64,000 nucleotides of DNA from a virus. Under the pieces are notes generated by a model. That model was not told where the DNA came from. It saw only the letters and a list, made by a program, of their open reading frames with translations, and did no database searches. Below, one piece after another: positions 1 to 64,000 of the stretch. Location of the stretch: the IMG/VR virus record IMGVR_UViG_3300044645_002216, positions 3,307 to 67,306 of that record. One strand, given 5' to 3'. Each line of letters starts with the position of its first letter. Within the stretch, counting starts at the first letter, position 1. The position numbers were made by a program, and so were the translations under genes.

Positions 1-328
1 GTGATATTTTATCTCTTACATCTTCTCTTATGTTCTTATTACTCTCTCCACCTGTTGTAGCATTATAACCACGATTATAGGAATTAAAGTGTTCTATCCA
101 GTAGATTTCTCTTTCACTGAGTTTATCTTCTGTTGTCTCTTCTAGAACCTTAACGTTAAAGTTATCCAATCCATATTTGTTCATTGCTCTATACAATGGA
201 CGTTCAGAAAAGGTCTTACTTTCCTGAATATGTGCTAACCAACGCTTATTCAAAGGCATCACAGTCTGTCCAACGTACTTATTACCATTGACCTTATTTT
301 CGATTAAGTAGATTGTACCTTGACGCAT
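1..328 (-). CDS. GIY-YIG (Seg-like) homing endonuclease, 3' end runs off the window; not in the ORF track
   Basis: Hand translation of the reverse strand from ATG at 328: MRQGTIYLIENKVNGNKYVGQTVMPLNKRWLAHIQE...LYRAMNKYGLDNF...EREIYWIEHFNSYNRGYNATTGG. It has TIY-x10-YVG, the R-x-x-x-H motif, the catalytic Glu and the GYN motif. Late-promoter-like CATAAATA on the - strand at 368-361. Confidence 0.9.
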   Translation of the reverse strand, partial: MRQGTIYLIENKVNGNKYVGQTVMPLNKRWLAHIQESKTFSERPLYRAMNKYGLDNFNVKVLEETTEDKLSEREIYWIEHFNSYNRGYNATTGGESNKNIREDVRDKIS

Positions 329-391
329 TTTGATTGATAAGTTGCTAGACAATTTGATGGTATTTATGATAACTTACTCTCTTTTCTTAAG

Positions 392-421
392 TTGTTCACA
401 ATTTCCACAACCTGTGGAAAA
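392..421. promoter_or_regulatory. Cluster of three DnaA-box-like 9-mers
   Basis: TTGTTCACA (392-400), ATTTCCACA (401-409) and TTTTCCACA on the - strand (413-421), compared with consensus TTWTNCACA; followed by an AT-rich tract at 421-480. Confidence 0.5.
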
Positions 422-504
422 CCTTTATAAAAATAGCTGTGTGTGAAGTATTATAAGTAATAGGTTTATCTTTATATCTCTTAGAGTCGTTATCTTTGCT
501 TGCG

Positions 505-533
505 AGCTTAGACGAACTCGCCCGAAATGTCAA
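505..533 (-). promoter_or_regulatory. Leftward sigma70-type promoter
   Basis: - strand TTGACA (533-528), 17 nt, TAAGCT (510-505). Confidence 0.5.
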
Positions 534-676
534 GACCCCCCATAAGACTTTACCGGACACATAAGTTCTCACACGTCAACCCCCACTTTCCCGGAATATC
601 ATAAAATCCCCACACAACTCCCAGAATACTCTGAGACCCCTCTAAAATCGCCCACAAGGACACTAAATACCAACAC

Positions 677-705
677 TTGACAGATACTCCCAGATCCCTT
701 ATAAT
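677..705 (+). promoter_or_regulatory. Consensus sigma70 (early) promoter
   Basis: TTGACA (677-682), 17 nt, TATAAT (700-705): perfect consensus. Confidence 0.85.
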
Positions 706-737
706 TGCCTCATACAACACATTCAAGGAGAACACTT

Positions 738-911
738 ATGTCAGTTGCCTACAGTCAAGCACAGAAGCAGCGTTATCGTATTACCCTTGACATCTCAGCA
801 TATCCTGATTTCGACCCGCACAACATCAACTGGAATAAGTTATTTGAACTCGAAGGATCTGAGAACTGTGAGGCTTATGTGGAAGACCTAAGTCGTCCTG
901 ATAAGTGGTGA
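738..911 (+). CDS. Small hypothetical early protein (57 aa, MSVAYSQAQK...)
   Basis: ATG at 738 with AAGGAG at 725-730, downstream of the consensus promoter; the ORF-track TTG start at 705 overlaps the -10 box. Confidence 0.75.
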   Translation: MSVAYSQAQKQRYRITLDISAYPDFDPHNINWNKLFELEGSENCEAYVEDLSRPDKW

Positions 912-938
912 CATAAGAGCATACAATAAGACTCCTTA

Positions 939-964
939 AGAGACTCCTCTATGGGGTCTTTTTT
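939..964 (+). terminator. Rho-independent terminator
   Basis: AGACTCC-tctat-GGGGTCT stem (one G.U) followed by a T-run. Confidence 0.65.
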
Positions 965-970
965 AATGAC

Positions 971-999
971 TTGACATACCTTACTGTATCGTGTACAAT
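971..999 (+). promoter_or_regulatory. sigma70 promoter
   Basis: TTGACA (971-976), 17 nt, TACAAT (994-999). Confidence 0.75.
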
Positions 1000-1082
1000 G
1001 TCCTTGTGGAGGATGAAAAGCAATAAGGTAGCTTAACATAGAGCCACCGTTAGGTAATCACGAACGTAGTGAGTGATTGAAT

Positions 1083-1110
1083 TGGGCCCCTGAAAGTGTA
1101 CCAGTAGTAT
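1083..1110 (+). repeat. Direct repeat copy 1 (TGGGCCCCTGAAAGTGTACCAGTAGTAT)
   Basis: Identical 28-mer at 1083, 1446 and 1749. Confidence 0.95.
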
Positions 1111-1131
1111 AAGGACCACTGAAAACCACTC

Positions 1132-1221
1132 ATGATCACAGGCGGCGTAATCTTCCTTCTCTCTTATGCTCTCGGTGCTGGACATGTTCTTCTCATTCAG
1201 CGCCTGAACCGTAAGTACTGA
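1132..1221 (+). CDS. 29-aa hydrophobic micro-protein (MITGGVIFLLSYALGAGHVLLIQRLNRKY); not in the ORF track
   Basis: First ATG after repeat 1; one hydrophobic helix plus a basic tail. Confidence 0.55.
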   Translation: MITGGVIFLLSYALGAGHVLLIQRLNRKY

Positions 1222-1253
1222 GAACTCTTCACCCTCTAAGTATCAGTTAACTC

Positions 1254-1439
1254 ATGATGGTTAGTGTCACTGAGACCCGCCCATTCTTCGTTGAGCAAGC
1301 AAAGTCGGGAAGATGGAATGTATGGGTCTTTCAGAGAGAAACTGAAAGCGGTTACAAGTATTCTGTTAAGCAAACATTGAAGAACCCCGATGATGCTTAC
1401 TCATGGGGACTACAGTATATCAACACTGTCGTAAGGTAA
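1254..1439 (+). CDS. Small hypothetical protein
   Basis: ORF whose stop codon abuts repeat copy 2. Confidence 0.65.
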   Translation: MMVSVTETRPFFVEQAKSGRWNVWVFQRETESGYKYSVKQTLKNPDDAYSWGLQYINTVVR

Positions 1440-1440
1440 G

Positions 1441-1473
1441 TTAACTGGGCCCCTGAAAGTGTACCAGTAGTAT
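1441..1473 (+). repeat. Direct repeat copy 2 (33 bp identical to copy 3)
   Basis: TTAACTGGGCCCCTGAAAGTGTACCAGTAGTAT. Confidence 0.95.
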
Positions 1474-1492
1474 GACCACCACTACCAAACCA

Positions 1493-1741
1493 ATGACTAA
1501 CACTCTCCAAGCAAAAGTACAGGACACCACCTATAACGGTTGGACCAATTATGAGACCTGGAATGTTGCACTCTGGATCAACAATGATGAGGGTCTGTAT
1601 AACATTGCCAATGAGTGCAGTTGCTATCAGGAATTCATTGATAATATCAGTGAGTTTATGACACAAACTCCTGATGGTGTTAAGTTCAATGACCCCGCTG
1701 TAAATGTCATCGAACTGAATAGCGAAGTGTTCGACTTCTGA
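1493..1741 (+). CDS. Conserved small phage protein (YNGWTNYETWNVALW family)
   Basis: Motif recurrent in phage early proteins. The start at 1493 is preferred because the ATG at 1472 overlaps the TAGTAT box of the repeat. Confidence 0.75.
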   Translation: MTNTLQAKVQDTTYNGWTNYETWNVALWINNDEGLYNIANECSCYQEFIDNISEFMTQTPDGVKFNDPAVNVIELNSEVFDF

Positions 1742-1743
1742 TA

Positions 1744-1776
1744 TTAACTGGGCCCCTGAAAGTGTACCAGTAGTAT
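1744..1776 (+). repeat. Direct repeat copy 3
   Basis: TTAACTGGGCCCCTGAAAGTGTACCAGTAGTAT, followed by AAGG as in copy 1. Confidence 0.95.
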
Positions 1777-1809
1777 AAGGGACACACAGTTCTCATCACT
1801 CCAAATCTC

Positions 1810-2010
1810 ATGTTCAAAAACGTCATCAATCAGGTCCGCACTTTTGGTTACACGATGAAGAATCCGATGCCCCGCAAAATCTTCTTCCTGCGGAACTTTG
1901 CTCCCCAACGTTATACTGAGTTCAAAGACCTGATGAATACTCTGAACACACAGTTTCATCAAGGTCTTATCAATGAGGAGCAAATGGATTCGGCACTCCT
2001 TGCCTTCTGA
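1810..2010 (+). CDS. Small hypothetical protein
   Basis: First ORF after repeat 3, with phage-like codon usage. Confidence 0.65.
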   Translation: MFKNVINQVRTFGYTMKNPMPRKIFFLRNFAPQRYTEFKDLMNTLNTQFHQGLINEEQMDSALLAF

Positions 2011-2123
2011 TTGTAGTTCTTCATTCACACATAAGACACACACAGTAAGCATCACACATGGGAATAAGTGCGCCCTATAAAGACACTTACTTCACACACA
2101 GTTACTAACACACAACAACACAA

Positions 2124-2264
2124 ATGTCTAAGCAAGTTCTCATCTCCATGCTCGCACAAGGTAACAACGGAAACGACATTCTTTCGATTCTTGATGTTAT
2201 TGTGTCTGAGCAATCTTCTGAGTCTGATGATAACGGTCCGACTTTGAATACGATTGAGTTCTGA
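2124..2264 (+). CDS. 46-aa hypothetical protein (MSKQVLISMLAQGNNGNDILSILD...); not in the ORF track
   Basis: Hand translation; preceded by an A/C-rich leader like the other early genes. Confidence 0.65.
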   Translation: MSKQVLISMLAQGNNGNDILSILDVIVSEQSSESDDNGPTLNTIEF

Positions 2265-2271
2265 TACCTTA

Positions 2272-2313
2272 GGGGCGCAGGGTTTGACACTCTGTGCCCT
2301 CTTATGTTAGGAT
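2272..2313 (+). promoter_or_regulatory. sigma70 promoter with its -35 box in the loop of an inverted repeat
   Basis: GGGCGCAGGGT-TTGAC-ACTCTGTGCCC stem; TTGACA (2284-2289), 18 nt, TAGGAT (2308-2313) with a TG extension. Confidence 0.6.
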
Positions 2314-2486
2314 GGACAGTATGCGTGAAACGGCAGTGATTGGTGCCGGTTTCTTATGGTGCCGCGGGGGCGTAGCGTGTTTAAGGCGCCCCCCCGTATA
2401 TAAAAAAGCAAACTACCCTAACCTACAGAGGTGACAATTCGACCTCTAAATATCACATTCATAAAATTTTTCCGGAGTACCAAAAA

Positions 2487-2564
2487 GTGGCAAAATGGAT
2501 TCATAAGGGTGGATATTCTCGCCCCGATAAGAGAACGGTAAAGAAGGGTGGTAAGAAGAAGTAG
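2487..2564 (+). CDS. 25-aa basic peptide (MAKWIHKGGYSRPDKRTVKKGGKKK)
   Basis: GTG start with GGAG at 2474-2477. Confidence 0.4.
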   Translation: MAKWIHKGGYSRPDKRTVKKGGKKK

Positions 2565-2694
2565 ACCTTATTGGAATTTCTGGAAGGTAGTCTTTGCAGG
2601 ATGGTTAATAAGGTATCCACGACAATGCTTTACGATATTCGGAGGCACTGTTGGATTTCTGATTGTTCTGATATATAATGCGGTAACAAAATGA
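2548..2694 (+). CDS. 48-aa small membrane protein (…RPYWNFWKVVFAGWLIRYP…GFLIVLIYNAVTK)
   Basis: Hand translation; aromatic N-terminal part and a hydrophobic C-terminal helix; GTG start uncertain. Confidence 0.5.
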   Translation: MVRRSRPYWNFWKVVFAGWLIRYPRQCFTIFGGTVGFLIVLIYNAVTK

Positions 2695-2727
2695 AAAGTT
2701 ACTGAAAAATTTCCGGAAAAAATTTTT

Positions 2728-2922
2728 ATGACTGAAAATGTTTATCACATTTACGCAAAGGGTCAGTGCATCTATCACAGTTTATCAGAGAGTAGATTCT
2801 CTGAGACCTGGGAAATGATTCACCGAATGATTGATCTTCTTGATTTAGATCTTACAAAAGAAGATTTGTGTTATGAAGAACTGTGTGTGAATAAGGAAGT
2901 AGTACTCAACTCTTCTCATTGA
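2728..2922 (+). CDS. Small hypothetical protein
   Basis: ORF track; YHIYAK...IYHSL pattern typical of cyanomyophage small ORFs. Confidence 0.7.
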   Translation: MTENVYHIYAKGQCIYHSLSESRFSETWEMIHRMIDLLDLDLTKEDLCYEELCVNKEVVLNSSH

Positions 2923-2948
2923 CAGAAGCATATATAGACTGATAAAAT
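2919..2948 (+). promoter_or_regulatory. sigma70 promoter for the glycosyltransferase operon
   Basis: TTGACA (2919-2924), 18 nt, TGn-TAAAAT (2943-2948). Confidence 0.65.
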
Positions 2949-2971
2949 TGATCTGAAGGTTATTTTCACTT

Positions 2972-3739
2972 ATGGCAAAAGGATTTACAGTTAAAGCAGC
3001 ATCCCCTAAGGCATCAGAAGCTGATTGGGATTATGATGCTATCAAAGAACGAATGAAGGGAAAGAGTATTGTATTCTGTCTACCTGGACGAGGATGCTCT
3101 TTTATTTTTCTAAAAGCATTTGTACAACTATGTTTTGATCTTGTACAAAATGGAATGAGTATTCAAATTTCTCAAGATTACTCATCTATGGTTAACTTTG
3201 CACGTTGTAAAGTATTAGGTGCAAATGTACTTCGTGGACCAAAGCAAATTCCTTGGGATGGGAAGTTGCAGTATGATTATCAACTTTGGATTGACTCGGA
3301 TATTGTCTTCACCACAGAAAAGTTCTGGCAACTCTGTGATCTTGCTCTGAATGCAGAGGGAGAAGAGAAGGAGATTGTTGCTGGTTGGTATGCCACAGAA
3401 GATGGTCACACAACCTCAGTAGCACACTGGTTGGAAGAAGATGACTTCCGCAAGAACGGTGGTGTGATGAATCATGAGACCGTAGATTCAATCTCTAAGC
3501 GTCGCAAACCTTTCACTGTTGATTACACTGGATTTGGTTGGGTACTCATCAAGAAGGGAGTCTTTGAGAATCTTGAGTATCCTTGGTTCGCTCCTAAGAT
3601 GCAAGTCTTTGAGTCTGGTGCAGTACAAGACATGTGTGGCGAAGATGTCTCATTCTGTCTTGATGCAAAAGAAGAAGGCTTTGATATCTGGTGTGATCCT
3701 CGTATTAGAGTTGGTCACGAAAAAACTCGCGTTATCTGA
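2972..3739 (+). CDS. GT-A fold (family 2-like) glycosyltransferase
   Basis: LWIDSDIVF DxD motif, TGFGWVLIKKGVFE, GEDVSFC and C-terminal VGH motifs. Confidence 0.8.
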   Translation: MAKGFTVKAASPKASEADWDYDAIKERMKGKSIVFCLPGRGCSFIFLKAFVQLCFDLVQNGMSIQISQDYSSMVNFARCKVLGANVLRGPKQIPWDGKLQYDYQLWIDSDIVFTTEKFWQLCDLALNAEGEEKEIVAGWYATEDGHTTSVAHWLEEDDFRKNGGVMNHETVDSISKRRKPFTVDYTGFGWVLIKKGVFENLEYPWFAPKMQVFESGAVQDMCGEDVSFCLDAKEEGFDIWCDPRIRVGHEKTRVI

Positions 3740-3909
3740 TGAAAGAGAAAACCTACGATATCTTATATAATGGTCGTAGACTTTACCAGAACCTCACTCT
3801 AGAGTCTTGTAGTGAGGTTCTACAAGGGATCTCAGAGCGGTTTTGCTCGGGAGATAATATTGATCCTAATTTAATTGAACTGGAGGAAACTCAAAATGGC
3901 ACTGAATAA
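3739..3909 (+). CDS. 56-aa hypothetical protein (MKEKTYDILYNGRRLYQNL...); not in the ORF track
   Basis: TGATG coupling to the upstream stop codon. Confidence 0.65.
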   Translation: MKEKTYDILYNGRRLYQNLTLESCSEVLQGISERFCSGDNIDPNLIELEETQNGTE

Positions 3910-4027
3910 ACTTATTTTTCAACCCGGCGCGCCGAAGAAAACTCGTCAAGGACGTTCACCTCGTACTCTACTAAGTCCAACGTCTCGTAATGGACGTAAG
4001 AAGAAGTATCGGGGACAAGGCAAATAA
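3896..4027 (+). CDS. 43-aa highly basic protein (…PKKTRQGRS…SRNGRKKKYRGQGK); not in the ORF track
   Basis: GGAGG SD upstream; K/R-rich, likely nucleic-acid binding. Confidence 0.75.
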   Translation: MALNKLIFQPGAPKKTRQGRSPRTLLSPTSRNGRKKKYRGQGK

Positions 4028-4032
4028 TTTAA

Positions 4033-4239
4033 ATGATTCAACTAAATCCTCAAATCCCAGTCATTACTCCAAAGGGTAATGGTTGGGCATTTTTTTTAAT
4101 TGACCGTTCACAAGAACATGATTTAGAGTGGGTTGTTTTTCTAGATAGTAGTGGAGAATGTTGGACCTTTAAAAACTCAGATATTAGAATACAAAAAAAC
4201 TATACTTTACATCGTTCAAATCCATCTAGCATTGAATAA
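4033..4239 (+). CDS. Small hypothetical protein
   Basis: ORF track; tightly packed in the operon. Confidence 0.7.
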   Translation: MIQLNPQIPVITPKGNGWAFFLIDRSQEHDLEWVVFLDSSGECWTFKNSDIRIQKNYTLHRSNPSSIE

Positions 4240-4856
4240 TGTATCATTTAGAAACTTCGGATGAATGGGAATCAATTCACATAAAAGATCTTTGGGTTTA
4301 TAATAAACTTATATTATCCAGGTCATTAGGATACTTATGTGGCCCAACTGGAGTGTCTGTACCAATTCCAAATCATTATATCGTCCGTCCAAGCATTAAT
4401 TTCCTTGGTATGGGACGATTTTCTCGTATGGAATGGATATCCGACAAAACTGACCACTTTCACCCATCAGAATTTTGGTGTGAAAGATTTTATGGTGAGC
4501 ATATTAGTGTGGATTTTGAAGATAAGCAATCAAAATTAGTTGTTATTGGGGAAAGGGATTCGAACAATCCTTTGTATAAATGGGAAAAATGGACTAAAAT
4601 TGATAGGAGGGTGGAATTTCCTTCACTCTTAGATGATTTGGTCGGCAATTATGAACATATTAACTGCGAATTTATTGGTGATAAACTAATAGAGGTTCAT
4701 TTTAGACAAAATCCAGATTTTAGATACGGGAATACTGTTGCAATTCCCGTATGGAAAGGAGAAAAAATTGAAAAAATTGAAAATCTGTCATTTGTAAGAG
4801 ATGAAGACTATCTAAGAGAAGGTTTTTATATTGATTTCGGGATAGAAACCCCGTAA
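4239..4856 (+). CDS. Hypothetical protein, possible ATP-grasp-like fold
   Basis: YIVRP-x-IN-x-x-GMG, FWCE-x-F-x-GEH-x-SVD and NCEFIG-x-x-LIEVH-x-R motifs resemble ATP-grasp elements. Confidence 0.55.
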   Translation: MYHLETSDEWESIHIKDLWVYNKLILSRSLGYLCGPTGVSVPIPNHYIVRPSINFLGMGRFSRMEWISDKTDHFHPSEFWCERFYGEHISVDFEDKQSKLVVIGERDSNNPLYKWEKWTKIDRRVEFPSLLDDLVGNYEHINCEFIGDKLIEVHFRQNPDFRYGNTVAIPVWKGEKIEKIENLSFVRDEDYLREGFYIDFGIETP

Positions 4857-4888
4857 AAAGTTCTGATCTAAAAAATCAGGAGAAAAAA

Positions 4889-5143
4889 ATGACCAAAAAA
4901 GTCGATAAAGACGAAAATTTCATGAAAAATGAGTGGGGGACTCAATTTTTGTCAAGTGAGTATGGATGGGATGAAAAAATTAAACAACAAAAGATGCTTA
5001 GGGAGATTTCAAATGATGATTTGACGCCTAAAAAACACGATTTTGTTGTTCAAAATGAAATTCATTCTAAAATTCGTAATGATGATGATTATGACGATTG
5101 GGAATATGGAACAGAACCACTTTATGAGTCAAAACCACTCTAA
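4889..5143 (+). CDS. Acidic hypothetical protein
   Basis: GGAG SD at 4879-4882; ORF track. Confidence 0.7.
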   Translation: MTKKVDKDENFMKNEWGTQFLSSEYGWDEKIKQQKMLREISNDDLTPKKHDFVVQNEIHSKIRNDDDYDDWEYGTEPLYESKPL

Positions 5144-5167
5144 ATAAGATATAATCGAATGTAAAAT

Positions 5168-5569
5168 ATGCCTCTAGAGAGGATAAGTAAAGGATTCAAA
5201 GATATTAGTATGACATTCCAGTCAAATCCTCTCAACAGAGATTTGATTGGAATAAAAAATGAGACTGCGATTTCGAGATCGGTGAAAAATCTTGTTCTTA
5301 CTTCTCAGGGAGAAAAATTTTTTGATTCTAGTTTTGGTACTAAAGTTTCAAAACTCTTATTTGAAAATATTGATGAAATGACCGCATCTATCATAAAAGA
5401 TGAAATATCATTTACATTAACTACATATGAACCTAGGATTGAACTGATTAATATATCAGTAAAACCAAATTATGATGAAAATGAATTTGCTGTTACCATA
5501 CAATATAAAATTATTGGTATTGATGTACTTCCTCAGCAATTATCATTTGCATTACAACCAACAAGATAA
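5168..5569 (+). CDS. gp25: Baseplate wedge subunit gp25
   Basis: GEKFF-x-x-x-FG and YEPRI motifs; position before gp6; CTAAATA late promoter at ~5140. Confidence 0.93.
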   Translation: MPLERISKGFKDISMTFQSNPLNRDLIGIKNETAISRSVKNLVLTSQGEKFFDSSFGTKVSKLLFENIDEMTASIIKDEISFTLTTYEPRIELINISVKPNYDENEFAVTIQYKIIGIDVLPQQLSFALQPTR

Positions 5570-7480
5570 ATGACTCTAGTAAATTTTACAAATCTAGACT
5601 TTGATCAGATAAAAGTATCTTTAAAGGAATACTTAAGATCAAATTCAAATTTCACTGATTATGATTTTGAAGGATCAAATCTTTCAACAATCATAGACCT
5701 ATTAGCTTACAACACATATATTTCTTCATACAATGCTAACTTTGTTAGTAATGAGGTTTTTATTGATAGTGCAACACTCAGAGAAAATGTTGTTTCTCTG
5801 GCTCGTAATATTGGATATGTTCCTCGTTCCAGAACTGCGGCAAAAGCAAACATATCTTTCTTTGTAGATACAAGTACTTTTAGTACAAATCCACTTACAC
5901 TAACTCTTAAAAAAGGTACTGTTTGTCTATCAAGTTCTACATTTGGTGACACTAATTTTTCCTTTGCAATTAAAGGTGATGTAACCGTTCCAGTTGTTAA
6001 TGGTATTGCACTGTTTGATGACATCGAAGTTTATGAAGGATCCTTAATAACTGCTAATTTTACAGTAAATAGCAATAATCCAAATCAAAAATATATTTTA
6101 GAAAATTCAAGTATAGACACATCAACGATTTCTGTTCTTGTTAGAAACACTGAGTCTAGTTCTGTTTCAAGAAACTTTGTTTTTTCTGATAGCATATTAA
6201 ATGTAACCTCAGAATCAAGAGTTTTCTTTATACAGGAAATTGAGGACCAGAGATATGAGTTAATATTTGGAGACGGTATATTTGGTAAAAAGTTAGATAA
6301 TTTAAATTACATTGATGTTTCTTATATAATTACCAGTGGTGAATCTGGAAATGGTGTTAGTGACTTTAAGTTTGGCGGAAGAATAGTTGATAATAATGGA
6401 AGAGTTGTTACTGATGGAATATCGTTAGTGACAACTAACGTGGCATCAAGGAGTGGTAAGGAAATTGAATCTGTAGAGTCAATTAAAAAATATGCTCCAA
6501 GAATATATGCAGCGCAAAATAGGGCAGTAACTGCAAACGATTATGAAAGTATAATACCAAAGATATATCCAGAAACGGAATCAATTTCTGTTTATGGTGG
6601 AGAAGATCTTGAACCCCCAAGATACGGTAAAGTTTTTATCAGTATAAAACCTTTTAATGGACCATTTGTATCAAGTCAGGTAAAAGACAATATCAAAAAA
6701 CTTTTGCGCAAGTATAGTGTTGCTGGTATTGTTCCTGAAATAGTAGATTTAAAGTATCTTTTTATTGAATTTGATACTACCATTTATTATAATACTAACC
6801 TTGCTTCTTCTCCAGACAGTGTGAGAAGTATAGTCAGTCAAAATATAACTAAGTATGCAGAATCTAGTGAACTGAACAAATATGGCGCAAGGTTTAAATA
6901 TAGTAAATTTTTGAAAATAATCGATGATGGTAGTAATTCCATTACTTCAAATATTACAAAAATTAGAATGAGAAGGGATTTATTTCCTCTCGTGAATCAA
7001 TTTGCTGATTATGAAATATGTTTTGGTAATAGATTTCATATAAAAGATCGTAATGGATTTAATATTAAATCATCTGGATTTAGAATAAATGGTTTAAGTG
7101 AAACATTATACATAAGTGATGTACCTGATTCTAATTTGAGAACAGGTAAGATTGTAATTTTTAGACTTATCTCGCCAACTGAGTTTGTGATTGTAGCATC
7201 AAATGCTGGAACAATAAATTATGAAAAAGGTGAAATTATATTATTCCCAATCGATATCAGAGAAACTATTAAATTCAGTGGGGGTAATCCAGTTATAGAA
7301 ATATCTACAATTCCTAAATCCAATGATATTATTGGATTACAGGATCTTTATTTGCAGATAGATATTAATAACAGTATTTTAAATACTGTTTCTGATGAAA
7401 TTTCATCTGGTGCTGATGCATCAGGTACATCATATACAGTAACATCAAGCTACGAAAACGGAAATCTTGTAAGATCATAA
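5570..7480 (+). CDS. gp6: Baseplate wedge subunit gp6
   Basis: LDFDQIK...FTDYDFEGS...NEVFIDSA, QNRAVTANDYE motifs. Confidence 0.95.
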   Translation: MTLVNFTNLDFDQIKVSLKEYLRSNSNFTDYDFEGSNLSTIIDLLAYNTYISSYNANFVSNEVFIDSATLRENVVSLARNIGYVPRSRTAAKANISFFVDTSTFSTNPLTLTLKKGTVCLSSSTFGDTNFSFAIKGDVTVPVVNGIALFDDIEVYEGSLITANFTVNSNNPNQKYILENSSIDTSTISVLVRNTESSSVSRNFVFSDSILNVTSESRVFFIQEIEDQRYELIFGDGIFGKKLDNLNYIDVSYIITSGESGNGVSDFKFGGRIVDNNGRVVTDGISLVTTNVASRSGKEIESVESIKKYAPRIYAAQNRAVTANDYESIIPKIYPETESISVYGGEDLEPPRYGKVFISIKPFNGPFVSSQVKDNIKKLLRKYSVAGIVPEIVDLKYLFIEFDTTIYYNTNLASSPDSVRSIVSQNITKYAESSELNKYGARFKYSKFLKIIDDGSNSITSNITKIRMRRDLFPLVNQFADYEICFGNRFHIKDRNGFNIKSSGFRINGLSETLYISDVPDSNLRTGKIVIFRLISPTEFVIVASNAGTINYEKGEIILFPIDIRETIKFSGGNPVIEISTIPKSNDIIGLQDLYLQIDINNSILNTVSDEISSGADASGTSYTVTSSYENGNLVRS

Positions 7481-7481
7481 A

Positions 7482-10400
7482 ATGACAGAGAGCAGAATCA
7501 AAATTAGTTCAATTGTTGAAAATCAACTTCCGGATTATGTAAAAGAAGAATTTCCGCTAGTTACGGAATTTCTTTCTCAGTACTATCAAGCAATAGAAAA
7601 TCAAGGAAGTACACTTGATATTCTGCAGAATATTGATCATTATATAAAAGTTGATAACTTAACTAATTTAATTGATTCTACGCAGACAACATCGAATGTA
7701 TCTCTGTTTGATGGAACAATTAATGTTGAAAGTACTTTTGGATTTCCAGATTCATATGGATTAATTAAGATTGATAATGAGATTATTACTTATAAAAGCA
7801 AAACATCCACATCATTTGATGAATGTGTAAGAGGATTTGTTGGAATTGAAGAATATTTTAATAATGATCAATTGAAATTTTCTGATACAAATGTAGAGTC
7901 TCATGTTGAAGATTCTACTGTTGTTAATTTGAGTGTTCTTTTCCTTAAAGAATTTTTTAATAAAATTAAAATTCAGGTTACTCCTGGATTTGAAAATCGT
8001 GCTTTGAGTTCTCAAATAAACGAAGGACTTTTTATTAAACAATCTAAAGATTTTTATTCATCAAAAGGAACAGCGCACTCTTTTGAAATTCTTTTTAGAG
8101 CTCTATATGGTAAAGACGTTGAAGTTATTCTTCCGCGCGATTTTCTTATCCAACCTTCGGATGCTCAGTATAGAATTACTAAAGATCTTGTAGTTGAAGC
8201 AATTGAAGGAAATCCTACAGATTTAATAAACTTAACTCTATACCAAGATTCAGTTTACGATATTCCTGCATCAAGGGGTACAGTATCTAATGTAGAAAAA
8301 ATTATTCGTTCAAATAAAGAATATTATGTAATTAGTTTAGATTTTGGATATGGCAATAATGTAAATGATACTGGTCTTGCGCTCGGGAACTTTACGGTAC
8401 ACTCAAAAACAAAAAATATAATTGATATTGTCCCCAGTTCTGATACTATCACGGTAGATTCTACGTTAGGTTTTCCATCTTCCGGAAATTTAACAGTAGA
8501 TCTAGAAAATGGAACTCAATTATTAATTAATTATACATCAAAATCATCAACTCAGTTTTATGGTTGTACTGGAATAAATCAGAATGTTCCAAAAAACAGT
8601 GAATTAAATTTAGACGCTTTTGCTTATGGATATACTGACGTTGAACAAACTAAAATTGCAAAAGTAAGAATTACTGGTGTTCTTTCAAATATAGATTTAG
8701 ATTCTCCCACCAAATATTACGATAGAGGTGACTTAATAAAGATTGTAACTATTGGTAAGCAATCTAATGACTTTAGAGCAAATAAATGGTTATTTAATAT
8801 TTCTTCAACTCATAATATAAAATCTATAATCGAGTTAGATGCATTAAACTTTAGATATAATATTGATCTATATGATCGACATTTTTTCTATATTGGAGAT
8901 TCAGTTACAATCATATCTCCCCAAGGACAACCTGCATCCGAAATTAGAGGTGTTGTAAGTGCGGTTAAAAACTCCACTTCTATTACTATTTCTTTAGAGC
9001 AAAAATTAAATTCTCTTGTACCTTTCCAAATAAAGAAAAATATAGTAAATGTATCATCAAAAAATGACTTAAGTTTGAATAAGTATGTTGCGAATGTTCA
9101 AAACACTTATATTGATAGTACAAACTCAGTATACGTAACATCACTTTCTTTACCATATTATGCAAATAATTCTCTTGATATAAGAGATAAGAAAATAACC
9201 TTTTCCGGAACATTTTCCGGAGATTCTCTTACAGTTCCAAATCATAAATTTTATACTGGCGATAAAATTGTTTATAACCCAGATCAAAATGAAAATAAAC
9301 TTGATTTGGGAGCCGGAAAATATTTTGTTCGTAGAATCGATTCTAGCACAATAAAGTTAAGTAGAAGTGTCGCAGATCTTTTTAATAATAGGTATTTGAA
9401 TGTTTCTGGTACTGTAGTTGATAATGTTTTTTATTATGAACCTTTTACTTTTGAAAATTTAAGTCCAAAGACTGTACTACCTCAAAATTTAATTAGACAA
9501 ATTCCAATTCCATCAATAACAAATACTCGCTTTATAACTCCCACTGGGTTTACTGGTATTTTTGTAAATGGTGTTGAACTCTTAAACTATAAATCAAATG
9601 ATTATGTTTATTATGGACCAATAACATCTATTGATATATTATCTAGAGGAGGTAATTATGATGTTATTAATCCACCAATAGTACAAATTAGTGATTTGGT
9701 AGGATCTGGTGCTACCGCACATTGCACTGTCAGTGGATCATTGGTAAGAATTGATGTTATAGATGGTGGAGTAAATTATTTACAAAATCCAGAAATAATC
9801 ATAACTGGGGGAAATGGTTCTAATGCTAAAGCTATTCCAATTTTAGAATCATATGATTATTCGGTTTCTTTTAGTTCTAATCAGTCCGCAGGATATGTGA
9901 ATTTAATTGATAATACTATTGGATTCTCATCTTTCCATAAACTTAATAATGGAGATGAATTAATATATCAAACAAATGAGCAGCAGGGAATTGGTGGAAT
10001 TACAACCAATTCATCTTATTTTGCCTCAGTAGTTGACGCGAATACTATAAAATTACATACCAAATTAACTGATGCTTTTGATAGAACTAATCCTGTAAAT
10101 TTATCTTTACCATATGGTACAGGTGTTCATACATTAAAGTCAAAATTCAAAAGAAGAAAAATACAATCAATAAATGTAATAAATCCAGGAACTAATTATA
10201 GAAATAGAAAATTATTTGTTGGTTCTATTGGTATTAGCACTGCAAATAATTCAATCAATATTAATAATCATAATTTTAATAATAAAGATATAGTCACATA
10301 TCAATCTACCGGCGAAGTAATAAGTGGATTAGACACATCAAAATATTACTATGTCGAAAAAATTGATGATAACAATTTTAGATTATTCGATCAGTATACG

Positions 10401-13400
10401 CTAGATGATAAAAATCAAATAGATTTTTATTATGAGACAAATCAACCAGTAAACTTAACAAGTGTTGGTAGTGGTCTTCATATTTTCAGAGATGAACCAA
10501 TAAGAATTCAAATTATTGGACCTGTTGGAGTAACTACATTTGCAAATCAAAATTTTGATGCCGAACTTCAACCTATTTTCCGAGGAAGAATTGAGTCTGT
10601 ATTCTTAGAGGATGGTGGTTCTAACTATGGAACTGAAGAAATCTTTAATTATAACCGACAACCTAATATTACACTTAACTCAGGAACTGGTGCTGAGATA
10701 AGACCTGTAATTTTGAATGGTTCTATTGTTAATGTTTTTGTTGTAAATCCGGGAATAGGTTATAATTCTCCCCCAGACATATTCATTGAAAGTCCAACAG
10801 GATCTAGTGCTATCTTAGTCCCAATAGTCAATGAAGGACTTTTGGTTGAAGTTAAAGTTGTATCTGGTGGAATAGGGTACGAACAATCAACAACTACGAT
10901 GATTGTTTCTTCTGCTGGACAAGAAGCAAAATTTAGCGCAAATATAAAATCTTGGCAAGTAAACCTGGTTGAAAGAAATATTATTTCGGGTGAAATAACA
11001 AATGATGATGGTATTATTGCAGAATCATTAAACAATAAATTTGAACTTGAATATTCTCACGGATATGCTCCAAGAAGTCTTAGAAGATCAATACTAGCAG
11101 AAAAGTTCACTGACGAGGGAATTATTTACATTCCGGATTTAAATATCCAAAATGGCAGTGAAACTTTATCGGACGTACATTCCCCTATTATTGGATGGGC
11201 ATATGATGGAAACCCAATCTATGGCCCCTATGGATACTCAACTGCTTCAGGTGGAGCAGCAAAACTTTTAAAATCTGGATATTCAATTTCACTGCAAGAT
11301 AATAGACCAAGTTTAGATCTTTATCCTGAAGGATTTTTTATAGAAGATTATCAATATACTGATAATGGTGATTTGGATGAGTCTAATGGAAGATTCTGCG
11401 TTACTCCAGAATATCCTACTGGGACATATGCTTATTTTGCAACTATATCCGAAAATATTGAAACATCAGGAACCTTTGTAAATTATAGAAGACCAATATT
11501 CCCATATGCAATTGGTGATTACTATCATTCAAATATTGGTGTAGTTAATTTTTCACCGGTCTTAAATCAAGATGATTTTGATCTCAATCAAACTAATTTA
11601 TTAAGAAATACGACTCCATATTATTTGAATAGTGATAACAGTTTTTATGAGTATCTAGAAGATCCTAATAAAATTAAAGAGCAAAATTCTAAAGTTATTA
11701 ATGTATCTTCCGGATCAGTAACATCAATTGATATTATTGATCCTGGCGAGAATTATAATGTAGGTGATCAAATTTTATTTGATAATGCTGGAACTGGAGG
11801 AAGAGGTGCGAAGGCCTATGTCTCTGGCATTCAGGGTAAAAATATTGTAGGCATTTCAATTACAACACTTCAAGTAGACAATGTTGAATTAATTGGAAAT
11901 GTTGGAATATCTTCTTCACAATTAAATTTGAAAAACAGAGATTTTCTTACTATAACTGGAAAAATTCCAAATCAATTTAGTACAACTCAAAGAATTGAAA
12001 TAGTTAATAGCACTCTTATTCTTTCTTCTGGAATTGGATCTGCTTTTTATACTGGAATAGTGACTTATATGAGCGTTTATCCTCCAATAAATGCTATAGA
12101 GAATGATTTATTTTATCTTGGCAATGAAGTAGTTAAAATACTGAATATTGACAAATTAAATTCCAGGGTCAGAATACTTAGAAATCAGAAAGGAACGACC
12201 GGAATATCTTCATATTCTGCTGGATATGCATTAACAGAATCTCCAACAAAATTTGTTTATAATTCTTCTGGTATTGGTGCTACTTTCTTTGATAATAGAG
12301 AATTTTATTTTAATCCAATAGAGTCTGTTGGACTAGGAACTACAAGTGGAGTTGGAATAGGACTGACACTATATTTTTCAAATCCAGGAGCTGGCGGAAC
12401 ATCAATATTTGTTCCAACGAGAACCATTTATATTCCAGATCATCAAATTCCTACCGGAACTGAACTTTTATACCGTTCAAATGACGGTAGTCCATTATCA
12501 ATTTCTACTGATGGCGTTAGTTCATATAATTTGAGTAATAATTCTATAGTATATTCCGCCAAAATATCTGAAGATCTAATTGGAATTTCTACAGTTCTTG
12601 TTTCTTTGGGAAATACTGGAACTTTTGTTGGAGTTGGGTCCACAAATATTGGAACTTTACTGTATTTTACTAGTATTGGGTCAGGTGTTAATCATAGCTT
12701 AAAATCAAATCCAACCAAAACAGTTAAAGCAGATCTATCAAAAAACACTGTGAATGTTTCTACTGCGGAAACTCATGGATTGTTTGAAAGAGAAAACATA
12801 AAAATAACAGCTTTACCTCAGTTGTCTACAAGTGTATATGTATCTTATAGTGATTATAATAGAAGACTTTGTATAAACAAACTATCATTTAGTTCTCCAA
12901 ATGTTGATATTGTTAGCAAAACAATTACAATAAATGATCACAAATTACCGACTGGGCAGAGTGTTGTATACAGAGAAATCACACCTGTTGGTGGATTAGT
13001 TGATAGTAAAATTTATTATGTAATTGAGTACGGAAAAAATTCCATTAAACTTGCGGAGTCACTTTATGATATATCAATTAATAAAGTTGTAAACATAACA
13101 TCCACCGGTTCTGGTACTATTTCTGCAATAAATCCTCAGATTGTTGTAACCAAAAATAATACTATCAATTTTGATTTATCAGACTCGTCATTGGCTTTCA
13201 AAAATAATGCTATAGACTACACTGCTTTCGACTTTAATATTTACGAAGACGCTCTTCTGAATAAAAAGTTTGACAAAACACCAAATTCATCTACATTTAA
13301 TGTAATTAAAAACGGAAGAATTGGTATTGACACTACGGCATCAATATCTTTAATTTTTAATAATGAACTGCCCAATAAACTTTATTATAGATTAGAACCA

Positions 13401-16400
13401 AAAAAGGATAATCTTTTACCAAGTTCAAAAAAAGAGATTATATTTGATGATCAGATAAGTGGAGCTGGAGAAATTATTTTTGTTGACAGTGTATTATCAG
13501 GATCTGCTTCAATATCTGGAGTAGGAAGTACAACATTTACTTATACAATTCCTTTCGCTCCCCCAGAAAGTTCATATAATAAATCTAATGGAATTTTTGA
13601 ATATGAAAGATTTAGAGGTAAAGGAAAAATAAAGAACATTTATTTAGAGTCTGGTGGAACAAAGTATAAATCGCTACCATCTATTTCTCAAGTATTATCT
13701 GAAGACGGTAAGGGTGCATTACTATATTCCAACGGAACTGATATTGGATCTGTAAGTAATGTTGAAATTATTGATATTGGATTTTCATATCCAAAAGATT
13801 ACACTCTAAGACCAACCGCAAAACTACCAAATATTTTAAAACTTTATTCTTTATCAATATTTGATAGAATTGGTATTTCATCACAAGGAATTAATTATGT
13901 CATTCCACCTGATTTGGTTGTTATTGATAAAAAAACTAACAAACAGGTAGTTGATGTAGATTTATCTTACAACTTAGGTGACAATGAGGTTAGAATAAAC
14001 AGGAATGTATCTGGAATTTATGACACAAATCCATCTATAATACCCATAAACAATTCAAATGGTATCGGAATTAATTCTATTACCTATGATTCGACAACCA
14101 AAAATGTCACCTTATACTTAAAACCAAGTTATAGTGATCTAGAATCTTTCCCATTTGCAATTGGCGAAAGGATTTTGGTGGAATCTGTTGGCGTTACTTC
14201 CACTACATCTACAATTAGAGGATATAATTCAGAAAATTATGGATTTTCTTTATTTACAGTAACATCTACCGATCCCAATATTGGTGGATCTAATCCCTCT
14301 ATTACTTATAATTTATCTGAATATCTTTCATCGGGAGAATCGCCGGGAACTGTGAATCTTAATGGATTTGTAGTACCGGAAAGATATTTGCCTATTTTTA
14401 ATATTTCTTTGAAAAAATTAGAGTTCTTGAATGGAGAAACTGTATCATCAAAATCAGCAAGTGGTATCGTACAACTTTGGGATTCTAAAAATAATAATTT
14501 AAAAATAGCAACAAATAAAGATTTTGTTATTGGTGAGGTTATTATTGGGGAATCATCAAGAGCAAGTGGAATAATTAATGAAATTTATATATCCGACTCA
14601 TCTTACAATGTTGACTCTTATTCTATTGTGAGAAAAGGGTGGTTTAGTGAAACTGGATTCTTGAATAAAGACACACAAAGAATTCAAGATAGTGATTATT
14701 ACCAATATTTCTCATATTCACTAAAATCAGAAATTTCTTTTGATGTGTGGGAAGATAGTGTAAGCACTTTGAATCACACTGCAGGATTTAAAAAATTTAG
14801 TGATTTGGTAATTAATTCTACTTCAGGTTTTGTTGGATTATCAACATCAATAGATGCTAATAATAGCCAATTTACTGGAATTGCCGATTTATACAGCGTA
14901 AAGAGTTTACATTGTTTTGATGATTTCGATTTAGTTTCTGAAAACAATATAGTTATGAATAATAAAAGTTATTCAGATACTATAAACTTTAAATCAAAAA
15001 TACTTCAGGATTACATAGAGTCTATTGGCAATAGAGTATTAAAAATTGATGATATAAGTTCGGAATTTAATAGCAATCCAAGAACAACTAATTTTAGTGT
15101 AATTGATTCATTCGACATTAATGATTTTCGGTCTAGAAAATATGTCATTTATATAACCGATAGAACTCTACCAAATGAAAAAGAAACAATACTTGTATCT
15201 TTAATTCATGATGGATCTACCGCATATTTAAATCAGTATGCAAGTGTCACTAGTGAAGAAGATCTAGGTCATTTTGATTTCAATATTACTGGAGTAGATG
15301 CTAATTTACTATTTTATCCAAATAAAAGTGAACTTAATAATTATAACTTAGAATATCTATCGTTTGGTATTCGAGACAATGTATCTGGCATAGGAACTCT
15401 ACATCTTGGAGATGCAATAACCATAAGATCAGATACATCTGAAATTTTAGCAGGAAGTATTTCTACCACTGTTGTTGGCATTGCTTCTACCTACAGAGCA
15501 TCTAAAGTATTAGTTCAAATTGGAGCTACTGATAGATCATATTTCGAATTTAATGAGTTTACTTTACTGCATGATGATAGTAATGTTTATTTTATTGATT
15601 ATGGACAATTAACTACTGGTAATTTTAGTTCTTATTCATCTATTGGTATTGGAACGTATCATGCTTACTTAAATGGTTCTGAACTAAATCTTGACCTAAT
15701 TTTAGACAATCCGTCAACAGTAAATTACAATATAAATTCAGTTATTGTTTCTATTGCAAACACTTCCTCTAGTGGTCTTGGAACAGGAACTGTCGGTGGA
15801 ACTTTCTTGGAATCTAATCATACCTCTATTGCATCCACTTCTTCTCCCACTGGAACTCTTGTATCTGAATATGACCTGGTAAGTAACTCTTCATATTATA
15901 TTGCTGTTGTTGAGGATCTTACTAATGGAAATTCTCAAGTATCTGAAATAGTTGTAACTAATTCTAGAACAGAAAGTTATTTGAGTGAATATGGATTAGT
16001 AAAAACTAGTGAGTCTTTTAATTCTCTTGGACAGTTTGATGCAAATACTACAGGAAACACCGGAAACTTGTGGTTCACTCCAAATGCTAATATTGAATGT
16101 GAAGTTAGAATTTTTGCAATTCATACTGGATTAGATGAAACTTCTGGAATGATTGATTTTACTAATTCAGCGTTAGATTCATCTTATGGATTATATAATG
16201 GTTCATCGCTAGATGTTAAGAGAGAATTTGAACTTAAGCACAATTCAATACCAATTTTCAAACGACAGTTTGATGGATCAAGTTCGGATATTGTTGACGT
16301 GGTTAGAAATACGATTCGTATTCCGGAACACTACTTTATTACCGGTGAAGAAATAACATACTCATATCAAGGTGCGCCAATAGGAATAGAGACTACATCT

Positions 16401-19400
16401 ATCGCGGGAATAGGAACCACCGATAAACTTCCACCAAATCTTTATATTGTAAAGGTTAATGACTTGGATGTACAAGTAAGTGCTTCCGCATCTCATGCAT
16501 TATCGTCCACACCAAATGTTTTAAGTATAACATCTGTTGGAAGTGGTACTACACACCATTTCTCAGCAAAAAATCAAAATTCAAAATTATTACTGGCTCT
16601 TGACAATGCAATACAATCACCAATTGTATCTACTGCAATAACAACCAAATTGGTCAATAATATAGAGATATTTGAGAACATTTTAACTTTTGCTGGAATT
16701 ACATCTTTTTATGGTGGAGATTTAATCAAAGTTGATAATGAAATAATGAAACTTACTGGTGTAGGAATTGGAAGTACTAATTTCGTGACAGTACTACGTC
16801 CTTGGATGGGTTCAACCCTAGCAATACACACATCAGGTGCTCTTATAAGTAAAGTTGAGGGTGATTTTAATATAGTTGATAATAATATTCATTTTATCGA
16901 CCCACCTCAGGGATTAGTTCCCTTAGAAAATCCAAATAAATTTGATGAAACAGATTATTCGGGTATAACTACCAGTTCTAAATTTAGTGGAAGAGTTTTC
17001 TTAAGATCTGGTATAGAAAATTCCTCTCAGGAACCATATTCTAGAAATTACATATTCAACGATATTTCCAATCAATTTAATGGAGTAACTTCTGATTTTA
17101 GATTAACTTCAAATAATAGTAATGTAACAGGTGTTTCTACTAGCAATTCTATCATTTTAATCAATGGAGTATTTCAGATTCCATCGAGACCTGGTGCGGT
17201 AAGTATTGTTGGTGGTTATGATTTAGAAGAATCTAGTGGTATTAGCACTATTTCTTTCGTTGGAACAACCAGTTCTATTGGATCAGACATCAATATCTCC
17301 AATATACCAAGAGGGGGTATTATTGTATCTGTTGGTTCTACTCGCGGATTTGGATATCAACCTCTAGTTTCTGCTGGAGGAACTGCTGTAGTATCGGTTG
17401 CTGGAACAATTCAGTCTGTAAGTATTGCTAATAGTGGTTCTGGATATAGAAGTGGATATCAGGTAGTGAATGTTGGTGTCGGTACTTCTAGTCTGTACAG
17501 TCCAAACATTGAATTTATTGGAACTGCTACCGTCAGCGGAGGTCATGTTGTAAGTGTTGCGATTACAAATCCGGGTGTAGGATATACTGCATCAAATCCA
17601 CCATATGTATTTTTTGATTCTCCACTTTCTTATACTAATATTCCTCTAGTTCATAGTTCTTCTTCACTTACGGGGTTTGGAACTGGTGCTCGTGTTGACA
17701 TTATCGTTGGTCAGGGATCAAGTGTAATTAGTTTTGAACTTAAGAATTTGGGATATGGATATGGACAAAGAGAGATATTAACTATTCCTATCAGTGGAAA
17801 TATAGGTATTCCAACAAATACTAATCTAATTTTCAAAGAATTTTCAATTATTGTTGAACAAACATATAATGATAGTTTCTCGGGATGGGCTATTGGTGAT
17901 TTGCAATTATTGGATCCTTTAGATTCTTTATTTGATGGGGAAAGAACAGAGTTTCCAATTTTAATCAATGGAAATCAAACAACAATTAGGAAGAAGGTTG
18001 GATCTAATATTGATATTGAATCTACTCTCTTAATATTCATAAATGATGTATTGCAAGTACCCGGAGAAGGATATACTTTTGCTGGGGGAAGCGTAATCAC
18101 ATTCACTGAACCTCCAAGTCAAGGTGACACTTCAAAATTAGTTTTCTATAGAGGAACAGGTGATGTTGATACTGTTCTTGTGGATATTTTAGAAACAATA
18201 AAACCTGGAGATACTCTTCAGATAAATTCGGATGATGAATCATATAAGCAAGATGAGAGATCAGTTTCTGAAATTATTTCTTCAGATGCTGTTAGAACTA
18301 ACATGTATTCTAGAAGTGGAATATCAAATGATTCAAATCTACTGAGACCTGTTACTTGGTGTAAGCAAGAATTTGACATGGTGATGAACGATCAACAAGT
18401 GACAAAAGATAGAATTCAATATGAACCATATATCTATCCTATTAGTAATATTATTGAACATGTGGGAACTTCATCTACGGTGATATATGTTGAAAGTGCT
18501 AAGACATTTTTTGATAGTGTGGATGAATATGTACAAGATGGTTCCACAGAAAAACCACAAAAATCAATTAAAATTGTAGAGCAAGAAACATTGGTTCCAG
18601 CATTTGCTACCGCTATAGTTTCTTCTGCAGGTACTATAGGATCAATATTAATTTCAAATTCTGGTATTGGATATACGTCATCAAATGTTCCTTCAGTTAT
18701 AATTGGAAATACTATTGGCGTTGCTCTCACACAAAGAGCAACTGCAACAGCAGTGGTTTCTCCATTTGGAACAATATCAAATATTATTGTGAATTATCCT
18801 GGAGTTGGATATACTTCTTCAAATCCACCTCAAGTTTTAATTGAACTCCCAGAACCAAAAGTGGAAGTTATTCGTGAGGTTAATTATAGTGGAGATTTTG
18901 GAATCATAGTTGGTTATGGAATTTCAACTATGTCAGGTTCTGATAAGAACATTTTTGATTTATACGTTCCACAAAATTCATTCTTACGTGACACCAACAT
19001 AGTTGGAACAGCAATTACATTGAGCCAAATTCAAGTTGGAGACTTTTTTGTCGTACAAAACTCAAATGTAGGATCTGCATCTACTAATTTCTTCACATAC
19101 AGAAATGATAACTCAATTATTGGACTTTCTACTCAATATGTTGATGGTATATATCAAGTCAATGCAGTAGAAACGATTTATAGAAGTGTTGCTGGGGTTG
19201 GAAGTACATATGTGAAGAGAATTTTTGCAATTGTAGAACCGACAACGGGAATAAGCACTATTGGATTAGGAGCATCTACAATATTCTTCGATTCAACATA
19301 TTACACTTGGGATCACTTAGGAATTACTACTTATTCTGGCGGAACTATAAGTACTTCAAATTACTTTGGTGACTATAGTTGGGGTAAAATTTCTGGTTTA

Positions 19401-19508
19401 ACTAGATTCAATTCTCAATCTTTTACTTCTAATGGATTTAATGGAATTAGTACTTCACCTAGCGTAATTAGATTGAATCCACTAAAGTATGAAAATTACA
19501 CTAACTGA
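7482..19508 (+). CDS. gp7: Giant baseplate wedge initiator gp7-like protein (4008 aa) with a YHYH-like domain and many beta-repeat modules
   Basis: N-terminal QLPDYV...FLSQYY, KDFYSSKGT-x-x-SFEILFRALYG; QDSDYYQYFSY and NH-x-AGFKKFS motifs; HSPIIGWAYDGNPIYGP...DLDESNGRFCVTPEYP; lies between gp6 and gp8. Confidence 0.85.
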   Translation: MTESRIKISSIVENQLPDYVKEEFPLVTEFLSQYYQAIENQGSTLDILQNIDHYIKVDNLTNLIDSTQTTSNVSLFDGTINVESTFGFPDSYGLIKIDNEIITYKSKTSTSFDECVRGFVGIEEYFNNDQLKFSDTNVESHVEDSTVVNLSVLFLKEFFNKIKIQVTPGFENRALSSQINEGLFIKQSKDFYSSKGTAHSFEILFRALYGKDVEVILPRDFLIQPSDAQYRITKDLVVEAIEGNPTDLINLTLYQDSVYDIPASRGTVSNVEKIIRSNKEYYVISLDFGYGNNVNDTGLALGNFTVHSKTKNIIDIVPSSDTITVDSTLGFPSSGNLTVDLENGTQLLINYTSKSSTQFYGCTGINQNVPKNSELNLDAFAYGYTDVEQTKIAKVRITGVLSNIDLDSPTKYYDRGDLIKIVTIGKQSNDFRANKWLFNISSTHNIKSIIELDALNFRYNIDLYDRHFFYIGDSVTIISPQGQPASEIRGVVSAVKNSTSITISLEQKLNSLVPFQIKKNIVNVSSKNDLSLNKYVANVQNTYIDSTNSVYVTSLSLPYYANNSLDIRDKKITFSGTFSGDSLTVPNHKFYTGDKIVYNPDQNENKLDLGAGKYFVRRIDSSTIKLSRSVADLFNNRYLNVSGTVVDNVFYYEPFTFENLSPKTVLPQNLIRQIPIPSITNTRFITPTGFTGIFVNGVELLNYKSNDYVYYGPITSIDILSRGGNYDVINPPIVQISDLVGSGATAHCTVSGSLVRIDVIDGGVNYLQNPEIIITGGNGSNAKAIPILESYDYSVSFSSNQSAGYVNLIDNTIGFSSFHKLNNGDELIYQTNEQQGIGGITTNSSYFASVVDANTIKLHTKLTDAFDRTNPVNLSLPYGTGVHTLKSKFKRRKIQSINVINPGTNYRNRKLFVGSIGISTANNSININNHNFNNKDIVTYQSTGEVISGLDTSKYYYVEKIDDNNFRLFDQYTLDDKNQIDFYYETNQPVNLTSVGSGLHIFRDEPIRIQIIGPVGVTTFANQNFDAELQPIFRGRIESVFLEDGGSNYGTEEIFNYNRQPNITLNSGTGAEIRPVILNGSIVNVFVVNPGIGYNSPPDIFIESPTGSSAILVPIVNEGLLVEVKVVSGGIGYEQSTTTMIVSSAGQEAKFSANIKSWQVNLVERNIISGEITNDDGIIAESLNNKFELEYSHGYAPRSLRRSILAEKFTDEGIIYIPDLNIQNGSETLSDVHSPIIGWAYDGNPIYGPYGYSTASGGAAKLLKSGYSISLQDNRPSLDLYPEGFFIEDYQYTDNGDLDESNGRFCVTPEYPTGTYAYFATISENIETSGTFVNYRRPIFPYAIGDYYHSNIGVVNFSPVLNQDDFDLNQTNLLRNTTPYYLNSDNSFYEYLEDPNKIKEQNSKVINVSSGSVTSIDIIDPGENYNVGDQILFDNAGTGGRGAKAYVSGIQGKNIVGISITTLQVDNVELIGNVGISSSQLNLKNRDFLTITGKIPNQFSTTQRIEIVNSTLILSSGIGSAFYTGIVTYMSVYPPINAIENDLFYLGNEVVKILNIDKLNSRVRILRNQKGTTGISSYSAGYALTESPTKFVYNSSGIGATFFDNREFYFNPIESVGLGTTSGVGIGLTLYFSNPGAGGTSIFVPTRTIYIPDHQIPTGTELLYRSNDGSPLSISTDGVSSYNLSNNSIVYSAKISEDLIGISTVLVSLGNTGTFVGVGSTNIGTLLYFTSIGSGVNHSLKSNPTKTVKADLSKNTVNVSTAETHGLFERENIKITALPQLSTSVYVSYSDYNRRLCINKLSFSSPNVDIVSKTITINDHKLPTGQSVVYREITPVGGLVDSKIYYVIEYGKNSIKLAESLYDISINKVVNITSTGSGTISAINPQIVVTKNNTINFDLSDSSLAFKNNAIDYTAFDFNIYEDALLNKKFDKTPNSSTFNVIKNGRIGIDTTASISLIFNNELPNKLYYRLEPKKDNLLPSSKKEIIFDDQISGAGEIIFVDSVLSGSASISGVGSTTFTYTIPFAPPESSYNKSNGIFEYERFRGKGKIKNIYLESGGTKYKSLPSISQVLSEDGKGALLYSNGTDIGSVSNVEIIDIGFSYPKDYTLRPTAKLPNILKLYSLSIFDRIGISSQGINYVIPPDLVVIDKKTNKQVVDVDLSYNLGDNEVRINRNVSGIYDTNPSIIPINNSNGIGINSITYDSTTKNVTLYLKPSYSDLESFPFAIGERILVESVGVTSTTSTIRGYNSENYGFSLFTVTSTDPNIGGSNPSITYNLSEYLSSGESPGTVNLNGFVVPERYLPIFNISLKKLEFLNGETVSSKSASGIVQLWDSKNNNLKIATNKDFVIGEVIIGESSRASGIINEIYISDSSYNVDSYSIVRKGWFSETGFLNKDTQRIQDSDYYQYFSYSLKSEISFDVWEDSVSTLNHTAGFKKFSDLVINSTSGFVGLSTSIDANNSQFTGIADLYSVKSLHCFDDFDLVSENNIVMNNKSYSDTINFKSKILQDYIESIGNRVLKIDDISSEFNSNPRTTNFSVIDSFDINDFRSRKYVIYITDRTLPNEKETILVSLIHDGSTAYLNQYASVTSEEDLGHFDFNITGVDANLLFYPNKSELNNYNLEYLSFGIRDNVSGIGTLHLGDAITIRSDTSEILAGSISTTVVGIASTYRASKVLVQIGATDRSYFEFNEFTLLHDDSNVYFIDYGQLTTGNFSSYSSIGIGTYHAYLNGSELNLDLILDNPSTVNYNINSVIVSIANTSSSGLGTGTVGGTFLESNHTSIASTSSPTGTLVSEYDLVSNSSYYIAVVEDLTNGNSQVSEIVVTNSRTESYLSEYGLVKTSESFNSLGQFDANTTGNTGNLWFTPNANIECEVRIFAIHTGLDETSGMIDFTNSALDSSYGLYNGSSLDVKREFELKHNSIPIFKRQFDGSSSDIVDVVRNTIRIPEHYFITGEEITYSYQGAPIGIETTSIAGIGTTDKLPPNLYIVKVNDLDVQVSASASHALSSTPNVLSITSVGSGTTHHFSAKNQNSKLLLALDNAIQSPIVSTAITTKLVNNIEIFENILTFAGITSFYGGDLIKVDNEIMKLTGVGIGSTNFVTVLRPWMGSTLAIHTSGALISKVEGDFNIVDNNIHFIDPPQGLVPLENPNKFDETDYSGITTSSKFSGRVFLRSGIENSSQEPYSRNYIFNDISNQFNGVTSDFRLTSNNSNVTGVSTSNSIILINGVFQIPSRPGAVSIVGGYDLEESSGISTISFVGTTSSIGSDINISNIPRGGIIVSVGSTRGFGYQPLVSAGGTAVVSVAGTIQSVSIANSGSGYRSGYQVVNVGVGTSSLYSPNIEFIGTATVSGGHVVSVAITNPGVGYTASNPPYVFFDSPLSYTNIPLVHSSSSLTGFGTGARVDIIVGQGSSVISFELKNLGYGYGQREILTIPISGNIGIPTNTNLIFKEFSIIVEQTYNDSFSGWAIGDLQLLDPLDSLFDGERTEFPILINGNQTTIRKKVGSNIDIESTLLIFINDVLQVPGEGYTFAGGSVITFTEPPSQGDTSKLVFYRGTGDVDTVLVDILETIKPGDTLQINSDDESYKQDERSVSEIISSDAVRTNMYSRSGISNDSNLLRPVTWCKQEFDMVMNDQQVTKDRIQYEPYIYPISNIIEHVGTSSTVIYVESAKTFFDSVDEYVQDGSTEKPQKSIKIVEQETLVPAFATAIVSSAGTIGSILISNSGIGYTSSNVPSVIIGNTIGVALTQRATATAVVSPFGTISNIIVNYPGVGYTSSNPPQVLIELPEPKVEVIREVNYSGDFGIIVGYGISTMSGSDKNIFDLYVPQNSFLRDTNIVGTAITLSQIQVGDFFVVQNSNVGSASTNFFTYRNDNSIIGLSTQYVDGIYQVNAVETIYRSVAGVGSTYVKRIFAIVEPTTGISTIGLGASTIFFDSTYYTWDHLGITTYSGGTISTSNYFGDYSWGKISGLTRFNSQSFTSNGFNGISTSPSVIRLNPLKYENYTN

Positions 19509-19535
19509 TAAATATTTCTAAAGGTATAACTATCA

Positions 19536-20690
19536 ATGGCTAAGTTAGGAATAAACACTGGTAGTGCCCCCGATGCTGGAAATGGCGATTCTATGTTGGT
19601 AGGTGCCATTAAAATTAATAGTAATTTTAATGAACTTTATAATGTTCTTGGTGATGGTACAAATCTCAATAACAGCATTGGCTATGCATTAACTTCGGGA
19701 ATTTCTACAGTTTCTCAAGGTCTCACTGGAACTCCGAATATTAGTGTTGGAACTCTAGGAGCCTCTTTTGCTAATGTAACTGGAAGTGGAACATCAACAA
19801 CTCAACTTCGGGTTATTGGCATTTCAACACTTAGTTCAACTAATATAAGTGGCGACTTAACATTTACTGGAAATAATGACATATATCTAAAAGATAATGG
19901 AGTTGCTAATTTTGGAAATAGTAATGATCTCCAAATCTATCACAATGGATCGGCAAGTGTAATCAGAGATGCTGGAACTGGTGGATTACAAATAGATTCT
20001 GATAGTGAAATTACACTTGCAAAATCAACTGGCGAAAATATGCTAGTTGCTACAACTGATGGATCGGTAAGTCTTTATCATGATAACTCTAAAAAATTTG
20101 AAACTCTTGGAACTGGAGTGACAGTTACAGGAACTACTTTTACAAATCAATTAAATGTTTCTGGTATTTCTACTTTCAATAACCAGGTGAATGTTTTTAG
20201 CAATGTCAACACAACTGGTGTTATAACTGCTACCACCTTTAGTGGAAATGCAACTACAGCATCATATGCAACTTTAAGTGGTGTTTCAACTTATTCAAAT
20301 ACTTCGGGGATCGCAACCTACTCAAATATTGCCGGAATAGCAACCTATTCATCAAATTCTGGAATTTCGACTAATGTAATTGGTGGTGTGGGGTCATTGT
20401 CGCAATTATCAGTAAGTGGAGTTGCAACTTTCACTTCAGGGCCATTATTCATAGGTACTGACACCTCAACAGGAACTTCTAATCAACTAATTCAAATTAA
20501 TAGTGGTGCTTATATTTCTGGATCTGTTGGTATTGGAACCACAAATCCAACATCAAAACTAACAGTCAGTGGCGGTGATATTTCTGTTGGTGTCAGCACC
20601 TCCCATGGTGTTATTTTAACATCACCAAATGGAACTCAGTACCGTTTAATCGTCAATGACTCTGGGAATCTTAGCACGGTTACCGTATAA
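19536..20690 (+). CDS. Baseplate/short tail-fibre-like structural protein
   Basis: gp9/gp10-like N-terminus (GINTG-x-x-PD-x-G-x-GD...KINSNFNELY), fibre motifs (DLQIYH, VGIGTTNP), 9-aa repeats; GATAAATA late promoter at 19507. Confidence 0.75.
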   Translation: MAKLGINTGSAPDAGNGDSMLVGAIKINSNFNELYNVLGDGTNLNNSIGYALTSGISTVSQGLTGTPNISVGTLGASFANVTGSGTSTTQLRVIGISTLSSTNISGDLTFTGNNDIYLKDNGVANFGNSNDLQIYHNGSASVIRDAGTGGLQIDSDSEITLAKSTGENMLVATTDGSVSLYHDNSKKFETLGTGVTVTGTTFTNQLNVSGISTFNNQVNVFSNVNTTGVITATTFSGNATTASYATLSGVSTYSNTSGIATYSNIAGIATYSSNSGISTNVIGGVGSLSQLSVSGVATFTSGPLFIGTDTSTGTSNQLIQINSGAYISGSVGIGTTNPTSKLTVSGGDISVGVSTSHGVILTSPNGTQYRLIVNDSGNLSTVTV

Positions 20691-20716
20691 CTACTAAATA
20701 GATAAAAAACTGCAAA

Positions 20717-22270
20717 ATGTCTGCAATTATAACTGATCAATTAAGAATACTGAATGCAAAAAAGTTTGTTTCTGGTATAACCGAAACTGGCAATGCTTAT
20801 TATTCTTTTATAGGATTGCCTAATGCAACTGATTATTCTCCTACCTGGGATGTAACCCCACCAGCACCTAAAGACAACTTTGATCAGGAGAATGATTATT
20901 GGGATACAATGATTGCGTTGAAGAGAATTCGAACAGATGATGTTAGACAAATGATCCGAAAGATCAATTGGACATCTGGAATAACTTATGATATGTATCG
21001 GCATGATATCAATCGTGATAAAACTTCAAAACCCTCTGGAGCAACAAGTCTTTATTATGCAAATTATTATGTATTGAATAGTGATTATCGTGTTTACATT
21101 TGCTTGAATAATGGAGTAAGTCCAGAAACTCCAAATGGAAGGCCTTCATTAGATGAACCAACCTTTACTGATTTAGAACCAAGATCAGCAGGAAATAGTG
21201 GAGATGGATATATTTGGAAGTATCTTTATACAATTAGACCTAGTGAAATTGTAAAATTTGACTCAACTGATTACATACCAGTTCCTATTGACTGGGAAAC
21301 AAGTGATAGAGATTTTGCGGTTAGGAATAATGCTGCAACAAGTGGGCAGTTAAAAGTTATAACAATTACTAATCGTGGTGTTGGTGTTGGAACTGCAAAT
21401 AGAGTTTATAATAGAGTTCCAATTGAAGGTGATGGAATTGGTGCTGAAGCAACTATTATTATTAATAGTGAATCCAAGGTTGAATCTATAACTATTTCGA
21501 ATGGGGGATCTGGTTATACCTTTGGAACTATCGATTTAGAAACTGGGGGAGTACCGACTGGAACAACCAGACCTACTTTTGATGTAATTATTCCACCCAA
21601 AGGGGGTCATGGTGCAGACATTTATAGAGAACTTGGTGCATTTAACGTTCTAGTTTATTCTAGGATTGAAAATGATATTCAAAATCCAGATTTTATAACC
21701 GGTAATCAGATAGCAAGAATTGGTTTAGTTGAAAATCCAGAAGCATTTGGCACAAATTCAATACTTGATGTTGACAAAGCAAGTTCTGCTTATGCACTCA
21801 AATTAACTGGTGTGGCTTATAGTACAACTACATTTAATCCAGATTCAAGGATTTTCCAAACAGTTGGGACAGGAATAACTGCGGTTGGAAGAGTTATTTC
21901 TTATAATCAAAATACTGGAGTTCTTAAATATTGGCAGGATAGAACTTTTGTTGGATTTAATACTGATGGTACTCAAAATAATTCCCCTGTATATGGATTT
22001 GGATTGAACAGATTTACTTCTTCTCCATCTACTGGCGGAAGCGTTACGATTACTGGCGGTTCTTCAAATCTAGGAATTGAAACCTCATTTACTGGGGTAA
22101 CCACCACTATAAATAATAGAAATTATTACTTGGGACAGTCCTTTGTGAATGGAGTGTCTAACCCAGAAGTTAAAAAATCATCTGGAAATATAATTTACGT
22201 GGACAACAGACCATCAATAACTAGGTCTCAAAACCAAAAAGAAGATATAAAAGTTATTTTGCAATTCTAA
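20717..22270 (+). CDS. gp8: Baseplate wedge subunit gp8
   Basis: MSAIITDQLR, DGYIWKYLYTI, SGNIIYVDNR-x-x-ITR...KEDIKVILQF motifs. Confidence 0.93.
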   Translation: MSAIITDQLRILNAKKFVSGITETGNAYYSFIGLPNATDYSPTWDVTPPAPKDNFDQENDYWDTMIALKRIRTDDVRQMIRKINWTSGITYDMYRHDINRDKTSKPSGATSLYYANYYVLNSDYRVYICLNNGVSPETPNGRPSLDEPTFTDLEPRSAGNSGDGYIWKYLYTIRPSEIVKFDSTDYIPVPIDWETSDRDFAVRNNAATSGQLKVITITNRGVGVGTANRVYNRVPIEGDGIGAEATIIINSESKVESITISNGGSGYTFGTIDLETGGVPTGTTRPTFDVIIPPKGGHGADIYRELGAFNVLVYSRIENDIQNPDFITGNQIARIGLVENPEAFGTNSILDVDKASSAYALKLTGVAYSTTTFNPDSRIFQTVGTGITAVGRVISYNQNTGVLKYWQDRTFVGFNTDGTQNNSPVYGFGLNRFTSSPSTGGSVTITGGSSNLGIETSFTGVTTTINNRNYYLGQSFVNGVSNPEVKKSSGNIIYVDNRPSITRSQNQKEDIKVILQF

Positions 22271-22276
22271 AAAATT

Positions 22277-25200
22277 ATGCCTCAAGAAACTAATCTTAAC
22301 GTATCTCCTTATTTTGACGATTTTGATGCGAATAAGAACTTTTATAAGGTTCTTTTTAAACCCGGACAACCAGTACAGGCAAGAGAACTAACTGGTCTTC
22401 AGTCCATACTTCAAAATCAAATTGAAACCTTTGGAAATCATATTTTTAAAGAGGGTTCATTAGTAATTCCTGGAGGCATAGATTATAACGGCCAACTAGC
22501 GGGAGTAATAATTAATCCCACTTTTAATGGTCTCACTGTTGATAGTTATATTGATAATTTATTATACAAAGATATTGTGGGTGAAAGGTCAGGTACTAGG
22601 GCAAGAGTCGTACATATTTTAAAAGCAGGTGAAGATAGTAATCCATCCACTGTTTTGTATTGCACTTTTCAATCTGGATCAACTGCATTCCAAAGTGGAG
22701 AAAATTTACTTACTGAGTTTGTAGTTTCTCCTGGATTTTCATCTTTATCTCAGATAAACGCGGGGCAGGCTTTTTGTACTACGTCAAATGAAGTCACAAA
22801 TGTAATTGGTTCTGCTCTTACGGTAAATGAGGGAGTATACTTCATTCGCGGATATTTCATAACTGTTCCAACACAAGAAATTATCTTAGGGTGGAATACA
22901 TCTACACCATCTTATAGTGCTGGATTTGAAATATTTGAAGAATTAATCACTGCAGATGATGATCCTACGTTATATGATAATGCAAGAGGATTTTCTAATT
23001 TTGCGGCTCCCGGTGCGGATAGATTAAGAATTACAACTAATCTAACAAAAAGACCGATTACTCGCAATGACATAAATTCAGTATCTGATAAAAATTACAT
23101 TGAAATTTTTAGAATTCTTGGTGGAGAACTTAGAAAACTCAATAGAAATGCTCAGTATGATGAAATTGCAAAAGAGTTTGCCAGAAGAACTTACGATGAA
23201 TCTGGAAACTATTATGTAAAACCATTTGTAGTTGAAGTAAGAGAATCTTTAAATGATTTAAAGGGTAATGATGGAATTTATTCTCCAGGAGAGACTACCT
23301 CCCAGGGACTTAGGACAAATGAACAACTAGGAGTTTATAAAATATCTCCGGGAAAGGCATATGTTCAAGGTTATGAAGTAGAAAGTCTTGGAACTCAACT
23401 TCTAGACTTTACAAAACCTAGAACTACGAAAGATCTCAAAAATCAGTTCATTAACTTTTCAACTGGTTCATCATTTACTTTAAATAGAGTTTATGGTGCT
23501 CCTTCTCTAGAAGTAGATGGATCTTATATAGTGAGTCTTAGGGATTCTAGAGTTGGTACATCTCAAATTACTGCTCCAGGAAAAGAAATTGGATTAGCAA
23601 GGGTTTATGACTTTGCATTGGAATCAGGAATTTATAATGAAAGTGTAAAGAATCTCAATGAATGGGATATTTCATTATACGATATTCAGATGTATAATGA
23701 ATTTGTTTTAAATGAAAGTATTACATTACAAATTCCTACCCACATTAAAGGAAAAGCAAGTGGTGCAACTGCATTTTTAAGATACTCTGCAACTAATTCT
23801 GGAATTATTACTGCATATAATATTGACGGAAACTTCCAGGTAGGAGAAAGATTAATTTTTGATGATAACGAAACTAATACCAGAGTTTCTACTGCGATAA
23901 CTGAGTATGGAGTATCTGATGCAAGTTCTTTATATGGAATTATTGGCACCGGGTATACATTCACTGCAGATATTAAACCTACTATTGTTTCGGATTTTGG
24001 TCCGGTTTCTATTAGTACTGCCTCAGCTGGCGTTAGCACAGTTAGAACAAGTGACCCTAATGTGTTCTTTAATATATCATTAAAGAACAATGATATTGTA
24101 ACATACAATGTTCCGGGAATTTCTACATTTACATATTCAAGAGTTGTATCAGTATCAGATAAAGCATTTGCTATCACTGGTATTACTACTGTTCCTGGAG
24201 TATGTGAAGGAGCTTTACCTTCTTCTGGAGTTAATGTAAATAATATCTTTTTATTAAAATCACCTCTCAAAGGTTCATTAAGCAATAGTTTATTTACACC
24301 ATTGCCAGTTGAAAACATAGCAACAGTTGATTTAACAAACTCTATTTTGTTTGTAAGAAAAGAGTTTGACGTTCAGATTTCTGCAAATGCAGTTACAATT
24401 TCTCCAACATTATTAGAATCAAATGAAGCTTTTGTTCCATTTGACGAAGAAGATTATGTATTAGTTAGAAAAGATGGTCAATTAGAATCACTTTCTGCAG
24501 ATAAATTTTCATTCAATAATAATAACAGAGGACTGTCTATATTTGGCCTCGGAAGTAATACTGATGCAAGGCTTATAGCAACTATTCAGAGATCTGAAGT
24601 TAAAGCAAAACAAAAAAATAAAGTTAAGATTTCAACTCTTACTATCAATAAATCATCAAACCCAGGTTCTGGTATTGGATCTACTACATTAAATGATGGA
24701 TTAGTTTATGGTAATTATCCATATGGAACAAGAGTTCAGGATTCTGAAATTTGCTTGAATTATCCAGATGTATCTAAAATATATGAAGTTTTTGAATCTA
24801 GTAATACATCAGATCCAGTTTTACCATCACTTGTATTAACCGATATTAATAGTGCAAATGGAACAGTTGACGATTTAATTATCGGAGAAGAAATTTATGG
24901 ACTTACTAGTCTTGCTGTGGCAAAATACATAGGTAAAGTAAATTCCAATAAGATTAATTATGTTTTAATTTCTGAAAAATCATTTTTATCTGGGGAAACT
25001 ATTACTTCATTGGAGTCTGGAGTATCTGCAGACATTAGTTCTGTGGAATCAAATTCCAATAGTATCTCCGATGATTATACTTTTTCGGAGGGTTTAAAAA
25101 ATTACATTTACGATTATTCTGTTCTTTCTCTGAATAAAGATAAGACTCCTCCATCAAAAAAACTAACGATCGTTTTTGAAAGAAGTGAGTATTCGGAATC

Positions 25201-26311
25201 AGATACTGGAGATCTTACTACCATAGATTCTTATGGACAATATAACTGGTGTGAAATTTTATTCACCAATGATATTAACAATGGTGATGTGATTGATTTG
25301 CGTCCTAGAGTTGATAATTATACTGTCCTCGAAAATGTTCGATCACCATTAGAATTTTTAGGTAGAACTTTTAATGCAACTGGAAACTCTTCAAAGAATA
25401 TAATTGCATCTGATACTTCCTTAGTTTCTAACTACTCATATTACTTAGGAAGAATTGATAAAATTTATCTATCTAAGGATAATACAATTCAGGTAAGACA
25501 AGGAGAACCATCAGAAAATCCACTACCTCCAGAATCAATTGAAAATGCATTAGAAGTTGCTACTATTATCATTCCCCCATATCAGTGCAACGCCCAAAGT
25601 GCTTCAGTTATTCTTACTGAAAATAAAAGATATCAAATGAAAGATATCGCGAGACTTGAAAATAGAATTAAAAACCTAGAATATTATACTACACTATCAC
25701 TACTAGAAAAAGATACTTCCACATTGACTATTAAAGATGCTAATGGCATTGATAGATTTAAGAGTGGTTTGTTTGTAGATAATTTTAAAACTACAACTTT
25801 CCAAATTAAAAAGACCGAAGTCAAAAATAGTATTGACATGAAGAGAGGTGAATTAAGACCATCTCCATACACAACTGAAGTTGATTTATTACTAGGTGAT
25901 AATACTTTACTAAATAGTGAAGATACATTTTTTACCTTTTATGATGCAAAGTACGCTAATGATTTAGTTGGAATTGGCGTAACACGCAGTGGACTTATTC
26001 CTGGTAGTGCAGGTAAAGGAGTAATTACTCTCAATTATCAAGAAGTTGTTGAAATATCACAACCATTTGCAACAAGAATTGAAAATGTAACTCCTTATTT
26101 TGTGACAGTTTACGAAGGAATTATTGATTTGAATCCATCATCAGATTTTTGGGTAGATAGAACCCAGTTAGCTCCTATAACAGTAGAGGGAATCACTACA
26201 GAAATGACTTCAACTACATTACAACTTACAAAAGAACAAATAGACACTCAAGGCGGATGGAGTCCCATTGTATGGAATTCTTGGTCCGATCAGTGGACTG
26301 GTAGTTTATAA
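22277..26311 (+). CDS. VrlC-like/DUF4815 virion structural protein, N-terminal half
   Basis: NLNVSPYFDDF...QARELT, APGADR, ARRTYDESGNY, NKRYQMKDI-x-x-LE-x-RI-x-NLEYYT, RFKSGLFVDNF; ends at WNSWSDQWTGSL followed by TAA TAA. Confidence 0.85.
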   Translation: MPQETNLNVSPYFDDFDANKNFYKVLFKPGQPVQARELTGLQSILQNQIETFGNHIFKEGSLVIPGGIDYNGQLAGVIINPTFNGLTVDSYIDNLLYKDIVGERSGTRARVVHILKAGEDSNPSTVLYCTFQSGSTAFQSGENLLTEFVVSPGFSSLSQINAGQAFCTTSNEVTNVIGSALTVNEGVYFIRGYFITVPTQEIILGWNTSTPSYSAGFEIFEELITADDDPTLYDNARGFSNFAAPGADRLRITTNLTKRPITRNDINSVSDKNYIEIFRILGGELRKLNRNAQYDEIAKEFARRTYDESGNYYVKPFVVEVRESLNDLKGNDGIYSPGETTSQGLRTNEQLGVYKISPGKAYVQGYEVESLGTQLLDFTKPRTTKDLKNQFINFSTGSSFTLNRVYGAPSLEVDGSYIVSLRDSRVGTSQITAPGKEIGLARVYDFALESGIYNESVKNLNEWDISLYDIQMYNEFVLNESITLQIPTHIKGKASGATAFLRYSATNSGIITAYNIDGNFQVGERLIFDDNETNTRVSTAITEYGVSDASSLYGIIGTGYTFTADIKPTIVSDFGPVSISTASAGVSTVRTSDPNVFFNISLKNNDIVTYNVPGISTFTYSRVVSVSDKAFAITGITTVPGVCEGALPSSGVNVNNIFLLKSPLKGSLSNSLFTPLPVENIATVDLTNSILFVRKEFDVQISANAVTISPTLLESNEAFVPFDEEDYVLVRKDGQLESLSADKFSFNNNNRGLSIFGLGSNTDARLIATIQRSEVKAKQKNKVKISTLTINKSSNPGSGIGSTTLNDGLVYGNYPYGTRVQDSEICLNYPDVSKIYEVFESSNTSDPVLPSLVLTDINSANGTVDDLIIGEEIYGLTSLAVAKYIGKVNSNKINYVLISEKSFLSGETITSLESGVSADISSVESNSNSISDDYTFSEGLKNYIYDYSVLSLNKDKTPPSKKLTIVFERSEYSESDTGDLTTIDSYGQYNWCEILFTNDINNGDVIDLRPRVDNYTVLENVRSPLEFLGRTFNATGNSSKNIIASDTSLVSNYSYYLGRIDKIYLSKDNTIQVRQGEPSENPLPPESIENALEVATIIIPPYQCNAQSASVILTENKRYQMKDIARLENRIKNLEYYTTLSLLEKDTSTLTIKDANGIDRFKSGLFVDNFKTTTFQIKKTEVKNSIDMKRGELRPSPYTTEVDLLLGDNTLLNSEDTFFTFYDAKYANDLVGIGVTRSGLIPGSAGKGVITLNYQEVVEISQPFATRIENVTPYFVTVYEGIIDLNPSSDFWVDRTQLAPITVEGITTEMTSTTLQLTKEQIDTQGGWSPIVWNSWSDQWTGSL

Positions 26312-26327
26312 TAAGGAGACATAGAAA

Positions 26328-29300
26328 ATGGCAGTACGTATTAATAGACCTTCAACTGGCGCAACTCCATCAAGTTCATCAAGATCTGTTCCAACATCCC
26401 CTAGAGAAGTTCCATCCAGGTCTTCTCAAGATAGAGCTCGCCCCACTTTAACAAATCTCGGTAGTGCTAGTATTAGAGATTCAGTTACTACACTTAGTGG
26501 CTCAAGCCCTACTAGGACGAGAACTGCAGTAATTGAAAGAGGAAATAATATCATTACTACCACCCGTCTACCGGGCAGCGAAGATCTTAGTCCAAAACGT
26601 GTTGATATTCGTAGACGACCACAAGAACCATCAAGACCACCACAAGAAGATCCAATTATTATTGCTGCTCCACCCATAACAGGTTGTCCGGATCCAAATA
26701 CATTAATTTTATTATCTGATGGGTCACAGAAAAGAGCCGGAGATCTTCAAGTTGGTGATGTAGTAAGAACTCAACATGAGGATACTTTAGAATGGGGAGA
26801 GCATGAGGTTACTTACGTTCATATTAAAGACTCAGAAAAACTAGTTCTCACTTTCGACCATACTGAGTTTGTTTGTTCTACTTCCCACAAGTTCTATGTA
26901 GAAGGTAAAGGTTGGACTGAAGTCAACCAAATGGAAATTGGTGACTTTGTAATTGGTTTAGATCAATCACATGAGTTACTGGAAGTAAGAGAAGGAACTT
27001 ATGGTGAAGTAGTCGTTATTCAGATTGAAGACGCCCACACTTATATTTCTGAAGGATTATTATCTCACAATAAAACTATCCTTCCACCAGAAACATTTCC
27101 GCCACAACCAACACCAGAACCAGGTTTCACACCAATTCCACCATCTGGCGGTGGATTCTTTGTACCAGGAACACCGACAACTGTTACGACAACTACTACG
27201 GGTACAACAACAAGAACTGGAACTGCAACAAGAATTAATACTACTTCTACTACTAGGAGTTTAGGTCAAAATAGACTTGTAGGTCTAGATGTATTACCAT
27301 ACATGAGATCTAGAAACGTTGAGTTTATTGCTAAAAAATTAAAACCAAATACCCTAGTATATCCATTTTTCGACAAACAAAATTTTTATGATTACGTAGT
27401 ACCAAAAATTCTTGAAATTGAAATGATTTCAGGAACTTTTGTTACCGGAGAAACTATTTCTGGAGTTCTCATTCAAGACGAAGTTGTAGACCTACTTTCT
27501 ACATTAACTATAAGATCAATTCAATTTCGTCTTGCTGTCTATAATCATAAGTATGGACCTTATAATAACCCAACAGACGTATACTCATCAAGTCCATATA
27601 ATATAACAGACCAACTTCAACCATATTCTCCAACATCAACTACTCTTAACGTAGATACAACAAGTCTTTCCGATTTATCTCTTGGAACTTATGGGGGTAA
27701 TGTTTTTATTGGAATGACCTTGGTTGGTAGGGATAGCGGAGCCACAGCACGAGTTAGAGAAAGGAGACTTGTATCAGATAATGTTGGTACAGTTATTGGT
27801 TCTTTCTTTATTCCAAATCCAAATGGAGCAGGAAATCCAAGATTTACTACTGGAAATAAAACTTTCAGATTAACTGATAATCCTACAAACGGAACAATCG
27901 CAGGTACCTTGTATACCTATGCAAATGCAAATTTCTTTGCTGATGGATTAATTACTCAAGGGCAAGAAACAGTCTTATCAATCCGTACTGTTGAAACTCA
28001 GACCGCTATTATAAATGAAACCGTACCAATTACAAATACAACAGTAACAACTGTTCCCGGCACTCCAGTATTCGTACCATCTCCTACACCAACACCTCCC
28101 GCTCCACAACCACCACCACCGCCACCACCGGTGGTGACAGATCCAGGACCAGGACCAGTTATAAATCCAGATCCTTCGACACCAACGCCGCCACCACCCC
28201 CACCACCACCAGCAGCGGAACCACAAGCGTTTCGTTTATTTATTGGAGGTACTAATTCGCCAGACTTCTCCGGCCTGGGTGAAGGTCTCACACTCCCAAC
28301 ATTTATTACTTTTTTTGATTCCAATGGAGATGGAGTATTTCAAGCAAATGAAATACAAGTAGTAACTAATATACTTGGACCTGAACCAAGAGGATTTCAA
28401 TCTATACTTCCCCCAGGTGCTAGAGCTAGGACTATATCATTAGGTTCTCCCGGTGAAGCACCGGAAGAAATCATTAATAGTAAGTTCAGAGCTATTGCAT
28501 CCCAGGCAGGAAGACAAGTAAATAGAGAAAATTTTATCGTACTTCCTCAAACGGAAGAAGTTAGGCAACTAGCATTAGATGCTTTGAATCAAGCCCTGAG
28601 GAATCAAGCACTTCGTGATAGGCAACCGATTGGCGCGCCCCAGGTGAGCAGACCAGATATATTTACAAACCCAGTTGGTTTTGCTCCAGGAGAACAACCT
28701 AGGACTGGCGAAAGCGCAATTTTTGCAGGCACACCTCTCGGTAGACCAACACGAGTTAGTCCATCATTACCCGGACGTTCTCCTGCATCACAACCACCGG
28801 CAGTTGTTCCTCCAACTTCCCCAACACCAATTTCTGGAAGGCCAGTAAGACCCGGTACAACGGTCCCAACAGTAGTTGCAACAACTCCTGGTATACTTGC
28901 GACAGGAAACGGACCTTCATCACTTCCACCTAGAGTACCGTCGGCACCAACTCCTGCAGTACAACCTGTAGCAGTACCGACACAACAACCACAACGAAGA
29001 GCATTGGTTTCTGCTCCAGCACCAAGTCCAATTAATCCAACTACTGCAAACTTACTTAATTCTTCTCAACAAGTTGCCAGAGAATCCAGATTATCATCTG
29101 GACCTAACTTGGCAAGAGTCAGATCAGGTTATACTGGAACAGACCCACTCGCACAAACGTTTAAAATTGGATCCGATGAGGATCAAATTGGAAGATATGC
29201 TACTTCTATAGACGTTTTCTTCTATTCTAAGGCACCTGAACTTCCTGTTTATGTTGAATTGAGGTCAGTTGAACTGGGAATACCTACACAAAAAATCTAT

Positions 29301-31622
29301 CCATTCAGTAAAGTAGAAATATTACCAAAAGATATTAATATTTCTCAAGATGGAAGACTAGCAACAAGAGTTAAGTTCCAAGCACCAGTGTACCTTGAAG
29401 GTAACAAAGAACATGCATTAGTTCTTCTTTCTGATTCTAGTGACTATAGTGTATTTGTCTCAAGACTAGGTGAAGTTGATATTACAACAGCTTTGCTACC
29501 CGAATCTCAGCAAAGATTAGTTACAACTCAACCTACGCTTGGTTCTCTCTTCAAATCGCAGAATGCTTCTACTTGGACTCCTTCCCAATATGAAGATCTT
29601 AAGTTCAATCTTTATGCTGCTGTTTTTGAATCTACAGGAACTGTAAGTTTCTTCAATCCGGAATTGAATAGAAGCAATGATCAAATTGCAATTCTACGCA
29701 ACAATGCATTGGATATTGAATCCAGAAGAGTTAGAGTTGGTTTAGGTACTACCTTATCTTCATCCACAATTTCAGACCTAACTGAAGGAAGTTTAATTAG
29801 ACAGAGAGATACGAATGCAATTGGTAATTTTGCTTATGTGACTGGTATTGCCACAGGTACTTTAAGTATTCCAAACTCTGGTATTGGATATACTCCTTCT
29901 ACGGGCGTTCAGTCGTATTCTAATGTCTCACTTACATCAGTTAGTGGATTTGGTAGGGGAGCAACAGCAAATATTACGGTAACCAATGGATCTATTACAT
30001 CTGCAGGCATTTCCTCTGGTGGAACTGGATATCAAATTGGAGAAATATTAACTGCCGATGCAATTGGTATTACGTCAATTGGTAGAAATCTGAGACTTTC
30101 GGTACAGCAACTTTCTGGATTTAATGAACTAGTTGTTGATAACGTACAGGGTCAATTTGAAGTTGGAGTTGCAAAATCTATTCAATACTTTAGTGTGGTT
30201 CCTGGAATTGGTTATACAGATCTAAACGGAGGCAGCGTATTCGCAAATGATATTGTAACAGAAAGAGATGGATTGTATATTAACGTAAAGCATAGAAATC
30301 ATGGAATGCACGCCCTAACAAACGTTGTTAGTATTTCTAAGGCAATTTCTGATATTGATTCAATCAAACTCACTAATGATGTTGAAAGAGACTTTACCGG
30401 TAACCTTGCAGTCACTGGACTTACTACTGCATTTAACACTTTTGAAAATGTAGGTATTTCTTCTACAAATCCAGGTTACCTCGTAGTCAATTCTGAGATT
30501 ATTTCTTATACTGGTTTGAATGGAAATGTTTTCACTGGTATCACTAGAGGTGTTGATTCGACATTACGAATTAGACATCCAGCAAACTCTTTTGTTTATA
30601 AGTATGAACTTGCTGGAGTTTCTCTAAGAAGGATTAATACTACTCACGCACTTCAGGATGTAACTGATAGTACTAAAGAAAATACTTTAGATTCTTATTA
30701 CATCAAGATCGATCCGTCTGCCAATGGAACCGATAGAAGTACGGGGGTAAGTTTCCCCAAACTTTATTTGAATTCAACAAAGTCTACTGGTGGTCCAATT
30801 ATAGAGGCAACTCAAAATATTCCATATGATATCGCTCAACCAATCGTCCAAACTTTCACTCCACCTCAGACAACCATTACTGCCTCAATGAGGACGATTA
30901 GTGGGACAAGTATAGATGGTTCTGAAGAATCATTCTTAGATAGAGGTACTCGGGCTATCAAGTTGAATCAAGATAATTTCTTCGAAAATCCAAGAATTAT
31001 AGCATCTAGAGTAAATGAAAGACTTTTCTTAGATAATATAATTGCAGGAAACAAGTCATTAGAAATGACTTTAAATCTATCAACAGTAAATCAATATCTA
31101 TCTCCAGTGGTTGATCTTGATAGAGTTGGTATGATTTTAGTTTCAAACAGAGTCAATGAACCAGTAATAGACTATGTTGGAGATGAAAGAGTATCTCTCC
31201 TAGAAACTGATCCTAATGCATTTGTATATGCTTCTAAACCAATTGAACTTGAAGTTCCTGCAACATCAATTAAAATTATTCTCTCGGCACACTTGAATAT
31301 TTTCAATGATGTAAGAGCAATGTTTGCTATCATGAAAGATGCCAACGAAACACCAATTTATTACCCATTCCCAGGAAATGGAAACATCAGTGGTGATGGA
31401 AGAACTATTAATATTTCAAATAATGACGGAAGACCAGATCTTCCACTTGCAGTAACTTCCCAACTTGGATTCTTAAGTGAAGAACTTACATTTACTGATT
31501 ATGAATTTACAATTAATAATCTTGAATCATTTAAATACTTCAGTATAAAACTTATAGGTTCTTCAACTTCACAAACATATCCTCCAAGATTTAGGGATTT
31601 GAGAATTATTGCTCTGGCGTAA
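26328..31622 (+). CDS. VrlC-like/DUF4815 virion protein, C-terminal half, with an R/S/P-rich leader, a Hint domain and a Pro-rich insert
   Basis: Own SD (AAGGAG at 26313-26318); PYMRSRNVEF, DPLAQTF, GSLFKSQNASTWTPSQYEDLKF and terminal PPRFRDLRIIALA motifs. Confidence 0.85.
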   Translation: MAVRINRPSTGATPSSSSRSVPTSPREVPSRSSQDRARPTLTNLGSASIRDSVTTLSGSSPTRTRTAVIERGNNIITTTRLPGSEDLSPKRVDIRRRPQEPSRPPQEDPIIIAAPPITGCPDPNTLILLSDGSQKRAGDLQVGDVVRTQHEDTLEWGEHEVTYVHIKDSEKLVLTFDHTEFVCSTSHKFYVEGKGWTEVNQMEIGDFVIGLDQSHELLEVREGTYGEVVVIQIEDAHTYISEGLLSHNKTILPPETFPPQPTPEPGFTPIPPSGGGFFVPGTPTTVTTTTTGTTTRTGTATRINTTSTTRSLGQNRLVGLDVLPYMRSRNVEFIAKKLKPNTLVYPFFDKQNFYDYVVPKILEIEMISGTFVTGETISGVLIQDEVVDLLSTLTIRSIQFRLAVYNHKYGPYNNPTDVYSSSPYNITDQLQPYSPTSTTLNVDTTSLSDLSLGTYGGNVFIGMTLVGRDSGATARVRERRLVSDNVGTVIGSFFIPNPNGAGNPRFTTGNKTFRLTDNPTNGTIAGTLYTYANANFFADGLITQGQETVLSIRTVETQTAIINETVPITNTTVTTVPGTPVFVPSPTPTPPAPQPPPPPPPVVTDPGPGPVINPDPSTPTPPPPPPPPAAEPQAFRLFIGGTNSPDFSGLGEGLTLPTFITFFDSNGDGVFQANEIQVVTNILGPEPRGFQSILPPGARARTISLGSPGEAPEEIINSKFRAIASQAGRQVNRENFIVLPQTEEVRQLALDALNQALRNQALRDRQPIGAPQVSRPDIFTNPVGFAPGEQPRTGESAIFAGTPLGRPTRVSPSLPGRSPASQPPAVVPPTSPTPISGRPVRPGTTVPTVVATTPGILATGNGPSSLPPRVPSAPTPAVQPVAVPTQQPQRRALVSAPAPSPINPTTANLLNSSQQVARESRLSSGPNLARVRSGYTGTDPLAQTFKIGSDEDQIGRYATSIDVFFYSKAPELPVYVELRSVELGIPTQKIYPFSKVEILPKDINISQDGRLATRVKFQAPVYLEGNKEHALVLLSDSSDYSVFVSRLGEVDITTALLPESQQRLVTTQPTLGSLFKSQNASTWTPSQYEDLKFNLYAAVFESTGTVSFFNPELNRSNDQIAILRNNALDIESRRVRVGLGTTLSSSTISDLTEGSLIRQRDTNAIGNFAYVTGIATGTLSIPNSGIGYTPSTGVQSYSNVSLTSVSGFGRGATANITVTNGSITSAGISSGGTGYQIGEILTADAIGITSIGRNLRLSVQQLSGFNELVVDNVQGQFEVGVAKSIQYFSVVPGIGYTDLNGGSVFANDIVTERDGLYINVKHRNHGMHALTNVVSISKAISDIDSIKLTNDVERDFTGNLAVTGLTTAFNTFENVGISSTNPGYLVVNSEIISYTGLNGNVFTGITRGVDSTLRIRHPANSFVYKYELAGVSLRRINTTHALQDVTDSTKENTLDSYYIKIDPSANGTDRSTGVSFPKLYLNSTKSTGGPIIEATQNIPYDIAQPIVQTFTPPQTTITASMRTISGTSIDGSEESFLDRGTRAIKLNQDNFFENPRIIASRVNERLFLDNIIAGNKSLEMTLNLSTVNQYLSPVVDLDRVGMILVSNRVNEPVIDYVGDERVSLLETDPNAFVYASKPIELEVPATSIKIILSAHLNIFNDVRAMFAIMKDANETPIYYPFPGNGNISGDGRTINISNNDGRPDLPLAVTSQLGFLSEELTFTDYEFTINNLESFKYFSIKLIGSSTSQTYPPRFRDLRIIALA
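26685..27071 (+). other. Hint (intein-like/BIL-type) autoprocessing domain, 129 aa, no endonuclease
   Basis: C120-PDPNTLILLSDGSQKRAGDLQVGDVV (block A), CSTSHKFY (block B His), VVVIQIEDAHTYISEGLLSH-N248 (blocks F/G); +1 residue is Lys. Confidence 0.88.
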
Positions 31623-31624
31623 TT

Positions 31625-31849
31625 ATGGAAAAAATACAAGTAAAAGGACATCCAAGTCTCTTCAGAGATAAATCCTCCAACGCAATATTAAATACAGATA
31701 TGAATGCTTATCAAAATTATATGGAATCTAAGAGAATAAAGGAGGATGAATCTAAACGAATTAATAATATTGAAAGTGATTTAAATTCTCTTAAAGGTGA
31801 TATTGATGAAATTAAAAATCTACTGAGGAGTTTGGTTAATGGATCCTGA
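31625..31849 (+). CDS. Small conserved coiled-coil protein
   Basis: V-x-GH-x-x-L-x-RD-x-x-S-x-AI-x-N motif with a C-terminal heptad repeat; usual position before gp13. Confidence 0.8.
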   Translation: MEKIQVKGHPSLFRDKSSNAILNTDMNAYQNYMESKRIKEDESKRINNIESDLNSLKGDIDEIKNLLRSLVNGS

Positions 31850-32009
31850 CAAAATTACTCTAGAAAGTTTGAATAAATTATTTGAATATGAAAAACTTGC
31901 TAGAGATATAGATAGTATAGATGATATTGAAACTCTTAGAAATTTATCCAAGAGTTATATAAAGTTATACTTTAGTCAACAAGAAGCAATCTCGAATCTT
32001 AATTTCTAA
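31839..32009 (+). CDS. 56-aa helical protein, possible NblA-like; not in the ORF track
   Basis: GAGGAG SD at 31825-31830; TAATG coupling to gp13; MDPDKITLESLNKLFEYEKLARDIDSIDDIETLRNLSKSYIKLYFSQQEAISNLNF. Confidence 0.7.
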   Translation: MDPDKITLESLNKLFEYEKLARDIDSIDDIETLRNLSKSYIKLYFSQQEAISNLNF

Positions 32010-32854
32010 TGGCTCAACCATCCACCAGACAAGAATTAATTGATTACTGCAAGAGAAAACTGGGCGCACCAGTTTTAGAAATTAATGTTGCAGATGAACA
32101 GATTGAAGATCTTGTGGATGATACAATTCAGTTCTTTCAAGAAAGACATTTTGATGGAGTATATCCAACATTTTACAAATATCAAATTACCCAAGGTGAT
32201 ATTGATAGGGGAAGAGCGGGATTAGGTAGAAGCAATATTGGACTGGCATCTACATCAGTAACTACAAATATTGTAGGTACTGCAACCACATTTACTTACA
32301 CTGAAAATAGTAACTATCTTCAGGTTCCGCCGAACATTATAGGAATCAATAAGATCTTTACTTTTGATGGTACAAATACTATTACTAATAATATGTTTAG
32401 TGTGAAGTACCAATTGTTTCTAAATGATGTTTATTACTGGGGAACAACTGAACTACTAAGTTATGCAATGGTTAAAACATACTTGGAAGATTTGGACTTC
32501 TTGTTGAATACACAAAAGCAAATAAGATTTAATAAGAGACAAGATAGATTATATCTAGACATTGACTGGGGTGCTGTTTCTCCTGGTCAATATATTATTA
32601 TTGATTGCTACTCTACTCTTGACCCAAGTGATTATTCTAGAGTATGGAATGATTCATTTATTAAACCATATTTGACTGCTATGATTAAACGTCAATGGGG
32701 TCAAAATATGATGAAATTTACTGGAGTTAAACTTCCTGGTGGTGTGGAACTCAATGGTAGACAAATGTATGACGATGGACAAAGAGAAATTGATATGATG
32801 ATGGAAAGAATGTCCAGTACTTATGAACTTCCTCCACTAGATATGATTGGATAG
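32009..32854 (+). CDS. gp13: Neck protein gp13
   Basis: LIDYC-x-R-x-LGAPVLEINV, KRQWGQN, LPGGVELNG motifs. Confidence 0.95.
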   Translation: MAQPSTRQELIDYCKRKLGAPVLEINVADEQIEDLVDDTIQFFQERHFDGVYPTFYKYQITQGDIDRGRAGLGRSNIGLASTSVTTNIVGTATTFTYTENSNYLQVPPNIIGINKIFTFDGTNTITNNMFSVKYQLFLNDVYYWGTTELLSYAMVKTYLEDLDFLLNTQKQIRFNKRQDRLYLDIDWGAVSPGQYIIIDCYSTLDPSDYSRVWNDSFIKPYLTAMIKRQWGQNMMKFTGVKLPGGVELNGRQMYDDGQREIDMMMERMSSTYELPPLDMIG

Positions 32855-32862
32855 GTAAAATC

Positions 32863-34290
32863 ATGCTCAATCCATTCTTTCTACAAGGTTCTAAAGGAGA
32901 ACAGGGTCTCATACAAGACCTTATAAATGAACAACTGAGAATGTACGGTGTCGAAGTACATTATCTCCCTAGACAATACATCACAGAAAAAACAATCATA
33001 AAAGAAGTTATTGAATCTCAATTCAATAATGCTTATCCCATAGAAGCATATGTCGATACCTATGAGGGATATGGTGGACAAGGGACAATATTATCAAAAT
33101 TTGGTATTCAGGAACTAGATGATTTAACAATAATTATATCAAGGGAGAGGTGGGAAAATTATATTCAACCATTAATAAAAGATTACCCAAATGTAAAACT
33201 TTCAAAAAGACCAAAAGAAGGAGATTTGATTTATTTTCCTTTAGGTGACCGCTTATTTGAAATAAAATATGTTGAGCATGAAAAACCATTTTATCAATTG
33301 CAAGGATTATACACTTATGAATTAAGATGTGAACTCTTTAGATATGAAGATGAGGTTATTGATACTGGAATTGGAGAAATTGATGATAACACTGCTCAAG
33401 ATGCAATTATCCAGACTCTCCAGTTAGTTGGTATTGGATCTACTGCATCTGCAATCACAAGAATTGTAAATGGTGGTGTTAGATCTGTAACAATAACAAA
33501 TAGAGGTAACAATTACACATCAGCACCTACTGTTGCATTTTCTTCTGCTCCATTTGGGGGTGTTACTGCAATTGGAATTGCATCAATGATAAGTGGAATC
33601 GTTGATATTTGTAATCCAGATGAAACTAGATTTCGTGTTCAGGGAGTTAATCTTACAAACCCTGGCGCTGGATACACAGTAGCACCTAGAGTTTCTTTCA
33701 GCGGTGGAGGTGGATCTGGAGCAGTTGGAATAGCATCTATTGGCAATGGGGTAGTTGGAGTAATAACAGTAACTAATGGTGGAAGTGGATATGTGACTTC
33801 CCCAACAGTTTCCTTTAGTGGACTATCCTCAGTATCTGCATCCGCAAATGCTATTATAAACGATGCTGGTCAAGTAACAGCAATTAGAATTGTAAATTCT
33901 GGTCTTGGGTATACTGTACCGCCGACAATTACATTATCAGCACCAAACATTTATGTTGGATTTGGTACTTATATCTATAATGAAGTTGTTATTGGAAGTG
34001 CAAGTAGTGTAACTGCAAGAGTCAAGAGTTGGAATGTTATCACTAAAGTATTGGAAGTATCGAATATAAATGGAACGTTTACTCCAGGAGAGACATTAAC
34101 TGGACAAACATCTGCAGCACAGTATGCATTAAGAAAAGAATTTACAGATAATCTTGGTTCAACTGAAAATTTAGATGATGCATACGACGGTAAAGATACA
34201 AAAGATCGTTTTGCGGACAATAGGCAAATAGAAATTGAAGGAGATAATATTTTAGACTTTAGTGAAGAAAATCCTTTCGGAATTCCATGA
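32863..34290 (+). CDS. gp14: Neck protein gp14 with inserted beta-repeat modules
   Basis: RPKEGDLIYFPL, FEIKYVEHEKPFYQL, C-terminal LDFSEENPFG. Confidence 0.93.
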   Translation: MLNPFFLQGSKGEQGLIQDLINEQLRMYGVEVHYLPRQYITEKTIIKEVIESQFNNAYPIEAYVDTYEGYGGQGTILSKFGIQELDDLTIIISRERWENYIQPLIKDYPNVKLSKRPKEGDLIYFPLGDRLFEIKYVEHEKPFYQLQGLYTYELRCELFRYEDEVIDTGIGEIDDNTAQDAIIQTLQLVGIGSTASAITRIVNGGVRSVTITNRGNNYTSAPTVAFSSAPFGGVTAIGIASMISGIVDICNPDETRFRVQGVNLTNPGAGYTVAPRVSFSGGGGSGAVGIASIGNGVVGVITVTNGGSGYVTSPTVSFSGLSSVSASANAIINDAGQVTAIRIVNSGLGYTVPPTITLSAPNIYVGFGTYIYNEVVIGSASSVTARVKSWNVITKVLEVSNINGTFTPGETLTGQTSAAQYALRKEFTDNLGSTENLDDAYDGKDTKDRFADNRQIEIEGDNILDFSEENPFGIP

Positions 34291-34323
34291 AAGGTTAAAT
34301 AGTACTATGTATCGTATAGAACA

Positions 34324-35322
34324 ATGTTTGAATATTTTTATCACGAGATCCTGAGGAAAACTATTATTGGTTTTGGAACTCTTTTTAATAATATTACGGT
34401 AAAGCACAAGAAAGATACCGGAGAAGTAATATCATTAATTAAGGTTCCCATTGCATATGGACCAATTCAAAAGTTTTTGGCTCGTGTTGAACAGCAACCA
34501 AATTTAAATAAACCGGTTCAAATAACATTACCTAGAATGTCTTTTGAATTGGTTGGGTTAAGTTATGATCCAACTAGAAAGGTTACTTCAACTCAAACAT
34601 TTCTAAGTCCATCAACAACTGATGGGACAGATATTAGAAAAGCATATATGCCCGTTCCTTATAATATGGAATTTGAGTTAAGCATAATGACAAAATTAGA
34701 TGATGATATGCTTCAAATCATAGAACAAATAATGCCTTATTTTGGACCTTCATATACTATAAGTATTAATTTATTAAACTTAATAGGCGAAAAAAGAGAT
34801 GTTCCAGTTACATTGAATAGTATTTCAATGTCTGATGATTATGAGGGTGATTACACAAATAGGAGAGCATTAATTTATACACTAAGATTTACTGCAAAGA
34901 ACTATCTATTTGGACCTATTTCCTCTGCTTCAGACGATATCATCAAAAAGGTTTCTCTTGGATTTGTATCTGGAGACACTAGGTCTACGACAAGAGATCT
35001 TACTTATAGTGCGGAACCAATTGCCACAAAGAGCTATACAAATAATATAATTACAACAATTTCACAAGATATCGAATTGGATAATAATACAGTTACTGTT
35101 TTAAATTCTTCCCAAATACCATTAAATAGTTATATTACAATTGATAACGAAACTCTACAAGTTACTAAAAAATCTGGAAATATTTTAACAGTAAATAGAG
35201 GATCTTATGGAACTCCAATTTCAATTCATGTTTCCGGAACAGAAGTAAAACTTATTACTAATGCCGATAACGATTTAATTGAATTTGGAGATGATTTTGG
35301 ATTTGGAATTTCTTTTAGTTAA
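34324..35322 (+). CDS. gp15: Tail sheath stabiliser/completion protein gp15
   Basis: YFYHEI-x-RKT-x-x-x-FGTLFN, VPIAYGP-x-QKFLAR, LPRMSFE motifs. Confidence 0.95.
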   Translation: MFEYFYHEILRKTIIGFGTLFNNITVKHKKDTGEVISLIKVPIAYGPIQKFLARVEQQPNLNKPVQITLPRMSFELVGLSYDPTRKVTSTQTFLSPSTTDGTDIRKAYMPVPYNMEFELSIMTKLDDDMLQIIEQIMPYFGPSYTISINLLNLIGEKRDVPVTLNSISMSDDYEGDYTNRRALIYTLRFTAKNYLFGPISSASDDIIKKVSLGFVSGDTRSTTRDLTYSAEPIATKSYTNNIITTISQDIELDNNTVTVLNSSQIPLNSYITIDNETLQVTKKSGNILTVNRGSYGTPISIHVSGTEVKLITNADNDLIEFGDDFGFGISFS

Positions 35323-35328
35323 AAAATT

Positions 35329-35778
35329 ATGAGTAAGAAATTTGAAAAACTGAATGACGTATTTAATGTTTCTAGTGAAGCTATTTCTTCGGAATTAGAT
35401 ACTACAGATAAGAACTTAGAAGCTATTGCAAAAAGACAAGAGGATGAAAGTGTAACTAAAAAAACTGATATTGAAAAAGACTACGAATATGCTAGAGGCA
35501 ATTTGTATTCTCTAATGGAGAAAAGTCAAGAAGCACTGAATGGAATTCTTGAACTTGCTCAAGAGAGTGATATGCCTCGGGCATATGAGGTTGCAGGACA
35601 ATTAATTAAAAGTACAGGAGAGATTGCAGATAAAATACTTTTAGTTCATAAAATATTAAAAGATGTGGAAGAAGATAAACCAAAGGGCCCGACAACCGTT
35701 AACAATGCACTTTTTGTTGGTTCTACTGCTGACTTAGCAAAATTTTTAAAACAACAATCCGAAAATGAAAACGTTTAA
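35329..35778 (+). CDS. gp16: Terminase small subunit gp16
   Basis: DYEYARGNL, PRAYEVAGQLIK, NNALFVGST motifs. Confidence 0.93.
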   Translation: MSKKFEKLNDVFNVSSEAISSELDTTDKNLEAIAKRQEDESVTKKTDIEKDYEYARGNLYSLMEKSQEALNGILELAQESDMPRAYEVAGQLIKSTGEIADKILLVHKILKDVEEDKPKGPTTVNNALFVGSTADLAKFLKQQSENENV

Positions 35779-35920
35779 GCAGTTTCAAGAAGATTGGAGC
35801 AATAAATATAAAAAGAGTATTGATTGCTCAAATCCAAAAGGATTTTCCCAAAAAGCACACTGTGCGGGTAGATCTAAAAGAGCAAAAGGCGAAGAAACTA
35901 AATCAAAACCAGTTGAATAA
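35765..35920 (+). CDS. 51-aa basic protein with a capsid-targeting-like N-terminus (MKTFKQFQE…); not in the ORF track
   Basis: Hand translation MKTFKQFQEDWSNKYKKSIDCSNPKGFSQKAHCAGR...; TAATG coupling to the next gene. Confidence 0.7.
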   Translation: MKTFKQFQEDWSNKYKKSIDCSNPKGFSQKAHCAGRSKRAKGEETKSKPVE

Positions 35921-37854
35921 TGCCCAAACTTAAATCCCATAAAACAGTAGAACAAATTGCAAAGAAGCATCGTCTTGATGTTTCTTTCATACAAAAGCAA
36001 CTTGATATGGGAGAACCTATTGAGCATGAACATACAAAAGATCATGAACTTGCAATGGATATCGCTCTTCAACATCTTGATGAAATTCCAGATTATTACA
36101 CTCGTTTGAAAAAAATGGAGGCAGATGCTAAAAAGCATCATAAAAAATTTAAAGATGTAAAAGAAGAATGTGACTGTGAGAAAAATGCGGTTAATGAACT
36201 TGAAGTTAGTCTTAAAAAACTAAACAATACTTCTTACGATTCTATAGATAAACTTATGCGTCGTATTATGAAAAAACATAATATGACTGCAAAGGAACTA
36301 CATAATTCTTTTGTTGAAAAACACAGTAAAACTCCGGATAATTGGGTAAAAAATATAGAAGAAGAAACTAAGTCTGGTGATGAAGGTCTTCGTGATTGGT
36401 TTAATAAATCAAAATCATCTGATGGTAAAAGTGGTTGGGTGCAACTTGGTGGAAAATGGGCAGGAAAACCATGTGCCCGCCAACCAGGACAAACTTCAAC
36501 TCCAAAATGTGGAAGTTCTAAAATGAAAAGAACACTTTCTAAAGACGAAGAGGAAGCAGCAAGAAGAAGAAAAAATCGTTTAGATCCAAGTCAACCAGAA
36601 AAAACTGGTGCAGCAAAACCAACTAACGTAAGAACTGAAGATATGGATTTACAAGAAGTTAAGGACAAACCAGGTAAAGGTAGTGGAAAAAAAGATGCTT
36701 GCTACCATAAAGTAAAGTCTAGGTATGATGTTTGGCCAAGCGCATATGCTTCTGGGGCACTTGTAAAATGTCGCAAAGTTGGTGCTGCAAACTGGGGAAC
36801 TAAGTCTGAGGAAACTCAAATGCACGAAGAAGAAAGATATTGTCCAATGTGCGATAAAAGGGAAACAAGATCTGAATGTGCTTATGGTGGTAAAGTCTGG
36901 GATAAGGTTTCTATAAAAGATGAAGAATATTCAATGGCCAGATCAGAATTGAAAACCATTGAAGATGCAGTAAAGAGACTTCGTGCAAAAGTTGAAATGG
37001 GTGAGGGAGATCTTGAAGCATGGGTTCAATCAAAAATTACCAAGGCAGCGGATTATATTGATACTGCGGCAGATTATATTGATAGTGGCGAAATGGAAGA
37101 GCAAGCATCTTTCGGTGAAATGAAATGCTGGCCTGGTTATAAAAAGAAAGGAACTCAGACCTTATTCGGAAAGAAATATAATAGATGTGTGAAGTCAGAA
37201 GATGTTACCATAGAAGATGCTGAGGGAAATACCTTCGCTGAAGTTATAGATCTAATTAAACCCGAACCAATTAAAGGATTCAAATCTCAAATTGATGAGG
37301 CGTCAAGACTTCAAGCACAAACTGGAAATGTGATTGCAGTCACTCTTTCTTGGAGAGGAAAATATTATAGTGTTAAAATGTTCTTCCCACAGGTTAAGTT
37401 ACCTTCAAGATCTGAACTGACCACTGAACTCCAAAAAGTCTATCCTGGATCTAGATTGGTTCATCATTATGTTTCAGAAATTCAACCAGGACAACCACTA
37501 ATTCAAGCGTTTGGACCTCAGGGTGGTAACGCAGCAAAGGTTGGTCCCAATAAGAATTATGTAAAACCTATGAGCGAAGAAGTTGAGATTGATGAGGACT
37601 GGCAGGAAGTTAATAGAAAAGATAAAACTGATGGATTAAGTCCTGCTGCAGTAAAAGCATATCGCAGAGAAAATCCAGGTTCTAAACTACAGACTGCAGT
37701 AACTGAAAAGAATCCAACGGGCAAAAGAGCAGGAAGGCGACAATCATTTTGTCGACGTATGAAAGGAATGAAATCAAAATTGACAAGTGCAAAAACAGCA
37801 AAAGATCCTGATAGCAATATCAACAAAGCACTTCGTAGATGGAATTGTAATTAG
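35920..37854 (+). CDS. Modular hypothetical protein (644 aa), putative internal head polyprotein
   Basis: Basic Cys-pair modules separated by Glu-rich linkers; lies between gp16 and gp17. Confidence 0.75.
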   Translation: MPKLKSHKTVEQIAKKHRLDVSFIQKQLDMGEPIEHEHTKDHELAMDIALQHLDEIPDYYTRLKKMEADAKKHHKKFKDVKEECDCEKNAVNELEVSLKKLNNTSYDSIDKLMRRIMKKHNMTAKELHNSFVEKHSKTPDNWVKNIEEETKSGDEGLRDWFNKSKSSDGKSGWVQLGGKWAGKPCARQPGQTSTPKCGSSKMKRTLSKDEEEAARRRKNRLDPSQPEKTGAAKPTNVRTEDMDLQEVKDKPGKGSGKKDACYHKVKSRYDVWPSAYASGALVKCRKVGAANWGTKSEETQMHEEERYCPMCDKRETRSECAYGGKVWDKVSIKDEEYSMARSELKTIEDAVKRLRAKVEMGEGDLEAWVQSKITKAADYIDTAADYIDSGEMEEQASFGEMKCWPGYKKKGTQTLFGKKYNRCVKSEDVTIEDAEGNTFAEVIDLIKPEPIKGFKSQIDEASRLQAQTGNVIAVTLSWRGKYYSVKMFFPQVKLPSRSELTTELQKVYPGSRLVHHYVSEIQPGQPLIQAFGPQGGNAAKVGPNKNYVKPMSEEVEIDEDWQEVNRKDKTDGLSPAAVKAYRRENPGSKLQTAVTEKNPTGKRAGRRQSFCRRMKGMKSKLTSAKTAKDPDSNINKALRRWNCN

Positions 37855-37870
37855 TAATTAGGTTTTTATT

Positions 37871-39517
37871 ATGGGCAATGATGTATACTTAGGTAATCCT
37901 CTTCTCAAGAAGGCAAATACACCTATTGAATTTACACAAGAACAAATCTTAGAATTTGTTAAGTGTAAAGATGATCCAGTTTATTTTGCAAAAAATTATG
38001 TAAAAATTGTAACTCTAGACCATGGATTACAGTCTTTTCAGATGTATCCATTTCAAGAGAAACTGGTAAGAAGATTTCATGAAAACAGATTTAATATCTG
38101 TAAGATGCCTCGTCAGACAGGTAAATCTACCACAGTAGTTTCCTTTCTTTTACACTATGCAGTTTTTAATGATAACGTAAACATTGGTATTCTTGCAAAC
38201 AAAGCAGCAACTGCAAGAGAACTTTTGGATAGATTGCAGACTGCTTATGAAAATCTTCCAAAATGGATGCAACAGGGAATTGTTTCCTGGAATAAGGGAT
38301 CTCTTGAACTAGAAAATGGTTCTAAAATCTTAGCAGCATCGACATCAGCATCTGCTGTTCGAGGAATGTCTTTTAACATTCTATTCTTGGACGAATTTGC
38401 ATTCGTACCAAATCATATTGCAGATTCATTTTTTGCTTCGGTATATCCAACTATCACTTCAGGTAAGCAAACTAAGGTTATTATAGTTTCAACACCACAC
38501 GGTATGAATCATTTCTACCGAATGTGGCATGATGCGGAAAAGGGTAAGAATGAATATATTTTTACTGATGTTCATTGGTCAGAAGTTCCTGGTCGCGATG
38601 AGGAATGGAAAAAGCAAACCATTGCCAATACAAGCGATCAACAGTTTAAGGTAGAGTTTGAATGTGAATTCTTAGGATCAGTAGATACTCTTATTGCACC
38701 AAGTAAGCTCAGAAACCTTGTATACGACCACCCTAAGACGCGTAGTGCTGGTTTAGATGTTTATCTGGATCCAGAAGAAGACCATGATTACTTAATAACA
38801 GTGGACGTTGCTAGAGGTGTTGGAAACGACTATTCTGCATTTGCTGTTGTTGATATAACACAATTTCCACATAGAGTGGTTGCAAAATATAGGAATAATG
38901 AAATAAAACCTATGCTTTTCCCAAGCATAATTCATGAGGCAGCGACGGCATATAACAATGCGTATATTTTATGTGAAGTAAATGATGTTGGAGATCAAGT
39001 AGCAAGTATTCTCCAATATGACCTCGAATATAATAATCTCCTCATGTGTTCAATGAGAGGTAGAGCAGGTCAAATTGTCGGTCAGGGATTTTCTGGAAAG
39101 AAAACTCAACTTGGAGTTAAGATGTCCAAAACTGTAAAGAAGATTGGATGTCTCAATCTAAAGACTATGATTGAAGAGGATAAGTTATATCTAAATGATT
39201 ATGAAATAATTTCAGAGTTGACTACTTTTATCCAAAAACATAATTCATTTGAAGCTGAAGAAGGGTGTAATGATGACCTGGCTATGTGTTTGGTAATTTA
39301 TGCATGGTTAGTTGCTCAAGATTACTTTAAAGAACTTACAGACCAAGACGTAAGAAAACGTCTTTATGAGGAACAAAAAAATCAAATAGAACAAGATATG
39401 TCTCCGTTCGGATTTATATCTGATGGATTGGATGAAAGTAGTTTTATTGATAATGATGGAGATAGATGGTATGTCGATGAATATGGAGACCGTTCATACA
39501 TGTGGGAATATATGTAA
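37871..39517 (+). CDS. gp17: Terminase large subunit gp17
   Basis: PRQTGKST Walker A, LFLDEFAF Walker B, STPHG, DVARG and NDDL nuclease motifs. Confidence 0.97.
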   Translation: MGNDVYLGNPLLKKANTPIEFTQEQILEFVKCKDDPVYFAKNYVKIVTLDHGLQSFQMYPFQEKLVRRFHENRFNICKMPRQTGKSTTVVSFLLHYAVFNDNVNIGILANKAATARELLDRLQTAYENLPKWMQQGIVSWNKGSLELENGSKILAASTSASAVRGMSFNILFLDEFAFVPNHIADSFFASVYPTITSGKQTKVIIVSTPHGMNHFYRMWHDAEKGKNEYIFTDVHWSEVPGRDEEWKKQTIANTSDQQFKVEFECEFLGSVDTLIAPSKLRNLVYDHPKTRSAGLDVYLDPEEDHDYLITVDVARGVGNDYSAFAVVDITQFPHRVVAKYRNNEIKPMLFPSIIHEAATAYNNAYILCEVNDVGDQVASILQYDLEYNNLLMCSMRGRAGQIVGQGFSGKKTQLGVKMSKTVKKIGCLNLKTMIEEDKLYLNDYEIISELTTFIQKHNSFEAEEGCNDDLAMCLVIYAWLVAQDYFKELTDQDVRKRLYEEQKNQIEQDMSPFGFISDGLDESSFIDNDGDRWYVDEYGDRSYMWEYM

Positions 39518-39750
39518 TGGATTTAGATAAACAAATAAAGTTAGGTCACTTATTTTTAACTGATAGGAAATGTAGGATATGTGGAGAAACAAAAAATTTA
39601 ATAGATGGATTTTATAGAACACGCAAAGACCGTGGAGCAGTCGCTTCTTCATATGCATACGAGTGTAAGGAATGTACAATAAGCAGAGTCAATAATTCCA
39701 AGAAAAAGTATCCATCATCACTGATTGACTGGATTTATCCTGATTGGTAG
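39517..39750 (+). CDS. Small zinc-finger protein (CxxC...CxxC)
   Basis: CRICGETK...FYRTRK...YECKEC; start at the TAATG overlap (39517). Confidence 0.75.
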   Translation: MDLDKQIKLGHLFLTDRKCRICGETKNLIDGFYRTRKDRGAVASSYAYECKECTISRVNNSKKKYPSSLIDWIYPDW

Positions 39751-39830
39751 ATATTCACGTCTCATTTCCCCACTGGAAATACTCTTTTTAATAAATATTT
39801 CCAGTTAATCTGAGATTTACGGAGAAAAAC

Positions 39831-42029
39831 ATGGCGACTCCTCAATTATCTCCTGGAGTATTAGTCAGGGAGGTTGATTTAACAGTAGGAAGAGCTGATA
39901 ATGTATTAGATAATATCGGTGCGATTGCTGGACCTTTTGCAATTGGACCTGTAAATGATCCAATTGATATTACTACTGAAAACGAACTCATAGATGTTTT
40001 TGGCAAACCATCTTCGATGGATGCCCAGTATGAGTATTGGATGAGTGCATCTTCTTACCTTTCTTACGGTGGTGTTCTTAAGGTAGTAAGAACTGATGGT
40101 TCTAGCCTAACTAATGCAAACGCAATAAGAAATTCATCTGGAATTTCAACTGCAGGTGAGCCAACACTAAAGATTAAGAACTTTGACGACTACGAAGCAA
40201 ATTATGCTGATGATATTGCCAACTATATTTTTGCAGCAAAAACCCCAGGATCTTGGTCAAATAATCTAAAAGTATGTGTTATTGATAACCGCGCTGACCA
40301 AATTCTTAATGTTGGACCAGTGGCTGCCTCTATGGCGCAGGTTGGTTATGGTATAACTACAACCCTATTAAATGTTCCTTCCGCAGGAGTCGGTACCACA
40401 TCTGTTTTCAGTGGTTACTTGAAAGGAATTGTAACCGGTGTAGGTGCTAGCACAGTTGACGTAAAAGTTCTATCTGTTGTAGATACTAGTAATGTAGAAA
40501 CTCCAGTAGAATATGCACCTTTTAGTAGATTAAGATCTTTCACTTCTACTGATCCAGGCGGTTCATTCACTGTTTCTTTAATCACTAGTGCAGGTATTGC
40601 TTCTACTAGTGCCTCTGTAAATACAGGACAAAACCCTGTGCAGGATTGGTATGATGAGCAAACACTAGAACTTACAAACACAAGTATTTTTTGGAGATCA
40701 ATTGCTCCAAAACCAGGAACTTCACAGTATGTATCTGAGAGAAGCGGAAAAGATGATGAAATTCACGTAGTAGTGGTTGATGATACGGGCACAGTTACTG
40801 GAATTCAGGGTAATTTATTAGAGAAGTGGATTGGATTATCTAAAGCAAGTGATGCCATTTCTGCAGTCAATTCTCCACAAAAGATTTGGTGGAAAAATTC
40901 TATTGCAATATTCTCCAAGTATTTGTATGTTGGAGATAATCCATCAGATGATTTAAATGCAAATGAAGACGTAGTTCCAAGTGGATTCTCTCAGGGATTT
41001 ATTCCAAATACAACATCAGCTGGTCTATGGAATTTAGATAGTCAAGGAAGAGTCTTTAGCACTATCGGAAATGTTACCTATGCCTTGTCAGGAGGGACTG
41101 ATTATTCTCAGTTCAATGGTATGACTGCATCTCTAGGTGATTTATTTACTGCATACAATCTATTCTCGAATAAAGATGAAATTGCAGTTGATTATTTGAT
41201 TATGGGCCCTGGATTACAAAATAAATTTGAATCTCAGGCAAAGGCAAATCAGTTAATTTCCATCGCAAACTCAAGAAAAGATTGTGTTGCTGTAATTTCT
41301 CCACATCGCGCAGATGTTGTTGATATTACAAATCCAGATACTCAAACTGATAATATTTTACAGTTCTTCGCTCCTCTTGCCTCTTCATCATACGCTATTT
41401 TTGATGCTGGATATAAGTACACCTTTGACCGCTTCAATAATAAATTCCGTTATATTCCATGTAATGGTGATGTTGCAGGTCTTTGTGTAAGAACTTCTAT
41501 CTTCGCATATCCTTGGTTCTCACCAGCAGGACAGCAAAGAGGTATCTTGAATAATGCTATTAAACTAGCATACAATCCAAATAAAGCACAGAGAGACCAA
41601 CTCTATCCTCAGAGAATTAACGCAGTTATCAATAAACCAGGTGTTGGTATTCTGCTCTTTGGTGATAAAACTGCACTTGGTTTTGCCTCTGCATTTGATA
41701 GAATTAACGTTCGCCGCCTCTTCTTGACTGTAGAGCAAGCACTCGAAAGAACCGCTCAGGCTCAACTCTTTGAACTCAATGACGAGATTACGAGAGCAAA
41801 CTTTATTAATATTGTTGAACCATATCTGCGCGATGTTCAAGCAAAGAGAGGTTTGTATGGTTTCTTCGTTCGCTGCGACGAAACAAATAATACTCCAGAT
41901 GTAATTGATAATAATGAATTTAGAGCTGATATCTTCCTGAAACCAGCTAAATCAATTAATTATGTAACTCTAACCTTTGTTGCAACAAGAACTGGCGTTA
42001 GCTTCGAAGAAGTTGCTGGATCTGTTTGA
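39831..42029 (+). CDS. gp18: Tail sheath protein gp18
   Basis: LSPGVLVREVDLT, PWFSPAG, FDRINVRRLF, KSINYVTLTFVA motifs; AATAAATA late promoter at 39790. Confidence 0.97.
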   Translation: MATPQLSPGVLVREVDLTVGRADNVLDNIGAIAGPFAIGPVNDPIDITTENELIDVFGKPSSMDAQYEYWMSASSYLSYGGVLKVVRTDGSSLTNANAIRNSSGISTAGEPTLKIKNFDDYEANYADDIANYIFAAKTPGSWSNNLKVCVIDNRADQILNVGPVAASMAQVGYGITTTLLNVPSAGVGTTSVFSGYLKGIVTGVGASTVDVKVLSVVDTSNVETPVEYAPFSRLRSFTSTDPGGSFTVSLITSAGIASTSASVNTGQNPVQDWYDEQTLELTNTSIFWRSIAPKPGTSQYVSERSGKDDEIHVVVVDDTGTVTGIQGNLLEKWIGLSKASDAISAVNSPQKIWWKNSIAIFSKYLYVGDNPSDDLNANEDVVPSGFSQGFIPNTTSAGLWNLDSQGRVFSTIGNVTYALSGGTDYSQFNGMTASLGDLFTAYNLFSNKDEIAVDYLIMGPGLQNKFESQAKANQLISIANSRKDCVAVISPHRADVVDITNPDTQTDNILQFFAPLASSSYAIFDAGYKYTFDRFNNKFRYIPCNGDVAGLCVRTSIFAYPWFSPAGQQRGILNNAIKLAYNPNKAQRDQLYPQRINAVINKPGVGILLFGDKTALGFASAFDRINVRRLFLTVEQALERTAQAQLFELNDEITRANFINIVEPYLRDVQAKRGLYGFFVRCDETNNTPDVIDNNEFRADIFLKPAKSINYVTLTFVATRTGVSFEEVAGSV

Positions 42030-42067
42030 TCGTCTTAACAAATTAATTAAACAGGAGGATTAAAAAA

Positions 42068-42733
42068 ATGGCTACTATTAAAGGTCTTTCACAATTTAAA
42101 TCAAAACTAATTGGTGGTGGCGCCCGCCCAAATCTTTTTGAAGTCTCTATGTCTGTACCAGGTGCAGCTGCTGGAGTAGATCTTAATATTCAAGGTGATG
42201 GCGACGGTCAATTTGATGCAGAAAAGTTTACATTCTTATGTAAGGCAGCTGCTTTACCTGCTTCTAATGTCTCACCTATCGAAGTTCCTTTCCGTGGCAG
42301 AACCATGAAAGTTGCTGGCGATAGAACCTTCGACACTTGGACAATCACCATTATCAATGATGAGGATTTCCAGTATAGAAGAGCATTTGAAGCATGGATG
42401 CAAAACATCGGTCAGTATTCTGATCATAGTGGATTAACTTCACCTAATGATTACATGACCGATGCTACTGTTCTGCAACTAGGTAGAGGTAATGCCAATG
42501 GTGGTACATCAGATTTCTTTAGTGGAAAAACACCAGGAAGAGAAACTGGTACTGGTACAGGTGGTTCAGCATCTGTTTTAGCACAGTACAAGTTTAAGGA
42601 TATTTTCCCAACTAATATTTCTGCTATTGATCTATCTTACGACACCACTGACACCATTGAAGAATTCACTGTAGAATTCCAGGTAAATTACTGGTATCCT
42701 GAGCGTCCAGGTAGCAATACTGCTCAAGGATAA
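42068..42733 (+). CDS. gp19: Tail tube protein gp19
   Basis: GGARPNLFEV, FRGR-x-x-KVAGDRTF, IEEFTVEFQ motifs; GGAGG SD. Confidence 0.96.
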   Translation: MATIKGLSQFKSKLIGGGARPNLFEVSMSVPGAAAGVDLNIQGDGDGQFDAEKFTFLCKAAALPASNVSPIEVPFRGRTMKVAGDRTFDTWTITIINDEDFQYRRAFEAWMQNIGQYSDHSGLTSPNDYMTDATVLQLGRGNANGGTSDFFSGKTPGRETGTGTGGSASVLAQYKFKDIFPTNISAIDLSYDTTDTIEEFTVEFQVNYWYPERPGSNTAQG

Positions 42734-42766
42734 ATAGAAGGAGCAGTATACATTTTTATTTAAATC

Positions 42767-44455
42767 ATGGCGAAACTATTTGGTTTTTCGATTGAAGATA
42801 ACGAACCATTATCAGATACTACAATTTCCCCCGTTCCTCCAAATAATGAGGACGGGGTTGACCATTATTTAAGCAGTGGATTTTTCGGTTCGTATGTCGA
42901 TATCGAAGGAGTTTATAGAACAGAATTTGATTTAATTAAAAGATATCGGGAGATGGCACTACACCCAGAGTGTGATAGTGCCATTGAAGATATTGTAAAT
43001 GAAGCAATTGTAAGCGATACTAACGATAGTCCAGTTCAAATTGATCTGGATAATTTAAATGCTAGCGACGGCATTAAAAAGAAAATACGACAGGAGTTCA
43101 AGCACATTTTAGAACTTCTGGATTTTGATAAGAAATCTCACGAAATTTACAGAAACTGGTATATTGACGGAAGACTTTATTACCACAAGGTCATCGATCT
43201 CAAGAATCCTGAGGCAGGAATACAGGAACTGAGATATATTGACGCAATGAAAATGCGCTATGTGAGACAAGCAAAAAAGAATGAAGCAGATAAGTATAGA
43301 GTAACTAGCAGGAACATCGATAATCCAATGGATTATGAGTTTCCCGAGATTGAAGAATACTTCATTTATCAACCAAAAATGACGTATCCGACAGGAACTC
43401 CAGCACCTGGAAATCTTGGAGGATCGAATGCTGGTGTTAAGATGACTAAGGATTCTATCACCTATTGTACATCTGGACTTGTAGATAGAAATAAGGGATC
43501 AACACTTTCTTATCTACACAAGGCAATCAAGTCTCTCAATCAACTTCGGATGATTGAAGATAGTCTTGTAATTTATAGACTATCTCGTGCTCCGGAGCGT
43601 AGAATTTTCTACATTGATGTTGGTAACTTGCCCAAGGTAAAGGCTGAACAATATCTTCGTGATGTTATGATGCGTTATCGCAATAAACTAGTTTATGATG
43701 CAAACACTGGCGAAATTCGTGATGATAAGAAGTTCATGGCGATGCTTGAGGACTTCTGGTTACCTCGTCGCGAAGGTGGAAGAGGAACTGAAATCTCAAC
43801 TCTTCCTGGTGGACAAAATCTTGGAGAAATTACTGACATTAACTATTTCCAAGAAAAACTTTATAGATCTCTAAATGTTCCAACATCAAGAATTGGTGGA
43901 GATGGGGGATTTAATCTAGGAAGATCATCAGAAATTCTTAGAGATGAAGTTAAGTTCAGCAAATTCGTAGCAAGATTAAGAAAGAGATTTTCTTATATGT
44001 TTAGTGATATGCTTAGAACTCAACTTATTCTTAAGAACATTATAACCCCAGCAGATTGGGAAATTATGAATGAGCATATTCAATATGATTTCCTATACGA
44101 CAACCATTTTGCAGAACTTAAGGATGCTGAACTGTTAAATGAAAGACTGGGTATGGTTCAAGTTGCAGAACCTTATGTTGGTAAGTATTTTTCTCAAGAC
44201 TATGTAAGACGCAAGATTCTTCGTCAAACTGATACCGAAATTCTTGAACAAGATGCTCTTATCAAAAAAGAAATTGAAGATGGAGTTATTCCAGACCCAA
44301 GTCAAGCAATTGACCCAGCAACTGGAATGCCTTTAGATCAAACATCACAAATGAATCTTGGGCAACCAGTAATGGAACCAGATCTAAGATCTGATGATAG
44401 AGCAACTCAAGTTGATGCAAAATCAGTGGAACTACCCAAGGGTGGTGAGATATAA
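42767..44455 (+). CDS. gp20: Portal vertex protein gp20
   Basis: RAPERRIFYIDVGNLPK, EDFWLPRREGGRGTEISTLPGG motifs. Confidence 0.98.
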   Translation: MAKLFGFSIEDNEPLSDTTISPVPPNNEDGVDHYLSSGFFGSYVDIEGVYRTEFDLIKRYREMALHPECDSAIEDIVNEAIVSDTNDSPVQIDLDNLNASDGIKKKIRQEFKHILELLDFDKKSHEIYRNWYIDGRLYYHKVIDLKNPEAGIQELRYIDAMKMRYVRQAKKNEADKYRVTSRNIDNPMDYEFPEIEEYFIYQPKMTYPTGTPAPGNLGGSNAGVKMTKDSITYCTSGLVDRNKGSTLSYLHKAIKSLNQLRMIEDSLVIYRLSRAPERRIFYIDVGNLPKVKAEQYLRDVMMRYRNKLVYDANTGEIRDDKKFMAMLEDFWLPRREGGRGTEISTLPGGQNLGEITDINYFQEKLYRSLNVPTSRIGGDGGFNLGRSSEILRDEVKFSKFVARLRKRFSYMFSDMLRTQLILKNIITPADWEIMNEHIQYDFLYDNHFAELKDAELLNERLGMVQVAEPYVGKYFSQDYVRRKILRQTDTEILEQDALIKKEIEDGVIPDPSQAIDPATGMPLDQTSQMNLGQPVMEPDLRSDDRATQVDAKSVELPKGGEI

Positions 44456-44458
44456 ATA
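44451..44458 (+). promoter_or_regulatory. T4-type late promoter
   Basis: Perfect TATAAATA upstream of the small core gene. Confidence 0.8.
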
Positions 44459-44487
44459 AAAACGATTAGTAATTTTGGATTATAGCA

Positions 44488-44652
44488 ATGGATGATTTAA
44501 TGGACATGATTGTATCTGATACACCTCCATCTCAGATTAGCGATAAGATTAAAGATTTACTATTTACAAAGGCTGCAGAAAAGGTTGATGAGTTTAGACC
44601 TACAGTAGCAGTTAGTATGTTCCCACAAGAAGAAGAGCAAACAGAGGAATGA
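44488..44652 (+). CDS. Small acidic prohead core protein (gp67-like position); not in the ORF track
   Basis: MDDLMDMIVSD...KIKDLLFTKAAEKVD...; directly after gp20 and a late promoter. Confidence 0.75.
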   Translation: MDDLMDMIVSDTPPSQISDKIKDLLFTKAAEKVDEFRPTVAVSMFPQEEEQTEE

Positions 44653-44653
44653 T

Positions 44654-44974
44654 ATGAAATCTTTCAGGCAATTTATCTCAGAATCGGTTAATATTGCTGG
44701 AGATTTCACAGGGAATCTCTATATAAACTCTCAGCAAGAGCAACCACAACAAGTTGGTGAAGAATATGTTGCTGATATTATGTGGAATGGGAGTTTATAT
44801 AGAATGGAATTAGTAACTAAAAATGGAATTCCTTCAACTAGAGAACTTGGTGAGCAACTTCAGACTGAGTATCCAGGAGCAGTTGTTCATCAAATTTATC
44901 CTGTAGTTGAAAAGAATTTAAACATCAAAAACGCAAAAAGATACCACCCATCAAAGTTAGAATGGATTGATTGA
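44654..44974 (+). CDS. Putative internal head protein (MKSFRQFISE N-terminus)
   Basis: N-terminus resembles the T4 capsid-targeting sequence MKTYQEFIAE; shares a domain with the 35920 protein. Confidence 0.7.
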   Translation: MKSFRQFISESVNIAGDFTGNLYINSQQEQPQQVGEEYVADIMWNGSLYRMELVTKNGIPSTRELGEQLQTEYPGAVVHQIYPVVEKNLNIKNAKRYHPSKLEWID

Positions 44975-44977
44975 TAA

Positions 44978-46912
44978 ATGGCTCAGTGGAATATAACTAC
45001 ACAAGATTATTTGAATCAAGAGAGAAGTCTCTTTGAAGTTAATATGATTGCCACAAAAGATGGTAGTCCAGTTTCTTTTGAAAATCCATTTCCAGTATCT
45101 CTTGGAAGTTCAAATATTACAATTAATGGTGATGTAAGTATTGGAGCAACGGTAAATGTTGCAAGCACTCCAGAAAATCCGGTTCATAATCACATCACAG
45201 AAGTTGGGATAAGTAGCATTTTAACTGTTCCATATCTTCCAGTTGGTGTTGGAACAGTAAATCTAAATCTTACATATCTTCCAGTTGGCATTTCTTCATT
45301 ACTGAATACCGTAGCAATATCTAATACAAGTTTTTATATTTCTGGTTTTGGTTCATCGGTTTCAATTTCCAATACTTCATTCTATGTAACTGGAATTGGT
45401 GGTTCAGTATCAATTGCAAATACTGGTTTTTATGTCTTAAATCCAGTCACTTCTGTAACTGTTGGAGGAACTGTTTCTATTGCAAATACAGTATCAATAT
45501 CCAATACTTCCTTCTATGTAATCAATCCAGTAACAACAGTTGCAGTATCAGGTATTGGTTCAACAGTCACAGTTCAGGGAACAGTAGGAATTGGAACAAC
45601 TGGGCAAGTATCACTCAACCTCAATAATTCACCAGTCAGCACTTCAAACCCATTTCCAGTCACTGGAACAGTATCAATTTCTACAACATCATCAGCATCT
45701 GTTACATTTCCACCAATAGCAACTGATGCATTTGGAAGATTAAGAACATCATCCCCACTCACACTTTTTGATAGTTCTCACAGATATAGAGATAACAATC
45801 TTTGGAGTGGTTTAGTTGTTGGTACTGGTTCAACAGTTGGATTTGTAACGGCACAAGGTTTAGTAAATTTAACTGTTGGTGTTGGAAGCACCGCATCAAT
45901 CATCAGAGAAACGACAAAAGTATTTTCATATCAACCAGGAAAATCATTACAGGTATTGAATACATTTGTAATGAACCCAGCAAAAGCAAATCTTCGCCAA
46001 AGAGTAGGATACTTTGGTGCAGATAATGGGATGTATCTGGAACTTGATGGAAGTAATTTATATTTTGTGGAAAGAACTTATGTTACAGGAATTACAACAG
46101 AAACAAGAGTAGCACAAGCAAATTGGAATGTTGATACAATGCTTGGTCCTGGGCATCTTAATCCATCTGGTGTCACATTAGATATTTCCAAAGCACAAAT
46201 TATGTGGATGGATATTGAATGGTTAGGACTTGGAACTGTAAGAATAGGATTTGTAGTTGATGGTAAGTTTATTCATTGCCACTCATTCCATCACGCAAAT
46301 CTTATCAATACAACTTATATCACAACAGCATCATTGCCTTTGAGATATGAGATTGCAAATACTGGAATTACAACTAGTTCAAGCACACTGAAACAAGTTT
46401 GCTCTACTGTCATTTCCGAAGGTGGTTATGAACTTCGTGGATTACAACAGGCAATAGGAACACCAATCACAGCACCAAAAACTCTTACAACTGCTGGGAC
46501 TTTTTATCCTATAGTTAGTTTGAGATTGAAAACTACTGCTTTGGATGCAATTATCATTATGACTGCACTTTCTCTTATGGGAATTGGTAATGGAATTAAT
46601 TATAATTGGCAGGTAAAAGCATCTGGAACTACTACTGGTGGAAGTTGGGTGAGTGCTGGTGCTGATAGTGGTGTTGAATATAACCTCACAGGAACTTCTT
46701 ATGCTGGTGGAAGAATACTTGCGAGTGGATTTTTAAACTCATCAAATCAAGGTTCTCCATCAATTGATATTCTAAAAGAAGCACTATTCAAGTTTCAGTT
46801 AGAAAGAAATAGTTTGACTTCTACACCTTTTGAACTCACACTTCTTGCTACTGCTGCAACTAATGGTGAGCAGATTTTTGCTTCAATGGACTGGGAAGAA
46901 ATTAGTAGGTAA
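44978..46912 (+). CDS. Virion fibre/decoration-like protein with VSISNTSFY repeats
   Basis: V/S/T/G-rich repeat stalk followed by a globular domain starting DAFGRLRTS. Confidence 0.65.
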   Translation: MAQWNITTQDYLNQERSLFEVNMIATKDGSPVSFENPFPVSLGSSNITINGDVSIGATVNVASTPENPVHNHITEVGISSILTVPYLPVGVGTVNLNLTYLPVGISSLLNTVAISNTSFYISGFGSSVSISNTSFYVTGIGGSVSIANTGFYVLNPVTSVTVGGTVSIANTVSISNTSFYVINPVTTVAVSGIGSTVTVQGTVGIGTTGQVSLNLNNSPVSTSNPFPVTGTVSISTTSSASVTFPPIATDAFGRLRTSSPLTLFDSSHRYRDNNLWSGLVVGTGSTVGFVTAQGLVNLTVGVGSTASIIRETTKVFSYQPGKSLQVLNTFVMNPAKANLRQRVGYFGADNGMYLELDGSNLYFVERTYVTGITTETRVAQANWNVDTMLGPGHLNPSGVTLDISKAQIMWMDIEWLGLGTVRIGFVVDGKFIHCHSFHHANLINTTYITTASLPLRYEIANTGITTSSSTLKQVCSTVISEGGYELRGLQQAIGTPITAPKTLTTAGTFYPIVSLRLKTTALDAIIIMTALSLMGIGNGINYNWQVKASGTTTGGSWVSAGADSGVEYNLTGTSYAGGRILASGFLNSSNQGSPSIDILKEALFKFQLERNSLTSTPFELTLLATAATNGEQIFASMDWEEISR

Positions 46913-46921
46913 TTTGGAATT

Positions 46922-46929
46922 TATAAATA
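46922..46929 (+). promoter_or_regulatory. T4-type late promoter
   Basis: TATAAATA. Confidence 0.8.
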
Positions 46930-46952
46930 ACTAAAAGTGTATTGTTAGAATA

Positions 46953-47504
46953 ATGTCTCATAGACCAGTTGGTGCTGGCGCCTCGTTTACATTTAGCGCA
47001 GGAACTGCTACCACATCATCATCATTTTCGGTTCAATCCAGTGTTCTAAGAGTAGTTGCTGTTAATAGTGCTGCCCATGTTCTGATTGGAGGAAATCCTT
47101 CAGCGACAGCAACAGATTATTATGTGCCTTCGGGTGGAACAGCGACACTTGCATTGACTAAAGCATCAAATAGAGTTGTTGGAGTTACTACTGGAGCAAC
47201 CACAGTTGTAACTGTACCTGAAGGAACCCAAGTTCCATTTGCAGTTGGTGATTATGTTTCATTAACTGCTTCTGGTCAGTCATATTATAACTTCACTCAC
47301 CAACAAGTTTTATCTGTTGATACTTCTGCTGGAGTAAATGGATATTTCCAAACTAGAATGACCGTCAGTTATAATTCAAGCGGAATTGTTACAGCATTCT
47401 CATCCCCTGACGCAACCATATCAAACTCAAATAAAGTTTCTGCATTTGGTGCAGGATCTGGAACATTGTATTACCAACAAGTACAAATCTCAGGAGACGC
47501 CTAA
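46953..47504 (+). CDS. Conserved beta-rich virion protein upstream of gp21
   Basis: Late promoter, S/T/V/A-rich composition, position in the head cluster. Confidence 0.7.
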   Translation: MSHRPVGAGASFTFSAGTATTSSSFSVQSSVLRVVAVNSAAHVLIGGNPSATATDYYVPSGGTATLALTKASNRVVGVTTGATTVVTVPEGTQVPFAVGDYVSLTASGQSYYNFTHQQVLSVDTSAGVNGYFQTRMTVSYNSSGIVTAFSSPDATISNSNKVSAFGAGSGTLYYQQVQISGDA

Positions 47505-47505
47505 A

Positions 47506-48153
47506 ATGAAACTAATCAGAGAAGAGATTGAAAAGGTAGAAGTTCTAACCGAAGGTTCTGGAAAGAATCAGAAACTTTATATTCAAGGACCTTTTCTTCA
47601 GGCAGAATGCGTAAACCGTAATGGTCGCATGTATCCCCGTTCCATAATGGAACGGGAAGTAAATCGCTATACTGAACAATATGTGAATAAAGGTCGTGCT
47701 CTTGGTGAGTTAGGTCACCCAGATGGTCCAACTGTAAATCTTGATAGAGTTTCTCACAAGATTGTCTCCCTTACTTGTGAAGGTAATAACTGGATTGGTA
47801 AAGCACAAATCCTTTCAACTCCAATGGGTAAGATTGCAGAATCTTTACTCAAAGATGGAGTAACTCTCGGTGTTTCCTCTCGTGGTATTGGATCACTAAG
47901 AGAAAATAATAAAGGATTTAAAGAAGTTGGTGAAGATTTTATGCTCGCAACTGCTGCTGATATCGTAGCAGATCCTTCTGCCCCTGATGCATTTGTTCAA
48001 GGAATTATGGAAGGTGTTGAGTGGGTATGGAATAATGGAGTTCTAGAGCAAAAAGTTGCTACATTCGAGAAAAAAATTAACACATATGTGGATAAAGGTA
48101 TTCTGGAAGAATACAAATTGAGTCTATTCAATGAGTTTTTAAACTCATTGTAA
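47506..48153 (+). CDS. gp21: Prohead protease gp21
   Basis: NRNGR-x-YP, ALGELGHP, GVSSRG-x-GS, DIVADPSAPDA motifs; true start is MKLIREE at 47506 (AGGAG SD), not the TTG at 47386. Confidence 0.96.
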   Translation: MKLIREEIEKVEVLTEGSGKNQKLYIQGPFLQAECVNRNGRMYPRSIMEREVNRYTEQYVNKGRALGELGHPDGPTVNLDRVSHKIVSLTCEGNNWIGKAQILSTPMGKIAESLLKDGVTLGVSSRGIGSLRENNKGFKEVGEDFMLATAADIVADPSAPDAFVQGIMEGVEWVWNNGVLEQKVATFEKKINTYVDKGILEEYKLSLFNEFLNSL

Positions 48154-48163
48154 TTTATTAAAT

Positions 48164-48171
48164 TATAAATA
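48164..48171 (+). promoter_or_regulatory. T4-type late promoter
   Basis: TATAAATA upstream of gp22. Confidence 0.8.
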
Positions 48172-48209
48172 AATATAGTTTATAACTAAAGGTTAAACGG
48201 AGAGTTCAA

Positions 48210-49370
48210 ATGTCTCGTGGAGATTTACAAGAAATGGAAGTAGGCACTAAGCAATCCCGAACCGCTGTTAATGCTGGCGCTAAAGCAGCGGATCCAATGC
48301 AGCATCTTTCTGGTTCCACACCAGGTCAAACAGCCAGCTGGGAAGATCTTGGTGGCCCAACACCAGAAAACTATAAAGTAGATGATGATTCTGCGAAACT
48401 AAAGACACCTGGCGCAACTCTTAAGCAAGTAAGAGATGTAGTTAACAAGGGTGCTTCTCCTGCGGATGCAATGAAAGCAGTCAAAGAAGAAGAAGAACTA
48501 GAAGATGAAGACTTCATCGAAGAAGAAACTGACGAAGAAATCGTAGAGGCTAAGGAAGAGGAAGAGGAAGAAGAGGGCGGTAAGAAGAAAGGAAAGAAAG
48601 AGGAGGAAGAAGAAGACGAAGAAGACGAAGAAGAAGTGAAAGAAGAATTTAACATCGATGAAGATGTTAATGCTCTTCTATCCGGCGAAGAACTCTCCGA
48701 AGAGTTCCAAGAAAAGGCACGTATTATCTTTGAAGCAGCTATTAATTCAAGAGTTGCTCAAATTCAAGAGACTCTTGAAGAGCAGTATGCTTCTGCTCTC
48801 CTTGAGGAAGTAGAAGAAATTAAGACTGCTCTTTCCGAAAGAGTTGATTCTTATCTCGAGTATGTTGCTGACGAGTGGTTCAATGAGAACGCACTCGCTA
48901 TTGAAAAAGGTCTTAAGACCGAAATGACCGAATCATTCCTCCAAGGAATGAGAGGACTTTTTGAAGAACATTATGTATCAATCCCTGAAGATAAATATGA
49001 TGTGCTTGAGAGCATGGTAGAAAAACTTGATGAAATGGAGACAAAACTCAACGAGCAAATTGAGAAGAACGTTTCACTCAACAAGCGTCTCGCAGAGTCG
49101 GTTGCTGATGGAATCTTTGAACAGGTCTCTGAGGGTCTAGCAGATACTCAGAAAGACAAGCTCGCTTCACTTGCCGAAAGTGTTGAGTTTGAAAGTGAAG
49201 AAGAATATCGTGAAAAACTGGAGACCTTGAAGGAATCATATTTCCCATCAAGAGTGGTTTCTCCTTCTGCAAGAACTGAAAGTCTATCCGAAGGCGTAGA
49301 CAATGCACCAGAATCAATTTCTGGTACCATGTCTGCCTACCTGAAGACCTTATCAGCATTCGGCAAATAA
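48210..49370 (+). CDS. gp22: Prohead core scaffold gp22
   Basis: Acidic coiled coil; LSEEF-x-EKA-x-x-IFEAA, VDSYLEYV motifs; lies between gp21 and gp23. Confidence 0.95.
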   Translation: MSRGDLQEMEVGTKQSRTAVNAGAKAADPMQHLSGSTPGQTASWEDLGGPTPENYKVDDDSAKLKTPGATLKQVRDVVNKGASPADAMKAVKEEEELEDEDFIEEETDEEIVEAKEEEEEEEGGKKKGKKEEEEEDEEDEEEVKEEFNIDEDVNALLSGEELSEEFQEKARIIFEAAINSRVAQIQETLEEQYASALLEEVEEIKTALSERVDSYLEYVADEWFNENALAIEKGLKTEMTESFLQGMRGLFEEHYVSIPEDKYDVLESMVEKLDEMETKLNEQIEKNVSLNKRLAESVADGIFEQVSEGLADTQKDKLASLAESVEFESEEEYREKLETLKESYFPSRVVSPSARTESLSEGVDNAPESISGTMSAYLKTLSAFGK

Positions 49371-49427
49371 TTGAATTTAATATAATTCAAACCCAAAAAA
49401 CGCACTTTAGTAAAAAGGTAAAAGCAA

Positions 49428-50858
49428 ATGTTCCATTCCGAGCATCTGCAGGAAAAGTGGGCACCTCTCCTCGATCATGAGGGTGGAATCAAAGATTCTC
49501 ATCGTAGAGCTGTAACCGCTGTCCTGCTCGAAAACCAAGAAAGATTTTTAAGAGAGCAATCAGCTTTCGATAGTGGTTCCATGAATATGCTCATGGAATC
49601 CCCAACCAACAGCGGTAACGCTGCTGGTGCCCAAGGTGGATTCGGTGGCGGCTCCCTTGCTGGTGGTCCTACCGCAGGTTTCGATCCCGTACTGATTTCA
49701 CTCATCCGTCGTTCAATGCCTAACCTGGTCGCTTATGACCTGGCTGGCGTTCAACCAATGAGTGGTCCTACTGGACTCATCTTCGCAATGCGCTCACGTT
49801 ACACCAATCAGAGTGGAACTGAGGCATTCTACAACGAATCAGACACCACATTCTCCGGCACCGACGCAGGTTTCGATACTACTCTTACCCGCGACTTCGC
49901 TGATGTTAATGCTGGTATTGGTACCACCATTCAGGCTGGTTCAAACCCATCACTCCTCAACCCTGTAGGAACCGCTACCTCAACCGCATATAATGTCGGT
50001 CAGGGTATGCCTACTGGTGATTCAGAGAACCTTGATGGTACCGCAGGTAATGCGTTCAACCAGATGGCTTTCTCAATCGAGAAGGTCACTGTTACCGCTA
50101 AGTCACGCGCTCTGAAGGCTGAGTATTCACTAGAACTCGCTCAGGACCTCAAGGCAATCCACGGTCTGAATGCTGAAGCAGAACTCGCTAACATTCTGTC
50201 TAGCGAAATTCTTGCTGAAATCAACCGTGAAGTCATCAGAACCATCTACAAGGTTGCTGAGCAAGGTGCTGTACAGAACGTAGCAACTCCTGGCGTATTC
50301 GACCTTGACGTTGATTCAAACGGTCGTTGGTCTGTTGAGAAGTTCAAGGGTCTGCTCTTCCAAATCGAGCGTGATGCTAACGCAATCGCACAAAGAACTC
50401 GTCGCGGAAAGGGCAACATCATCATGTGCTCTGCTGACGTTGCTTCAGCACTGACCATGGCTGGTGTTCTCGACTACACCCCTGCACTCAACGCTAACCT
50501 GAACGTTGATGATACCGGCAACACCTTCGCTGGTACCCTCATGGGCAAGTTCCGCGTATACATCGACCCATATGCTGCTAACCTGACCTCAGGTAACGCA
50601 ACTCCTGGTAACCAGTACTACGTTGTAGGTTATAAGGGTTCTTCACCTTATGACGCTGGTCTCTTCTATTGTCCTTATGTTCCTCTCCAAATGGTTCGTG
50701 CCGTTGGTGAGAACAGCTTCCAGCCCAAGATTGGCTTTAAGACCCGTTACGGTCTTGTTGCTAACCCATTCGCTGAAGGCACTGACCAAGGTCTCGGAAG
50801 ACTCCGCGTTAACGCTAACCGCTACTACAGAAGAGTCGCTGTTAAGAACCTCATGTGA
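49428..50858 (+). CDS. gp23: Major capsid protein gp23
   Basis: GVQPMSGPTGLIFAMR, KSRALKAEYSLELAQDLKAIHG, FQPKIGFKTRYG motifs; high-expression codon bias. Confidence 0.99.
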   Translation: MFHSEHLQEKWAPLLDHEGGIKDSHRRAVTAVLLENQERFLREQSAFDSGSMNMLMESPTNSGNAAGAQGGFGGGSLAGGPTAGFDPVLISLIRRSMPNLVAYDLAGVQPMSGPTGLIFAMRSRYTNQSGTEAFYNESDTTFSGTDAGFDTTLTRDFADVNAGIGTTIQAGSNPSLLNPVGTATSTAYNVGQGMPTGDSENLDGTAGNAFNQMAFSIEKVTVTAKSRALKAEYSLELAQDLKAIHGLNAEAELANILSSEILAEINREVIRTIYKVAEQGAVQNVATPGVFDLDVDSNGRWSVEKFKGLLFQIERDANAIAQRTRRGKGNIIMCSADVASALTMAGVLDYTPALNANLNVDDTGNTFAGTLMGKFRVYIDPYAANLTSGNATPGNQYYVVGYKGSSPYDAGLFYCPYVPLQMVRAVGENSFQPKIGFKTRYGLVANPFAEGTDQGLGRLRVNANRYYRRVAVKNLM

Positions 50859-50881
50859 TCTATTTCACATAAATTCATTAG

Positions 50882-50907
50882 AGAGACCCGAAAGGGTCTC
50901 TTTTTTT
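50882..50907 (+). terminator. Rho-independent terminator after gp23
   Basis: AGAGACCC-GAAA-GGGTCTCT followed by a T-run. Confidence 0.92.
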
Positions 50908-50927
50908 ATCTAAATACTTAAAAAACG

Positions 50928-51485
50928 ATGTCTTCCAAACAGATTGAAAATAGAAATTTTCTTTCGTCAGTTAATTTTAAATTATCATTGAACCGAACAC
51001 CTAAGGTTGCTTTCTTTTCCAATCAAGTTTCAATACCAGCAATTTCATTGGGTGTAGCAGTACAACCAAATTACCTGAACGATATACCAGTACCAGGTGA
51101 TAAAATGGTATTTGAGGATTTCACACTGAGATTTTTAGTTGATGAGAATTTGGAAAATTATATGGAAATTCAGAATTGGATAAGAGGTCTTGGATTTCCA
51201 GAGAGTTTGCAGGAAATATATGATTTTCAAAATTCAAACGAATCATTCGAACAACCATTTAAATCAGATTTAAATCTATATTCTGATGGAACTTTGATTG
51301 GATTAAATAGTGGACTTAGATTTAACTTCCAAGTTAAATTCAAATCAATGTTTCCAACATACTTGTCCCCACTAGAATTTGACGCAACAAATACAGATAC
51401 TCAATACTTCACAGCAGATGTAACATTTAAGTATTTGGTGTATAATATCTTAGATAAGAACGGAAATCCATTAACTTCACAATAA
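50928..51485 (+). CDS. gp3: Tail tube terminator/completion protein gp3
   Basis: NRNFLS...PGDK, LRFLVDENLENY motifs; usual position after gp23; CTAAATA at 50910. Confidence 0.88.
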   Translation: MSSKQIENRNFLSSVNFKLSLNRTPKVAFFSNQVSIPAISLGVAVQPNYLNDIPVPGDKMVFEDFTLRFLVDENLENYMEIQNWIRGLGFPESLQEIYDFQNSNESFEQPFKSDLNLYSDGTLIGLNSGLRFNFQVKFKSMFPTYLSPLEFDATNTDTQYFTADVTFKYLVYNILDKNGNPLTSQ

Positions 51486-51498
51486 TTTTTATATAATT

Positions 51499-51936
51499 AT
51501 GAATATTGATTTAGATACAATTCAGTCAATGTGGGAAAAAGATTCTAAAATGGATATTGATAATCTCCACACAGAATCTTTAAATATTCCCATACTTCAC
51601 GCAAAATATTTTGATTTATACAATACTATCAATTTGCTGAAAAAGAAATCTGAGCAGCAAAAGAAAAAGATAAGGCACGAAAAATACGAATACTTTACAG
51701 GGAAAGCAGACCCCGATGTTTACGTGGAGAATCCATTCCCTAAGAAAATTAGAGATAAAGAAACTCTACAGGGATACTTAGACTCTGATGAGAAACTTTC
51801 CCAAGTAGCACTAAAAATTGAATATTATGAAACCCTACTAAACTATATTGAAAGCATTTTGAAAATGATTCAAAACAGAACATATCAAATCAAAAATGCT
51901 ATAGAATTTGTTCGGTTTCAGTCTGGACTGGGGTAA
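51499..51936 (+). CDS. uvsY: Recombination mediator UvsY
   Basis: IPILHAKY, YFTGKA, NRTYQIKNAIEF-x-RF motifs. Confidence 0.92.
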   Translation: MNIDLDTIQSMWEKDSKMDIDNLHTESLNIPILHAKYFDLYNTINLLKKKSEQQKKKIRHEKYEYFTGKADPDVYVENPFPKKIRDKETLQGYLDSDEKLSQVALKIEYYETLLNYIESILKMIQNRTYQIKNAIEFVRFQSGLG

Positions 51937-51963
51937 ATAAATACTCATAGCAATAACAATGTT

Positions 51964-53430
51964 ATGAGTGACGTAATTATTGAAAAGAAAAATGAGGTTT
52001 ACTTAAAGTTAGATTGTGAACCTCATATTTTGTATGAACTTCAACCATACTTCACTTTTGAAGTAGAGTCTGCGAAATTTATGTCCCAGTATAGAAGCAG
52101 GCACTGGGATGGAAAAATTCGTCTACTAAGCACTCATACTGGAGAGATATACGCAGGTCTTCTTCCTAAGGTAATTGATAAGTTGGAAAATCACAATTAC
52201 AAGTATCAATTTAAAGAAAATAAATTTTACGGACAACCATTTGAGATAAACGAAAATATCTCATATGAGGGTGTGAAAGATTATATGAATTCTATTTGTA
52301 CTCATTCTCCACGGGAGTATCAAGTAGAGGGAGTATACGACGCTCTGCGACATAACCGAAAATTGCTGATATCACCCACAGCCTCAGGAAAATCCTTGAT
52401 GATTTATTCCCTTGTACGGTATTACGTAGATAAAGGGCAAAAAATTCTCTTAGTTGTTCCGACGACATCTCTGGTAGAGCAGATGTACAAGGATTTTTTA
52501 GACTATGGTTGGGATGCTGATTCATATTGTCACCGTATCTATTCGGGTAGAGAAAAGACTAATGAATATCCAGTTACAATTACTACTTGGCAATCTGTCT
52601 ATAAATTAGAGCGTTCATTCTTTGAGGGTTATAACGTAATTATAGGAGATGAAGCACATTTGTTCAAGAGCAAATCTCTGATTGAGATTATGACTAAACT
52701 TCATCATGCAAAGTATCGTTTTGGTTTTACTGGAACCCTTGATGGAACACAAACTCACAAGTGGGTTCTGGAAGGATTATTTGGTCCATCATATAAAGTG
52801 ACAAGAACTGATGAGTTGATGAAGCAAGGTCATCTTTCTCAGTTAGATATTCGATGTCTTGTTCTTAAACATCAACCACAGAAGTTTGAAACTTATGAAG
52901 ATGAGATACAATATTTAATCTCTCATGAACAAAGGAATAAGTTTATAACTAATCTCTCTTTAGATTTAAAAGGAAACACCCTGGTTCTTTTTAGTCGTGT
53001 TGAATCACATGGAGCAATACTCTACGAAAAGATAAATAGCAATAAGCGAGATGATCGTAAAGTATTTTTTATTCATGGAGGTGTTGATACTGAACAAAGA
53101 GAATTGGTTAGAGAAATTACGGAAAGAGAGTCTAATGCAATTATCGTTGCTTCTTATGGAACTTTTTCCACAGGTATTAACATCAAAAACTTACATAATG
53201 TGATATTCGCTTCTCCAAGTAAATCTAGAATTAGAAATCTTCAATCTATTGGTAGAGTTCTTAGGAAGGGAAAAAATAAAACAAGAGCAGTACTATATGA
53301 TATCTCAGATGACTGCACATATAACTCGAGAAAAAACTATACTTTAAATCATCTAATTGAAAGAATTAAAACTTATAATGAGGAGAACTTTAATTACGAA
53401 ATAATCACTATACAACTTAAGAAAGCATGA
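51964..53430 (+). CDS. uvsW: SF2 helicase UvsW
   Basis: WDGKIRL, PTASGKS, DEAH, LQSIGRVLR motifs. Confidence 0.96.
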   Translation: MSDVIIEKKNEVYLKLDCEPHILYELQPYFTFEVESAKFMSQYRSRHWDGKIRLLSTHTGEIYAGLLPKVIDKLENHNYKYQFKENKFYGQPFEINENISYEGVKDYMNSICTHSPREYQVEGVYDALRHNRKLLISPTASGKSLMIYSLVRYYVDKGQKILLVVPTTSLVEQMYKDFLDYGWDADSYCHRIYSGREKTNEYPVTITTWQSVYKLERSFFEGYNVIIGDEAHLFKSKSLIEIMTKLHHAKYRFGFTGTLDGTQTHKWVLEGLFGPSYKVTRTDELMKQGHLSQLDIRCLVLKHQPQKFETYEDEIQYLISHEQRNKFITNLSLDLKGNTLVLFSRVESHGAILYEKINSNKRDDRKVFFIHGGVDTEQRELVREITERESNAIIVASYGTFSTGINIKNLHNVIFASPSKSRIRNLQSIGRVLRKGKNKTRAVLYDISDDCTYNSRKNYTLNHLIERIKTYNEENFNYEIITIQLKKA

Positions 53431-53819
53431 TCGAAGAAGATTTTTATTGCACCCTCAAACTAAAAACTGGTGAAGAAATATTCGCTAAAGTAGCAGCTTC
53501 AGAGGAAGAGGATAGAACATTTTTAATTGTATCAAACCCTATTATTGTTTCTGAAATAAAAGGAAGGGGTGGTTCTGTTGGATATAAACTTGAACCATGG
53601 TTAAAAACAACCACCGAAGATATGTTTATTATCAATATAGAAGATGTTATTACTCTTTCCGAATCTTTTGATATTGAAATGATATCTATGTATCAGAATT
53701 ACACTAGAGAATATTCCAGAAAAAAGAATAATGAATCTAAGTTAAGTCGTAAGATGGGATATATCTCTAATGTTAATGATGCTAAAGAGATCTTAGAGAA
53801 GCTTTATAAGAAAAGCTAA
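53427..53819 (+). CDS. Conserved hypothetical protein (possible Sm-like fold)
   Basis: KLKTGEEI motif; usual position between uvsW and gp55. Confidence 0.75.
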   Translation: MIEEDFYCTLKLKTGEEIFAKVAASEEEDRTFLIVSNPIIVSEIKGRGGSVGYKLEPWLKTTTEDMFIINIEDVITLSESFDIEMISMYQNYTREYSRKKNNESKLSRKMGYISNVNDAKEILEKLYKKS

Positions 53820-53848
53820 GTTATAACTTTTCAACCTCGACAAAGGTT

Positions 53849-53877
53849 ATTATACAGAGTTTGAGATACCTTGTCAA
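53849..53877 (-). promoter_or_regulatory. Antisense consensus sigma70 promoter
   Basis: - strand TTGACA (53877-53872), 17 nt, TATAAT (53854-53849). Confidence 0.7.
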
Positions 53878-53899
53878 CCATTTGTTTACGTGGTATAAT
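53871..53899 (+). promoter_or_regulatory. sigma70 promoter for gp55
   Basis: TTGTCA (53871-53876), 17 nt, TGn-TATAAT (53894-53899). Confidence 0.75.
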
Positions 53900-53924
53900 T
53901 TATACATAATAATGATAAAAACTT

Positions 53925-54422
53925 ATGATAACCACAGCAGTCATGACCAAGAGAAAGAGGTCAGAACATTACGTCAACAATAAAGAGTTTCTTGCCGCTC
54001 TAATTAAGTATCGCGAAGATAAAGAAATCGCACAAATTCAAGGAAAACCAAAACCTCCCATTCCTCGCTACATTGGAGAGTGTTTCCTTAAGATTGCCAA
54101 TCACCTTTCCTTCAAACCAAACTTCGTGAACTATATGTTCAAGGAAGATATGATTTCTGATGGTATTGAAAACTGTGTGCAGTATATTCACAACTTCAAT
54201 CCAGAGAAGTCACAAAATCCTTTTGCTTACTTCACTCAAATCATTCACTATGCTTTCCTTCGTCGCATCCAAAGAGAAAAGCGTCAGTTAGAAATCAAAA
54301 ACAAAATCCTAGAGAAATCTGGATATTCTGAAGTATTCAGTAATGATAACAGTGTTGACGGCGACAACTATTCCGATTACAATAGTATCAAGGATGGAGT
54401 CCACAGTAAACTTCGGTATTGA
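53925..54422 (+). CDS. gp55: Late-transcription sigma factor gp55
   Basis: HYVNNKEF, NPFAYFTQI-x-x-x-AFLRRI-x-x-EK motifs. Confidence 0.96.
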   Translation: MITTAVMTKRKRSEHYVNNKEFLAALIKYREDKEIAQIQGKPKPPIPRYIGECFLKIANHLSFKPNFVNYMFKEDMISDGIENCVQYIHNFNPEKSQNPFAYFTQIIHYAFLRRIQREKRQLEIKNKILEKSGYSEVFSNDNSVDGDNYSDYNSIKDGVHSKLRY

Positions 54423-55463
54423 ATGAAAGTCGCTATTATCACCGACCAGCACTTTGGTGCTAGAAAGAATTCCAAACTCTTTCATGACTATTTCTTAAAA
54501 TTCTACAATGATGTATTTTTCCCAACGCTCAGAGAGTATGGGATTACTACTATTGTAGATATGGGAGATACTTTTGATAGTCGTAAAGGAATTGATTTCT
54601 CAGCACTATCTTGGGCAAAGAATAATTACTATGACCGTCTCCATGAAATGGGAGTAAAGGTTCATACGATTGTCGGTAATCATACGGCTTACTATAAGAA
54701 TACTAATGATGTAAATGCTGTGGATTTATTGCTTCGTGAGTATGATAATGTAACTGTATATTCAAAACCAACTGAAGTTAAATTAGATAAACTCAACGTA
54801 CTTTTTATACCATGGATTAATCAAGAAAATGAGGAAACTACTCTCAAACTTATTCAAAAGACAACTTGCTCGTGTGCGATGGGGCACCTTGAACTCCAAG
54901 GATTTAGAGTTAATAACCAAATCATCATGGAGCATGGTTTGGAGGGCAAATTATTTGAGAAGTTCACCCGTGTCTACTCGGGACACTATCACACTCGGTC
55001 AGACAATGGAACAGTCTTCTATCTAGGAAACCCCTATGAACTATATTGGAATGATCTAAACGATAAAAGGGGTTTTACTATTTTCGATACTGAAACCTTA
55101 GAACATACTCCAATTAATAATCCATATAGAATGTTTTATAACATTTACTATGAGGATACAAATTATCAAACATTTGATACTCGTGAGTATGAGAACAAGA
55201 TTGTAAAAATTGTTGTTCGTAAGAAGACTGATACTAAAAAGTTTGAAAAGTTTGTTGATAAACTTTATTCTTCAAATATTGCAGAACTTAAAATTGTAGA
55301 GAACTTTGAGATTCAGGGGTCAGATGATTTTGAAGCAATTGAGTCTGAAGATACTCTTTCAATTTTGAATAGATATGTTGAAGAATCTGAAGTAGGCCTT
55401 GATAAATCAATCATACAAAAACTACTTCAGGAAGTTTATCAAGAGGCTTGTGAGTTAGTTTAA
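54423..55463 (+). CDS. gp47: Recombination nuclease subunit gp47 (Mre11/SbcD-like)
   Basis: TDQHFG, GDTFD, GNH, GHLE, SGHYH phosphoesterase motifs. Confidence 0.96.
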   Translation: MKVAIITDQHFGARKNSKLFHDYFLKFYNDVFFPTLREYGITTIVDMGDTFDSRKGIDFSALSWAKNNYYDRLHEMGVKVHTIVGNHTAYYKNTNDVNAVDLLLREYDNVTVYSKPTEVKLDKLNVLFIPWINQENEETTLKLIQKTTCSCAMGHLELQGFRVNNQIIMEHGLEGKLFEKFTRVYSGHYHTRSDNGTVFYLGNPYELYWNDLNDKRGFTIFDTETLEHTPINNPYRMFYNIYYEDTNYQTFDTREYENKIVKIVVRKKTDTKKFEKFVDKLYSSNIAELKIVENFEIQGSDDFEAIESEDTLSILNRYVEESEVGLDKSIIQKLLQEVYQEACELV

Positions 55464-55464
55464 T

Positions 55465-55737
55465 ATGTTCATATTAACTATTAATGGTAGAGAAACTGAA
55501 GGAGCATACTCTGTAAAGAACGAAGAAGGAGAAAAAATTCTTTATTTGTTTCAAGAGGAAGATGATGCAACTAGATATGCTATAATGCTCGAAGAAGATG
55601 ATTATCCAGAAATGCATGTAATTGAAATTGAAGATGATGTAATTATAAAAACATGTGAACTGCATGGATATCAGTATGCTGTAATAACTCCTGATGATAT
55701 TGTAATTCCTCCAGACATTGAACATGATTTTATTTAA
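55465..55737 (+). CDS. Conserved hypothetical protein between gp47 and gp46
   Basis: EGAYSV...F-x-EEDDA-x-RY motif. Confidence 0.75.
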   Translation: MFILTINGRETEGAYSVKNEEGEKILYLFQEEDDATRYAIMLEEDDYPEMHVIEIEDDVIIKTCELHGYQYAVITPDDIVIPPDIEHDFI

Positions 55738-57436
55738 AACTATAAAGTGGCGTAATTTTCTAAGTACAGGTCAACAATTTACTGAACTTGATTTTACCAA
55801 AAACAATACAAATCTAATTATTGGAACCAATGGTGCTGGAAAAAGCACCGTATTAGATGCTTTGTGTTTTTCTTTATTTGGTAAACCATTTCGCAAAATC
55901 AATAAACCACAACTTATCAATTCAGTGAACGATAAGGACTGTAGAGTTGAAGTTGAGTTTTCTATTGGTAAAGTAAATTGGAAAGTTATAAGGGGAATTA
56001 AACCCACAGTATTTGAAATTTGGAGAGATGACAAACTTCTTGACCAATCTTCCGCTTCTTTAGACCAGCAAAAGTGGTTGGAACAAAATGTTCTGAAGAT
56101 GAACTATAAGTCTTTTACTCAAATTGTGATTCTGGGTTCTAGTACTTTCGTACCTTTTATGCAACTTTCTGCTGCACATCGCAGAGAAGTAATTGAAGAT
56201 TTATTGGACATTAAGATCTTTTCTTCAATGAACGTTGTAATTAAGGACAAGATTCGTTTACTTAAAGATGAAATTAAAACTCTTGAACTGAAGAAAGAGT
56301 CTCTTAACGATAAAGTCCAAATGCAAAAAGACTTTATTGAAGAACTTGAAAATCGTGGAAAGGATAATATCAATAATAATAATCTGAAAATTTCTGATTT
56401 AGATAAGGAAATTGAACAGTATATGAGTGAGAATAGTTCTTTAGAAGAACCTCTTCAGGAACTCATTAATGAGCAGGAGGCAATTACTGGATATGCTGAG
56501 AAACTTCGTAAGTTAGGAAACTTAAAAGGGAAGATATCCCAAAAGGTATCTACTATTACTAAAGAACATAAGTTCTTCACTGAGAATACGGTATGCCCTA
56601 CTTGTACTCAACCTATCGATGAGGAGTTCAGAATAAATAGGATCAACGACGCTCAAGATAAAGCAAAAGAGTTGCAATCTGGTTATAAAGAACTGGAGGA
56701 GGCAATTAAAGAGGAAGAGAAGCGAGAGCGTCAATTCAATACTCTATCAAAGGAGATTTCAAAATTAACGAATGACATTTCTCAAAACAATGTTAAGATT
56801 TCTGGATGCCAAAGACAAATCAGAAGTCTGGAATCGGAAATTCAAAGAATTGCCGAACAACTTGCAAATCGAAATTCTGAGCATGAGAAGTTAGAATCCT
56901 TTAAAGAGAATTTAAAAACTACATACGACGACCTCGCTTCTAAAAAAGACACAATCAACTATTACGATTTTTCGTATAGTTTGCTCAAAGACGGTGGAGT
57001 AAAATCCAAAATCATCAAGAAGTATTTGCCACTCATCAATCAGCAAGTTAATCGCTACTTGCAAATGATGGACTTCTATATTAACTTTACTCTTGATGAG
57101 GAGTTTAACGAAACCGTCCGGTCACCAATTCACGAAGATTTCTCATATGCTTCCTTTAGTGAAGGAGAAAAGATGAGAATCGACCTGGCACTTCTTTTCA
57201 CTTGGAGGGAAGTTGCAAGAATGAAGAACTCAGTCAATACAAATCTTCTAATTATGGATGAGGTGTTTGATTCTTCACTTGATGGATTTGGGACAGAAGA
57301 GTTCCTTAAGATTATCCGTTATGTAATTAAAGATGCAAATATCTTTGTTATCTCCCATAAGACTGGACTAGAGGATAGATTCGAAAGCGTCATCCGATTC
57401 GAGAAAGTCAAAGGTTTTTCGCATATGGTGGTCTAA
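55724..57436 (+). CDS. gp46: Recombination ATPase gp46 (Rad50/SbcC-like)
   Basis: GTNGAGKST Walker A, CPTC zinc hook, FSEGEK signature, LIMDEVFD Walker B; ATG at 55724. Confidence 0.96.
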   Translation: MILFKTIKWRNFLSTGQQFTELDFTKNNTNLIIGTNGAGKSTVLDALCFSLFGKPFRKINKPQLINSVNDKDCRVEVEFSIGKVNWKVIRGIKPTVFEIWRDDKLLDQSSASLDQQKWLEQNVLKMNYKSFTQIVILGSSTFVPFMQLSAAHRREVIEDLLDIKIFSSMNVVIKDKIRLLKDEIKTLELKKESLNDKVQMQKDFIEELENRGKDNINNNNLKISDLDKEIEQYMSENSSLEEPLQELINEQEAITGYAEKLRKLGNLKGKISQKVSTITKEHKFFTENTVCPTCTQPIDEEFRINRINDAQDKAKELQSGYKELEEAIKEEEKRERQFNTLSKEISKLTNDISQNNVKISGCQRQIRSLESEIQRIAEQLANRNSEHEKLESFKENLKTTYDDLASKKDTINYYDFSYSLLKDGGVKSKIIKKYLPLINQQVNRYLQMMDFYINFTLDEEFNETVRSPIHEDFSYASFSEGEKMRIDLALLFTWREVARMKNSVNTNLLIMDEVFDSSLDGFGTEEFLKIIRYVIKDANIFVISHKTGLEDRFESVIRFEKVKGFSHMVV

Positions 57437-57437
57437 T

Positions 57438-57491
57438 CCACTTTCTAAACTGGCCACCGGAGGGTTTTAAGACCCTCTTTTTTAGTATAAT
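57438..57491 (+). promoter_or_regulatory. Composite early-promoter/terminator element A
   Basis: CCACTT-N4-AACTGG-CCAC, GAGGGT/ACCCTC hairpin plus T-run, TATAAT at 57486. Confidence 0.7.
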
Positions 57492-57513
57492 AGGGTCATA
57501 CGAATCCAACCCA

Positions 57514-59700
57514 ATGCCAATCCGCCACGAAATCAAATCTCAACTTGCCAAACTGCTTGCTACTGAGGATTTGGTGGTTGAGCACAAGAAGGTTTCTACT
57601 GCTTGTTTTAATGTCCATACTCGTGTGTTGACTCTTCCTCTATGGGAGAAAGCAAGCAACCTTGTATATGACCTCCTAGTGGGCCATGAAGTTGGACACG
57701 CACTATTCACCCCCGATGAGGATTGGACTGAACAAGTAAAAGTTCCTCCTCAGTTTGTGAATGTGGTTGAGGATGCTCGGGTTGAGAAACTGATGAAGCG
57801 TAAGTATGCTGGACTTGCCAAGACTTTCTTTAATGGATATAAGGAACTGAACGAAGAAGATTTCTTTCAGATTGCTGATGATGATATTTCCACCTTCAAT
57901 CTTGCTGACCGTGCTAATCTTTACTTTAAGATTGGTAATTTTATCAACTTAGACTTTAGTGTAGAAGAAAAAGAAATCATCAATTTGGTTGCTGCATCTG
58001 AAAGTTTTGCGGATGTTCTGATTGCTGCAGAAGAACTATACAAATATTGTAAGAAAGAAAAGAAACAGGAACAAAAGGTTGCTGACTTTGATTCTCATGA
58101 GATTCAAGGTAATTCACAGTCTCCTGCTAACGAAATTGTGGAGAATAATAACTTCCCTTCTGAGCAAGATGGTGAGAATGATAGTTCTCAACCTAAAGAT
58201 GATGAAGGTTCATATGGTGGAACTGCTCAGGGAGATCAAACTCAAGTAAAGTCTGGTGGTGAACAAGATGACCCTGAAGTTAAAACTGTAGATTCCTTAG
58301 AAGAAAAAATTCGTGACCTTGTTGGAAATGATGATTATGAAAATACTTATGTTGAAGTTCCCCAACTGAACCTAGACACGGTAGTTGCTAAGAACCTTGA
58401 GGTTCACAAAGAGATTGATTATTCTTTTGCCCATCAGCAAAAAATTCATAATGAGTGGGCAGAGGAGAAAAAAATTACTCCAGCAAATCTTTATAAGGAA
58501 TCCGATCTTGAGTTTAGTAAGTTCAAGTCTTCTGCCCAAAAAGAAGTTAACTATCTCATAAAAGAGTTTGAGTGTCGCAAGGCAGCAGATCAGTATGCTC
58601 GTGCATCAACTGCTCGTACTGGTGTTCTTGACACCACTCGCCTTCACACCTACAAATACAATGAGGATCTTTTCAAAAAGGTTTCTGTAATTCCTGATGG
58701 TAAGAATCATGGACTAGTATTTGTTTTAGACTGGAGCGGATCTATGTCTGATGTTATAGTAGACACTTGCAAGCAACTCTTCAATCTTGTGTGGTTCTGT
58801 AAGAAGGTTTCTATTCCTTTTGAGGTTTATGCTTTTACAAATGAATGGCGTCGTGGTGAGTATGACTATGAAAATGATAAGTATATTGCCGTTGACCGCA
58901 CTCCTCATTATGAAAAGAAAGAAAGTTTGCTGATTGTAGATGAATCTTTCTCTATGATGAATATTCTAACCAGTAAAGTTTCTGGTAAAGAAATAGAGCG
59001 TCAACTTTTGAATATCTGGCGTCTTGCTTATTGTTTTGGTAAAGGATACCATTGTTCTTATACTTATCCCAATCGTTTGAGTCTTTCCGGAACTCCTTTG
59101 AATGAATCTCTCATTTGTCTTCACCAGATTCTTCCTAAGTTTCAAAAGGAAAACAAACTTCAGAAAGTTCAGTGTATTGTTTTGACTGATGGTGAGGCGA
59201 ATCAACTCACCTATCATAAAGAAGTGCGTCGTTCTTATTCAAAAGAACCTATTCTCGGAAGTGGTTATGTTTATCCTGGTATCACATTCCTACGTGACCG
59301 AAAACTTGGAACTACTTATAAAGTTGATTATGGATATCACGGATTCACTGATACTCTCCTTCGCAATCTAAAGGATAAGTTTTCTTCCGCAAACTTTATT
59401 GGAATTCGTGTTCTTGAAAGTCGTAATGCAAGTCGTTTTATCCAGCTATATCATTCTCAACTTGATAAGCAGTATGAAAAAATCCAGAATGATTGGAAGA
59501 AGCTCCGCAGTTTCACTATTACCAACTCTGGATATGATGCATACTTCGGAATGTCTGCAACTGCCCTTGCTCAGGATTCTGAGTTTGAGGTTGCTGAGGA
59601 TGCTACCAAGTCACAAATTAAATCTGCATTTGTGAAATCTCTGAAGACCAAAAAACTAAATAAGAAAGTTCTTGGTGAGTTTATTTCCTTGGTAGCATGA
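57514..59700 (+). CDS. CobT-like protein: N-terminal HExxH metallopeptidase-like domain plus vWA domain
   Basis: HEVGH...NVVEDARVE; MIDAS motifs DWSGS, GTPL, LTDGE; partner of the downstream CobS. Confidence 0.88.
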   Translation: MPIRHEIKSQLAKLLATEDLVVEHKKVSTACFNVHTRVLTLPLWEKASNLVYDLLVGHEVGHALFTPDEDWTEQVKVPPQFVNVVEDARVEKLMKRKYAGLAKTFFNGYKELNEEDFFQIADDDISTFNLADRANLYFKIGNFINLDFSVEEKEIINLVAASESFADVLIAAEELYKYCKKEKKQEQKVADFDSHEIQGNSQSPANEIVENNNFPSEQDGENDSSQPKDDEGSYGGTAQGDQTQVKSGGEQDDPEVKTVDSLEEKIRDLVGNDDYENTYVEVPQLNLDTVVAKNLEVHKEIDYSFAHQQKIHNEWAEEKKITPANLYKESDLEFSKFKSSAQKEVNYLIKEFECRKAADQYARASTARTGVLDTTRLHTYKYNEDLFKKVSVIPDGKNHGLVFVLDWSGSMSDVIVDTCKQLFNLVWFCKKVSIPFEVYAFTNEWRRGEYDYENDKYIAVDRTPHYEKKESLLIVDESFSMMNILTSKVSGKEIERQLLNIWRLAYCFGKGYHCSYTYPNRLSLSGTPLNESLICLHQILPKFQKENKLQKVQCIVLTDGEANQLTYHKEVRRSYSKEPILGSGYVYPGITFLRDRKLGTTYKVDYGYHGFTDTLLRNLKDKFSSANFIGIRVLESRNASRFIQLYHSQLDKQYEKIQNDWKKLRSFTITNSGYDAYFGMSATALAQDSEFEVAEDATKSQIKSAFVKSLKTKKLNKKVLGEFISLVA

Positions 59701-59882
59701 AACAGAAATTTCCTTTTGAACACGTAGTAAAATACGATACCAAAGAAGTTTGGATTATTTGTAGTAGTGTAACTACCGCTTTAGGCATTCCCACATTGGT
59801 TGAAAAATACTATCCAGGATACACATGGAGGATTGTTACGAGTGAATACCTAGATCAACTGAGGAACCAGTTGGTAAACTGA
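59697..59882 (+). CDS. Small hypothetical protein
   Basis: ATGA overlap with the upstream stop codon. Confidence 0.7.
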   Translation: MKQKFPFEHVVKYDTKEVWIICSSVTTALGIPTLVEKYYPGYTWRIVTSEYLDQLRNQLVN

Positions 59883-59921
59883 CCACTGGGGGTTCTTGGG
59901 AACCCCTTTTTGCTCTATAAT
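59867..59921 (+). promoter_or_regulatory. Composite early-promoter/terminator element B
   Basis: CCAGTT-N4-AACTGA-CCAC, GGGGTTC/GAACCCC hairpin plus T-run, TATAAT at 59916; same layout as element A. Confidence 0.7.
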
Positions 59922-59944
59922 AACAGAGTCAAAACAAAACAACC

Positions 59945-61051
59945 ATGACACTATCCTCAGATTACATCCGCACTTCTCTGCAATCACTTTACGGTAACGT
60001 TGTTACTGGTGCTGATATTCGTGCGTGGTGTTCTTTGAATGATTCTAATTATCAAACTATTACAAAAAAACTTGAGAATTTTAAAGTTGGTCGTGGCAAA
60101 TGGAATCTTGAAGTGACCCAACAAAAAGTAGAAGAAATTGAACGCACTTTTCTAGCACCTGCTGTGGTTCCTCCTGTAGAACAAAACCTTATTCCTGATA
60201 AAGATGATACCTTCGTCAAGTTTGGTAATTTCAACGATATTAAGAAAATTATTCAGTCCAGCCTATTCTATCCTACGTTCATTACGGGTCTTTCGGGTAA
60301 TGGCAAAACGTTCTCTGTGGAGCAAGCGTGTTCTCAACTGAAGCGCGAACTAATCCGTGTAAACATTACCATTGAAACTGATGAAGACGACCTTATCGGG
60401 GGTTTCCGCCTTGTTGATGGGAATACTGCTTGGCACAACGGTCCCGTCATTGAGGCACTGGAGCGAGGAGCAATCCTGCTTCTTGACGAAATCGACCTCG
60501 CTAGCAACAAAATTCTGTGTCTCCAATCCATCCTTGAAGGAAAGGGTGTCTTCCTGAAGAAGATTGGTCGGTGGGTAAAACCCGCTGCTGGTTTCAATGT
60601 AATTGCCACCGCCAACACCAAGGGTAAGGGTTCTGATGATGGACGTTTCATTGGCACCAACGTGCTCAATGAAGCATTCCTTGAGCGTTTCCCTGTGACC
60701 TTTGAGCAAACCTATCCTGCTCCTGCGACTGAGCAGAAAATCCTTGAGGGTGTTGCTCTGGACCTTGGAGTGGAAGACCGTGAGTTCTGTAAGCGTCTTG
60801 TAGATTGGTCTGATATTATTCGCAAGACATTCTATGATGGAGGTATTGAAGAAATTATCAGCACCCGTCGTCTGGTTCACATCATCCGTGCTTACAGCAT
60901 TTTCCAAGATAAGGCAAAGGCAATTCAAGTTTGCGTAAATCGTTTTGATGATGAAACCAAACAGGCATTCTTGGAACTCTATGACAAGGTAGATGCTGAT
61001 TTCCAAATGCCCACAGAACAGACTGAGGTTGCGCAGGACACTCCTTTCTGA
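59945..61051 (+). CDS. cobS: CobS/MoxR-type AAA+ ATPase
   Basis: GLSGNGKT Walker A, LLLDEID Walker B, TANTKG, NEAFLERF, ISTRRL motifs. Confidence 0.92.
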   Translation: MTLSSDYIRTSLQSLYGNVVTGADIRAWCSLNDSNYQTITKKLENFKVGRGKWNLEVTQQKVEEIERTFLAPAVVPPVEQNLIPDKDDTFVKFGNFNDIKKIIQSSLFYPTFITGLSGNGKTFSVEQACSQLKRELIRVNITIETDEDDLIGGFRLVDGNTAWHNGPVIEALERGAILLLDEIDLASNKILCLQSILEGKGVFLKKIGRWVKPAAGFNVIATANTKGKGSDDGRFIGTNVLNEAFLERFPVTFEQTYPAPATEQKILEGVALDLGVEDREFCKRLVDWSDIIRKTFYDGGIEEIISTRRLVHIIRAYSIFQDKAKAIQVCVNRFDDETKQAFLELYDKVDADFQMPTEQTEVAQDTPF

Positions 61052-61089
61052 TATAATATGGGGAGGTAAAAAGTGCCTTCCCTCTTTTT
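61029..61089 (+). promoter_or_regulatory. Extended -10 promoter overlapping a terminator hairpin
   Basis: TTGCGC, 17 nt, TGa-TATAAT (61052-61057); GGGGAGGTA/TGCCTTCCC stem at 61060-61082 followed by TCTTTTT. Confidence 0.55.
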
Positions 61090-61443
61090 ATGATTGAATC
61101 AACCTTTACTATTACTATGCCCGAAACAACAAATCATCTTTGGAAATACAACGAAGATAAAATCCTTAAGGATATTGAGGATTATGTGACTGGAACTTAT
61201 GGGAGTCACTACTGTGGTCACAATCAAGAATACAGCGACATCCAAACGATTGATCTGATGGCTGCAAAGGACCTTGCTCCTGGTTTCTGTCAGGCAAACA
61301 TCCTAAAGTATGGAAGTCGCTATGGTGATAAGGATGGGCGCAACAAGCGTGACTTGCTTAAAGTAATTCACTATGCTATGCTTCTGCTCCACTTTGATGG
61401 GCATTATACTCGTCAAGACAATGGTCTGACCGAATTTCGCTGA
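61090..61443 (+). CDS. Conserved phage protein, DUF3310-like
   Basis: HY...IQTID...FC-x-ANILKY-x-SRYG-x-K-x-G-x-x-x-x-DL-x-K motif. Confidence 0.8.
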   Translation: MIESTFTITMPETTNHLWKYNEDKILKDIEDYVTGTYGSHYCGHNQEYSDIQTIDLMAAKDLAPGFCQANILKYGSRYGDKDGRNKRDLLKVIHYAMLLLHFDGHYTRQDNGLTEFR

Positions 61444-61448
61444 TTATT

Positions 61449-62135
61449 ATGAAACTCTCCGACAAAACTATGAAACTCTCTGACAAAACTCTGACTCTTC
61501 TGAAGAATTTCTCTTCTATCAATCAGTCCATTCTTTTTAAGGAGGGGAATAGTCTTCGCACTATTTCTGTGATGAAAAATATTCTTGCTGAGGCAACTAT
61601 TGAGGAAGAACTTCCCAAGGATTTTGGTATCTATGATTTGAATCAATTTTTGAATGGTCTAAATCTTCACCATAATGCTGAACTTGATTTCCAGAACGAT
61701 GGATATGTCGTTATCAAAGAGGGTAAGTCTCGTTCCAAGTATTTCTTTGCAGATCCAAACGTAATCATTACTCCCCCCGATAAATCTATTTCTCTACCGA
61801 GTGAAGATGTTTGTTTCATTCTTGATACCAAAGAACTCGATAAACTGCTTAAGGCTGCTGCTGTTTATCAACTTCCTGACCTGTCTGTGGTTGGTGAAGC
61901 AGGTGTGGTGAAACTCGTTGTTCGTGATAAGAAGAACGATACATCCAATGATTTCTCTGTGGTTGTTGGTGAAACTGATGAGGTATTCACTTTCAACTTC
62001 AAGGTAGAAAACATCAAGATTATTCCTGGGAATTATGAGGTTGTCATCTCAAGTAAACTTCTGTCACGATTCAAGAATACTGGGTTTGATGTGACTTATT
62101 ATATTGCTCTGGAGCCTGATTCTACTTTTGGTTGA
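61449..62135 (+). CDS. gp45: DNA polymerase sliding clamp gp45
   Basis: LKNFSSINQSI, FGIYDLNQFL, YYIALE motifs. Confidence 0.96.
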   Translation: MKLSDKTMKLSDKTLTLLKNFSSINQSILFKEGNSLRTISVMKNILAEATIEEELPKDFGIYDLNQFLNGLNLHHNAELDFQNDGYVVIKEGKSRSKYFFADPNVIITPPDKSISLPSEDVCFILDTKELDKLLKAAAVYQLPDLSVVGEAGVVKLVVRDKKNDTSNDFSVVVGETDEVFTFNFKVENIKIIPGNYEVVISSKLLSRFKNTGFDVTYYIALEPDSTFG

Positions 62136-62647
62136 TGAACATCTTTGTCACTTCCCCTTGGCCTGCTGAGAGTGCTATTTGCCTTCCCGACAAACACGTC
62201 GTTAAGATGCCCTTAGAGTGCTGTCAAATGCTTTCTATCGTGGCATCAGAGAAGTGGGGACACGGATACGGCACTCTCCCTAAGGCGGATGGAACCCCCT
62301 ACAAGACCGAGAAAGGAGCATTCCGCAATCATCCCTGCACCAAGTGGGCACTGGAGAGTATCCATAATGCCTACTGGTTAATCAAGTGGGGATTGAACTT
62401 GTCTGATGAATACTGCCTGCGGTATAATAAAACTCACTCCTGTTATAAAACTCTAGTGGATGCATACTATTTGTTTCCCAAAGGTAAGATTACAGAAGTG
62501 ACTCCATTTGCTCGTGCGATGCCTGAGGAATGGAAGTTTGACGACACCATTGATACATTTGAAGCATACAAAAGATATATCTCATCCAAACCTTGGGTGT
62601 CTGAAAACTATCTTCGTATGCCGCAAAGAAAACCTGATTGGATTTGA
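62132..62647 (+). CDS. Pyrimidine-dimer glycosylase (DenV)-like protein
   Basis: MNIF...DKHVVKM-x-LE-x-x-QML...NHPCT-x-W...EY-x-x-RY-x-K-x-H, AMP motifs. Confidence 0.75.
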   Translation: MMNIFVTSPWPAESAICLPDKHVVKMPLECCQMLSIVASEKWGHGYGTLPKADGTPYKTEKGAFRNHPCTKWALESIHNAYWLIKWGLNLSDEYCLRYNKTHSCYKTLVDAYYLFPKGKITEVTPFARAMPEEWKFDDTIDTFEAYKRYISSKPWVSENYLRMPQRKPDWI

Positions 62648-62850
62648 TTATGAAAGTTTATGACTACCGAATTGTAGAGAAACTTAATGTGGATACTATG
62701 AAACCTTATTTCATAATTCAAAAATACAATCTTCTTACACAAGAATATAACCTCCACTCAAATGCCCATATTCAAACACTTGAAGAAGCACAAGAAGCAA
62801 TACAACTATTGAGAAAATACAAACAACCAATTTACCATTATGTTGAGTAA
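62638..62850 (+). CDS. Small hypothetical protein
   Basis: ORF track; start may be the ATG ~62650. Confidence 0.6.
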   Translation: MDLIMKVYDYRIVEKLNVDTMKPYFIIQKYNLLTQEYNLHSNAHIQTLEEAQEAIQLLRKYKQPIYHYVE

Positions 62851-62881
62851 TTATTCCAAACTACACCAAATGTCGTTTGGT

Positions 62882-62889
62882 TATAAATA
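62882..62889 (+). promoter_or_regulatory. T4-type late promoter of the HNH gene
   Basis: TATAAATA 21 nt before the ATG. Confidence 0.75.
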
Positions 62890-62910
62890 ATAATAGTTAT
62901 TACTCTTCTA

Positions 62911-63360
62911 ATGGAACTCGATGGAATTACCTACAAACAATCAAAAACTTATCCAGACATTTATGTAAGTGCTTGTGGTAAAATTCTAAATGTAAAACCT
63001 ATTGGAAGAGTTGATAAAAGAGATGGATATGTTGTAGTTCGTGAAAAACGACTTCATCAACTTGTGGTAGAATGTTGGGGAGAACCAAGGCCAAAAGGTA
63101 GAGATTGGTGTATAGACCATATTGATGAGAATAAAACCAACAACAAAGTTGAAAACTTAAGATGGTTGCCTCGTTCAGAAAACACAAGAAGGTCTCAAAT
63201 TGGAAAATCAAATCCAAGAAAAGCAGTTGTTCAAATGGAGAGTGAAGTAAAGGAAGAAATTGTTAATCTTTCCAATCAGGGATTGTCGCAAAGACAGATT
63301 GCTGATATTATGGGAAAAAGTCAAAGAAGTATTTGGAATGTATTGAATGGAGTTTATTGA
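62911..63360 (+). mobile_element. Free-standing HNH homing endonuclease with a C-terminal HTH
   Basis: LHQLV...IDHIDENKTNNKVENLRWL-x-x-SEN HNH motif; GLSQRQIADIMGKSQRSIWNVL helix-turn-helix. Confidence 0.88.
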
Positions 63361-64000
63361 TGAGTGACAATTTTTTGTGGGTGGAAAAGTGGAGACCAAA
63401 AAAGGTAGAGGATTGTATCCTTCCCGAGGACACTAAAAAAACTTTTTTGGATTTTATTGAAAAGGGAGAAATTCCTAACCTTCTTCTTTCTGGTCCTCCT
63501 GGTATTGGAAAAACTACGATTGCGAAAGCACTATGCGAACAACTTGGTGCAGATTATTATGTAATTAACGGGTCTGATGAAGGGCGTTTCTTGGATACTG
63601 TGCGTAATCAAGCAAAGAATTTTGCTTCAACAGTATCACTTCAAGGAAACGATAGACATAAAGTAATTATTATTGACGAAGCAGACAATACCGGTAGTGA
63701 TGTTCAACTCCTACTACGGGCGAATATTGAGGCATTTTATAACAATTGCCGATTCATCTTCACCTGCAACTACAAGAACAAGATTATTGAACCTCTTCAC
63801 TCCCGATGTGCAGTCATCGATTTCACCATCAAAGGGAAGCAAAGAGTTCAACTTGCAGGTAGTTTCTTTCAACGACTTCAATCAATCTTGGATGCGGAAA
63901 AGATTGAGTATGATGAAAAAGTCGTTGCAGAACTGGTATCAAAACACTTTCCAGATTTCCGCCGAGTCCTCAACGAATGCCAAAGGTATTCTACTGGAGG
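63360..64000 (+). CDS. gp44: Clamp loader large subunit gp44, partial (runs off the window); not in the ORF track
   Basis: Hand translation MSDNFLWVEKWRP...SGPPGIGKTT...INGSDEGR...IIIDEAD...HSRC...FPDFRR; TGATG coupling to the HNH stop codon. Confidence 0.96.
   Translation, partial: MSDNFLWVEKWRPKKVEDCILPEDTKKTFLDFIEKGEIPNLLLSGPPGIGKTTIAKALCEQLGADYYVINGSDEGRFLDTVRNQAKNFASTVSLQGNDRHKVIIIDEADNTGSDVQLLLRANIEAFYNNCRFIFTCNYKNKIIEPLHSRCAVIDFTIKGKQRVQLAGSFFQRLQSILDAEKIEYDEKVVAELVSKHFPDFRRVLNECQRYSTG

Follow-up and report, generated by a model that had tools for sequence, protein, structure and literature searches.

In the 64,000-nt stretch of phage DNA analysed here (the window), the gene for a giant baseplate protein is broken by stop codons, and its second half restarts with a disordered basic leader followed by a Hint domain. 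This raises the questions of whether the break is genuine, what kind of Hint domain lies behind it and what that domain would do to the protein carrying it. The window belongs to an uncultured lake-water T4-like (Kyanoviridae-like) phage, and the locus comprises the following features:

22277..26311, + strand: ORF1, 1344 aa; N-terminal module of a DUF4815/VrlC-type giant baseplate protein, stop after WTGSL
26309..26327, + strand: junction; TAA TAA, AAGGAG Shine-Dalgarno sequence and 9-nt spacer
26328..31622, + strand: ORF2, 1764 aa; leader, Hint and linker, then the middle and C-terminal parts of the giant protein begun in ORF1
26328..26612, + strand: leader aa 1-95; basic, S/R/P/T-rich, with little conservation
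26613..26684, + strand: pre-Hint segment aa 96-119 (RRRPQEPSRPPQEDP...PPITG); conserved, -1 residue Gly119
26685..27071, + strand: Hint domain, 129 aa, Cys120-Asn248
27072..27074, + strand: +1 residue Lys249, not Cys/Ser/Thr
27075..27296, + strand: Pro/Thr-rich linker, ending at PYMRSRN

The split baseplate gene

The C-terminal end of ORF1 (...WNSWSDQWTGSL) is followed by two stop codons (TAA at 26309-11 and 26312-14) and by the AAGGAG Shine-Dalgarno sequence of ORF2 (26313-26318). ORF2 is independently started: its ATG at 26328 lies 16 nt past the ORF1 stop in the +1 frame relative to ORF1, with an in-frame TAG (26322-24) just 5' of it. The layout given in the first-pass annotation, namely the stops, AAGGAG, a basic leader of 119 aa, the complete Hint, Lys249, a linker and the family continuation (PYMRSRN, ORF2 aa 324-330, nucleotides 27297-27317), was recovered in every element.

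ORF1 matched DUF4815 (PF16075, E 6.6e-59). On the 2056 positions of phrog_358, ORF1 covered 1-1149, ORF2 aa 284-333 resumed at 1164-1212 and ORF2 further covered 1417-2055; the stop, Shine-Dalgarno sequence, leader, Hint and linker thus occupy about 15 profile positions. Moreover, the two ORFs were collinear on one solved DUF4815 chain of the phage 812 baseplate (PDB 9euf_0), ORF1 matching with aa 179-364 (E 1.2e-27) and ORF2 with aa ~908-1125 at chain positions 761-967 (E 2.6e-22). By homology, ORF1 and ORF2 together make up a VrlC/DUF4815 giant baseplate protein, one half each. The 9EUF chain stems from entries of a Staphylococcus phage 812 baseplate study (excerpts of PMC13433997) and, judged by which entries contain it, is probably the 'tripod' protein; whereas that chain (PDB 9EUF and others) has 1152 aa, ORF1 and ORF2 are split, amount to 3108 aa in total and bear a Hint. 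VrlC is described as a core protein of cyano- and pelagimyophages in excerpts of PMC7029224, and in these phages it shows the same synteny after a gp8-like wedge gene as ORF1/ORF2. In the window, the order was a gp6-like gene, a 4008-aa wedge protein, a phrog_438 wedge subunit (the homologue of which in Synechococcus phage Sf-FS3 is annotated as a Gp8-domain protein), ORF1/ORF2 and, after these, connector proteins (head-tail adaptor, head closure), a tail-sheath stabiliser and TerL. This setting is that of a T4-like baseplate module.

The split is real and inherited. An assembly error, which the first-pass annotation had proposed to check, does not account for it: two independent IMG/VR contigs (L002 and L003) are split in the same way, TAAGGAG included, and contigs (not raw reads) of three further sequencing runs (X3, X5, X4) span 26311-26328 with 0 differences. 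ORF1 and ORF2 share a frame in L002 (two TAA between the ORFs) and L003 (a single TAA); a 1-nt indel at 26324 sets the window (+1 frame) apart from these two and from an X4 variant. This frame relation rules out a conserved recoding signal and indicates a nonsense-type fission inside a once continuous linker, which points to a gene broken by a stop codon at its first inter-domain linker; the ORF1 stop TAA has become part of the new TAAGGAG ribosome-binding site. We regard it as extremely unlikely that the split is artefactual or bypassed by programmed frameshifting or read-through to give one ORF1-ORF2 chain with an internal Hint. Rare read-through of the one or two in-frame TAA codons in L003 and L002 would yield a fused chain there, but the differing frames leave no single conserved mechanism, the Shine-Dalgarno sequence and ATG of ORF2 are strong and conserved, no tRNA that could act as a suppressor lies within the window, and the family is often split at these linkers.

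Three cultured relatives have a fused gene without a Hint: the Sf-FS3 homologue is one 2510-aa CDS, and the Pelagibacter phages HTVC008M and Mosig have single CDSs of 6006 and 6138 nt. Site 1 was also fused in 64 of 68 sources with a readable state, which bears out the first-pass statement that homologues have WNSW and PYMRSR in a single polypeptide. Splits without a Hint were found at the family linkers as well (14 at site 2, and one into three parts), and the core VrlC baseplate gene is thus modular, consisting of one, two or three ORFs depending on the phage. As this gene family also undergoes fission where no Hint is present, split and Hint have no mechanistic or causal tie. The same Hint family moreover occurs at other sites and in unrelated proteins, which weakens the first-pass interpretation.

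The T-rich part of the ORF2 linker (TTTTTGTTTRTGT) is the counterpart of the site-1 linker in fused homologues. The whole leader (aa 1-119; pI 11.7; S19 R17 P16 T14) is similar in composition to the basic linker at site 1 of the fused homologue in Sf-FS3 and therefore looks like a remnant of an ancestral basic linker. No in-frame ATG, GTG or TTG was present within leader aa 1-119, so the Hint is made only with the leader attached. Among close relatives the leader ranged from 51 to 119 aa with 19-41% identity (aa 1-95: 41% to L002, 19% to L003; dN/dS 0.44-0.83), and in one variant strain 26412-26617 is skipped or replaced. Conservation was confined to the last ~20 aa of the leader, the rest being replaced or near-neutral; the pre-Hint segment (aa 96-119) showed 60-75% amino acid identity, and the -1 residue was G, S or T in 113 of 162 family domains. 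The low identity and high dN/dS outside the last ~20 aa weaken the idea of the leader as a conserved functional peptide.

The Hint domain and its relatives

The Hint domain contains C120 (26685-87), CSTSH187KF with the block-B motif Ser184-x-x-His187 (His187 codon 26886-88), AHTY and SHN248 (27063-71). An AF2 (AlphaFold) model (pLDDT 86.6, pTM 0.77) had as its best Foldseek match the Tetrahymena BIL2 (6y75/6tmm; E 5e-11, TM 0.75-0.80, identity 21-22%), followed by DnaB mini-inteins, gp41-1, the C. thermocellum BIL 2lwy and Hedgehog 1at0; 66 PDB matches had E<=0.001, and the best 50 of these 66 were all inteins, BILs or Hedgehog. A sequence search returned the same top matches, with BIL2 best (E 4e-6), and phmmer matched the domain to 2lwy (E 3e-5). 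The domain thus has the Hint fold as well as the N-terminal nucleophile and block-B (T/S)xxH motif of the HINT superfamily. Of the profile check proposed at first pass, the matches to Hint proteins in structure and sequence stood, but a Pfam PT-HINT (PF07591) hit above the cut-off did not: the window Hint scored 21.3-23.9 bits against a gathering threshold of 27.7 bits, while 10 of 14 family members matched PT-HINT at E<=0.01 (best E 1.5e-8). The reading of a complete, BIL/pretoxin-like domain rather than a canonical intein was upheld by Cys1, His187, His-Asn, the +1 Lys and the BIL2 structure match. Values of dN/dS were 0.11-0.17 for the Hint, compared with 0.10 for the C-terminal domain and 0.44-0.83 for the leader. 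Both the catalytic residues and the domain as a whole are under purifying selection, as is expected of a Hint whether it cleaves, splices or conjugates.

Type-A BIL features (Amitai 2003, Dassa 2004) were taken from the summaries in PMC4031507 and PMC7765530. According to these summaries, cleavage products dominate and ligation or splicing by aminolysis is possible (PMC4031507), in agreement with the chemistry given in the first-pass annotation, and the domains reside in hypervariable regions of non-conserved proteins (PMC7765530). The window Hint shares with them the Hint fold, the N-terminal Cys, the block-B His, the C-terminal His-Asn, the lack of a +1 Cys/Ser/Thr and of a homing endonuclease, and a variable-linker site in non-conserved proteins. 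In contrast to type-A BILs, the phage Hints have virion/baseplate hosts and a nearly invariant +1 Lys, occur also in N-terminal (with leader), tandem and extreme C-terminal copies, and have a predicted activity. Their location is variable: the flanks are Pro-rich, and the Hints occupy differing sites in DUF4815 proteins and are present in unrelated ones too. Given the His-Asn, the absent +1 nucleophilic side chain and the hypervariable location, the domain classifies as type-A BIL-like, and motifs and model place it in the remaining linker, between Pro-rich spacers.

BIL2, from the Tetrahymena thermophila BUBL1 polyubiquitin-like locus (PDB 6Y75/6TMM), has the layout of Cys1, block-B His and His-Asn in common with the window Hint. 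It forms an isopeptide bond between a Lys epsilon-NH2 and a C-terminus and conjugates its own N-extein to other substrates (PMC8616854). The BIL2 reaction uses a lysine amine, and the window Hint has Lys249 at +1; the flanks differ, being ubiquitin-like domains that form a conjugation platform in BIL2 and a disordered leader and a baseplate protein here. The pretoxin HINT of polymorphic toxins (PF07591), with a proposed role in autoproteolytic release of the downstream part (excerpts of PMC3482391), is the best Hint-type Pfam family for the phage Hint, but the window Hint scores under its gathering threshold and lacks a downstream toxin domain or secretion context. A pretoxin HINT N-terminal to a toxin module was rejected, the downstream region being DUF4815-family structural sequence.

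Canonical mini- and split inteins (Ssp DnaB, gp41-1) share the fold and blocks A, B, F and G with the Hint. A canonical class-1 intein was nevertheless rejected because the +1 residue is Lys249 rather than a Cys/Ser/Thr nucleophile and because the site is a variable Pro/Thr/basic linker, not a conserved active site. Split inteins are likewise tied to a gene in two pieces, the arrangement reported as 'fractured genes'. This candidate was also rejected, as the end of ORF1 is family sequence (WTGSL) and all 129 aa of the Hint are encoded by ORF2; with no intein fragment in ORF1, trans-splicing of two halves is impossible.

A Hint family in phage structural proteins

Inteins and BIL domains are known chiefly from replication enzymes and from bacterial secreted or toxin proteins. 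The window Hint is a member of a phage family that is large and undescribed, a Hint subfamily in structural proteins of uncultured aquatic phages with the signature Cys1...Ser-His-Asn|Lys and located at the start, in the middle or at the very end of its host proteins. It was found in metagenomes only (2,393 representative clusters at E<=0.001): among 50,697 deposited phage genomes, no isolate carried it and no match exceeded 34% identity. Cys1 was present in 161 of 162 family domains, as was the terminal His-Asn, and the block-B His was invariant across a 14-row alignment. The +1 residue was K in 132 of the 162 domains, the others having I (9), L (6), A (5), S (3), V (2), N (2), R (2) or Y (1).

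It is quite improbable that the Hint is catalytically dead or unused and retained in ORF2 for a structural or decorative role. The sub-threshold Pfam scores of the window Hint would fit such a domain, but all catalytic positions are kept in 161/162 domains over a range of roughly 40-90% identity, dN/dS is 0.11-0.17, and a non-catalytic domain needs neither Cys1 nor a His-Asn exactly at its borders.

Within phage proteins, Hint copies were N-terminal, internal, tandem or C-terminal. A leader plus Hint formed the N-terminus of 39 of 151 proteins (e.g. L004), and in 13 proteins the Hint was C-terminal with just 1-5 residues past His-Asn. The Hint of L007 is likewise at the extreme C-terminus (...SHN-TK-stop), and the next structural gene follows 25 nt on. 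Other copies were internal to fully fused giants (P0021-23, P0026). The leader-plus-Hint N-termini and the extreme C-terminal copies would make sense only for a domain that removes itself.

Predicted fate of the leader and the Hint

By analogy with characterised type-A BILs, we consider it moderately probable that the Hint removes itself together with the leader, that the mature ORF2 protein starts at Lys249 and that the domain is a mobile, self-excising module resident in linkers. After translation, Cys120 would attack the Gly119-Cys120 bond to form a thioester, and cyclisation of Asn248 would cut the Asn248-Lys249 bond. With cleavage dominant, as in the characterised domains, the Hint and its disposable leader would be lost, leaving a middle plus C-terminal protein that begins at Lys249; selection would keep the Hint active because an uncleaved N-terminal Hint would be harmful. 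If active, the domain would provide a built-in, protease-free trimming or dividing of giant virion proteins, and mass-spectrometric or structural annotation should expect chains bounded at Hint borders. Its compact size (129 aa), non-nucleophilic +1 position and acceptance of many different flanks could also make the Hint a candidate for a self-cleaving tag.

Simple cleavage leaves the near-invariant +1 Lys unexplained. Moreover, Cys1 is conserved in the N-terminal-leader forms, though needless if C-terminal cleavage alone mattered, which hints that the thioester is put to some use. Both observations bear on splicing, in which the leader would be ligated to Lys249 through the alpha-amine (the type-A BIL route) or the epsilon-amine (an isopeptide, as in BIL2) and stay on the protein as a flexible extension. 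We judge this rather unlikely. It would fit the +1 Lys of 132/162 domains, the conservation of Cys1 even with a short variable leader as N-extein, the Lys isopeptide bond made by the closest solved relative (PMC8616854), the aminolysis splicing of which type-A BILs are capable (summary in PMC4031507) and the internal copies in P0021-23 and P0026, which would leave the protein in one piece. Against it, cleavage products dominate for the type-A BILs characterised in that summary, the near-neutral leader shows no visible value in being retained, the C-terminal copies (those of the 13 proteins and of L007) have nothing worthwhile to ligate in their 1-5 residues past His-Asn, and the family tolerates two or three separate chains.

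Resolution of the Gly119 thioester in trans appears very unlikely. In this case the leader, or the whole upstream protein in relatives with a C-terminal Hint, would be moved to a Lys or the N-terminus of another baseplate protein, cross-linking virion parts. The transfer of the BIL2 N-extein to other substrates (PMC8616854) is a precedent, and the extreme C-terminal Hints on giant structural proteins, with the next structural gene 25 nt on in L007, are suitably placed. The cargo in the window, however, would be a poorly conserved leader, no partner is identifiable, and ORF1, a separate chain that does not precede the Hint, offers no C-terminus that could be activated.

It is also unlikely that the +1 Lys serves as the acyl acceptor, the thioester-activated upstream chain passing to its amine to give an isopeptide-branched 'splice' or a virion cross-link. 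If so, ATP-free protein conjugation, so far reported only for Tetrahymena BIL2, would be in large-scale use during the assembly of phage particles.

Junction between the two halves of the giant baseplate gene

The VrlC/DUF4815 baseplate gene of the window is split at its first inter-domain linker (site 1) into ORF1 and ORF2, arranged as follows.

22277..26311, + strand: ORF1, 1344 aa, ending ...WNSWSDQWTGSL, then TAA TAA
26313-26318, + strand: AAGGAG, the Shine-Dalgarno (SD) sequence ahead of the ORF2 start
26328..31622, + strand: ORF2, 1764 aa, with its ATG 16 nt past the ORF1 stop and in the +1 frame relative to ORF1

An in-frame TAG lies just upstream of the ORF2 ATG. The split is not an assembly error, one of the outcomes that would have undone the first-pass annotation, as the same junction was found in two independent IMG/VR contigs, L002 (ORF1 ending WTGSL*, ORF2 ATG 15 nt on) and L003 (WTGSFA*, 12 nt on), both of which keep TAAGGAG, and was bridged with 0 differences by Logan contigs from three sequencing runs, each under a different study code (X3, 26236-26767; X5, 26211-26770; X4, 26290-26646), this support being at the level of contigs and not of raw reads. 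Gene fission in the window lineage is real. All listed runs holding the window sequence were lake-water, freshwater or unspecified metagenomes, and none of those listed was an RNA run. A variant contig of X4 lacks one base at 26324, and 26412-26617, inside the ORF2 leader, is skipped or replaced in it (204 nt, 68 codons, in frame).

The junction was compared at positions 26309-26330 of the window, 1528-1548 of L002 and 2890-2907 of L003. ORF2 is in frame with ORF1 in L002 (two TAA) and L003 (one TAA), and the window has one additional base at 26324; the fission therefore looks like a nonsense event, perhaps recent, in a formerly continuous site-1 linker, the TAA having become part of the SD (TAAGGAG). 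Recoding by read-through or frameshift was rejected because the frame relation differs between the window and L002/L003, so that no single signal is kept; the lack of tRNA genes in the window was also counted against it. A split-intein reading was likewise rejected, since ORF1 is without any intein piece.

ORF1 matched DUF4815 in Pfam (E 6.6e-59). The family profile of the giant protein, phrog_358, was matched at positions 1-1149 by ORF1, at 1164-1212 by ORF2 aa 284-333 and at 1417-2055 by ORF2 aa 934-1764; given these matches on both sides, the stretch from the stops to the Pro-rich spacer is an insertion where the profile has ~15 positions. As the first-pass annotation stated, both halves belong to one polypeptide in homologues: the giant gene is a single CDS following a gp8-like gene in Synechococcus phage Sf-FS3 (2510 aa) and in the Pelagibacter phages HTVC008M (6006 nt) and Mosig (6138 nt), and site 1 was fused in 64 sources and split in 4 (see the table of gene states). 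ORF1 aa 179-364 and ORF2 aa ~908-1125 match residues 72-243 and 761-967, respectively, of the same solved 1152-aa 'DUF4815 domain-containing protein', a chain deposited with the work on the baseplate of Staphylococcus phage 812 (PMC13433997). The two ORFs lie in a T4-like baseplate, neck and packaging module: upstream are a gp6-like wedge protein, a 4008-aa wedge protein and a phrog_438 wedge subunit, whose homologue in Sf-FS3 is annotated as a Gp8-domain protein, and downstream are connector proteins (head-tail adaptor, head closure), a tail-sheath stabiliser and TerL. The 4008-aa ORF (window 7482-19508), a second giant in the module, matches phrog_2885 'baseplate wedge subunit' over 5-3364 of 4179. 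ORF2 is directly followed by a 74-aa ORF (31625-31849); HTVC008M, Mosig and Sf-FS3 have a syntenic ORF of ~70 aa behind VrlC.

The Hint domain and its predicted chemistry

ORF2 consists, in order, of a 119-aa leader, a 129-aa intein-like Hint domain (Cys120-Asn248), Lys249 at the +1 position, a Pro/Thr linker and, at aa 324-330, the motif PYMRSRN. The Hint assignment was borne out by both sequence and structure comparison. A sequence search against solved structures retrieved the Tetrahymena domain BIL2 (6y75/6tmm, E 4e-6), the C. thermocellum bacterial intein-like (BIL) domain (2lwy, 3e-5) and, weakly, gp41-1. With an AlphaFold2 model built from a 14-row alignment (pLDDT 86.6, pTM 0.77), Foldseek placed BIL2 first (E 5e-11, TM 0.75-0.80), followed by the Ssp DnaB mini-intein, gp41-1, the C. 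thermocellum BIL and Hedgehog; BIL2 is the closest solved relative. In Pfam, the window domain scored below the thresholds of PT-HINT, Hint and Hom_end_hint, and among the 14 aligned family members 10 matched PT-HINT and 10 matched Intein_splicing (E ≤ 0.01). A Pfam AXH match overlapping the Hint (20.7-26 bits, cut-off 33) was taken as spurious. The invariant columns of the alignment include Cys1, the block-B His (His187, with Ser at -3) and the terminal Ser-His-Asn.

Type-A BILs are described as ending in His-Asn without a +1 nucleophile, with cleavage products dominating and splicing by aminolysis possible (PMC4031507), and as sitting in hypervariable regions of non-conserved proteins (PMC7765530). 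The window Hint shares Cys1, the block-B His, the C-terminal His-Asn and a non-nucleophilic +1 residue, as had been proposed from its Lys249. Judged by its sequence, it is a complete type-A-BIL-like domain with catalytic residues under selection (table of dN/dS).

dN/dS compared among the window, L002 and L003
Hint: 0.11-0.17
C-terminal domain: 0.10
Middle domain: 0.18-0.29
End of ORF1: 0.09-0.15
Leader, aa 1-95: 0.44-0.83 (aa identity 19-41%)
Pro-rich region, ORF2 aa 641-930 (window 28248-29117): 0.77-1.08 (aa identity 33-75%)

The Pro-rich region corresponds to site 2, the linker between the middle and C-terminal domains, where other phages have a Hint or a gene split. Between L002 and L003, dS of the Hint was 0.35 as against 0.9-1.0 in the flanking middle and C-terminal domains, which suggests that recombination exchanged the Hint region between lineages.

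A HMMER scan of 1.84 billion representatives returned 2,393 proteins matching the Hint at E ≤ 0.001, 410 at ≤ 1e-10 and 49 at ≤ 1e-30. We fetched 179 proteins (32 from the first search and the best 150 of the 2,393, overlapping), in which our own Hint HMM gave 208 domain matches; the 162 full-length ones, in 151 proteins, are the basis of the counts. Cys1 and His-Asn were each present in 161 of the 162. The +1 residue was Lys in 132, followed by Ile (9), Leu (6), Ala (5), Ser (3), Val, Asn and Arg (2 each) and Tyr (1), with neither Cys nor Thr among them; Gly (40), Ser (39) and Thr (34) were found at -1, and positions +3 and +5 were often Pro.

The Hint would be excised by an N-S acyl shift at Gly119-Cys120 together with cyclisation of Asn248. 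If it behaves like characterised type-A BILs, cleavage would dominate, and the mature ORF2 product would start at Lys249, the leader and Hint being discarded. Even a Hint that is no more than a selfish passenger should be under selection, since assembly would probably suffer if it stayed in place. Two features are left unaccounted for by simple cleavage: the near-invariant +1 Lys, and the retention of Cys1 in proteins whose N-extein is a short leader of variable sequence. For these two reasons a second reading stays alive, in which a lysine amine attacks the thioester, as happens with BIL2, which forms a Lys-epsilon-amine isopeptide bond (PMC8616854).

The variable leader

The leader (pI 11.7; rich in S, R, P and T) contains no in-frame ATG, GTG or TTG start, so the Hint can be translated only with the leader attached. 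The basic R/S/P-rich leader of the first-pass annotation is thus present and obligatorily translated, but the dN/dS of aa 1-95 speaks against a kept functional peptide: the leader is obligatory but poorly constrained. It is a polymorphic hot spot. Only its last ~20 residues (RPxPQEPSxPPQE...) are common across the split lineage, everything upstream being completely different among the homologues P0005, P0006, P0007, P0009, P0010 and P0015, and its middle part in L002 is non-homologous to that of the window. In fused homologues, too, the site-1 linker is basic and variable (K/R-rich and 95 aa long in Sf-FS3), and it holds the T-rich motif that follows the window's Hint; the leader is therefore read as a remnant of the ancestral site-1 linker.

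Placement of the Hint family and its relation to gene fission

Members of the Hint family occupy diverse positions. A leader of ≤130 aa plus Hint forms the N-terminus of 39 proteins, as judged from unverified gene-call starts; in locus L004, a 741-aa ORF comprises a 34-aa leader, Hint, Lys and a Q/G-rich protein. Internal copies in L005 and L006 have acidic/Pro or Pro-rich flanks. Thirteen proteins have no more than 1-5 residues behind His-Asn. The placement is Hedgehog-like in L007, whose structural ORF of 1925 aa finishes with ...SHN-TK-stop, 25 nt ahead of the start of the next structural ORF. This C-terminal Hint with only Thr-Lys-stop behind it (L007 619-6396) also occurs in L008-L013 and in viral record G001 (167,696 bp, judged 100% complete). 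Tandem Hints (two or more per protein), unusual for selfish inteins, were seen in P0012-14 and also in P0016, P0034, P0036-42, P0084, P0118, P0129 and P0156, certain of them being separated by only 7 aa. Each of the five viral records searched, including one judged 100% complete, held one Hint copy. Among 50,697 deposited phage records no close family member was found; 25 matched at E ≤ 1e-3 with ≤34% identity. Of these, 21 were terminase inteins and three were hypothetical proteins of Ruminococcus phages, the last record being unannotated. In open-access papers and bioRxiv we found no description of a Hint/BIL domain in phage baseplate proteins, whether VrlC/DUF4815 or others; the phage papers found on Hint domains dealt with ordinary terminase or RNR inteins.

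Within DUF4815 genes, the Hint occurs in fused homologues as well as in the split lineage: the fully fused 2779-2935-aa proteins P0021-23 and P0026 carry it internally at the second linker, before the DPLAQ C-terminal domain. In L014 the site-2 Hint is followed by a 329-aa basic (K/R/P-rich) tail and a stop; the C-domain of this locus (10001-19501) is a separate 834-aa ORF, 294 nt downstream, starting MANSLIDPLAQTF. In a quick tree (131 columns, SH-aLRT support only), a weak method used for coarse placement only, the 15 site-1 Hints formed one clade (support 93) adjoining Hints of the unrelated proteins P0043-45, and site-2 Hints fell in at least two other places; from this scatter, the Hint module appears to move between sites and hosts. 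From at least 598 DUF4815 loci, the 80 that most resemble ORF1 were retained, and of these L026 alone, the same contig as L003, carried a Hint. No fused ancestor with a Hint at site 1 was found among proteins of 3088-5000 aa, which is weak evidence; there are distant DUF4815 N-half proteins in which a P-rich linker, a Hint and a tail follow (P0117, P0122, P0089).

The relation between fission and Hint was assessed in 89 sources (88 loci and the window).

State of the giant gene at its two linkers (n = 89)
Site 1: fused 64, split 4, unreadable 21
Site 2: fused 50, split 20, unreadable 19

The site-1 splits were the three of the window lineage (window, L002, L026) and L036, which has no Hint. 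At site 2, 14 of the 20 splits were without a Hint, and the six with one all came from the set drawn with P0020, a biased sample (seven loci, L014-L020, were fetched with this protein). These 14 splits and L036 leave the idea that a cleaving Hint 'licenses' gene fission unsupported as a general rule, nor is the co-occurrence of split and Hint in the window a rule. Since splits without a Hint occur at both sites, the giant gene is modular and breaks at its linkers with or without one. In L036 the gene is in three pieces, the N, middle and C ORFs (9995-17974), separated by ordinary intergenic spacers of 26-64 nt, the first of which is A/T-rich.
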